This document shows, piece by piece, positions 1 through 64,000 of a DNA stretch of 64,000 bases (position 1 is its first letter; every line of letters starts with the position of its first letter). The stretch is from Isurus oxyrinchus (taxonomy: Eukaryota), in NCBI GenBank assembly GCA_026770705.1, contig JANJGN010000034.1, positions 15,872,001 to 15,936,000 on the forward strand, written 5' to 3'. The notes under the pieces were generated by a model. That model did no database searches. It was not told the origin of the DNA and worked only from the letters and a program-made list of their open reading frames with translations. The translations under genes and the position numbers were made by a program.

Positions 1-346
1 TGTTCCTGAGCTCCACCTCACATTGTGCAGCCCATAGTCTGTGAATTTTGTCCCAAGGGGAGGTGAGCAATATCCTGATATATTTTCCATTTGTACACAC
101 GCTGGAAGGATACGTGATTCACAGTGCTGTCCAGCTGCTCTGTGCTTACAAATATCTAGCACTAGCTGGTTTTAGTTGAGGGCCCTTAATGCCTGAGCTT
201 TAACCTTCCCACAGAAATGAAAAGAGTGAGTTACTGATCAGTGTTTCTTGTAAATCGAGCATCACAGTGTAACCATGTGAAGCTTGGGATGTAATGTATC
301 AGCAGGGAGGTAATATCTGTGGATAAATACTTTCAATCTTTTCCAG

Positions 347-691
347 GTGACTCGCCTGTCCCAGTTTCTGGGTTCCTTGGGGAGCGGGTTGTGCTGCCCT
401 GTACCTACAAGGGGACTGTCCCAGTCTCGGATTTACAGGTAATCTGGGGCACACCCAATTATGAATTTTTACACAAGTTTGTCGATGGGAAAGATGATTT
501 GGCAGAACAAGACCCACGATTCAGAAACAGAACAAACCTGTTCAAAGATCAACTGGGACGAGGCAACTGGTCAGTTCTGATCTCTGACCTCAGGAAGTCA
601 GACCAGAACAAATATGAATGTCAGATTTACAGGAGGATGGGTTTGCGCTTTAGTTGGGAGCAAGTTGAGTCTGTTCTTCTTTCTGTGACAG
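347..691 (+). CDS. B7/butyrophilin-like single-IgV membrane protein, copy A: IgV exon
   Basis: Acceptor ttttccag|, donor g|gtgagc, 345 nt, phase 1-1. Encodes GDSPVPVSGFLGERVVLPCTY..VIW..EQDPRFRNRTNLFKDQLGRGNWSVLISDLRKSDQNKYEC..LSVT, with canonical V-set Cys/Trp/Cys and the B7/BTN-type 'Q..F.NRT.LF...L..GN.S..I' signature. The leader exon lies upstream of the window. Confidence 0.9.
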
Positions 692-842
692 GTGAGCGGT
701 TTCTGGTTTTGATATTCTTCATTTAATTTCTGATTTTATGCTTTCAGAAGTCAGTGATTATGTTGATGGACTAATTTAGAGTCTTTGAACATTTCTGCAG
801 TTTGTTTCACACACAATACTAAACACATGATGTTTTCTTTAG

Positions 843-881
843 AGCGACCTCAAACACCTGTACCGACCACGCCTGTACCAG
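843..881 (+). CDS. Copy A: Pro/Thr-rich stalk exon (ERPQTPVPTTPVP)
   Basis: ttttctttag| and g|gtaaat, 39 nt, phase 1-1; conserved in copy B (25531-25569). Confidence 0.8.
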
Positions 882-1613
882 GTAAATCTGATTCTAAACT
901 ACTGCATGTGTTTTCAGCTCTTACATTTGAACATGCTGCAGAGACAGGGAGTAAGATTGGAAGGTTTGAAATGCTGTGTGGTATTTCACCATAGAATGAT
1001 TCTGTGTGAGTGAGTGGTGTGGGTCACTGTTACCTGTAACTGGCCCTGAAACTACCTGGAATTGTTATTTCTGTTTCTGAGTCTCACCTTCCTGTCTCTC
1101 AGATACAAAACTCTTGAGGATCCCTGCTTCCCACTAGCATTCTGGAATTCTGTGTGGAAAGTCTTGGTACAATTATAACCAAACCCTCCTGCTGGGAAAC
1201 TGAGGGGATTTGGTGTAACACTGGTTGATGTCAGTGGAGAATAATATTGACCTGGGTGTAAATCTGTGTTTCACCCAATCCCGTGGCTTTCCTGATCTGC
1301 AAATTAGTTTAAAATTCCCGCTCTATTTCAGCGGACTGTTGGGTTTAATTGGAGGGAGTTTGTTGCTGGTCAGTGTCCAGTTATCTCAATTGGAAAGCAT
1401 GTATCCATCACATTGTGGGACAGTGTGTGTGCAAGAAGTTGTGGGGTGGTGTGGTGTGTGTGTGATTATTGGTATCTAACCTTCCTCCAGGACTAGAATT
1501 AATCAGAGATCTGTTTGTACTGGGGTTGGTTCTGAAACACTAGGTGCTGAAGGTCTCTGCTGTTAATTTTGTTAGTGTGTCCCAGTCTGTTAATGTCTTC
1601 ATTCTGTCTCCAG

Positions 1614-1743
1614 GTCCTGTACTTTGTACAGGAGCACGGCCTGGATTTGGATTTGGAATTGGAGTTGGAGTTGCTGTTGGTTTTTTTGCTGGAGTTTTGC
1701 TTTCTGGAATTGCGGTTTGTGTATTCCAAAGGCGACAAAAATG
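1614..1743 (+). CDS. Copy A: transmembrane exon
   Basis: ctccag| and tg|gtgagt, phase 1-2. Encodes GPVLCTGARPGFGFGIGVGVAVGFFAGVLLSGIAVCVF followed by the basic stop-transfer segment QRRQK. Confidence 0.85.
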
Positions 1744-2040
1744 GTGAGTTCTAGAATGTTTCATTGTTTCCAATTTAATCCTGTTTTTGTTTTATAATGT
1801 TTTCTTAAATGTTGCTGCCATCTAAACCTGTCCATTTACTGAGCTGTGAGAATGCTTCAATCCACCCTATCATTGAGCAGCATTATCCAATCACTTCCAG
1901 CTTGTCATCCTGCCCAGTCCGGTGCGAGTGCCCTGCCGCTGGCTCTCTGCCCGGCTGCAGGATGGCGCAGAGACCGAGTACTGCTTTCCGGGCCATAACT
2001 CCGGGATGGACGGTGGGATTGACACATGGTCAACAGCTGC

Positions 2041-2483
2041 TTGCGGGGCTTTTGTTATGAGGAGAGGTTGAGTTGGTTGGGCCTGTACTCATTGGAATTT
2101 AGAAGAATGAGAGGCGGCCTTATTTGAACATAAAAGATTCTTCAAGGGGCTTGACAGGGTAGAAGCGGTGAGGTTGTTTCCCCTTGTGGGAGAGTCTAGG
2201 ACCAGAGGGTATACTCTCAGAGCAAGGGTTCGCCCATTTAATACAGAGATGAGGAATTTCTTCTCTGAGGGTTGTGAATCTGCAGAGGGCTGTAGAGGCT
2301 GGGTCGTTAAGTATATTCAAGCCTGAGATAGATTTTTAATCAGTAAGGGAATCGGGGGTTATGGGGAAAAGGCAGGGAAGTGGAGTTCAGGATTATCAGA
2401 TCAGCCATGATCTCTTTGAATGGCAGAGCAGACTTGATGGGCTGAATGGCCTATTTCTGCTCCTGCATCTTATGGTCTTATGG
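2041..2483 (+). mobile_element. CR1-type LINE 3' fragment
   Basis: Typical CR1 ORF2 end and 3' UTR (tatgaggagaggttgag...gggctgaatggcctatttctgctcct) with a short tandem tail tcttatgg x2. Confidence 0.7.
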
Positions 2484-3738
2484 CTTGGCCGGCTACGGAA
2501 AACGGTAGCTGTGCGCTGCCCACAGCGCATTGCCTGGCCGAGCTAGAGCCCAGAGACCGGGAAGTGGTTTTGGTGAATAATTTTGGCGTGCTGTACCCGA
2601 ACACTTCGCTGCACAGGAGGCTGCTAGACAGCTGAGCAGGCAGTTTAACATCTCAGCTGAAAGACATTACTTCCAACAGTTCAGCACTCACTCACTCATT
2701 TTGGTATCTCCCCCCCCCCCGCCCCCTGTCGTTTGGGGGGTCCCGTGTCACAAGGGTTTGATTGTAAATCTGCCGCTGTTCATCCTTGAATTTATTTAGG
2801 ACTGAGATAGACAGATTTTAACATTCTCACCCTTTTATCAAACATTCTGTGGCCTCACTCCTCCCCATGTGTAACCTCCTTCCGCCCCACAACCCTCAGA
2901 TCTCTGCACTCCTCCAATTCTGGTGTCTTCAGAATCCCTGATTTTCCATCGCTGCATCATTGGTGGCTGAGCCTTTAGCTGCCTGGGCCCGAACTCTGGA
3001 ATTTCCTCCCTCAAGCTCTGCCTGTCTGTGTGTGTCTGTGTCTGTCTCTCTTCCTTACCTCCCAACAACACCATTTGCTCCTTAAAGCCTACCTCACTGC
3101 CTGAACCCTTGTGTAGCTCAGTGTCAAATTTTGTTTCATAAGCATTTAGGATATGTTCTGTTCAAGGTTCTATATAAACACAAGTTGTTGTTGTTCAGTC
3201 TCCTCCTGCACTTTCCAAACCACCGCCCTTTAACCCGGATATTAGATGTTTCAGTCACTGGGAAGGCCATCTCGAATTCCCTTCGCTCACTCAATATCCG
3301 CATCTCCGTGCTCACCACCTGTCTCCACATACACCCCTTGCAGTGGGAGGAGGAACTATTGTAGGGTTCTCTAACTCTATCCTCTGGCCCTCCCTCTGTC
3401 GGTCAGCACAGCTCCTGTGGAGTGTCCAGCTCTTGCCCATTGCCTCCCCTGTGAGCCTGCTCTCCTCTACAGTCTGTGCTCCATCAGCATGCGGCTCCTG
3501 TGACCCATTTTCCAGCTGCCATTGGTGCCCAGGATGTTGAGTGTAATTTAATCAGGTCTGTGCTCCTGTACGGCTCCTTTACACACTTGTCCAAAGTGTT
3601 GGATCCTTTTAATGTCGCTTGAACTCTGCTGGTTTTTCTGTCCTAGGAAACAAAATAGACACCAGAACACAAAATAGACACCAGAACACTCAAAATGAAG
3701 CGTCTTACATTGTCACAGTAATGGTTTTTCTCTCCTAG

Positions 3739-3904
3739 GAATTGTGTTCAAAATCGACACTCCAACAATCGAAATGAAGGACCTAATGATGTCCCTTTGA
3801 CAGGGGTGAGCTGTCCAGGTGAAGCACGGGGCCTTGTGACAACAGCACCTGAGCATCAGGATGGAGAAGAAAACCTTGTGGGGAACGGGACTGTCCAGCA
3901 CTGA
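3739..3904 (+). CDS. Copy A: cytoplasmic terminal exon
   Basis: Acceptor tttttctctcctag|, phase 2. Reads NCVQNRHSNNRNEGPNDVPLTGVSCPGEARGLVTTAPEHQDGEENLVGNGTVQH*, homologous to copy B 27865-28018. An internal donor ggg|gtgagc at 3805 is also possible. Candidate poly(A) signal ATTAAA at 4914-4919. Confidence 0.6.
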
Positions 3905-4196
3905 CTGAGTTTCCCCAGCACTGAGCCTGTGTCAGGGAGGGGGAAATCAGGCCAGTATTGTGGTTATCTAGTGATTCCTGGTGGAATGTCTGAGCTCAGG
4001 ATTGGGATCAACAATCACTTCCCACTTTGTACAAACTGTCCTGACCAGCACAATCTCAGGAGGGAAACTCCCAGTGGAACTCTAATCCCTTTACTAAGAA
4101 AACTGTCCAAGTATTTCATTCTCTGCATTATCTCTCAGCATTCCTGTTACAGAATGTGTCCAAACCCAATCTCAGGAATGTACAGGACCATCTTTA

Positions 4197-4400
4197 ACAA
4201 AAACAGAATTACCTGGAAAAACTCAGCAGGTCTGGCAGCATCGGCGGAGAAGAAAAGAGTTGACGTTTCGAGTCCTCATGACCCTTCGACAGAACTTGAG
4301 TTCGAGTCCAAGAAAGAGTTGAAATATAAGCTGGTTTAAGGTGTGTGGGGGGGCGGAGCGAGAGAGAGAGAGAGAGAGAAGTGGAGGGGGGGGTGGGGCT
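4197..4400 (-). mobile_element. Penelope-like element 3' terminal fragment with a hammerhead-like motif
   Basis: Near-identical to the end of the GIY-YIG-encoding element at 13638-13820. Confidence 0.75.
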
Positions 4401-5699
4401 GTGTAACCCATTGATCACTCCCTGTGTGAGATGGTAACTTCCTACTGATGAGTGAGTGGGAACATCTGGCAGTTCCTGGCGTGTTTATTCACTTGGTGTG
4501 GATGATGCTGCCAGGGTCCTATTTATTGTCCATCTCTGCTTGAACCACTGCAGTCTTGTCGTGATTTGTGCTCCCATAGAGGTAAATATGGGAAGAGGCT
4601 TCAGAAACTCCCTCTGCAGCAGCATCCGCTCGGTAAAAACCAGCAACGACATTATTGTCAGCAACTGTTTTATATCCTGAATTCAGATTGTAGATGGTTC
4701 ACAGATTGAAACTGTTTCTTGCCAGAAATTATGTAGATATGTTCGGTATATTTTAATTTTGTCTTTTTTATATAGTTTTTTGTGGCAAACAGTGAGTGGT
4801 CATATTTTACAAAGGATGTATAAAATTTCTAATGTAAATATTTTCTGAATGTGTCTATACGTTTCTGTCTGGTATATTTTTTTCTTTTCTACATGTCATT
4901 GATCCAAGGTCTAATTAAAGATAAACCAATGCTGAAATGAGTGGATCTACAGTCTGATGTTTAATGACTCTGGTAGTCACTGCCTGAACAGAGGTCATGC
5001 TGTCTGCAGGCAGTAAGTCTCCCGATGTGAGAAGTGAATGAGATTGGCTGAAGACTGGTATCTGTGATTGTGGGAACTTCCGGAGGACAGGAATGATCAT
5101 GCAGTCAGCCTTTCTGGTGATTGGGCATTAGGGGACGGGGAGGTGTGGGGGAGAGGGATTGGGAGGGAGGGAGTGTGTGATCACCCTTTACCTTTCCTGG
5201 GGTGGAAGTGGTTTTGGCGTGAACAAACAGAGCAATTCAACTTCTTCAGGGGTGGAGACCCTTACACAGACACGGAGAGAAAATACAGGAACATGGAAAT
5301 AGTATTCACACATCACAATAGCAACTGAATAATGATAGGAGTCCAGACTTGTTGAACCTCGTCATGAACAAGTTATATTTTATAATGTTAAAGGTGTTTT
5401 ATAAATGTCCCAAGGTGCTTCACAGGAACATGCTAAAAGAGAATTTGATACCAAACCACATCTGGAGACATTAGGTCAGAGGATGAAAATGAGATCAGTT
5501 TTCCAGAGCTTGGAGCCCAGACAACTGAATTGCAGACACCTTTTAAGGAAAAATTCTCTTTTAATATAAATGTGGTTACATTGCAGCCCCCAAAAACACA
5601 AATTCTCTTTGGCTGCCAGTTTCTCCTCCTGCCTCCATCCTTCTCCACCTGGCTGAACTTGTTCTCACCTTTACCTCCACTCACTCACTTTACATCAAA

Positions 5700-6245
5700 G
5701 GTGTGAGCTATGAGCACCCACGTGGACACTAGCTCTGCCGGCCTTTTAGAAGGATATGTGGAACTTTCCTTGGTCCAGTCCTACTCGGGCCCCATCCCCC
5801 ACCTCTTTTACTGCTGCGTTGATGACGATGACTGAATTGGTGCTGCTTTAGACTCTCAGCCTGAACTGGAAAATTTCTTCAACTCTGCTTTCATTTTCCA
5901 CCCTTTCCTCACTTTCACACAGTCCATTTCCAACTCTTGCTTTCCTCAAATTCTCTGTCACCATTTCTGGGGATGGCCTGTCAAAGAATATTCACTAGAA
6001 TCCCCCCCAATCCCACAGTTACCTCGACGATACTTCTCACAAGTTTCTCCCACTTGGTAACTTCTGTTCTGATCGTACAACTGATCTTTTTCCTTAACCA
6101 ATTCCCCAACACTGTGGTTAACAAGACCCCCATCCCATTTCCTGCACTTATTCTCTCACCCCTCTGACCCCTCCCACCCTACCCCCATTGCCCACTGAAC
6201 ACCATGTCAGTAGTCCCCTTGTCCTCACCTTCCACCCCACCAGTC
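5700..6245 (+). mobile_element. Degenerate Penelope-like RT fragment
   Basis: Decayed similarity to the RT region (GVAMGTRMGP...) of the element at 14800-15330. Confidence 0.5.
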
Positions 6246-7374
6246 TGGAGTGGGGTTTAAACCCACAGCCTTCAGACTCTGAGTGAGAGTGTTACCCACT
6301 GAGTCATGGCTGACGTGGGATACCTGCAGCCCTCTGTTAGCCCCACATTAACATCCATCCTTCATCTGTCAGAGTTTTGACAGAGGGGATTTAATTTCAC
6401 AAGGTTTAATCCTCAATGTGGATCCTCACTCAGGGTAAGTGAGCGTTGGAACATTTGACCAGCTGTGTTGTAGCCCTTTCTCTGTGACTACATTCACTGT
6501 GTAGGAAGACTCGCTGCTGAGAGCAGAGCCTTGTTAGACAACTCCTTTAGATTCAGCAGTTTATCTAACATTGCATTGAAGCCTGATCCTGATGTCCAGC
6601 AGGAGTTTCCAGACAGGGACCAGGACAGGAATGTCAACAAGTCATTCCCCTCTCTCACTCTGAGCACTGAGATCAATATTAGCTGCTGCTCTGGTTGAGG
6701 CATCTTTTCCCTCTGGGGTCCAGATGGTCCTTTAGTCAGATCCACGTGAAGGGATGTTAGAGGAAAAAACATATTCAAAGTTTTAGGCAGATTCTCAAAG
6801 AAGGGAAGAGAGATGTGGGGAGGTTTAATCTGGCATCGCAGTGAAGCTGGTGTCGGCCTGAATTTCATGCTCAGCTCTCCGGAGCGGCTCTGTGAACTCA
6901 CGACCTTCCGACTCAGAGCTACCACTGAACCGCAGGGTAGTTGGGATGCTGGGGGAGGTTTCAGTCCCTCACACCACCGGGTCCCTTACGCACTGTATGG
7001 TACAGGGGAATAGGCGGGGCTGTACATCCCACACTGGGAACATCCATTTCAAACACATCAGAAATAGGAGCAGGAGGAGGCCATTCAGCCCCTCAACACC
7101 CTTTCCCCCCCTCATTAATATCATGCCTGATCTTGTACATCAACTCCACTTTCCACCTGATCATCATATCCTGGAATTCCCTTCAAGTCAAAATCTCTCA
7201 GCCTTGAATATACCGGTTGGCTTTCACATCTCCTGGGATCCAATTCAGGACAGCATTGATTCAGTGCTGAGTGTCTGTATTAAAATCCAACAATGACTTA
7301 GTGGGATCACTCTCACTTCTGAATCCCATTCCAGAGACATGAGCCCCATATCCAGTCTAACATTCCCAGTGCAA

Positions 7375-7605
7375 TATTGAGGGAGTGCTGCACTTTCGGA
7401 GCGTCAGCACTGAGGGAGTGCTGCACTGTCGGAGCATCAGTACTGAGGGAGCGCTGCACTGTTGGAGCTTCAGTACTGAGGGAGTGCTGCACTGTCGGAG
7501 GATCAGTACTGAGGGAGTTCTGCATAATCAGACGGCCAATACTGAGGGAGTGCTGCACTTTTGGAGGGTCAGTAATGAGGGAGTGCTGCACTCTTGGAGG
7601 GTCCT
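7375..7605 (-). repeat. 33-bp SINE-derived minisatellite
   Basis: About 7 copies of actgagggagtgctgcactgtcggagggtcagt; the reverse complement of the array at 44055-44395. Confidence 0.8.
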
Positions 7606-8189
7606 CATGTCTGGACAGCTGAACTGTTGGATATGCTGTTGTTCGGATGAAACATTGAACCGAAGCCTGTCTGTTCTCTCAGAACAATGAGAAAAATCCC
7701 ATGGTCACTATTTGGAAGTTAATCGGAGGGAGTTTTCCCGTAGACCTGGACCCAATATTTATCCCTAAACCCACATCATTAAAAACAGGTGATCTGATTT
7801 TGTCCTGACCCAGCATTTGTGGGAGCTTAAAAACAAAACTAAAAATACCTGGAAAAACTCGGCAGGTCTGGCAGCATCTGCGGAGAGGAACAAAGTTAAC
7901 GTTTCGAGTCCGTAGGACTCTGTATGACTGTGGGATCTTGCTGTGCACAAATTCACTACCGCATTTCATGCATTACCATGGTTCAAAAACATTCATTTCG
8001 CAGTTTGTATATTATTTTATTGTAAGTAGTAAAGTATGTTGTTGATTATAAATCACTTTGGGAGATCTTGTGGCCATGAAAGCTGCTATATCAATGCAAG
8101 TCTTGTCATCAAAGACGCTCAATAATCTCCCTGCAATACTGGCCTTTGTTCACCTGGTGGCGCTGGTGCTCAGCAGCGGCATCAAGTGA

Positions 8190-8353
8190 CTGACTCGCTG
8201 GCTGTGGAGAGACCATGATCATGAAGCTGGTTCTCCCAGGACGAGACCAGCCCATTGCACTTCGGGTGTGCTGACGCCTGCGATGTCCCCAAATGCGGGA
8301 TACTCGACTGCAAAATTTGTGGTAGTGGGGGACTCCGTTCGTGCTCTCCCCAG
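8190..8353 (+). ncRNA. RNU1: U1 snRNA copy (variant or pseudogene)
   Basis: Full-length colinearity with vertebrate U1: ctggc..ggagagaccatgatcatgaag, U1A loop attgcac, Sm site aatttgtg, 3' stem-loop gggggact..ctcccc. The 5' ATACTTACC is replaced by ctgactcgc, and an A-rich tail follows. Confidence 0.9.
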
Positions 8354-8365
8354 AAAAATAAAGAA

Positions 8366-8575
8366 ACCCTTTAATACAGGAACCAGACTCTGGGTTTATC
8401 TGACTGAACCCCTTTAATTCAGGAACCAGACTCTGGGTTTATCTGACTGAACCCCTTTAATACAGGAACCAGACTCTGGGTTTATCTGACTGAACCCCTT
8501 TAATTCAGGAACCAGACTCTGGGTTTATCTGACTGAACCCCTTTCATACAGGAACCAGACTCTGCGTTGATCTGG
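8366..8575 (+). repeat. 43-bp minisatellite, short array
   Basis: About 5 copies of aggaaccagactctgggtttatctgactgaacccctttaatac. Confidence 0.9.
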
Positions 8576-8614
8576 CCGGATGTTATTCCCTCAAAAGGGA
8601 AATATTGGGCAAAC

Positions 8615-8945
8615 TAAATCCAGAGTTCCATGGATGAAAAAAGATAGAAATTCAGATCAGAAGAGAAATCTTTGCTTCTGACAGGTGTGGGGTAGAAAAT
8701 GCAATCAAGAACCAGGCTGAGTATAACAGGGTCTCCAGGGAGGTGGAAGAGGAATTAACAGAAGCAAAGAGGGAGTATGAAAAGAGACCGGCAGCTGACG
8801 TAAAAGCGAATCGCAAAGTCTTCGATGGGAAATAGACAGTAAAAAAGGTGGTTACAGCGGGAGTCGGTGCAATGAGGGACAAGAAAGTGGATATGAACAT
8901 GGATGCAGAGGCCTTGATTGAGATATTAAGTAAATACTTTGCAAC
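8615..8945 (+). mobile_element. CR1-type LINE ORF2 fragment
   Basis: Decayed ORF2 linker sequence (AKREYEKR..NRKVF..KKVV..LSKYFA), homologous to part of the 18885-20005 element. Confidence 0.55.
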
Positions 8946-8949
8946 CAAG

Positions 8950-9525
8950 GTGGCAACAAAAACACCGTAGACAAGAAATCTCCAGTCAATAAAGCGACAG
9001 ACAAGAAATCTCCAGTCAATAAAGCGACAGACAAGAAATCTCCAGTCAATAAAGCGACAGACAAGAAATCTCCAGTCAATAAAGCGACAGACAAGAAATC
9101 TCCAGTCAATAAAGCGACAGACAAGAAATCTCCAGTCAATAAAGCGACAGACAACGAAATGATCAGCCAGAAAGCAACAAGACCAAACAAGTCAGTGAAG
9201 AAAGCAGCGCTTCAGGGAACATCTCCTGTGAAGATGGTCACGGGTGGAAAGGCTTTAAAAAAAGTGAATAACTCGAAGGCCCAGCTCAAAGTGAAAGGAA
9301 CAAAGACTAAGAAAGCAGTACAAAAACAGAATTACCTGGAAAAACTCAGCAGGTCTGGCAGCATCGGCGGAGAAGAAAAGAGTTGACGTTTCGAGTCCTC
9401 ATGACCCTTCGACAGAACTTGAGAAAGCCAGTGTCCGGAAGGAAGTGAAAGCGGCCGTGCAGATTGTAAAGAGCTGAACCCAGAGGCCCTTCTCAGAGTC
9501 TCCCAGGTCTCTCAGGAAAGAGCTG
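8950..9525 (+). pseudogene. H1: Histone H1 C-terminal remnant with stem-loop and HDE
   Basis: Lys-rich frame (KKSPVNKATD x6, ..SVKKAA..SPVK..KKVNNSKAQLKVKGTKTKKA) interrupted by a Penelope end at about 9320-9420; likely stop at 9446-9448. Degenerate histone stem-loop aacccaga-ggcccttctcagagtc-tccca (9485-9500) and U7-binding HDE aaagagctg (9517-9525). Confidence 0.7.
8971..9150 (+). repeat. 30-bp in-frame tandem repeat (6 identical copies) in the H1 remnant
   Basis: acaagaaatctccagtcaataaagcgacag x6. Confidence 0.95.
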
Positions 9526-10237
9526 AACCCTGGATCCAATGATCCCTGTCCCGGGACTGAGAGCAGATTTCAGATAGAAATGAATTTGAGTAGATGCAGG
9601 ATTGCCGGTCACTCGGTGACGTGTTGTACACCCAGACCCTTCCCCACCTCCCGCCAGTCTCTCCAATAAAACAGGGGGATGTCCATGTCCCATTCAGACT
9701 GGGGATTCGCTCAGTTTCAATCAGTTTCAGCTGGTTTCCATTTCACAGATTCAGGGTGAGAGTGTGTGAGAGACAGTCACCCTGAGAGAGAAACCCCGCC
9801 CCTCCCCATCACAACTCAAACCCTAACACATGACTTAGTCTAGATCAGCTGGAGACAGAGTGAGTGTTAATAGACTGTTCAATCTGTCCGGGAGGACAGG
9901 TGTGTGGGAATGGAATAAAAACTGGGATTGAACTGGAAACAGACGGGTTGAGTTGTTATAGAAAGGACTGGATTTAGGCGGGAGTATTCCTGACTTTTCA
10001 TTATTGTAACAGGCCTGGATTTAAAAACTCCGCCTGTCTAGTATGTCTGAATATGAAGTTCCGGTCTGTAAGTTTTGTGTGCAGGGCTATGTTTCGATTG
10101 TATTGGGAAAATTTTTTATTAAGAGATGTGGCTTGGAGCAAGCAGGAGGCGGAGCTGGATGATCAAAGACATTTCTCTGTCTGTCTGTCACTCAGTTTTC
10201 CTCTCTGTCCCTTTCTCAGTCAGCTCAGGCTGGGCTG

Positions 10238-10355
10238 TATAAAACAGCCACAGGAAGCAGCTCATCTCTCATTCAGCAGTGATCAGAGTGAGGAATCATC
10301 ATGTCTGGCACAGGGAGAGGGGCTAAAGCACTGGGGCAATCTCGGAGCAAAGCGA
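10238..10355 (+). pseudogene. H4: Histone H4 promoter and 5' coding remnant
   Basis: TATAAAA at 10238-10244 and ATG at 10301. Reads MSGTGRGAKALGQ, then a +1 frameshift, then GAKR, versus H4 [18 protein letters not shown]. Confidence 0.65.
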
Positions 10356-10479
10356 AGTGGATTGAGGGACGGGGCTGAATCGAGTCCCAGCTCTCGGGCG
10401 GACTCTCCACTGTTTTCAACAGGCAGCCCCCAAGCAGCCTCTACATTAACAGGGTTTGTGTTCCAGACCGTTTAACACA

Positions 10480-10768
10480 CTGAGCGGAACTAAGCAGACA
10501 GCTCGCAAATGCAGCGGAGGGAAAGCTCCCCGCAAACAGCCGCCCAAAGCGTTCTCCAGCCAGGGCCGGAGTGAAGGAACCTCCTGGTGACAGAGCCGGC
10601 ACTGGGACTCTGCGGGAAAGCCGCCGCTGCCACAATCGCACCGAGCGGCTCACCCGCAAACTGCCCGTCCGGTGGCTGGTGTGAGAGATCAGTCAGGACT
10701 TCAAGACAGAGCTGCTCTTCCAGTGAAAGGCGCTTATGAGGCTGCAGGAGGCCAGTGAGGTTCACCTG
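10480..10768 (+). pseudogene. H3: Histone H3 pseudogene (3'-truncated)
   Basis: (L)SGTKQTARKCSGGKAPRKQ..GVKEP..GTGTLRE.RR..TERLTRKLP..LV*EISQDFKTELLFQ*..LQEASEVHL. The start codon is lost and there are in-frame stops and a deletion. Confidence 0.9.
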
Positions 10769-23831: not shown

Positions 23832-24176
23832 GTGACTCGCCTGTCCCAGTTTCTGGGTTCCTTGGGGAGCAGGTTGTGCTGCCCTGTACCTACAAAGTGA
23901 ATGTCCCAGTCTCTGATTTACTGGTAGTCTGGGAGACAGCCAAGGGTGAAATTTTACAGAAGTTCATCGCTGAGAACGAGGATTTGACAGAACAAGATCC
24001 ACGATTCAGAAACAGAACAAACCTGTTCAAAGATCAACTGGGACAAGTCAACTGGTCAGTTCTGATCTCTGACCTCAGGGAGTCAGACCAGAACCAGTAT
24101 ATATGTGACATTTACAAGAGGATAGCTGTGGGTTATAAACCGGAGCAAACTGATATCATCCATCTTTCTGTGACAG
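23832..24176 (+). CDS. B7/butyrophilin-like single-IgV membrane protein, copy B: IgV exon
   Basis: Same splice sites and length (345 nt) as copy A. Open frame GDSPVPVSGFLGEQVVLPCTY..VVW..EQDPRFRNRTNLFKDQL..NWSVLISDLRESDQNQYIC..LSVT. Confidence 0.9.
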
Positions 24177-24221
24177 GTGAGAGGTTTCTGCTTCAGGTAT
24201 TCTGTATTTAATCACTGTATG

Positions 24222-25100
24222 GGTTCGGTAATTCAGTGGTTATGTTACTAGACTAGTAATACAGAGGCCTGGACTAATAATCCAGAGGATGAGAGTTCAA
24301 ATCCCAGCATGGCACTTCCAGAATTTAAAATCAGTTTATTAAATAAAAATCTGGGAAATATAAAGTTAGTTGCAATAAAAGTGACCCTGAAGCTGTTGGA
24401 TTGTTGTAAAACCCCAACTGGTTCATGAATGTCCCTTTAGGGAAGGAAACCTGCTGTCCTTACCCAGTCCCACAGTAACCTGGTTGGTTAAGCTGGCCTA
24501 GGAGGTCAGAGGGCAGTTAAAAATGAATTGATATCAAACCATTGGAGAGAAAGAATAGAATAAAACTGAATCATGACTGGCTTCACCCCGGGCATCGAAT
24601 CAGGAAACAACACAGACAAACCCAGGCCAGTTGACATTGCAAAGTCCCCTCACTAACATCTGGGGACTGGTGTCCAAGTTGGGAGAGCTGTCTGGCAGAG
24701 TCATACTGACAGAATTAACCCTGAATCCCAGTCTCTATCACCATCCCTGGGTATGTTCTGTCCCACTGGCAGGACAGCCCCACCAGAGGTGCAGTATACA
24801 GTCCAGAGGGAGTGGTCCCGGGAATCCTCAACATTGACTCTGAACCCCATGAAGTCTCACAGCTTCAGATCAAACACAGACCTGGAAACCTCCTGCTGAT
24901 TATCACCTACTGCCCTCCATCAGCTGATGAATCAGTACTCCCCCATGCTGAACACCACTTGGAGGAAGCAGTGAGGGTGGCAAGAACACATAATGTACTG
25001 AGTGGGGACTTCACTGTTCATCACCAAGGGTGGGTCAGTAATACCATCACTGACCAAGCTGATGGAGCCCTGAAGGACAGAGCTGTCAAACTGGGTGATG
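24222..25100 (+). mobile_element. tRNA-headed SINE-like segment plus LINE endonuclease fragment, specific to the copy B intron
   Basis: B-box gagttcaaatcc at about 24293; downstream decayed endonuclease (LLIITYCPPS..GDFTVHH). Absent from the equivalent copy A intron. Confidence 0.55.
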
Positions 25101-25530
25101 GAGTTAATGGAGCTATCATGCTGCACTCACTCTCCAGCAAAGAGCTCTGTCTGTCTCCAGATGTTGGGGTGCAGGAGGTGGGGCCCATCACGCCTCTCAG
25201 GCAGCCTCTACAAGACCCAGTGCGCTTACCTTGAAAGTGTATCCCAGTAGACCCAGGATCCTGGGAGTATTCTCTCCACAGGGGGATGTAGGCTGCTGGG
25301 AATGATCCTGCTCAGGGTAACTCTGGAAAACTTCCATTCTACAGCCCCCCACAGTTAATGCAATCTTGTTGGATTTTTCACTCTGCCGACCCCGTTACTG
25401 ATCCTTCCCGCTCAGTTTGACCCAAATCCCGTTCCTCCCAGGATGTGTTTCCCTAAAAGCCCAATAGAGCCTTTGAACATTTCTGCAGTTTGTTTCACAC
25501 ACAATACTAAACACATGATGTTTTCTTTAG

Positions 25531-25569
25531 AGCGAGCTCGTACACCTGTACCGACCACGCCTGTACCAG
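25531..25569 (+). CDS. Copy B: stalk exon (ERARTPVPTTPVP)
   Basis: ctttag| and g|gtaaat, 39 nt, phase 1-1. Confidence 0.8.
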
Positions 25570-26312
25570 GTAAATCTGTTTCTAAACTACTACATGTGTT
25601 TTCAACTCTTACATTTGAACATGCTGCAGAGACAGGGAGTAACATTGGAAGGTTTGAAATGCTGTGTGATATTTCACCATAGAATGATTCTGTGAGAGTG
25701 AGTGATGTGGGTCACTGTTACCTGTAACTGCCCCTGAAATTACCTGGAATTGTTATTTCTGTTTTCTGAATCCCACCTTCCTGTCCCTCAGATACAGAAC
25801 TGAGGATTCCTGCTTCCCACTAGCATTAGTGTCCCCGGAATTCTGTCTGGAAAGTCTTGGTACAATTTTAACCGAACCCTCCTATTGGGAAACTGATGGG
25901 ATTGTGTGTAACATTGGTTGAAGTCAGTGGGGAGTTATACTGACCTGGGTGTCAATCAGTGTTCCACCCAATCCCGTGGCTTTCCTTTCCTGATTTAATA
26001 AAAATTCCCGCTCTGTTTCAGCGGACTGTTGGGTTTAATTCGAGGGAGGTTGCTGCTGGTCAGTGTCCAGTTATCTCGATTGGAAAACATGTATCGATCA
26101 CATTGTGGGACAGTGTGTGTGTGCACGGAGCTGTGGGGTGGCCTGGTGTGTGTGTGATTATTGGTATCTAACCTCCCACATCCCTCCAGGACTAGAATTA
26201 ACCAAGGATCTGTTTGTACTGGGGTTGGTTCTGAAACACTAGGTGCTGAAGGTCTCTGCTGTTCAATTTGTTAGTGTGTCCCAGTCTGTTAATGTCTTCA
26301 TTCTGTCTCTAG

Positions 26313-26415
26313 ATCCTGGACTCTTTACTGGAGCAAGACCTGGATTGGGAATTGGAATTCTTGTTTTTCTTGTTGCTGTAATTGTGGTTTTCATATTCCA
26401 AACACGACAAAGACG
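26313..26415 (+). CDS. Copy B: transmembrane exon
   Basis: ctctag| and cg|gtgagt; DPGLFTGARPGLGIGILVFLVAVIVVFIFQTRQR; 27 nt shorter than copy A with the frame preserved. Confidence 0.85.
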
Positions 26416-27864
26416 GTGAGTTCTAGAATGTTCCACAGCTCCCATTGTTAATTCCAGTTTAGTTTTATTACATTTAGTGTTGCGGAAATGTTGTGTACAG
26501 TGATACACTTTGAGCTGTGTGGGATGTTTCAATGCTGCATTATCCAGTCACTTCCAGCTTGTAATCATCCTCTAGCTGCTGAACTGACGATGAGCAGGAA
26601 TGTGCGGCTCCCTCTATCACACAGTTAATAGACACTCGCCGAATCTCTGTACCAAAGAACTCACCAGCCGACATCCAAAATCCCCTTGTTGCCTCTCCTC
26701 TGACTTTTCTCCACCCTCTGATCCTTGCTCTGTTCCCCAGTCACTGACTCCATCCCCCTCTGTCAGCTTCAGCTCATCGAAAACTCTGCTGCCCCACATC
26801 CTAACTTACTCCCAAGTCCTGTTCACCCTCACACCCTCTGCTCACTCACCTACATTCATCCCCCTGTTCAAACTCCCCGATGGCCTCAGCCCCTCCCTAC
26901 CCCTTTTAACTCCTCCTGGGCCGACAGCCTTTGAGATGCCTGTGCTCATCTATCTGGCCTCTTGACCATCCCCTGATTTCCATCACTCCATCATTGGCGG
27001 CCGTGACGTCAGCTGCCTGGGCCCTAAGCTCTGGAATTCCCTCCCTAAACCTCTCTTTTTCAGGCACTCTTTAAAACCTACCACCTTTTGATCAAGACTT
27101 TGGTCACCTGTCCTAATATCTCCTTATGTGGCTCACGCTTTCCCCTGTTAGGCACCTTTGGACAATAAGGATGCTATATAAATGCAAGTTGTTGCTCAAT
27201 CTCAGCACCCTGTGACCCGGCCATCTGTGGTTTCCATCACTGGGACAGCCATCTTGGATTTCCTTGTCTCCTTCAACATCCCCATCTCCCTGCCCACCTC
27301 TCGCCCACCCACCGGTGGGGAGGGGAAATTATTACAGACACTCTAACCCTGTCCTCTGACTCTCCATCACGATATTTCTGTGTTTGTTGACCTGTTTGGT
27401 CACTGCTGGATTGGGCTTGAGCACATCAAGGAATATCCTGTCCATCTGTGGCTCCTCTCAATCCTTCAGGATCAGTCTGGAGAGTCCGGAAACTCCCAAC
27501 CTCCTCGTGTCTGATCTGATCCCCATTATCTTCAGCTCAGCGTTAACTGAGATCCTCATCAATTCTTCTTCATCTCCAATATTGAGGTGAGCTGGCATTT
27601 TTCTATTTGTCTGGTTCCTCAGTCAGCACAGCTCCTGTGGAGTGTCCAGCTCTTGCCCATTGCCTCCCCTATGAGCCTCCTTCCTCTACGCTCTGTGCTC
27701 CATCACCGTGCAGCTCCTGTGACCCATTTTCCAGCTGCTATTGGTACCCAGGATGTTGAGTGTAATTTTATTGGTCTGTGCTCCTGAACGGCTCCTTTAC
27801 ACACTTGTCCAAAGTGTTGGATTCTTGTAATGTCACCTGAACTCTGCTGGTTTTTCTCTCCTAG

Positions 27865-28018
27865 CAATCGACACTTGAATAATCGAAATGAAGCATCTAA
27901 GGATGTCCCTTGGACAGGGGTGAGCTGTCCAGGTGAAGCACGGGGCCTTGTGACAACAGCACCTGAGCATCAGGATGGAGAAGAAAACCTTGTGGGGAAC
28001 AGGACTGTCCAGCACTGA
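27865..28018 (+). CDS. Copy B: cytoplasmic terminal exon
   Basis: tttttctctcctag|, phase 2; NRHLNNRNEASKDVPWTGVSCPGEARGLVTTAPEHQDGEENLVGNRTVQH*. Confidence 0.65.
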
Positions 28019-28179
28019 CTGAGTTTCCCCAGCACTGAGCCTGTGTCAGGGAGGGGAAAATCAGCCCAGAGTGGATGATTGTTACATATGAATGTATAAC
28101 CCTCTGCGCTGTGGAGGCTCCCCCCCTCATCGCCACCACTGCCCTGCAGGGGCCCAGCCTTCTCCCCACTCCCAATGTC

Positions 28180-31100
28180 ATGCAGAGGATCTCTCCCGAC
28201 ACGCCAGGGCAGCCCACCGAGGCAGCCGCACCCCCCTCCTCCCCCACAATGAGGCACTGAGGTCTAAGTGCTGAGGGATGTATTAGAGTTTCGGGGCAGC
28301 CGCCACAAAGGCACAATGGGGAAAGGTCGCTGTCTAAGACCTTTCAGCTACAGGGCACCGAGGGGCTGGGAACTGTATAGACCCCTCGGGCTGTACGACT
28401 CAGACGGAAAGTATACAGTGAACACTAAATATATCATAATTGTATTGAAGCACCTCAGAGTGCTAACATGATGTATGGCGATAACATGAATAGCTTTGCA
28501 CTGTCTGACTCTCTGTAATGACCATATTGAAATGTCTGTAATATTGATTCTATTGAAACACCTCATGACCTGTGTGGAAAACTGGAATATGATTGGTCAT
28601 CACAAAAAAATGCATTTTGAAATGCCCCCTCAGTACTGACCCTCCGACAGCGCGGAGCCCCCTCAGTACTGACCCTCTGACAGCGCGGAGCCCCCTCAGT
28701 ACTGACCCTCTGACAGCGCGGAGCCCCCTCAGTACTGACTCTCCAACAGCACATCGCCCCCTCAGTACTGACCCTCTGACAGCGCGGAGCCCCCTCAGTA
28801 CTGACCCTCCAACAGCACGGAGACCCCTCAGTACTGACACATCAACAGCACTGCACCACCTCAGTGTCGTCTTTCCGACAGTGCGGAGCCCCCACAGTGT
28901 TGACCCTCCGACAGTGCGGTGCCCCTCAATTGTGACCCTCTGACAGCGTGGAGCCCCCTCAGTACTGAACCTCCGACAGCGCGGAGCCCCCTCAGTACTG
29001 ACCCTCAGACAGCGCGGCGCCCCCTCAGTACTGAACCTCCGACAGCACGGAGCCACCTCTACTGACCCTCCGACAGCGCGGAACCCCCTCAGTACTGACC
29101 CTCCACAGCGCGGAGCCCCCTCAGTACTGACCCTCCGACCACGTGGAGCCCCCTCAGTACTGACCCTCCGACAACAGAATGTGTTAATAGCAGAACGATG
29201 GTCAACACTCGGTGAAAGAACAACATGGAAGAAGTGACAGATGGTGTTTCGTGGTGGGGAGAGGGGACATTGGAAGCGAGACGATTACCAAGTGGAATAA
29301 AAAAGTGGATAAATTAATGAATAAATAATAAAAATAAGGAGCTAAAACAATAAAAGCACTTTCATGACGGGACGTTGTTGAACTCCATGTTAAGTCTGCT
29401 GTTTCTCCAGTTTCCTGTTCTGCTTTGGTGTGTCGGGTCAATTCTTCCACAGGTCCTCCACCCCTGGAATCGGGGAGAAATTGGTGCCTTCTCTCCATCC
29501 AGAAACTGAACTGGACCAGCCATGTACATACTGTGGCCACAAGAGCAGGTCAGAGGCTGGGAATCCTGTGGTGAGTAACTCACCTCCTGACTCCCCAAAG
29601 CTTGTCCACCATCTACAAGGCACAAGTCAGGAGTGTGATGGAATACTCCCCACTTGCCTGGATGAGTGCAGCTCCCACAACACTCAAGAAGCTCGACACC
29701 ATCCAGGACAAAGCAGCCCCGCTTGATTGGCACCCCATCCACAAACATTCACTCCCTCCACCACCGACACACAGTAGCAGCAGTGTGTGTACCATCTACA
29801 AGATGCACTGCAGAAATTCACCAAGGCTCCTTAGACAGCATCTTCCAAACCCATGCTGGCTCCCCTACCAACACCACCAATGCCCTGCAGGGACCAGCCC
29901 TCCCCACTCCCCCCGACACGCCAGGGCAGCCCACCGAGGCAGCCGCAACCCCCCCCCCTCCTCCCCCACAATGAGGCACTGAGGTCTAAGTGCTGAGGGA
30001 TGTATTAGAGTTTGGGGGCAGCCACCACAAAGGCACAATGGGGAAAGGTCGCTGTCTAAGACCTTTCAGCGACAGTGCACCGAGGGGCTGGGAATTGTAT
30101 CGACCCCTCGGGCTGTACGACTCAGACGGAAAGTATACAGTGAACACTAAATATAACATAATTGTATTGAAGCACCTCAGAGTGTTAACATGATGTATGT
30201 CGATAACGTGAATAGCTTTGCGCTGTCTGACTCTCTGTAATGACCATATTGAAATGTCTGTAATATTGATTCTATTGAAACACCTCATGACCTGTGTGGA
30301 AAACTGGAATATGATTGGCCATCACAAAAAAATGGATTTTGAAATGATCCCTCAGCACCCACCCTCTGACAGCGCGGAGCCCCCTCAGTACTGACCTTCC
30401 GACAGCGCGGAGCCTCCTCAGTATTGCCCCTCTGACAGCGTGGAGCCCCCTCAGCACCCACCCTCCAACAGTGCGGAGCCCCCTCAGTACTGACGCTATG
30501 ACAGCGCAGTGCCCCCTCGGTACTGACCCTCCAACAGCGTGGCGCCCCCTCAGTACTGACCCTCCGACAGTGCTGAGCCCCCTCAGTACTGACCCTCCGA
30601 CAGCGCGGCGCCCCCTCAGTACTGACCCTCCGACAGCACGGAGCCACCTCTACTGACCCTCCGACAGTGCAGAGCCCCCCTCAGTACTCACCCTCCGACA
30701 ACACCTTGCCCCCTCAGTGCGGACCCTCTGACAGCGCGTAGCCCCCTCAGTACTGACCCTCGACAGCGCGGAGCCCCCTCAGTACTGACCCTCCCTCAGC
30801 GCAGAGCCCCCTCAGTACTGACCCTCCGACAACGCCTTGCCCCCTCAGTACTGACCCTCGACAGCACAGCGCCCCCTCAGTACTGACCCTCGACAGCGCG
30901 GAGCCCCCTCAGTACTGACCCTCCCTCAGCGCGTAGCCCCCTCAGTACTGACCCTCCCTCAGCGCGGAGCCCCCTCAGTACTGACCCTCCGACAGCGCGT
31001 AGCCCCCTCAGTACTGACCCTCCGACAGCGCGTAGCCCCCTCAGTACTGACCCTCCGACAGCGCGTAGCCCCCTCAGTACTGACCCTCCGATAGCGCGGA

Positions 31101-33690
31101 GCCCCCTCAGTACTGACCCTCCGACAACGCCTTGCCCCCTCAGTACTGACCCTCCGACAGCGCGGAGCCCCCTCAGTACTGACCCTCCGACAGCGCGTAG
31201 CCCCCTCAGTACTGACCCTCCGACAGCGCGGAGCCCCCTCAGTACTGACCCTCCGACAGCGCGGAGCCCCCTCAGTACTGACCCTCCGACAGCGCGGAGC
31301 CCCCTCAGTACTGACCCTCCCTCAGCGCGGAGCCCCCTCAGTACTGACCCTCCGACAGCACGGAGCCCCCTCAGTACTGACCCTCCCTCAGCGCGGCGCC
31401 CCCTCAGTACTGACCCTCCGACAGCGCGGAGCCCCCTCAGTACTGACCCTCCGACAGCACGGAGCCCCCTCAGTACTGACCCTCCCTCAGCGCGTAGCCC
31501 CCTCAGTACTGACCCTCCGACAGCGCGGAGCCCCCTGAGTACTGACCCTCCCTCAGTGCGTAGCCCCCTCAGTACTGACCCTCCCTCAGCGCGGAGACCC
31601 CTCAGTACTGACCCTCCGACAGCGCGGAGCCCCCTCAGTACTGACCCTCCGACAGCGCGGCGCCCCCTCAGTACTGACCCTCCGACAGCACCTTGCCCCC
31701 TCAGTACTGACCCTCCGACAGCGCGTAGCCCCCTCAGTACTGACCCGCCGACCGCGGTGCCCGCTCAGTACTGACCCTCCCTCAGCGCGGATCCCCCTCA
31801 GTACTGACCCTCGACAGCGCGGCGCCCCCTCAGTACTGACCCTCCCTCAGCGCGGAGCCCCCTCAGTACTGACCCTCCCTCAGCGCGGCGCCCCCTCAGT
31901 ACTGACCCTCCGACAGCGCGGAGCCCCCTCAGTACTGACCCTCCGACAGCGCGGAGCCCGCTCAGTACTGACCCTCCGATAGCGCGTAGCCCCCTCAGTA
32001 CTGACCCTCCGATAGCGCGTAGCCCCCTCAGTACTGACCCTCCGACAGCGCGTAGCCCCCTCAGTACTGACCCTCCGACAGCGCGGAGCCCCCTCAGTAC
32101 TGACCCTCCGACAGCAGAATATGTTAATAGCAGAACGATGGTCAACACTCGGTGAAAGAACAACATGGAAGAAGTGACAGATGGTGTTTCGGGGTGGGGA
32201 GAGGGGACATTGGAAGCGAGACGATTACCAAGTGGAATAAAAAAGTGGATAAATTAATGAATAAACAATAAAAATAAGGAGCTAAAACAATAAAAGCACT
32301 TTCATGACTGGACGTTGTTGAACTCCATGTTAAGTCTGCTGTTTCTCCAGTTTCCTGTTCTGCTTTGACGTCTCGGGTCAATTCTTCCACAGGTCCTCCA
32401 CCCCTGGAATCGGGGAGAAATTGGTGCCTTCTCTCCACCCAGAAACTGAACTGGACTAGCCATGTACATACTGTGGCTACAAGAGCAGGTCAGAGGCTGG
32501 GAATCCTGCGGTGAGTAACTCACCTCCTGACCCCCCAAAGCCTGTCCACCATCTACAAGGCACAAGTCAGGAGTGTGATGGAATACTCCCCACTTGCCTG
32601 AATGAGTGCAGCTCCCACAACACTCAAGAAGCTCGACACCATCCAGGACAAAGCAGCCCCGCTTGATTGGCACCCCATCCACAAACATTCACTCCCTCCA
32701 CCACCGACACACAGTAGCAGCAGTGTGTGTACCATCTACAAGATGCACTGCAGGAATTCACCAAGGCTCCTTAGACAGCATCTTCCAAACCCATGCTGGC
32801 TCCCCCACCAACACCACCGCTGGCCTGCAGGGACCAGCCCTCCCCACTCTCCCCGACACACCAGGGCAGCCCACCGAGGCAGCTGCAACACCCCCCTCCT
32901 CCCCCACAATGAGGTACTGAGGTCTAAGTGCTGAGGGATGTATTAGAGTTTGGGGGCAGCCGCCACAAAGGCACAATGGGGAAAGGTCGCTGTGTAAGAC
33001 CTTTCAGCGACAGTGCACCGAGGGGCTGGGAATTTTATAGACCCCTCGGGCTGTACGACTCAGACGGAAAGTATACAGTGAACACTAAATATATCATAAT
33101 TGTATTGAAGCACCTCAGAGTGTTAACATGATGTATGTCGATAACGTGAATAGCTTTGCACTGTCTGACTCTCTGTAATGTCCATATTGAAATGTCTGTA
33201 ATATTGATTCCATTGAAACACCTCATGACCTGTGTGGAAAACTGGAATATGATTGGCCATCACAAAGAAATGGATTTTGAAATGACCCCTCAGCACCCAC
33301 CCTCTGACAGCGCGGAGCCCCCTCAGTACTGACGCTCCGACAACGCCTTGCCCCCTCAGTGCGGACCCTCCGACAGTGCGGTGCCCCCTCAGTACTGACC
33401 CTCCGACAACATCTTGCCCCCTCAGTACTGACCCTCGACAGCGCGGCACCCCCTCAGTACTGACCCTCCGATAGCGCAGCGCCCCCTCAGTACTGACCCT
33501 CTGACAACGCCTTGCCCCCTCAGTGCGGACCCTCCGACAGCGCGGCGCCCCCTCAGTACTGACCCTCCGACATCTTGCCCCCTCAGTACTGACCCTCGAC
33601 AGTGCGGCACCCCCTCAGTACTGACCCTCCGATAGCGCAGCGCCCCCTCAGTACTGACCCTCCGACAGCGCGGCTCCCCCTCAGTGTCGA
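28180..33690 (+). repeat. Tandemly triplicated composite unit: Tx1 3' end + 33-bp minisatellite + Penelope and CR1 fragments
   Basis: The same junctions recur at about 28180, 29900 and 32840. Arrays of the 33-mer ctcagtactgaccctccgacagcgcggagcccc lie at about 28625-29175, 30350-32115 and 33290-33690. Confidence 0.85.
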
Positions 33691-33838
33691 CCACCCTAAC
33701 GAGTGACCAGTATTGTTCCATGAAAGTCCCAAAGTGCCTCAGCCGATGAATACATGGAGGTGTCCAAAAGGAGGAAATCAGTATTCCAATTTTTAAAGAA
33801 ACTCACAGCACCCTGTGAAAGTTGTTTGAACAAAGTGT

Positions 33839-33844
33839 TTTATT
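33839..33844 (-). terminator. Candidate poly(A) signal of the BTG-like gene
   Basis: AATAAA on the - strand, at the end of about 1.3 kb of mostly unique sequence downstream of the stop, preceded by U-rich elements. Confidence 0.5.
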
Positions 33845-34932
33845 TTACACTCACACCAGAAAAAAATAAAGTTAATGAGACATTCAGAATAAGCCATTTA
33901 ACTTACACTTAACTTGATGGTCAATAAATACTGAGTTTTATAAAAGTTTCTCCCGTTCACCAGTTGGGGAGCAGTAACACTGTGCTGGTCCGCTGTGATA
34001 TTTCTCTAATATATGTAAAGACTTGGAGAGACATGAACTGGGTGAGGGCCTGGGTAAGGGGCTTCCAGTCGCCCCACAGGGGAGCTTGTGTCCCTGGGTT
34101 ACTGGGGTGGAAACACCAGTCAGTGTTTGAGGGTGGGAATGGGCAATGGCAGCAGGAGAGCAGACCAGGGGATCACTGTGTTAACACACTGTGGCCTTTG
34201 GTATGAATGAACACAGCAAGCTGACTCAGGAGGCCATTCAGAGATGGAGACCCTTCCCCAGCCTGGGAGAAAGATACAGGAACATGGGAATAACTATTCC
34301 CACATCAAGGAAGAACAGCAGCTAAAAAATCCCAGAGATCGAGATTTGTTCCTGAACACATCCTCAGGAAACAATTCCCCAAATCCCTTTTAAACAATTT
34401 TTGGATTTATATAATTTAGAATTGCCCAATATATATTGCACAGAAAACACACTCTTTGAGTGCTAGAGTTTGTCCTAATGTCATCAGCAACCCATTCGCC
34501 AGGCACCTTCTGGAGCCTCACTCAGTGGATGTAGATGGGCTATTTGGCTATGATAAGCATCACAGTTAAGTTTCTTACCCAAGAGAGGCTCTGAGATTTC
34601 AACAGGAGCGAATGGAGCGTGATCAGCAGCAGGAAATAAAAGAAATGTGCAAAAACATTAACTATTCCACAAGCCAAATGGATGATAATTTAATAAATAC
34701 ATATTAACAAATATCTGGGATATTTCAGTTTAATGTTACACAATCCCTCTTGTAAACATGATAAATAACAATCACCTGTCAGGCAATGTGGACACACCTC
34801 ATATTTTCAAAGATACCTGAGTTTTTTGTACAGATTTATAATACAGAAATGGCTTCAATTATATATAAAGTATACACAGACCCACAGGAGCAGCAGTGCA
34901 AACCCTACAAACACACATGGGCAGTGTGGGCC

Positions 34933-34975
<43 letters not shown>

Positions 34976-35142
34976 TAGTGAATTTTACATAGAGCGACAT
35001 TTCTTTCTTGGACTCATTCACACACACACCTTGCTCACACAGACACGGCTTGGCCATTTGCAGACACAGAGCAGTTAAGCACACAGTTGGCACAGCTCAG
35101 TGCCAACGAGGTATCCGCCCCCTCTGCTCGCCAGGACCTTCA

Positions 35143-35346
35143 TCATTTGTGCCTTTTGCCGATCTTCGAGTGGTGGGCCTGCCCCTGAGGCAGGAGGAAA
35201 CCTGGGGGAGGTCGCAGGGTCTTGTCCAGTCCGGGTATCAAGTAGTAGCTGATGAGGGGGATGGGCTGGTAGAATGTGGCATACTGCACCGGCTTGTGAG
35301 GGTACAGAGGCCACGCAGTAGTGCACTGGGGGAAACTTCCAGAAAC
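35143..35346 (-). CDS. BTG3/BTG4-like protein, last coding exon
   Basis: Acceptor ttccttag|, phase 0; VSGSFPQCTTAWPLYPHKPVQYATFYQPIPLISYYLIPGLDKTLRPPPGFLLPQGQAHHSKIGKRHK*. Confidence 0.75.
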   Translation of the reverse strand, partial: VSGSFPQCTTAWPLYPHKPVQYATFYQPIPLISYYLIPGLDKTLRPPPGFLLPQGQAHHSKIGKRHK

Positions 35347-35609
35347 CTAAGGAAAGAAATTATTAAAGCAATTAAACATGACAAATCACACACCCAAGCT
35401 CCATTTAATCCCCAGCCCCATCCCCACAGGCAAGGACTTGCATTTCTCTAGCGCCTTTCCCCCACCTCAGGATGTCCCAAAGTATTTCACAGCCAATGAA
35501 GTAATTTATGTGAAGTGTGGTCACTGTTGTAAATAGAGGAAACGTGGCAGCCAACTATTGCGCAACAAGCTTCCACGGAGAGAAAGAGAGACAGATGGTG
35601 TTAGGGAGG

Positions 35610-36500
35610 GAGAGAGTGAGTTTAGGGAGGGAATTCCAGAGCTCAGGGCCCCCAGGCAGCTGAAGGCACGGCCGCCATTGGTGGAGCGATGGGAATCGGG
35701 CGATGGTCAAGAGGCTGGAATTGGAGGAGCGCAGTGATCTCGGATGGTTGTAGGGGCTGGAGGAGGTTACAGAGATAGGGAGGGTTGTAGGGCCTGGAGG
35801 AGGTTACAGAGATAGGGAGGGTTGTAGGGGCTGGAGGAGGTTACAGAGATAGGGAGGGTTGCAGGGGCTGGAGGAGGTTACAGAGATAGGGAGGGTTGTA
35901 GGGGCTGGAGGAGGTTACAGAGATAGGGCGGGTTGTAGGGGCTGGAGGAGGTTACAGAGATAGGGAGGGTTGTCGGGGCTGGAGAAGGTTACAGAGATAG
36001 GGAGGGTTGTCGGGGCTGGAGAAGGTTACAGAGATAGGGAGGGTTGTTGGGGCTGGAGAAGGTTACAGAGAGAGGGAGGGTTGTAGGAGCTGGAGGAGGT
36101 TACAGAGATAGGAAGGGTTGTAGGGGCTGGAGGAGGTTACAGAGATAGGGAGGGTTGTAGGGGCTGGAGGAGGTTACAGAGATAGGGAGGGTTGTAGGGG
36201 CTGGAGGAGGTTACAGAGATAGGGCGGGTTGTAGGGGCTGGAGGAGATTACAGAGATAGGGCGGGTTGTAGGGGCTGGAGGAGGTTACAGAGATAGGGAG
36301 GGTTGTAGGGGCTGGAGGAGGTTACAGAGATAGGGAGGGTTGTAGGGGCTGGAGGAGGTTATGGAGAGTTGTTGGGGCTGGAGGAAGTTACGGAGCTAGG
36401 GAAGGTTATAGGGGCTGGAAAAGGTTACAGAGATAGGGCTGCAGGGGCTGGTGGAGGTTACGGAGCTGGGGAGGGTTCCAGGGGCTTATGGAAATAGGGA
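35610..36500 (+). repeat. 37-bp minisatellite within a LINE-derived fragment
   Basis: Tandem gagatagggagggttgtaggggctggaggaggttaca. Confidence 0.9.
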
Positions 36501-36751
36501 GGGGTGAGGAAGAATTTGAAAACAAGGATGACATTTTTTTAAAAACGAAGGTGTTGCTGGACCGGGAGCCAGTGTAGGTCAGTGAGCGACAAGATGGTGA
36601 TGGGTGAATGGGACTGAACGCGAGTTAGAATCCGGGGGCAGTTGAGTTTTTGATGAGTTTCCAGGGGTAGAAGGTGGGAGATCGGCCCAGAGAGTATTAG
36701 AATCATTCACTCCGACCCCTCCCAGCATCGAGTGCTCAATGTTCTCTTTAC

Positions 36752-36959
36752 CTTGCCAGTAGCTTCAGCTGTTTTTGCTGCGGTTTGCTCCATTGTTCGA
36801 CGTTTGGCACGTATCTCTTCATCTGACGAAGTCTCCGAGTGGGAGCCGGATGTGCTGCACTCCGAGGATGCGCTGCCTTGCTCAGAGTCTAATGACGCCA
36901 TCTTCTTGGAGTCTTGTGCAAACTGAGCAACAGTGAAAGGCAGACACCCCTCACCACAC
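36752..36959 (-). CDS. BTG3/BTG4-like protein, coding exon 3
   Basis: 208 nt, phase 2-0; CGEGCLPFTVAQF..SGSHSETSSDEE..ATGK|gtaaag. The SSDEE motif is shared with BTG3/4. Confidence 0.9.
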
Positions 36960-37618
36960 CTGCAGGGATTTCAAATCAAGATTTAGTGGGAATCAAGTGA
37001 GGCAGCAACGAACGAGACACAGTTACTAACAACCTGGTATAAACAACAAACACCCACACAAACTGGCAGAACACAGCTAAGGGAAGGTTTACTGTACAGT
37101 GAAGGAGAGACAGAGAGCACACAAGTGAGAGAGAGAGAGAGACAGACAGACACAATTCCCCCTTTGAAAGTTCCTATTGAATCTGCTTCCACCGCTCTTT
37201 CAGGCAGCGCCTTCCAGATCACAACAACTCGGTGTCAAAAAAAAATTCTCATCTCTCCCTCTCGTCCCGATTCTCTTCAATCTGAGTCCCTCTGGTTACC
37301 GACCCTCCTGCCACTGGAAACAGTTTCTCCTCATTGACTCTATCCAAACCCCACATGATTCCGAACGCCTCGATTAAATCTCCCCCTTAACCTTCTCTGC
37401 TCTAAGAAGAACAATCCCAGCTTCTCCAGTCTCCCCACATGAACTGAAGTCCCCCATCCCTGGGAACATTCCAGTAAATCTCCCTCACACCCTCCCCAAG
37501 GCCTCGCCATCCCTCCTAAAGTGTAAGGCAGTCGGAATTGGACACAATTCTCCAGATGAGCTCCTTGTGTTTGTCTCTGTGGTGACTGTGTTGCTAAACC
37601 ATCCAGGTGAACACTTAC

Positions 37619-37756
37619 CTGCAGCACACCTCCTGGGGATCAATCCACAACGTAATCTCTTTGGGAAGTCTCAACTGGTTATATTCCAGCTCACAATCTT
37701 GACAAGCGAGCAACAAGAATGGGTCTGTTTTCTGTTTCCTGTTTATCCGAATGCAT
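37619..37756 (-). CDS. BTG3/BTG4-like protein, coding exon 2 (boxes A and B)
   Basis: 138 nt, phase 2-2; CIRINRKQKTDPFLLLACQDCELEYNQLRLPKEITLWIDPQEVCCR, containing the BTG/Tob box B LP.E.TLWIDP.EV. Confidence 0.95.
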
Positions 37757-37849
37757 CTACCAGGGAGAGAAAAAATATACTGAAGGATCCAAGAGGACAG
37801 ACATTAGACCATCCAGAACTCTACTGGCCCTTTTCCTAACTTGTGCCAA

Positions 37850-38500
37850 GTCCTGTTCACCCTTCACCCCGTCACTCACTGACATACATTAGCTCCCAGT
37901 CCGACAACACCTCCATTTTAAACATTCATCCTTGTTTTCAAAACTGTCCCCACAACCCTCCCTATCGCTGTAACCTCCTCCAGCCCCTACAACCCTCCCT
38001 ATCTCTGTAACCTCCTCCAGCCTCTACAACCCTCCCTATCTCTGTAACCTCCTCCAGCCCCTACAACCCTCCCTATCTCTGTAACCTCCTCCAGCCCCTA
38101 CAACCCTCCCTATCTCTGTAACCTCCTCCAGCCTCTACAACCCTCCCTATCTCTGTAACCTCCTCCAGCCCCTACAACCCTCTCTATCTCTGTAACCTCC
38201 TCCAGCCCTTGCAATCCTCCCTATCTCTGTAACCTCCTCCAGCCCCTACAACCCTCCCTATCTCTGTAACCTCCTCCAGCCCCTACAACCCTCCCTATCT
38301 CTGTAACCTCCTCCAGCCCCTACAAACCTCCCTATCTCTGTAACCTCTTCCAGCCCGACAACCCTCCAAAATCTCTGCGTTCCTCCAATTGCAGCCCCTT
38401 GAGCATCCCCCGATTTCCATCGCTCCACCATTGGTGGCCGTGCCTTCAGCTGCCTGGGGGCCCTAAGCTCTGGAATTCCCTCCCTAAACCTCTCCAACTC
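37850..38500 (-). repeat. 37-bp minisatellite and LINE-derived fragment, inverted relative to 35610-36500
   Basis: Tandem ccctatctctgtaacctcctccagcccctacaaccct. Confidence 0.9.
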
Positions 38501-38669
38501 TATCTTCCTGCCTTTCAGATGCCTCTAAAATTTCATTGTCTCAGCTTTAAGCGGTTCAGCCATTAGATGGCGCTGCTCGTCCAAATTTAAAAACTGAGCA
38601 GCCGCGCCACCAGGTGGGAGAAGGCCGGTATTGCAGGGACAACTTCGAGCAACTTTCAAAGCAAGGACA

Positions 38670-39205
38670 TTCAATGAACTCTCTCCTCCATCCCCACCGC
38701 CTTTCTGATCCCCCTTTTTTCCAATAATTTATATAGATTTTTCTTTTCCCACCTATTTCCATTATTTTTAAATGTATTTCCATCAATTGTTTTATCTCTA
38801 CCTTCAAGCCTATTACGATCCCTTCCCCCCACCCCACCCCCACTAGGGCTATCTGTACCTTGCTCGTCCTGTTTTCTACCCTTAATGTCCCCATTAGCAC
38901 ATTTCTTAGCTAATATCACCACCGTCAACACCTCTTTGTCCTTTTGTCTGTGACATCTTTTGGCTATCTCCACCTTATCACTGGCTCTCAATCCAGCTCT
39001 ACCTGTCCCCCCCCCCCCACCCCCCACCCCTTAAACCAGTTTATATTTCACCTCTTTTCTATTTTTGCTTAGCTCTGTTGAAGAGTCATATGAACTCGAA
39101 AAGTTAACTGTTTTCCTCTCTGCAGACGCTGTCAGACCTGCTGAGTTTTTCCAGCTATTTTTGTTTTTATTTTGGATTTCCAGCATCTGCAGTTTTTTCT
39201 GCTTT
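38670..39205 (+). mobile_element. Penelope-like 3' terminal fragment
   Basis: Reverse complement of the 3' UTR and terminus at 13638-14130. Confidence 0.75.
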
Positions 39206-40180
39206 TTTTTCCAAAACAAAGACTTGGCATTTCTCTGGCGCCTTCACCACCCCAGGATGTCCCAAAACCTTTCACAGCCAATGAAATACTTCTTCAAAAG
39301 TATGTTCACTGTTGTGATGTCGGAAACGTGGTGGCCAGTTTGTGCACAGCAAGCTCCCACAAACATAACCCAGATAATAACCCAGATCATCTGTTTTTTT
39401 TTTAGTAATGTTGGTCGAGGGGGTAAATATTGGCCCCAGGACACCGGGGAGACCCTGCTCTTCTTCCAAATAGTGGCCGTGGGATTGTTTACACCCACCA
39501 AGGAGGCAGACGGGAACTTTGGTTAAAAGTTTCACCTGAAGCCCAGCATCTCCTTTGGCACCAACTCTCTGACAGTGTGCCTCCCCCCACCTCAGCATCG
39601 ACCCTCCGACAACTCAGTGCCCCCTCACCCTCCTTCTCCGACAGCGCGGCACCCCCTCAGCACTGGCTCTGTGGAGTGTTGGCCTGGATTATGGGGCTGA
39701 AGTCTTTGGAGTGGAGACTCAAACCCAGGACTTGTCATCTTGTTGAGGTTCCATCTGCTCTCGCAAGTGGATGGACAATGTCTCACAGCGCAATGAGAGG
39801 AATAGTGAGAAGGGCCCCCCCTGGCGTGCTGTCCAATATTTTATGCTCCTTCAGGGGGGAGCTGGATAAACACATGGGGGTGGGGGTAAGGAATAGAACA
39901 ATAGAAAGTTACAGCACAGGAGGAGGCCTTTTGGCCCTTCTTGTCCATGCCAGCCTGAGGACACCCAGGTGCCCTTTCTCATCCCACCTTCCTGCACCCG
40001 GCCTATAGCCTTGCAGCTTACAGCACTTTAGGTGCAGATGGTGATGGGGTGAGATGAACAGGGGGTGGGAGGAGGCTCGTGTGGAGCAGAAACACTGGCA
40101 TGGAGCAGATGGGCTGAATGGCCTCTTTCTGTGCTGTAATATCCTAACCATTGTACTAGGCGGCTCTGCCGATTAGTTAC

Positions 40181-40353
40181 CTGTATGCTTGTCCTTTGCT
40201 GGGATTGGCTGGGTACCAGTGATTCTGGTATTTTCGGTACAGTACCGCAGTGAGCTTCTCCCCGAACTCCTCGATCTTTTCCTGGTGTAGCTGGCTGCGT
40301 CTTCTGACCAAACTGACCAGGAAGACCACTCCGGCACTGATCTCGTCCTTCAT
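40181..40353 (-). CDS. BTG3/BTG4-like protein, coding exon 1
   Basis: ATG at 40353; MKDEISAGVVFLVSLVRRRSQLHQEKIEEFGEKLTAVLYRKYQNHWYPANPSKGQAY(R)|gtaact. 173 coding nt with the acceptor at 40368; full protein 240 aa. Orthology (BTG3 versus BTG4) is unresolved. Confidence 0.95.
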
Positions 40354-43300
40354 CGTCTCCTGGTGTATCTGCGGAGGAAGGTGGGGATGTTTAGAAATTA
40401 ACCTGTTCAGAGTATGTTACAGTCGGGGATGTTGGGGTTGGGTGGGGGAGGGGTGGGGAGAAGGGTGATGGAATATAGAAATCATGGTCTGGCTGCTGGA
40501 ATGACCCCTTTGTGTCAACGATATCCCACCCCCCATCACCAGCAACTCTTTTACCTGCCCTCCCGCAATAGTGATGGCTGGCGAGCTATTTGACTGTGGT
40601 AGGCATTGCTGACAAGACCCTTCTGGAACACGCACCTGGATACAGACAGACTGTTTCCTCTTGTGTGTGGGGGAGACCAGAACTAGGGGCCATCAATATA
40701 ACATCGTCACTAATAAATCCAATGGGGAATTCAGGAGAAACCTCTTTACCCAGAGAGTGGGGGAGAATGTGGAACTCGCTCCCACAGGGAGTGGTGGAGG
40801 TGAATAGTGTCGATGTATTTAAAGGGGGAAGCTGGATAAACACATGAGGGTGAAAGGAACAGAAGGACATGGGGATGGGGTGAGAGAGATGGAGAGGGGG
40901 TTTGGGAGGAGGCTGGTGTGGAGCAGATGGGCAGAATGGCCTGCTGTCTATCCGGTGAAGAACTCACATTTCTGTAACACCTTTAACCACTGCAAGATAG
41001 CCCAAAGAGCCTCACAGCCAAATGACTCCCTTCCATTTATGAAGTGGGGGGGGGGGGGGGGGGGGGGGGTCACCATCGTAATGGTGGGGGGGGGGGGGGG
41101 GGGAGAGAAGCAAAAGCCAATTTGCGCACAGCAAGATCCCACAAAGGACAATGCGATTGTGACCCAGATCCGATTTTTATTTAACAGTGATATTAATTGG
41201 GGGGTGGGGGGGGTTGGTGTGAATATTAGCCCCGCAACATTAAAATGGAAAACGTTAAGAAGATAAACGGGAGGACATGGAGACAGGGACAAGGAGTCAG
41301 TCCTTACTCCAGCTGGTGTTCATAGTCACAGGGCAGGAGAAGGACATCCCTCTCTCGGACAAGGACACTTTGCATTCAATGTTCGAGGGGTAAAACAGTA
41401 AAGTGAGAGTCAATCTCACATCCAAATTGCACTGAAGTCTTGCCACCCTTCCAGATTTTTTTTTTTAAAAAAAACTGCCCTCAGGCGAAACAGCTCATTT
41501 TTGTGAACATCTTGTTTCGTTTCTAACTGCGGTGGATGCAGAGACACAACCTCCACGGAAACCCTGTCGGCCCGGCAAAGTGAGTCAGTGTCTCAGTCGG
41601 CCGCTCACTCGCTTCTGACTGGCAGGGTCGTGGGCACAAGACCCCAGCACAAAGACCAGGAGCTCCCAATCCAGACTGAACCTCGGCCCAATGGGGGCAT
41701 CCGATATCCCACGGCCACTATTTGGAAGTAGGGTGGTGGGAGGGGGGGGTGGAGGGAGTGGGGTTGGGGTGGGGGGGGAGTGAGTTCTCCCCGTGGTTCT
41801 GGGGGCCAATATTTATCCCTTAAACAACATCATTTGAAAAAAAAAACCCAGAGTCATTATCACATTGCTGTTTGTGGGATCTTGCTGTGCGTAAATTGCG
41901 TGCGCCGCGTTTCCTACATCACAACAGTGAGCTCGCACACAAATTAAAAAAAAAAGTCTGTGGAAGGCTTTGGGACGTCCTGAGGTTGTAGGGGGGGGGC
42001 GGTGGGAGCGCTACTTCCCCTGAGTAACTCTGGTGCCACTGTCCACATCAAACATCCTCCCCCAGTGTCCATTACAGGCCCCCCCCCCCCCCCCCCACAC
42101 ACACACAGAAACCACAGCTACCCTCAGCCTTCATGCCACATGGGGGCATTTTTGTTTTTTTGCAATTGCAGGGCGGCGCTAGCACTTCCTTGAGGGGCTC
42201 GAGTAAAAGAAGACCAAATCTCTCCTGTTCCTCTCTGGGAGAAAATAACTCCAAAAACTACAGCATCAAATGGANNNNNNNNNNNNNNNNNNNNNNNNNN
42301 NNNNNNNNNNNNNNNNNNNNNNNNNNNNNNNNNNNNNNNNNNNNNNNNNNNNNNNNNNNNNNNNNNNNNNNNNNNNNNNNNNNNNNNNNNNNNNNNNNNN
42401 NNNNNNNNNNNNNNNNNNNNNNNACACAAACACACACGCTCTCTCTCTCACACACACACACACACTCTCCTGGACTCAAAATTCCCCAAACACGCCAAAA
42501 TATCTAACTTTCATTTCTAACTCTTCAAACCGCCCCCCCCCCCCCTCCTCCCTCCCCCACCACCACCACCCACCACCCACCAGCACTGGCAGCAACCCAG
42601 CCACCCCGAGTGATCCCGAATGAATGAATCAATCATTCTTACAAACTACAAGCAACACAATATAAGCCTCAAGACTGGAAACCGAGTCCACGTGTTCAGC
42701 TAAGGGGCCATCTCAAAAATGTCACCTTTTCCAAAAAAAAAAATAAGTGGGGAGGAACTGAACCATAAACTGTGCCTGCACGAAACCCACTCCCCGACTT
42801 ACAGAAAGTATATCATTCCTCTAAGGCGGCCACCAATTCTGCTTGTCTCCCCCCCCCCACACCCCCACCTCCCTCCCTCCACCACCACCCCCCCCCCCCC
42901 CAACCCCTCTCCTGTAGACAGTGCCGATTGTTCGATGGTCCCTAAAATCAACCTGTGGCGGCAGAGACAGAGAGTTTGTATTCAGCGTTGGGACACAGCA
43001 CATTAAACCGCGTTGTCAGTGGTGCTGTCTCGAAACGTTAACTCCTCTCTCTCTCCTCTCTCCTCTCTCTCCTCTCTCTCTCCCCACGGATGCGTTCAGA
43101 CCTGCTGGATTTTCCCCAGCTATTTTCTCGTGTGCCGCTCCAAGTTCAGTTTGGAAGGAAAAAAAATGATCGTGGCACCTTCCATCAACAGGCACAGCTT
43201 TAAAAAACCTCACCAACTAACTCTGGAAAAACTTATTTTCTCCCGCAACACGGTTAAAAAAAGAGAGACTTACAGATGTAAGTAACCAGGTTACTTTCCA

Positions 43301-43445
43301 TTTTGATAGCCAATTGCAAAACCAACAAATTCTCTGGCAGGAAAAAGTTAAACACCAACTTCTGAAAAACTATTCTAAACTTTTTTCCTGTTGTTTTATT
43401 CACTTAAAAAAAAAATATATATAATATATTTAAATCTCTACTCAC

Positions 43446-43770
43446 CAGAGCTGCTTTCGCCTCCTCGATTCACGACTAGACTTCCAAATGTGGCTGCAAA
43501 ACGTGCGAGGGGTGAATGAGGGATTTTGTCGAAGTGCCTTCACTCGTTACCAGAAAGTTACATCAAGGAAGATGATTCAATCTGTGTCACCAGCCGACGA
43601 GAGGACGTCCCTTTCTACTCCACGTCACTGACCATATAAGGCATGAGCTTCCGTCGGCCGCGCCCCGCCCACTTCTTAAAGGCGCCTTCGCCACTGTTCG
43701 GCAGCGAGAAAATAAGTGAAGGCGGGACAGGCATTGTCGCCGCCAGAGGGCGTCCCACCGCGCTTTATAG
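43446..43770 (-). promoter_or_regulatory. Non-coding first exon and CpG-rich promoter of the BTG-like gene
   Basis: Donor ctg|gtgagt at 43446/43445; CRE-like cacgtca (43621-43627); CArG box ccatataagg (43632-43641); GC box ccccgccc (about 43663); E2F-like ggcggga (about 43721); high CpG density. Confidence 0.7.
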
Positions 43771-44054
43771 CCAAACAATGAAGGACTTGAATTTCTGAAC
43801 TCTGCTCACTGTTGCAATGCAGGGAAGCTGGTGGCCAATTTGCTTGCACACAGCAAGATCCTTCATCAATCTGAGGATAACCCAGGTCATCAGTTTCTTT
43901 TTAGTGGTTTTGGTTCCAGGACATGGGGATAACTCCCCCCCCCCCCCCACCTCCCCACTCTTCTTTAACATAGTGCCCATGGGATCTTTTACACCCACCT
44001 GAGATGGCAGACGGGGCCCAGTTTTAATGTCTCATCTGAAAGATGGCACCTCAG

Positions 44055-44395
44055 GCAGTGCAGCACTCCCTCAGTACTGACCCTCCGACCGTGCAGCACT
44101 CCCTCAGTACTGACCATCCAACAGTGCAGCACTCCCTCAGTACTGACCCTCTGACAGTAGAGCACTCCATCAGTACTGACCCTCCGACAATGCAGCACTC
44201 CCTCAGTACTGACCCTCTGACAGTGCAGCACTCCCTCAGTACTGATCCTCTGACAGTGCAGCACTCCCTCAGTACTGCCCATCTGAAAGTGCAGCACTCC
44301 CTCAGTACTGACCCTCTGACAGTGCAGCACTCCCTCAGTACTGACCCTCTGACGGTGCAGCACTCCCTCAGTACTGACCCTCTGACGGTGCAGAC
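44055..44395 (+). repeat. 33-bp SINE-derived minisatellite (about 10 copies)
   Basis: Tandem gtgcagcactccctcagtactgaccctctgaca embedded in a SINE-like body. Confidence 0.85.
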
Positions 44396-44524
44396 TCCGT
44401 CATACATTGACACACCCTCGGTTCTGGCAGTGGAGCGTTGGCTTTGACTTTTGTACTCAAGCCTCTGGGGTGGGACTTTAAACCTACAATCATCTGATTC
44501 AGAGATGAGATGTTAGCTGCAGAT

Positions 44525-45115
44525 CCACAGCTGGCATACTTCAGCCTATATAAAGTCCTGGCTAGACCACACCTGGGAGTCACTGTGAGACATTCTGGGC
44601 CCCTCACCTTAGGAAGGATGTACTGACCTCGGAGAGAGCGCAGTGTCGATTTACCAGAATGAGACCAGGACTCCGAGGGTTAAATTACGAGGAGAGATTA
44701 AACACAAACTCGGCTTGTATTACCTGGAAGTTAGAGGGTTAAGGGGGGGATTTTATCAAAGTTTTGAGATATTAAGGGGAACAGATCGGGGTCGATAGAG
44801 AGAAACTATTTCCCCTGGTTGGGGGGAGTCTGGGATTTGGGGGCAGAGTCTAAAAATGAGAGGCCGACCTTTCAGGAGTGAAATTAGGAAACATTTCTAC
44901 ACACAAAGGGTGGGGGAAGTTTGGAACTCCCTTCCACAAATGATGCTGGATCAAATTGTTAGTTATGAACCTGACACTAATAGGTTTTTGTGAAGAAAAG
45001 ATATTAAAGGATGGGGGCCAAAGGCGGTTTCTACAGAGTTAGGTCACAGATCAGCCATGATCTCATTGAATGGCGGAGCAGGCTTGAGGGGCTGAATGGC
45101 CTCCTGCTGTTCTGA
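44525..45115 (+). mobile_element. CR1-type LINE 3' fragment
   Basis: LYKVLARPHL..FW.PHL.KD motif and the CR1 3' end gggctgaatggcct. Confidence 0.75.
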
Positions 45116-45494
45116 CAGTTGCTAAGGAGGGATTTTAGGCTTAGCTGTCAATAGGAAGCCTGCAGGCCCGGATCCAAAGGGAAGAGGGGGAGGAGTCGGT
45201 GTGTGTGTCGAGGGGTTGGGGGAAATCTGAGCTGCGGGGGGGGGGGGGGGGGGGGGGGGGGGGTGGGGGGTGGGGGGGGGTGGCTGCTGTGTGGGCGGAT
45301 TTAGTTGATGAGGGGATCTTTGAGAAACAGGGCTTTTCTCTCTCCAGGACTCGGAATCTCCTGCAACCCTGGACTAGGAAGTGAAATTGGGAATTGGCTG
45401 TGGTGCTGCTGCCTGGCCTAGTCAATCACTGAGGGTGAACTGGAATCTCTCACAGTCACCAGCCATCAGATTTCTCTGAGTTTTGTTTCTTCCT

Positions 45495-46315
45495 ACAACA
45501 TCCAGGCTTGGGCTGACCTGTGGCAAGTAACATTCGTGCCACACAAGTGCCAGGCAACCACCATCTCCAACAAGAGAGAGAATTGAACCATCTTCCTTTG
45601 ACATTCAATGGCATCACCATCACTGAATTCCCCCACGATCAGCACCCCAGGGGTTACCATTGATCAGAAACTGAACTGGACCCAGCCATATAAATACTGT
45701 GGCTACAAGAGCAGGTCAGAGGCTGGGAATCCTGCGGCGAGTCACTCACCTCCTGATTCCCCAAAGTTTGTCCACTGTCCACAAGGCACAAGTCAGGAGT
45801 GTGATGGAATACTCCCCACTTGCCTGGATGAGTGCAGCTCCCACAACACTCAAGAAGCTCGACACCATCCAGGACAAAGCAGCCCCGCTTGATTGACACC
45901 CCATCCACAAACATTCACTCCCTCCACCACCGACGCACAGTAGCAGCAGTGTGTGTACCATCTACAAGATGCACTGCAGGAATTCACCAAGGCTCCTTAG
46001 ACAGCACCTTCAAAACTACGGCCACTACCATCTAGAAGGACAAGGGCAGCAGACACATGGGAACACCTCCACCTGGAAGTTCCCCTCCAAGTCACTCACC
46101 ATCCTGACTTGGAAATATATCGGCCGTTCCTTCACTGTCGCTGGGTCAAAATCCTGGAGCTCCCTCTCTAACAGCACTGTGGGTGTACCTACACCGCATG
46201 GACTGCAGCGATTCAAGGAGGCAGCTCACCCACCACCTTCTCAAGGGGCAATTAGGGATGGGCAATAAATGATGGCCCAGCCAACAAAGCCCACGTCCCG
46301 TGAAAGAATAAAAGA
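45495..46315 (+). mobile_element. CR1/L2-group LINE 3' fragment
   Basis: KAQVRSVMEYSPLAWMSAAPTTLKKLDTIQDKA; same family as the fragments at about 29500 and 32440. Confidence 0.75.
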
Positions 46316-47736
46316 TACAGTGGGAAACATGTGAAGAGGGATCTCTGTAGTGTGTATCCCTTTACCATGCTGCGTTAACTCCACATTACTACACAGGGCA
46401 ACTATCCCTGCAGGATTTCCCCTGCTTGATTGACACTCTGTAATTGCAAAGATACCGTCAGTACCCATGCTCTCATGACTGGAGGGCCCTTTGGAACTCA
46501 ACCCCTTGAAGGATTAGCAGCCTCAGGAGAGGAGGGCAGAGCAATAATTCTGGGAAAAGAGGCTTCACCCCTTTTCTCTGCTGGACAAAGTTGACACTGT
46601 GGAGGTGACTGGCAGGGGCGGGGGGGCTGGGTGTTGGTTGAAGAGTTAATCTGCAACACTGGGCGCTGAAAATCTCTGAAAGCCTGTCGTGGGACTGGTG
46701 GCAGGGTTAACCCCTACCGATTCCCATCGCTCCGCCATTGGCGGCCGTGCCTTCATCTCTGGAGTTCCCTCCCTAAATCTCTCCATCTCTCTCTCTCTGT
46801 CTCTCTCTCTCCTCTCCTTTAAGATGCTCCTTAAACACCAGCCTCTGTGACGGATCTTTGGATCTCCTGTCCCTAATGTCCCCTTATGTGTCTCGGGGGT
46901 CAAATTCTGTCTGATAATTGCTCTCGTGAATTGCTATCTACATACCAACATACGAATGAGGAGCAGAAGTAGGCCATTCGGCCCCTCGAGCCTACTCTGT
47001 CACTCAATAAGATCGTGGCTGATCTGATTGTGGCCTCAACTCCACATTCCTGCCCACCCCTTGAATACCTTTGACTCCCCTTTTTGGTCAAGAACATATC
47101 TACCTCCTGCCTTCAATATATCCAATGACCGGGCCTCCACCATTCCAAATTCCAGAATTCCAGAGACACACGACCCTCTGAGGGGAAAACAAATCTCTTC
47201 GCGACTGTCTTAAGTGGGAGACTCCTTATTTTCAACCCTGCGTCGCCCAGTTCTAGGTTCCCTCACCCTGTCACGTCTGCTCCTCTCCCTGCTCAGGATC
47301 TAATCTGTCTCAATAAGATCACCTCTCGTTCTTCTAAACTCCAGCGGATACTGGCCCAGCCTGTCCAAACTTCCCTCATAGGCCAAACCCCCTCATCCCA
47401 GGCACCAGTCGTGCTGTCTAAATTCAAGTTGTTGTTGCTTGCCACGGCTTAGTTCCTGTCTGTTGGTGCAGCCGTGCGTGGAAATTCCGGAACATTCCAG
47501 TGACAGATTGATGAAGGAGGAAGTACGGGAAAACCACCCGAGTGAAAGTCCCTGTTGATGAACGAGACTCTGATCAAATGCCTGAGGAATTAACATAGTG
47601 TCGACAAACCCTTGGCTCATAATCCATTAACTCTTCCAGTTCAAACACTTTTTAAGCCTGGATTGTAAAAACATTATGTAGTCATTAGAAGTGAGGACTG
47701 TTGCTGCGAGGAAATTAATTGTACTTCCATTTCAGG

Positions 47737-48215
47737 CACCCATCAAACACTCCCAGGACAGGTACAGCACGGGGTTAGATACAGAGTAAAGCTCCCTCTA
47801 CACTGTCCCCATCAAACACTCCCAGGACAGGTACAGCATGGAGTTAAATACACAGTAAAGCTCCCTCTGCACCGCCCCCATCAAACACTCCCAGGACAGG
47901 TACAGCACGGGGTTAGATACACAGTAAAGCTCCCTCTACACTGTCCCCATCAAACACTCCCAGGACAGGTACAGCACGGGGTTAGATACACAGTAAAGCT
48001 CCCTCTACACTGTCCCCATCAAACACTCCCAGGCCAGGTACAGCACGGGGATAGATACAGAGTAAAGCTCCCTCTACACTGTCCCCATCAAACACTCCCA
48101 GGACAGGTACAGCACGGGGTTAGATACAGAGTAAAGCTCCCTCTACACTGTCGCCATCAAACACTCCCAGGCCAGGTACAGCACGGGGTTAGATACAGAG
48201 TAAAGCTCTCTCCGT
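47737..48215 (+). repeat. 69-bp minisatellite (about 7 copies)
   Basis: Unit ccccatcaaacactcccaggacaggtacagcacggggttagatacagagtaaagctccctctacactgt. Confidence 0.9.
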
Positions 48216-48733
48216 GCTGTCCCTCTGATGTTGCCGAGCTCCCTAAGTCTTAACAGTGGAACTTTGGCCCTGGGTTATGGGGCCCAGGTCTCAGGAGTGC
48301 GAATTGAACCCATGATCTGACTGAGAGGCAAGACAGAGAATCCGAAAGGGAGATGGAAGTTCCCTGTTTGAGTAACAATGGGCCGAGCTGAGGCAGGGGC
48401 CATTCTTTCATGACCTCACAATGGAGGCCATGCCTTTTGGAGGGCCCGACCTATTGCCCTGGAGACCCCTGGGGTCAGAGAAGGTCACCGCTCGATGATC
48501 CCAAGCCACCGGGATTCCTCAAGAGCGTGGCCCAGAAGATTCAGATCCACCCTCGATTCGGATGGACTGACTCGTTCATGACTGGGGAGGCTCCTTGCTG
48601 AATCGGACCCCAAAGGACTGACTGACTGATCCCCCTGCCTTGGACCCACGCACTCCAGCCCCCTTGACATTCTCGCAGCACCCCCCCCACACCCACACCC
48701 ACCACCCTCCCATCCCCCTGCCCATTCTGGGCC

Positions 48734-48947
48734 ATGTGGAGCTGGCCAGTGAACCCCCTGAAGTTGGTGCTGGGTATCGTGGCCTACGGGGCCCTGTGTT
48801 ACTGGCAGTGGATGCGGCTGTACTCGGACAGGAAGCCGGGGAAGACGCGAGTGGCTCCCTGGGCCCTCAGGGAGGGACTGGTCAAGGTGCTGGAAGAGGA
48901 CGAGAGGCACACCGTCTACGTCTGTAAGACCTGCAGCCAAGTACCGG
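48734..48947 (+). CDS. Candidate first coding exon of an unidentified protein with an N-terminal hydrophobic anchor
   Basis: gccATG context and GC3-rich codons; MWSWPVNPLKLVLGIVAYGALCYWQWMRLYSDRKPGKTRVAPWALREGLVKVLEEDERHTVYVCKTCSQVP; donor cgg|gtgcgg (phase 1). Confidence 0.45.
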
Positions 48948-49684
48948 GTGCGGAGAAACAGAGATAGAGAGGAAGGCAGCAAGACGAAGGGACAAGAGAG
49001 ATAGAGGGAATGAGAGAAAGAAAGCGAGAAGCAGAGCAGAGAAAGTGAATGAGGCAACCTAAAAATGAGACAAAGGAAGAGGTTCAGAGAGAAATGGGAA
49101 ACCTGAGGAAGACCCACTTGCATTTTTCTAGCGCCTATCTTGACCTCAGCCAATGAAGGACGTTTTTTTCTTTGAAGTGTGGCCGCCTTTGTAATGTAGG
49201 AAATGCGGCAGCCAATTTGCGCACAGCAAGATCCCAGAAACAGCAACGTGATAATGGCCCAGATCAGTGATGTTGGCTGGGGGATAAATATTGGGCCCAG
49301 ACCCCTAGGGAGAACGCACCCCCTCCTCATGTTACCCCCCCTGCCACCCCCCCCCCACCCAACCCCAACCCCAACCCCAACCCCAACCCCAACCAACCCC
49401 CGACCTGATCTTCTTCCAAAAAGCGACCTCAACTAACGTCATTGAGGAAAGAACGGTTGACCTGGGACATTTTCGCATTGCTGTTTGTGGGAGCTTGCTG
49501 TGCACAAGTTGGCATATTGCCGTGCTTCCTCCATTACAACAGTCACCCAAAGAAAACAGTCGTTCCTTGGCTGTGAAACGCTTTGGGGCGTCCTGAGGTG
49601 GGGAAAGGCGCTAGGTAAATGCAGGCTCTTTCTTCCCTTTCCCTCAGAACTGTAACCTTGAAATGTTGGTGTTGTGTCTTCCAG

Positions 49685-49782
49685 TGGAAGCAGCCGGCTC
49701 GGCTGACCCCCTAACACCGAGTCCGGGGCCTGGTGAGGAGACAGCTACACTTGAGGAATTAGGAGCAGAGGGTCCGAACTCG
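49685..49782 (+). CDS. Candidate second coding exon of the same gene
   Basis: gtcttccag| (phase 1) and tcg|gtaagg; continues in frame as VEAAGSADPLTPSPGPGEETATLEELGAEGPNS. An alternative acceptor at 49648 is in the same frame. Confidence 0.4.
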
Positions 49783-49794
49783 GTAAGGAATTGG

Positions 49795-50470
49795 TTTTTT
49801 GGCCTACTTTGTGAGGGGGATGGAGCATAAGAGGTGGGAAGCCTTGCTACTGCTGTACGGGGCATTGCTGAGATTGCACCTGGAGTCCTGTGGACAGTTC
49901 TGGCCTCCTTACTTAAGGAGGGACAGGCTTGCGTTGGAGGCCGTTCAGAGAAGGTTCACTCGGCTGATTCCCGGGAGGAAGGGGGTTTGTCTTAGGAGGT
50001 CAGGTTGAGCAGGTAGGGCCTGTACCCATTGGAGTTTAGAAGAAAGAGGGGTGACTTTAATTGAAACATATCCGATTCCGAGGGGGCCTTGACAGGGTGG
50101 ATACTGGGAGGATGTTTCCCACCCTCGTGGGGGAATCTAGAACCAGGGAGCACAGTTCCGGAATGAGGGATCTCTCATTGAAGACGGAGATGAGGAATTT
50201 CTTCTCTCAGAGGAGAGCTAGCCTGTGGAATTCTCTCCCCCCCAACACCACCCCCCCCCCACCCCCCACCCCCCACCACCCCGAGAGTATGGATGTTGGG
50301 TCATTGACTATGTCCAAGACCGAGTTAAGACAGATTTCTGATCGACGAGGGAGTCAAGGGTTGTGGAGGGGCCGACGGGAAAGTGCCGTATTCGAATAAG
50401 CCATGATCTCATTGAGTGGCCCAGCAGGGCTCGAGGGGCTGAATGGCCTACGCCTGCTCCTATTTCTGGG
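49795..50470 (+). mobile_element. CR1-type LINE 3' fragment
   Basis: LYGALLRLHLESCGQFWPPYLRRDRLALEAVQRRFTRLIPG, followed by the CR1 3' UTR. Confidence 0.8.
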
Positions 50471-50805
50471 CGGGTGCAGCAGGAGGGCCCGGGAGTGACC
50501 GAGCAACAGCTCACCGACTGCAAATTAAAGGCCAATTAACCAATTTCCAATGAACGGCCAGCCAGCGGGAAAGCTCCCTGAGGGCGCAGAGCCACCTCCA
50601 GCAGCCGAAGAGCTTTATCGTTAAAAATAAAGCCTTCAAAAATAAGGCAAACATGTGATTCTGTCACATGAGCAGGGACATGTGGAAAATGAGCTTTTAA
50701 AAATTCATTTGTTTATCTTTTTAAAATCGCTGATCAATACCTCCTCCCGCCCCTGGATGAGGTTTCGCCATAGATGGGTATAGTTGCCTCGTCTCCCTCC
50801 CTGCA

Positions 50806-53800
50806 ATCTCTCCAGTATCTCTATGTCCTTTCGGTAATATGGTGACCAGACCTGCTCAGTGCGGTGCAACCAAATTCTGATGCAGGTTTAACGTTACTTC
50901 CCTACTTTTCAATTCTATCCCTCCAGAAATAATCCCTAGTTTTTGGTTCAATTTTTGCCTTGCTTGCTCACCTAAGGGGGCAACTTCCAGTGGGTGGTCT
51001 TATTTGCGCTCTGTGAAAGTGTTGGGGGAAACCTGCACACACTATTAAATAACTCCCCGCGATTCAGGCTCGAGTGTGTAGTCCAAATGCAAGGTTATTA
51101 CTCAGGCATCAATCGTACAGTGACGATTACAGTTATCGATTCAGACAGCCTGGCTTATTGTAGGCTGGAGTTGATCCGACAAGGTGTCTGTAGATGTTGG
51201 AATCCTGACCGTCCTGTGACTTCTGAGCTTAAAGGAGCTGTTCCCTGGTATATTGCCTACCTTTTCCGTGTGAGTTATATTACACGGTACCCAGGATGTA
51301 TGTTAAACTGAGTTGCTTCTCACCCAGAGTTGACATCACCGCTGTCTTGAAGATTTAACTGTTAAGAAGTGAAGACTAGAAAGGGAACAGACTGACTGAG
51401 ACAACCTCAAATCATTAAATGTTACAGGGTGAGCGCTCCTGATATTCTGACCAACCGCCCCCCCCCAGGATTGGCACCAGATTTGGGGGCACATCCAACG
51501 TATCTCCTGGCAGAAACAGAACGTTCTAGAGAAACTCAGCAGGATTGGCAGTGCCCTGTGCAGAGAAAAAACAGAGTTAACATTTCAACATTTGAGGACT
51601 TGAAACATCAACTTTGCTCTTCTCCGCCGATGCTGACAGACCTGCTGAGTTTTTCCAGGTGTTTCTGTTTTTGTGTAACATTTCAAGCGCGAATGTCTCT
51701 TCTCCAGAGCTGAAGAGATGTAGAAATCTGATGGTTTTTTTTAATATTGTTTAAGAGAGGGAGGGGGGCTGGGAGAAGCAAGATAGAAGGACAGGTTGAG
51801 GTGAGAGCTCAGGTGAGATTTGACAAAGATGTTCATGGACACAAGACAAAGGGAGTGTTAATGTTTGTGTTAAATATGAAAGCAGGTGTTAACAATGGCA
51901 TGGAGGTCAGATACAGAATGTGTTAATAGCAGAACAAGGCGGTTGTTCTGCTATTAACACATTCTATATCTGCCCTTCATGCCATTATTAACACCTGCTT
52001 TCGTCTTTAACAGTGACTTCTGACTAGCATTTGGTGGGGGTAGAGGGTGGGGGAAGGGGAAAAAGAACCTTCTGACAGTTTCTACTCCCATTTTTCTGGC
52101 CAATAACTGATGTAGACAAAATTCAAACTCGGGTAATCACATTGAGATGTGATTAAATATTGAACCCGAGTGAATTCTCAAAGTTTGTTAAAAATTGGTT
52201 TCCATACATGGTTCACAGTCGCAGGTGAATGAATATTTAGCCAGAATCTGTTACAATCAGAGTCCAGTTACATTAAGAAAGAATGACTGCATTTGTATAG
52301 CATTTCTAACATAGTAAAACATCCACAAAGCGCTTCACAGGAGCCTAAATTAGACAGATTTTGACATTGAGCTATAAAAGGAGATATTAGGACTGAGCAT
52401 CAATAGTCAAAGATGTAGGTTTTCATAAAAGACGAGAGAGAGAGAGAGACAGTGACAGAGAGGTTTAGAGAGGGAATTCCAGTGATCAGGGCCCCAGGAA
52501 GCTGAAGGCAGGGCCGCCCATGGCGGAGCGATGAGAATCGGGGGATGGTCAAGTGGGCGGAATTGGAGAAGCAGAGAGATCTCGGAGTGTTGTAGGGTCT
52601 GGAGGAGGTTACAGAGATAGTGAGGGTTGTAGGGGCTGGAGGAGGTTACGGAGATAGGGAGTGTTCTGGGCCTGGAGGAGGTTACAGAGATAGGGAGGGT
52701 TCTGGGCCTGGAGGAGGTAACAGAGATAGGGAGGATTGTAGGGCTGGAGGATGTTACAGAGATAGGGAGGATTGTAGGGGCTGGAGGAGGTTACAGAGAT
52801 AGGGAGGGTTCTGGGGCTGGAGGAGGTTACAGAGATAGGGAGGATTGTAGGGGCTGGAGGAGGTTGCAGAGATAGGGAGGGTTGTAAGGGTTGGAGGATG
52901 TTACAGAGATAGGGAGGGTTGTAGGGGCTGGAGGAGGTTACAGAGATAGGGAGGGTTGTAGGGGCTGGAGGAGGTTACTGAGATATGGAGGATTGTAGGG
53001 GCTGGAGGAGGTTGCAGAGATAGGGAGGGTTCTGGGGCTGGAGGCGGTTACAGAGATAGGGAGTGTTGTAGGGGAACAGAATTAAAACTAGCTCCGTTAC
53101 TCCTGGATAAGAGAAGCCACTTTGGACTGTCATACAGTGACATAGACAGGATTTGATTACACAGGATTTCATATATGCGGCACAGAAACAGGCCATTCAG
53201 CCCATCTTCTCCGTGCTGGTGTTTCTGCTCCACACGAGCCTCCTCCCACCTTCTCTCCATCTCACCCGATCGTCATATCCTTCTATTCCTCTCTCCCTCA
53301 TGTGTTTATCCAGCTTCCCCCTTCAATACATTGACACTATTCACCTTGACCACTCCCTGTGGGACCGAGTTCCACATTCTCCCCACACTCTGGGTAAATC
53401 GGTTTCTCCGGAATTCCCCATTGGATTTATTAATGACGATCTTATATTGATGACCGCCTATTTCTGGTCTCCCATCCCACCAGAGGAAACACTCCCTCTG
53501 TATCCACTCCATCAAAAACCTTTCTGAATTTTAAATACCTCGATTAGGTCACTCCCTTCGCTTTCTCTTTTCTAGAGAACATAGACCCAGCCCGTCAGTC
53601 CTGTCCTCATATGTTTACCCTCACATTTCTGGGATCATCATTGTAAATCTTTCCTGCACCCTCTCCAGTATCTCTATGTCCTTTCGGTAATATGGTGACC
53701 AGACCTGCTCAGTGCGGTGCAACCAAATTCTGATGCAGGTTTAACGTTACTTCCCTACTTTTCAATTCTATCCCTCCAGAAATAATCCCTAGTTTTTGGT

Positions 53801-56800
53801 TTGATTTTTGCCTTGCTTGCTCACCTAAGGGGGCAACTTCCAGTGGGTGGTCTTATTTGCGCTCTGTGAAAGTGTTGGGGGAAACCTGCACACGCTGTTA
53901 AATAACTCCCCGCGATTCAGGCTCGAGTGTGTAGTCCAAATGCAAGGTTATTACTCAGGCATCAATCGTACAGTGACGATTACAGTTATCGATTCAGACA
54001 GCCTGGCTTATTGTAGGCTGGAGTTGATCCGACAAGGTGTCTGTAGATGTTGGAATCCTGACTGTCCTGTGACTTCTGAGCTTAAAGGAGCTGTTCCCTG
54101 GTATATTGCCTACCTTTTCCGTGTGAGTTATATTACACGGTACCCAGGATGTATGTTAAACTGAGTTGCTTTTCACCCAGAGTTGACATCACCGCTGTCT
54201 TGAAGATTTAAGTGTTAAGAAGTGAAGACTAGAAAGGGAACAGACTGACCGAGACAACCTCAAATCATTAAATGTTACAGGGTGAGTGCTCCTGATATTC
54301 TGACCAACCCCCCCCCCCCAGGATTGGCACCAGATTTGGGGGCACATCCAACGTATCTCCTGGCGGAAACAGAACGTTCTAGAGCAACTCAGCAGGATTG
54401 GCAGTGCCCTGTGCAGAGAAAAAACAGAGTTAACATTTCAACATTTGAGGACTTGAAACATCAACTTTGCTCTTCTCCGCCGATGCTGACAGACCTGCTG
54501 AGTTTTTCCAGGTGTTTCTGTTTTTGTGTAACATTTCAAGTGCGAATGTCTCTTCTCCAGAGCTGAAGAGATGTAGAAATGTGATGGTTTTTTTAATATT
54601 GTTTAAGAGAGGGAGGGGGGCTGGGAGAAGCAAGATAGAAGGACAGGTTGAGGTGAGAGCTCAGGTGAGATTTGACAAAGATGTTCATGGACACAAGACA
54701 AAGGGAGTGTTAATGTTTGTGTTAAAAATGAAAGCAGGTGTTAACAATGGCATGGAGGTCAGATACAGAATGTGTTAATAGCAGAACAAGGCGGTTGTTC
54801 TGCTATTAACACATTCTATATCTGCCCTTTATGCCATTATTAACACCTGCTTTCGTCTTTAACAGTGACTTCTGACTAGTAATTGGTGAGGGAAGAGGGT
54901 GGGGGAAGGGGAAAAAAAACCTTCTGACAGTTTCTACTCCCATTTTTCTGGCCAATAACTGATGTAGACAAAATTCAAACTCGGGTAATCACATTGAGAT
55001 GTGATTAAATATTGAACCCGAGTGAATTCTAAAAGTTGGTTAAAGAATTGGTTTCCATACATGGTTCACAGTCGCAGGTGAATGAATATTTAGCCAGAAT
55101 CTGTTACAATCAGAGTCCAGTTACATTAAGAAAGAATGACTGCATTTGTATAGCATTTCTAACATAGTAAAACATCCACAAAGCGCTTCACAGGAGCCTA
55201 AATTAGACAGATTTTGACATTGAGCTACAAAAGGAGATATTAGGACTGAGCATCAACAGTCAAAGATGTATGTTTTCATAAAAGATGAGAGAGAGAGAGA
55301 GACAGTGACAGAGAGGTTTAGAGAGGGAATTCCAGTGATCAGGGCCCCAGGAAGCTGAAGGCAGGGCCGCCCATGGCGGAGCGATGAGAATTGGGGGATG
55401 GTCAAGTGGGCGGAATTGGAGAAGCACAGAGATCTCGGAGGGTTGTAGGGTCTGGAGGAGGTTACAGAGATAGGGAGGGTTGTAGGGGCTGGAGGAGGTT
55501 ACAGAGATAGGGAATGTGGTAGGGGCTGGAGGAGGTTACAGAGATAGGGAGGGTTGTAGGGGCTGGAGGAGGTTACAGAGATAGGGAGGGTTGTAGGGTC
55601 TGGAGGAGGTTACAGAGATAGGGAGGGTTGTAGGGTCTGGAGGAGGTTACAGAGATAGGGAGGGTTGTAGGGTCTGGAGGAGGTTACAGAGATAGGGAGG
55701 GTTGTAGGGTCTGGAGGAAGTTACAGAGATAGTGAGGGTTGTAGGGGCTGGAGCAAGTTACAGAGATAGGGAGGGTTGTAGGGTCTGGAGGAGGTTACAG
55801 AGATAGTGAGGGTTGTAGGGGCTGGAGCAAGTTACAGAGATAGGGAGGGTTGTAGGGTCTGGAGGAGGTTACAGAGATAGGGAGGGGTGTAAGGTCTGGA
55901 GGTGGTTACAGAGATAGGGAGAGTTGTAGGGTCTGGAGGAGGTTACAGAGATAGGGAGGGTTGTAGGGTCTGGAGGTGGTTACAGAGATAGGGTTGTAGG
56001 GGCTGGAGCAGGTTACAGAGATAGGGAGGGTTGTAGGGTCTGGAGGAGGTTACAGACATAGGGAGGGTTGTAGGGTCTGGAGCAGGTTACAGAGATCGGG
56101 AGGATTGTAGAGGCTGGACGATGTTACAGAGATAGGGAGGGTTGTAGGGTCTGGAGGAGTTTCAGAGATAGGGATGGTTGTAGGAGCTGGAGCAGGTTAC
56201 AGAGATAGGGAGAGTTGTAGGGTCTGGAGGAGGTTACAGAGATAGGGAGGGTTGTAAGGTCTGGAGGTGGTTACAGAGATAGGGAGGGTTGTAGGGTCTG
56301 GAGGAGGTTACAGAGATAGGGAGGGTTGTAGGGTCTGGAGGAGGTTACAGAGATAGGGAGATTTGTAGGGTCTGGAGGAGGTTACAGAGATAGGGAGGAT
56401 TGTAGGGTCTGGCGGAGGTTACAGAGATATGGAGGATTGTAGTGTCTGGAGGAGGTTACAGAGATAGGGAGGTTTCTGGGGCTGGAGGAGGTTACAGAGA
56501 TAGGGAGGGTTGGAGGGGCTGGAGCAGGTAACAGAGATCGGGAGGATTGTAGGGGCTGGAAGAGGTTACAGAGATAGGGAGGGTTGTGGGGCTGGAGGAG
56601 GTTACAGAGATAGGGAGGGTTGTAGGGGAACAGAATTAAAACTAGCTCCGTTACTCCCGGATAAGAGAAGCCACTTTGGACTGTCGTACAGTGACATAGA
56701 CAGGATTTGATTACACAGGATTTCATATATGTGGCGCAGAAACAGGCCATTCAGCCCATCTTCTCTGTGCTGGTGTTTCTGCTCCACTCAAGCCTCCTCC

Positions 56801-59800
56801 CACCTTCTCTCCATCTCACCCCATCGTCATATCCTTCTATTCCTCTCTCCCTCATGTGTTTATCCAGCTTCCCCCTTCAATACATTGACACTATTCACCT
56901 TAACCACTCCCTGTGTGAACGAGTTCCACATTCTCCCCACACTCTGGGTAAATCGGTTTCTCCGGAATTCCCCATTGGATTTATTAATGACGATCTTATA
57001 TTGATGACCCCCTGTTTCTGGTCTCCCCTCCCACCAGAGGAAACACTCCCTCTGTATCCACTCCATCAAAAACCTTTCTGAATTTTAAATACCTCGATTA
57101 GGTCACTCCCTTCACTTTCTCTTTTCTAGAGAACATAGACCCAGCCCGTCACTCCTGTCCTCATATGTTTACCCTCACATTTCTGGGATCATCATTGTAA
57201 ATATTTCCTGCACCCTCTCCAGTATCTCTATGTCCTTTCGGTAATATGGTGACCAGACCTGCTCAGTGCGGTGCAACCAAATTCTGATGCAGGTTTAACG
57301 TTACTTCCCTACTTTTCAATTCTATCCCTCTAGAAATAATCCCTAGTTTTTGGTTTGATTTTTGCCTTGCTTGCTAACCTAAGGGGGCAACTTCCAGTGG
57401 GTGGTCTTATTTGCGGTCTGTGAAGGTGTTGGGGGAAACCTGCACACACTGTTAAATAACTCCCCGCGATTCAGGCTCGAGTGTGTAGTCCAAATGCAAG
57501 GTTATTACTCAGGCATCAATCGTACAGTGACGATTACAGTTATCGATTCAGACAGCCTGGCTTATTGTAGGCTGGAGTTGATCCGACAAAGCATCTGTAG
57601 ATGTTGGACTCCCGACTGTCCTGTGACTTCTGAGCTTAAAGGAGCTGTTCCCTTGTATATTGTCTACCTTTTCCGTGTGAGTTATATTACACGGTACCCA
57701 GGATGTATGTTAAACTGAGTTGCTTCTCACCCAGAGTTGACATCACCGCTGTCTTGAAGATTTAAGTGTTAAGAAGTGAAGACTAGAAAGGGAACAGACT
57801 GACCGAGACAACCTCAAATCATTAAATGTTACAGGGTGAGCGCTCCTGATATTCTGACCAACGCCCCCCAGTATTGGCACCAGATTTGGGGGCACATCCA
57901 ACGTATCTCCTGGCAGAAACAGAACGTTCTAGAGAAACTCAGCAGGATTGGCAGTGCCCTGTGCAGAGAAAAAACAGAGTTAACATTTCAACATTTGAGG
58001 ACTTGAAACATCAACTTTGCTCTTCTCCGCCGATGCTGACAGACCTGCTGAGTTTTTCCAGGTGTTTCTGTTTTTGTGTAACATTTCAAGCGCGAATGTC
58101 TCTTCTCCAGAGCTGAAGAGATGTAGAAATGTGATGGTTTTTTTTAATATTGTTTAAGAGAGGGAGGGGGGCTGGGAGAAGCAAGATAGAAGGACAGGTT
58201 GAGGTGAGAGCTCAGGTGAGATTTGACAAAGATGTTCATGGACACAAGACAAAGGGAGTGTTAATGTTTGTGTTAAAAATGAAAGCAGGTGTTAACAATG
58301 GCATGGAGGTCAGATACAGAATGTGTTAATAGCAGAACAAGGCAGTTGTTCTGCTATTAACACATTCTGTATCTGCCCTTCATGCCATTATTAACACCTG
58401 CTTTTGTCTTTAACAGTGACTTCTGACTAGCATTTGGTGGGGGTAGAGGGTGGGGGAAGGGGAAAAAAAACCTTCTGACAGTTTCTACTCCCATTTTTCT
58501 GGCCAATAACTGATGTAGACAAAATTCAAACTCGGGTAATCACATTGAGATGTGATTAAATATTGAACCCGAGTGAATTCTAAAAGTTGGTTAAAGAATT
58601 GGTTTCCATACATGGTTCACAGTCACAGGTGAATGAATATTTAGCCAGAATCTGTTACAATCAGAGTCCAGTTACATTAAGAAAGAATGACTGCATTTGT
58701 ATAGCATTTCTAACATAGTAAAACATCCACAAAGTGCTTCACAGGAGCCTAAATTAGACAGATTTTGACATTGAGCTATAAAAGGAGATATTAGGACTGA
58801 GCATCAATAGTCAAAGATGTACGTTTTCATAAAAGATGAGAGAGAGACAGTGACAGAGAGGTTTAGAGAGGGAATTCCAGTGATCAGGGCCCCAGGAAGC
58901 TGAAGGCAGGGCCGCCCATGGTGGAGCGATGAGAATCGGGGGATGGTCAAGTGGGCGGAATTGGAGAAGCACAGAGATCTCGGAGTGTTGTAGGGTCTGG
59001 AGGTGGTTACAGAGATAGGGAGGGTTGTAGGGTCTGGAGGAGGTTACAGAGATAGGGAGTGTTGTAGGGTCTGGAGGTGGTTACAGAGATAGGGAGGGTT
59101 GTAGGGTCTGGAGGTGGTTACAGAGATAGGGAGTGTTGTAGGGTCTGGAGGAGGTTACAGAGATAGGGAGGGTTGTAGGGTCTGGAGGAGGTTACAGAGA
59201 TAGGGAGGGTTGTAGGGTCTGGAGGTGGTTACAGAGATAGGGAGTGTTGTAGGGTCTGGAGGAGGTTACAGAGATAGGGAGGGTTGTAGGGTCTGGAGGA
59301 GGTTACAGAGATAGGGAGGGTTGTAGGGTCTGGAGGTGGTTACAGAGATAGGGAGGGTTGTAGGGGCTGGAGGAGGTTACAGAGATAGAGAGGGTTGTAG
59401 GGGCTGGAGGTGGTTACAGAGATAGGGTGAGTTGTAGGGGCTGGAGGAGGTTACAGAGATAGGGAGAGTTGTAGGGGCTGGAGGAGGTTACAGAGATAGG
59501 GAGGGTTGTAGGGTCTGGAGGTGGTTACAGAGATAGGGGGGGTTGTAGGGTCTGGAGGTGGTTACAGAGATAGTGAGGGTTGTAGGGACTGGAGGAGGTT
59601 ACAGAGATAGGGAGGGTTGTAGAGGCTGGAGGAGGTTACAGAGATAGGGAGGGTTGTAGGGGCTGGAGGAGGTTACAAAGATAGGGAGGGTTGTAGGGGC
59701 TGGAGGAGGTTACAGAGATAGGGAGGGTGTAGGGTCTGGAGGAGGTTACAGAGATAGGGAGTGTTGTAGGGTCTGGAGGAGGTTACAGAGATAGGGAGGG

Positions 59801-62800
59801 TTGTAGGGTCTGGAGGAGGTTACAGAGATAGGGAGTGTTGTAGGGTCTGGAGGAGGTTACAGAGATAGGGTGAGTTGTAGGGGCTGGAGGAGGTTACAGA
59901 GATAGGGAGGGTTGTAGGTGCTGGAGGAGGTTACAGAGATAGGGAGGGTTGTAGGGTCTGGAGGTGGTTACAGAGATAAGGAGGATTGTAGGGTCTGGAG
60001 GAGGTTACGGAGATAGGGAGTGTTCTGGGCCTGGAGGAGGTTACAGAGATAGGGAGGGTTCTGGGGCTGGAGGAGGTAACAGAGATAGGGAGGATTGTAG
60101 GGGCTGGAGGAGGTTACAGAGATAGGGAGGGTTCTGGGGCTGGAGGAGGTTACAGAGATAGGGAGGATTGTAGGGGCTGGAGGAGGTTACAGAGATAGGG
60201 AGGTTTGTAGGGGCTGGAGGAGGTTACAGAGATAGGGAGGGTTGTAGGGGAACAGAATTAAAACTAGCTCCGTTACTCCTGGATAAGAGAAGCCACTTTG
60301 GACTGTCATACAGTGACATAGACAGGATTTGATTACACAGGATTTCTTATATGCGGCACAGAAACAGGCCATTCAGCCCATCTTCTCTGTGCTGGTGTTT
60401 CTGCTCCACACAAGCCTCCTCCCACCTTCTCTCCATCTCACCCCATCATCATACCCTTCTATTCCTCTCTCCCTCATGTGTTTATCCAGCTTCTCCCTTC
60501 AATACATTGACACTATTCACCTTGACCACTCCCTGTGTGAGCGAGTTCCACATTCTCCCCACACTCTGGGTAAATCGGTTTCTCCAGAAGTCCCCATTGG
60601 ATTTATTAGTGACGATCTTATATTGATGACCCCCTGTTTCTGGTCTCCCCTCCCACCAGAAGAAACACTCCCTCTGTATCCACTCCATCAAAAACCTTTC
60701 TGAATTTTAAATACCTCGATTAGGTCACTCCCTTCGCTTTCTCTTTTCTAGAGAACATAGACCCAGCCCGTCAGTCCTGTCCTCATATGTTTACCCTCAC
60801 ATTTCTGGGATCATCATTGTAAATATTTCCTGCATCCTCTCCAGTATCTCTATGTCCTTTTGGTAATATGGTGACCAGACCTGCTCAGTGCGGTGCAACC
60901 AAATTCTGATGCAGGTTTAACGTTACTTCCCTACTTTTCAATTCTATCCCTCTAGAAATAATCCCTAGTTTTTGGTTCGATTTTTGCCTTGCTTGCTAAC
61001 CTAAGGGGGCAACTTCCAGTGGGTGGTCTTATTTGCGCTCTGTGAAAGTATTGGGGGAAACCTGCACACGCTGTTAAATAACTCCCCGCGATTCAGGCTC
61101 GAGTGTGTAGTCCAAATGCAAGGTTACTACTCAGGCATCAATCGTACAGTGACGATTACAGTTATCGATTCAGACAGCCTGGCTTATTGTGGGCTGGAGT
61201 TGATCCAACAAAGTATCTGTAGATGTTGGACTCCCGACTGTCCTGTGACTTCTGAGCTTAAAGGAGCTGTTCCCTTGTATATTGTCTACCTTTTCCATGT
61301 GAGTTATATTACACGGTACCCAGGATGTATGTTAAACTGAGTTGCTTCTCATCCAGAGTTGACATCACCGCTGTCTTGAAGATTTAACTGTTAAGAAGTG
61401 AACACTAGAAAGGGAACAAACTGACCGAGGCAATCTCAAGTGATTAAATGTTACAGGGTGAGCGCTCCTGATATTCTGACCAACGCCCCCCCCCAGTATT
61501 GGCACCAGATTTGGGGGCACATCCAACGTATCTCCTGGCGGAAACAGAACGTTCTAGAGAAACTCAGCAGGATTGGCAGTGCCCTGTGCAGAGAAAAAAC
61601 AGAGTTAACATTTCAACATTTGAGGACTTGAAACATCAACTTTGCTCTTCTCCGCCGATGCTGACAGACCTGCTGAGTTTTTCCAGGTGTTTCTGTTTTT
61701 GTGTAACATTTCAAGTGCGAATGTCTCTTCTCCAGAGCTGAAGAGATGTAGAAATGTGATGGTTTTTTTAATATTGTTTAAGAGAGGGAGGGGGGCTGGG
61801 AGAAGCAAGATAGAAGGACAGGTTGAGGTGAGAGCTCAGGTGAGATTTGACAAAGATGTTCATGGACACAAGACAAAGGGAGTTTTAATGATTGTGTTAA
61901 ATATGAAAGCAGGTGTTAACAATGGCATGGAGGTCAGATACAGAATGTGTTAATAGCAGAACAAGGCGGTTGTTCTGCTATTAACACATTCTATATCTGC
62001 CCTTTATGCCATTATTAACACCTGCTTTCGTCTTTAACAGTGACTTCTGACTAGCATTTGGTGGGGGTAGAGGGTGGGGGAAGGGGAAAAAAAACCTTCT
62101 GACAGTTTCTACTCCCATTTTTCTGGCCAATAACTGATGTAGACAAAATTCAAACTCGGGTAATCACATTGAGATGTGATTAAATATTGAACCCGAGTGA
62201 ATTCTAAAAGTTGGTTAAAGAATTGGTTTCCATACATGGTTCACAGTCGCAGGTGAATGAATATTTAGCCAGAATCTGTTACAATCAGAGTTCAGTTACA
62301 TTAAGAAAGAATGATTGCATTTGTATAGCATTTCTAACATAGTAAAACATCCACAAAGTGCTTCACAGGAGCCTAAATTAGACAGATTTTGACATTGAGC
62401 TACAAAAGGAGATATTAGGACTGAGCATCAACAGTCAAAGATGTATGTTTTCATAAAAGACGAGAGAGAGAGAGAGACAGTGACAGAGAGGTTTAGAGAG
62501 GGAATTCCAGTGATCAGGGCCCCAGGAAGCTGAAGGCAGGGCCGCCAATGGCGGAGCGATGAGAATCGGGGGATGGTCAAGTGGGCGGAATTGGAGAAGC
62601 ACAGAGATCTCGGAGTGTTGTAGGGTCTGGAGGTGGTTACAGAGATAGTGAGGGTTGTAGGGTCTGGAGGAGGTTACAGAGATAGGGAGGGTTGTAGGGT
62701 CTGGAGGAGGTTACAGAGATAGTGAGGGTTGTAGTGGCTGGAGGAGGTTACAGAGATAGTGAGGGTTGTAGGGGCTGGAGGAGGTTACAGAGATAGGGAG

Positions 62801-64000
62801 TGTTGTAGGGTCTGGAGGAGGTTACAGAGATAGTGAGGGTTGTAGGGTCTGGAGGTGGTTACAGAGATAGGGAGGGTTGTAGGGGCTGGAGGAGTTTACA
62901 GAGACTGGGTGGTTTGTAGGGTCTGGAGCAGGTTACAGAGATAGGGAGGGTTGTAGGGTCTGGAGGTGTTTACAGAGATAGGGAGGGTTGTAGGGTCTGG
63001 AGGAGATTACAGAGATAGGGAGGGTTGTAGGGTCTGGAGGTGGTTACAGAGATAGGGAGGGTTGTAGGGTCTGGAGGAGGTTACAGAAAAAGGGAGATTT
63101 GTAGGGTCTGGAGGAGTTTACAGAGATAGGGAGGATAGTAGGGGCTGGAGCAGGTTACAGAGATAGGGAGGATTTTAGGGGCTGGAGGAGGTTACAGAGA
63201 TAGGGAGGATTGTAGGTTCTGGAGGAGGATGCAGAGATAGGGAGGGTTGTAGAGTCTGGAGGAGGTTACAGAGATAGGGAGGATTGTAGGTTCTGGAGGA
63301 GGTTACAGACATAGGGAGGGTTGTAGGGTCTGGAGGAGGTTACAGAGATAGTGTGGGTTCTGGGGCCGGAGGAGGTTACAGAGATAGGGAGGGTTGTAGG
63401 GGCTGGAGCAGGTTACAGAGATAGGGAGGTTTGTAGGGTCTGGAGGAGGTTACAGAGATAGGGAGGTTTCTGCGGCTGGAGGAGGTTACAGAGATAGGGA
63501 GGGTTGTAGGGGCTGGAGGAGGTTACAGAGATAGGGAGGTTTCTGGGGCTGGAGGAGGTTACAGAGATAGGGAGGATGGTAGGGGCTGGAGGAGGTTACA
63601 GAGATAGGGAGGGTTCTGGGGCTGGAGGAGGTTACTGAGATAGGGAGGGTTGTAGAGGCTGGAGGCAGTTACAGAGATAGGGAGGATTGTAGGGTCTGGA
63701 GGTGGTTACAGATAAAGGGAGGGTTGAAGGGTCTGGAGGAGGTTACAGAGATAAGGAGGGTTCTGGAGCTGGAGGAGGTTACAGAGATAGGGAGGGTTGT
63801 AGGGGCTGGAGCAGGTTACAGAGATAGGGATGATTGTAGAGGCTGGAGGAGTTTACAGAGATAGGGAGGGTTCTGGGGCTGGAGCAGGTTATAGAGGTAG
63901 GGAGGGTTGTAGGTTCTGGAGGAGGTTACAGAGATAGGGAGCGTTCTGGGGCTGGAGGAGGTTACAGAGATAGGGAGGGTCCTGGAGCTGGAGGAGGTTA
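50806..64000 (+). repeat. Macrosatellite: four or more tandem units of 2.85-3.6 kb
   Basis: The same ORF-track entry recurs at 50994, 53847, 57401 and 61023 (spacings 2853, 3554, 3622). Length differences come from an internal 37-bp array (about 52585-53075, 55435-56630, 58980-60250, 62610-64000). Confidence 0.95.
51020..51453 (-). mobile_element. Putative LTR with an adjacent polypurine tract (repeated in each macrosatellite unit)
   Basis: The minus strand begins TGGTCAG directly after a G-run (PPT-like), contains TTTAA and AATAA-like motifs in the expected order, and ends ..cccccaaCA. Confidence 0.4.

What the first reader, a model, noticed from the sequence alone, without database searches (positions are those of the whole stretch)
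347..28018. Tandem pair of V-only B7/BTN-like genes diversified on the ligand-binding face
Seen: two paralogues share exon structure (leader seen only in B / IgV / 13-aa Pro-Thr stalk / TM / Tyr-free tail) and have closely similar flanking introns. By hand count about 36 of 115 V-domain residues differ. The differences cluster in C-C'-C'' (GTPNYEFLHKFVDGKD vs ETAKGEILQKFIAENE) and F-G (ECQIYRRMGLRFSWEQVESVL vs ICDIYKRIAVGYKPEQTDIIH). The A-B and D-E segments (QDPRFRNRTNLFKDQLG, NWSVLISDLR) are almost invariant. Known: B7-family ligands bind receptors through the AGFCC' face and usually have V+C domains. Inference: a lineage-specific, C-domain-less B7-like family under diversifying selection, driven by receptor co-evolution or pathogen binding.
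Basis: partly seen in the sequence, partly recalled or inferred. Interest (0 to 1): 0.75.

Follow-up and report, generated by a model that had tools for sequence, protein, structure and literature searches.

The report
Shark B7-like family swapping binding faces
These two genes belong to a shark family of about 16 short B7-like membrane-protein genes whose predicted receptor-binding face differs sharply between copies and whose exons are exchanged between copies, likely an undescribed, diversified set of immune cell-surface ligands.

Summary
In detail: genes A and B differ at 36 of 114 V-domain codons, and 23 of the 30 front-face positions differ. They are 2 of 16 genes in this genome (20 V exons, 10 intact). 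Relatives occur in 12 other shark species, as V or V-V proteins, with no C domain in those checked. The domain is B7-type (best sequence hits VTCN1 and CD276; best fold CD86). Three V-C B7-like genes lie between the two main clusters. Selection on the face has moderate support: one-tree site tests give P=0.002-0.007, which falls to P=0.12-0.30 with segment-wise trees; a structure-defined front class keeps omega about 1.9 (P about 0.01). Gene conversion is real: B's V exon is 1-2% from genes 1.6 Mb away while its introns differ by 8-9%, so the A-B exon-versus-intron contrast is not a valid selection test. Within a lineage the face is largely held across species, which favours specialising and then keeping a face over a continuous arms race. 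The closest known kind is the chicken BG array. No description was found in 8 searches. The binding partner is unknown.

The parts
347..691 (+). Gene A IgV exon (B7-type V-set; own face lineage, nearest to a whale-shark domain)
843..881 (+). Gene A 13-codon Pro/Thr stalk exon
   Evidence: joint 881 to 1614 in relatives' contigs
1614..1743 (+). Gene A transmembrane exon (Gly-rich, no charged residue; 98.8-99.4% like the TM exons of two genes with other V types)
3739..3904 (+). Gene A last coding exon, Tyr-free tail with the family's conserved PEHQDG motif
   Evidence: joint 1743 to 3739 GT..AG in 3 of 4 laid runs
15941..15961 (+). Gene B first coding mini-exon (ATG, 7 codons)
   Evidence: matches the N-terminus of white-shark protein P0035
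18274..18334 (+). Gene B leader (signal peptide) exon
23832..24176 (+). Gene B IgV exon (the face lineage expanded in lamniform sharks)
23800..24700 (+). Approximate recent conversion tract: 17 of 899 bases differ from the gene at C34:17.57 Mb, against about 8-10% on either side
25531..25569 (+). Gene B stalk exon
26313..26415 (+). Gene B transmembrane exon
27865..28018 (+). Gene B last coding exon (Tyr-free tail; 100% identical to the tail exon at C34:17558799)

Best explanation
A and B are members of a shark gene family of C-domain-less B7-type membrane proteins (one or two IgV domains, a short stalk, a membrane anchor and a conserved Tyr-free tail) that likely act as cell-surface ligands for immune receptors through the GFCC' face. 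Shown: the anatomy, the tandem expansion with broken copies, the concentration of variation on exposed front-face positions, and the exchange of exon-sized pieces between copies. Inferred: after duplication each lineage's face was likely driven apart by positive selection and then mostly held, because it would serve its own counter-receptor (the shark CD28-family receptors are the first candidates). Unequal crossing-over and conversion keep shuffling V exons onto different leader, membrane and tail modules and even out the introns and framework. A and B carry two different faces on backbones that have been partly evened out.
For: B7-type V: best PDB sequence hits CD276 and VTCN1. The model (pLDDT 86) matches CD86 best (Z 16.3, rmsd 1.6, 107 aligned; PD-L1 15.0). 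Three V-C B7-like genes lie at C34:16.39-16.51 Mb between the clusters, and one has orthologues on contigs of the same length as those carrying this family in 3 other sharks. Over 80 shark V domains, entropy is 2.14 bits at front positions, 0.85 elsewhere in the same segments and 0.63 in the rest. Exposed C/F-strand positions average 1.9-2.1 against 0.49 for exposed B/E positions (P=0.0006). 6 of 7 positions aligned to PD-L1 interface residues named in PMC5341541 differ between A and B (P=0.005). Omega of the front class is 1.9-2.0 with segment-wise rates and trees (P=0.009-0.015); 0 of 40 null simulations reached that statistic. Faces are held within lineages: front differences 0/30 and 3/30 to white-shark orthologues, 8/30 to a catshark, 10/30 from A to a whale-shark domain, against 22-23/30 between paralogues in this genome. 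No ITIM-like motif in 35 of 35 parsed tails and no charged TM residue in A or B, so not a typical signalling receptor. Conversion: the V-exon topology is rejected on both flanking introns (AU P=5e-6 and 2.5e-4).
Against: No binding partner, tissue or function was tested. With a tree per segment the free site tests are not significant (P=0.30, 0.27, 0.12) and the face segments as wholes give omega 1.04; omega does not differ among segments once their silent rates are free (P=0.55). The front class was drawn after the variation had been seen; restricted to 8 strand positions matched to PD-L1, omega is 1.65 with P=0.25. Only 10 sequences in 3-4 lineages were available. A PHI-like test found no recombination inside the exon or its flanks (P=0.06-0.88). 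That A and B are old lineages is not shown: a clade of lamniform A- and B-type domains is not rejected (P=0.30), and silent sites at unchanged codons differ by only 4 in about 61. The nearest B7 subfamily is unresolved (all AU P>0.11). There are far more face types than known shark CD28-family receptors.
Confidence: 0.5

Rival explanations
1. Pathogen-driven diversification: the proteins are entry receptors or decoys for viruses or microbes that bind B7-like faces, and copy turnover plus V-exon swapping provides escape.
For: Birth and death: 10 of 20 V exons are broken or lack a splice site. Among the four most recent B-type copies 8 of 10 variable codons change the residue. The strongest omega is in the CC' and FG loops (2.5, P=0.0035). 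One contig joins the stalk directly to the last exon, skipping the TM exon, which could give a soluble form (1 of 4 runs). A solved poxvirus protein-CD86 complex (8hxb) shows that viruses target this kind of domain. PMC5043582 proposes the same for chicken BG.
Against: Faces are nearly unchanged between orthologues of different species (0-3 of 30 within lamnids, 2 of 30 between whale and zebra shark), and one lineage is shared with catsharks (SH-aLRT 99). An arms race would be expected to erode these. No allele data were available.
Confidence: 0.22
2. Relaxed constraint plus patchy gene conversion: the face is merely unconstrained and older than the evened-out framework, and the apparent omega>1 is an artefact.
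For: Silent tree length is 0.71 and 0.59 in the two face segments against 0.32 and 0.12 in the others (P=0.009). The intron right after the V exon is as divergent as the face (0.71). Free site tests vanish with segment-wise trees. Conversion tracts are shown. Many copies are broken.
Against: The front class stays above 1 with segment-wise rates and 0 of 40 simulations of this null reached the observed statistics. Unconstrained faces would not be held between species within lineages. C-C' is divergent although it lies between two evened-out segments.
Confidence: 0.15
3. A cell-recognition code: paralogues bind one another face to face between cells, as nectin, CEACAM or SLAM-family domains do (recalled), rather than a CD28-type receptor.
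For: There are many face types, V-V forms exist, and the tail is conserved without Tyr motifs. GFCC'-to-GFCC' binding is common among IgV proteins (established knowledge, recalled).
Against: Sequence and fold are closer to B7 ligands than to adhesion families. The family is linked to V-C B7-like genes.
Confidence: 0.13

Closest known systems
Chicken BG genes of the BG region (butyrophilin/B7 family; PMC4046983 abstract, PMC5043582 abstract and Discussion)
   Same: V domain as the described ectodomain, tandem array with expansion and contraction, hybrid genes, exchange of sequence between copies.
   Different: BG tails are heptad-repeat coiled coils from many short exons, BG chains are joined by a CDR1 cysteine, and variation is in CDR1/CDR2-equivalent loops. 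Here the tail comes mostly from one exon, A and B have only the two canonical V cysteines, there is a Pro/Thr stalk exon, and variation covers the GFCC' sheet and the CC' and FG loops. No orthology shown.
B7 ligands CD86/CD80, ICOSL, VTCN1 (B7-H4), CD276 (B7-H3), PD-L1
   Same: B7-type V domain (HxFxxG, FRxRTxLFxDQ and GN motifs), CD86-like fold, type I membrane protein, linkage to V-C B7-like genes.
   Different: No C domain; many copies with divergent faces, where mammalian B7 ligands are single conserved genes (recalled); receptor unknown; subfamily unresolved.
MOG and the butyrophilins (BTN/BTNL)
   Same: MOG has a single V domain (recalled) and scores next in sequence and fold; NCBI names some members 'MOG-like' or 'butyrophilin-like'.
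   Different: No C or B30.2 domain. This genome has a separate large V-C BTN-like cluster on C21, on the other side of a 95/84 branch, although the AU test does not exclude a joint clade (P=0.11).
Bird V-only proteins annotated 'VTCN1-like' (P0078-P0083)
   Same: One V domain plus a Pro-rich stalk; highest-scoring non-shark domain (77 bits); its best hits in this genome are this family (68 against 58 bits for the next gene); one gene model fuses it to a V-C B7-like gene, so the two are probably neighbours (P0066).
   Different: About 43% identity, ends in a hydrophobic stretch without the shark tail, uniform among birds; shared ancestry neither shown nor rejected (AU P=0.39).

Membership tests
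B7 family | B7-type N-terminal IgV domain | tested here: met
   VTCN1, CD276, PD-L1 best; CD86 Z 16.3
B7 family | IgC domain after the V domain | tested here: not met
   V splices to a 13-codon stalk and the TM; no C2-set_3 match inside the clusters among 37 genome matches; no C-set family in 12 of 12 V-bearing shark family proteins scanned
B7 family | Signal peptide and one TM segment | tested here: met
B7 family | Binds a CD28-family receptor through the GFCC' face | not testable with these tools
   Only the location of variable sites was tested
B7 family | Groups with one named B7 subfamily in a tree | tested here: inconclusive
   Family monophyletic 99/99; five alternative sisters all have AU P>0.11 and a sixth has support 46/25; no mammalian B7 sequence was in the tree
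Butyrophilin/MOG/BG | Cytoplasmic B30.2 domain (BTN) or heptad-repeat tail (BG) | tested here: not met
   Tail of about 55-60 aa, 50-54 of them from one exon; no further Pfam family
Butyrophilin/MOG/BG | Extra CDR1-loop cysteine for the disulphide dimer (BG) | tested here: not met
   A and B have only C18 and C91 in the V domain
Butyrophilin/MOG/BG | Tandem array with hybrid genes and sequence exchange (BG region) | tested here: met
Butyrophilin/MOG/BG | V domain groups with BTN-like domains | tested here: inconclusive
   Separated by a 95/84 branch; AU P=0.113
Paired activating/inhibitory V-domain receptors (CD300/TREM, NITR, DICP type; features recalled) | ITIM-bearing tails paired with charged-TM members | tested here: not met
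   0 of 35 parsed tails have an ITIM/ITSM-like motif; 3 of 35 TM windows have a charged residue, all white shark; none in A or B

The most novel reading that the evidence does not exclude
An unrecognised B7 subfamily of jawed vertebrates, kept as a V-only gene beside a V-C B7-like gene in birds and turned in sharks into a modular ligand repertoire. V exons act as binding cassettes that are moved by conversion, even across 1.6 Mb, onto different leader, membrane and tail modules, and each old face lineage serves its own shark CD28-family or other lymphocyte receptor.
Probability: 0.15. Interest if true: 0.78.

Novelty: new variant of a known kind. Interest (0 to 1): 0.5.

Why it matters
Sharks have a large CD28-family repertoire whose ligands are open questions (PMC11599192, passages read). 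A shark-wide set of B7-type proteins with distinct, long-held binding faces gives concrete candidates for a binding screen. It is also a second, apparently independent case of the chicken-BG pattern (V-only B7/BTN genes in a shuffling array), here with diversity on the canonical receptor face. Databases name these proteins inconsistently (CD276, MOG, SCN4B, ICOSL, JAML, BTNL2, CD86-like), which hides that they form one family. The general pattern, an expanded immune Ig family with a variable face, is familiar, which limits the surprise.

Tried and rejected
Pairwise A-B dN/dS: 1.66, not significant. It was also rejected as a test because the exon and the introns do not share one history. 'Framework clusters by shark order more than the face does': not supported overall (order-level Fst 0.19 framework, 0.22 face). 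PHI-like recombination test: not significant in 4 of 4 settings. Homodimer through the conserved back face: the complex prediction gave no verdict (score 0.00), which is no evidence either way. Run search: no RNA holder listed on record; the best shares were 0.23 among guessed-RNA runs. The V-to-stalk joint was not among the 15 joints shown, with 50 not shown. Descent from the linked V-C genes or kinship with the bird V-only protein: unresolved. No ray or chimaera protein appeared among the named hits. In the best 150 of the profile search, none of the 133 newly listed proteins except two shark-like fragments (one V, one tail) scored above 68 bits per domain, and the 10 looked up were all ray-finned fish. 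This does not show absence in rays, as only 8000 candidates were scored and most hits are unnamed. The ESM Atlas returned only V-set chordate clusters with automatic names. Earlier findings of the scan: none in 3 look-ups. Literature: no description of the family in the listings. The key B7-evolution paper PMC3709836 is not held, and subscription papers and supplements were not seen, so a prior mention cannot be excluded. Rows dropped: broken V exons were left out of the codon tests (10 of 20 used, 11 with the copy that lacks its acceptor); the first 4 codons were dropped; 1 partial and 10 duplicate domains were dropped before the 80-domain set; 35 of 65 proteins had a parsable TM and motif-bearing tail.
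Full report
1. The observation. All quoted motifs are in the window in open frames. Gene A has V 347-691, stalk 843-881, TM 1614-1743 and a last coding exon 3739-3904; its ATG and leader exons lie upstream of the window at C34:15866612 and about 15867260. Gene B has an ATG mini-exon 15941-15961, leader 18274-18334, V 23832-24176, stalk 25531-25569, TM 26313-26415 and last exon 27865-28018, giving 240 aa with AG/GT at all internal junctions. The V exons differ at 36 of 114 codons and 52 of 342 bases. pN/pS by segment: A-B 0.05/0.09, C-C'-C'' 0.26/0.10, D-E 0.04/0.04, F-G 0.39/0.27; pooled introns 0.08-0.09. The clustering is real.

2. What it is. A genome search found 20 closely related V exons, 19 on C34 and 1 on C31. 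They belong to 16 genes: 9 at C34:15.71-15.90 Mb (A and B are the last two), 5 at 17.50-17.58 Mb, 1 at 7.6 Mb and 1 on C31. Ten V exons are open with normal splice sites; the others have stops, frameshifts or a lost acceptor. Three genes are V-V genes whose second V is dead, and two of the ten intact-V genes have lost the usual last-exon acceptor. All 50 homologues in the first database search were shark proteins, 61-78% identical. A profile search found the family in 12 shark species of five orders, as V or V-V proteins. Near identity of some paralogues to white-shark proteins indicates a lamniform shark (inference). Contigs from guessed-RNA runs of relatives, laid at 85% likeness or more, join 1743 to 3739 at GT..AG in 3 of 4 runs (3 studies), 881 to 1614 in 1 of 4, and 881 to 3752, skipping the TM exon, in 1 of 4. 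This shows splicing in the family, not expression of A or B in this genome.

3. Fold and kinship. Pfam gives V-set only. The best PDB sequence matches are CD276, VTCN1, MOG and PD-L1. The AlphaFold model (pLDDT 86) aligns best to CD86 (Z 16.3, rmsd 1.6, 107 residues), then PD-L1 (15.0) and MOG (14.8). No C2 domain lies inside the clusters, but three V-C B7-like genes lie between them at 16.39-16.51 Mb. Orthologues of one of them sit on contigs of the same length as those carrying the family in three other sharks. In a 35-domain tree the family is one clade (99/99), apart from the genome's BTN-like and VTCN1/HHLA2-like domains (95/84; those labels are my reading of the sequences), but no sister group is resolved. 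Bird V-only proteins are the best non-shark match in both directions.

4. Where the variation lies. Over 80 shark V domains, outward positions of strands C and F average 1.9-2.1 bits, inward ones 0.39, and outward positions of strands B and E 0.49 (P=0.0006). Inward and outward were assigned from the conserved Cys/Trp register and the model's strands, not from coordinates. Of 7 positions aligned to PD-L1 interface residues named in PMC5341541 (passages read), 6 differ between A and B (P=0.005). The variable surface is therefore the B7 receptor face, not just any exposed surface.

5. Selection, for and against. With 10 intact exons on one tree, my codon models gave M1a/M2a P=0.007, M7/M8 P=0.005 and M8a/M8 P=0.0015, with omega 3.8 on 22% of sites, mainly 34-38, 88-92 and 98-108. 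With a tree per segment these fall to P=0.30, 0.27 and 0.12, and the face segments average omega 1.04. Silent rates differ among segments (0.32, 0.71, 0.12, 0.59; P=0.009), while omega does not once they are free (P=0.55). A 30-site front class keeps omega 1.9-2.0 (P=0.009-0.015) with segment-wise rates or trees. It holds without the FG loop (P=0.03) and is strongest in the loops (2.5, P=0.0035), but is not significant for 8 strand sites alone (P=0.25); the back-face control gives 0.65. Under a null of a neutral face with segment-wise rates, 0 of 40 simulations reached either observed statistic, though 3 of 40 passed the nominal 5% mark in the one-tree test. The class was drawn after seeing the data and multi-nucleotide changes were not modelled, so the support is moderate.

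6. Shuffling. B's V exon is 1.2-2.4% from three genes 1.6 Mb away, while its upstream and stalk-TM introns are 7.5-9% from them; the V topology is rejected on both introns (AU P=5e-6 and 2.5e-4). The tract runs about 23800-24700 (17 of 899 differences; P=2e-11 against the flanks). B's last exon is identical to one in that cluster. A's TM region is 4-5% from genes whose V is 18-20% from A's. The A-B intron distance therefore does not date the A-B exon split. A PHI-like test found no finer mosaic.

7. Age of the faces. One lineage is shared by lamniforms and catsharks (SH-aLRT 99), and monophyly of the lamniform domains is rejected (P=0.026). Front-face differences within lineages are 0/30, 3/30 and 3/30 among lamniforms for three lineages, 4-8/30 among B-type lamniform proteins, 8/30 to catshark, and 10/30 (A) and 12/30 (B) to whale shark. 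Between paralogues of this genome they are 22-23/30, with other positions at 13-17/80. On the face segments 50 of 54 non-lamniform domains are closer to A than B is; on the framework 0 of 54. For A against B alone an old split is suggested (A pairs with a whale-shark domain at 96/92 but is unresolved) and not shown (P=0.30; 4 silent differences in about 61 sites).

8. Mechanism. The tails are Tyr-free in A and B, carry a conserved PEHQDG motif, and none of 35 parsed shark tails has an ITIM-like motif. A and B have no charged TM residue. This fits a ligand better than a signalling receptor (inference). I commit to B7-like surface ligands whose faces were driven apart after duplication and then mostly held for distinct counter-receptors, while conversion and unequal crossing-over reshuffle the modules (0.5). 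PMC11599192 (passages and section 14 read) reports two or three CD28/CTLA4-like genes plus CD28H, CD28HL1/2, CD28X and PD-1 in cartilaginous fish, which are candidate partners. Rivals: pathogen receptor or decoy (0.22), relaxed face plus conversion (0.15), paralogue-to-paralogue recognition (0.13).

9. Comparison and novelty. It works like the chicken BG array (PMC4046983 abstract; PMC5043582 abstract and Discussion) but fails BG's tail and cysteine features. It is B7-like but lacks the C domain, so I do not file it as a canonical B7, BTN or BG member. PMC10751288 (passages) and PMC3964593 (one reference passage) did not mention it in what I saw. Eight searches listed no description; PMC3709836 could not be read and no supplements were read. 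Verdict: real, apparently undescribed, a new variant of a known kind; interest 0.5.

Noticed in passing
window 8187-8353 (+): U1 snRNA copy, full-length Rfam match (111 bits), between genes A and B; gene or pseudogene not determined.
   Followed up: partly
window about 10300-10790 (+): Degenerate histone-like sequence: an H4-like start followed by H3-like fragments with stops and frameshifts (likeness recalled).
   Followed up: partly
G000:C34:16385001-16520000 (L069-L072): Three V-C B7-like genes between the two V-only clusters; two share a nearly identical C exon under very different V exons, again suggesting module exchange.
   Followed up: partly
G000:C34:17542301-17542570: One family gene has an extra exon after its leader that matches a non-V, Cys-containing segment without a Pfam family found in other sharks' members (P0027, P0069); some shark members carry this in place of the V domain.
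   Followed up: partly
G000:C21 about 95-114 Mb: A separate large cluster of V-C butyrophilin-like genes (about 20 C2-set_3 matches on C21).
   Followed up: no
G000:C30:1618721-1619002 (L029): A B7-type V exon that hits CD276, VTCN1, CD80, ICOSL and CD86; a candidate shark CD80/86 or ICOSL gene.
   Followed up: partly
P0008, P0009, P0036 (white shark): An Arg inside the TM segment in these gene models, absent from A and B here; could mark adaptor-coupled variants.
   Followed up: no
G000:C34:15786000-15858000: Two consecutive two-gene blocks, 41 kb apart, are 96-98.5% identical, with an inverted third copy at 15.74-15.77 Mb; recent duplication, although haplotype duplication in the assembly is not excluded.
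   Followed up: partly
window about 50700-64000: Four copies of a roughly 3.5-kb unit containing a 37-bp minisatellite; no protein-coding exon recognised.
   Followed up: partly
window about 28100-33800, 11525-12899: Tandem copies of retroelement fragments with a 33-bp satellite, and a 43-bp satellite array; a decayed LINE-like element at about 20000-23000 lies in gene B's leader-V intron (read from the sequence).
   Followed up: no
window 16300-17800 and 42275-42423: Stretches of N; the first set lies in gene B's first intron and does not touch the exons found.
   Followed up: no
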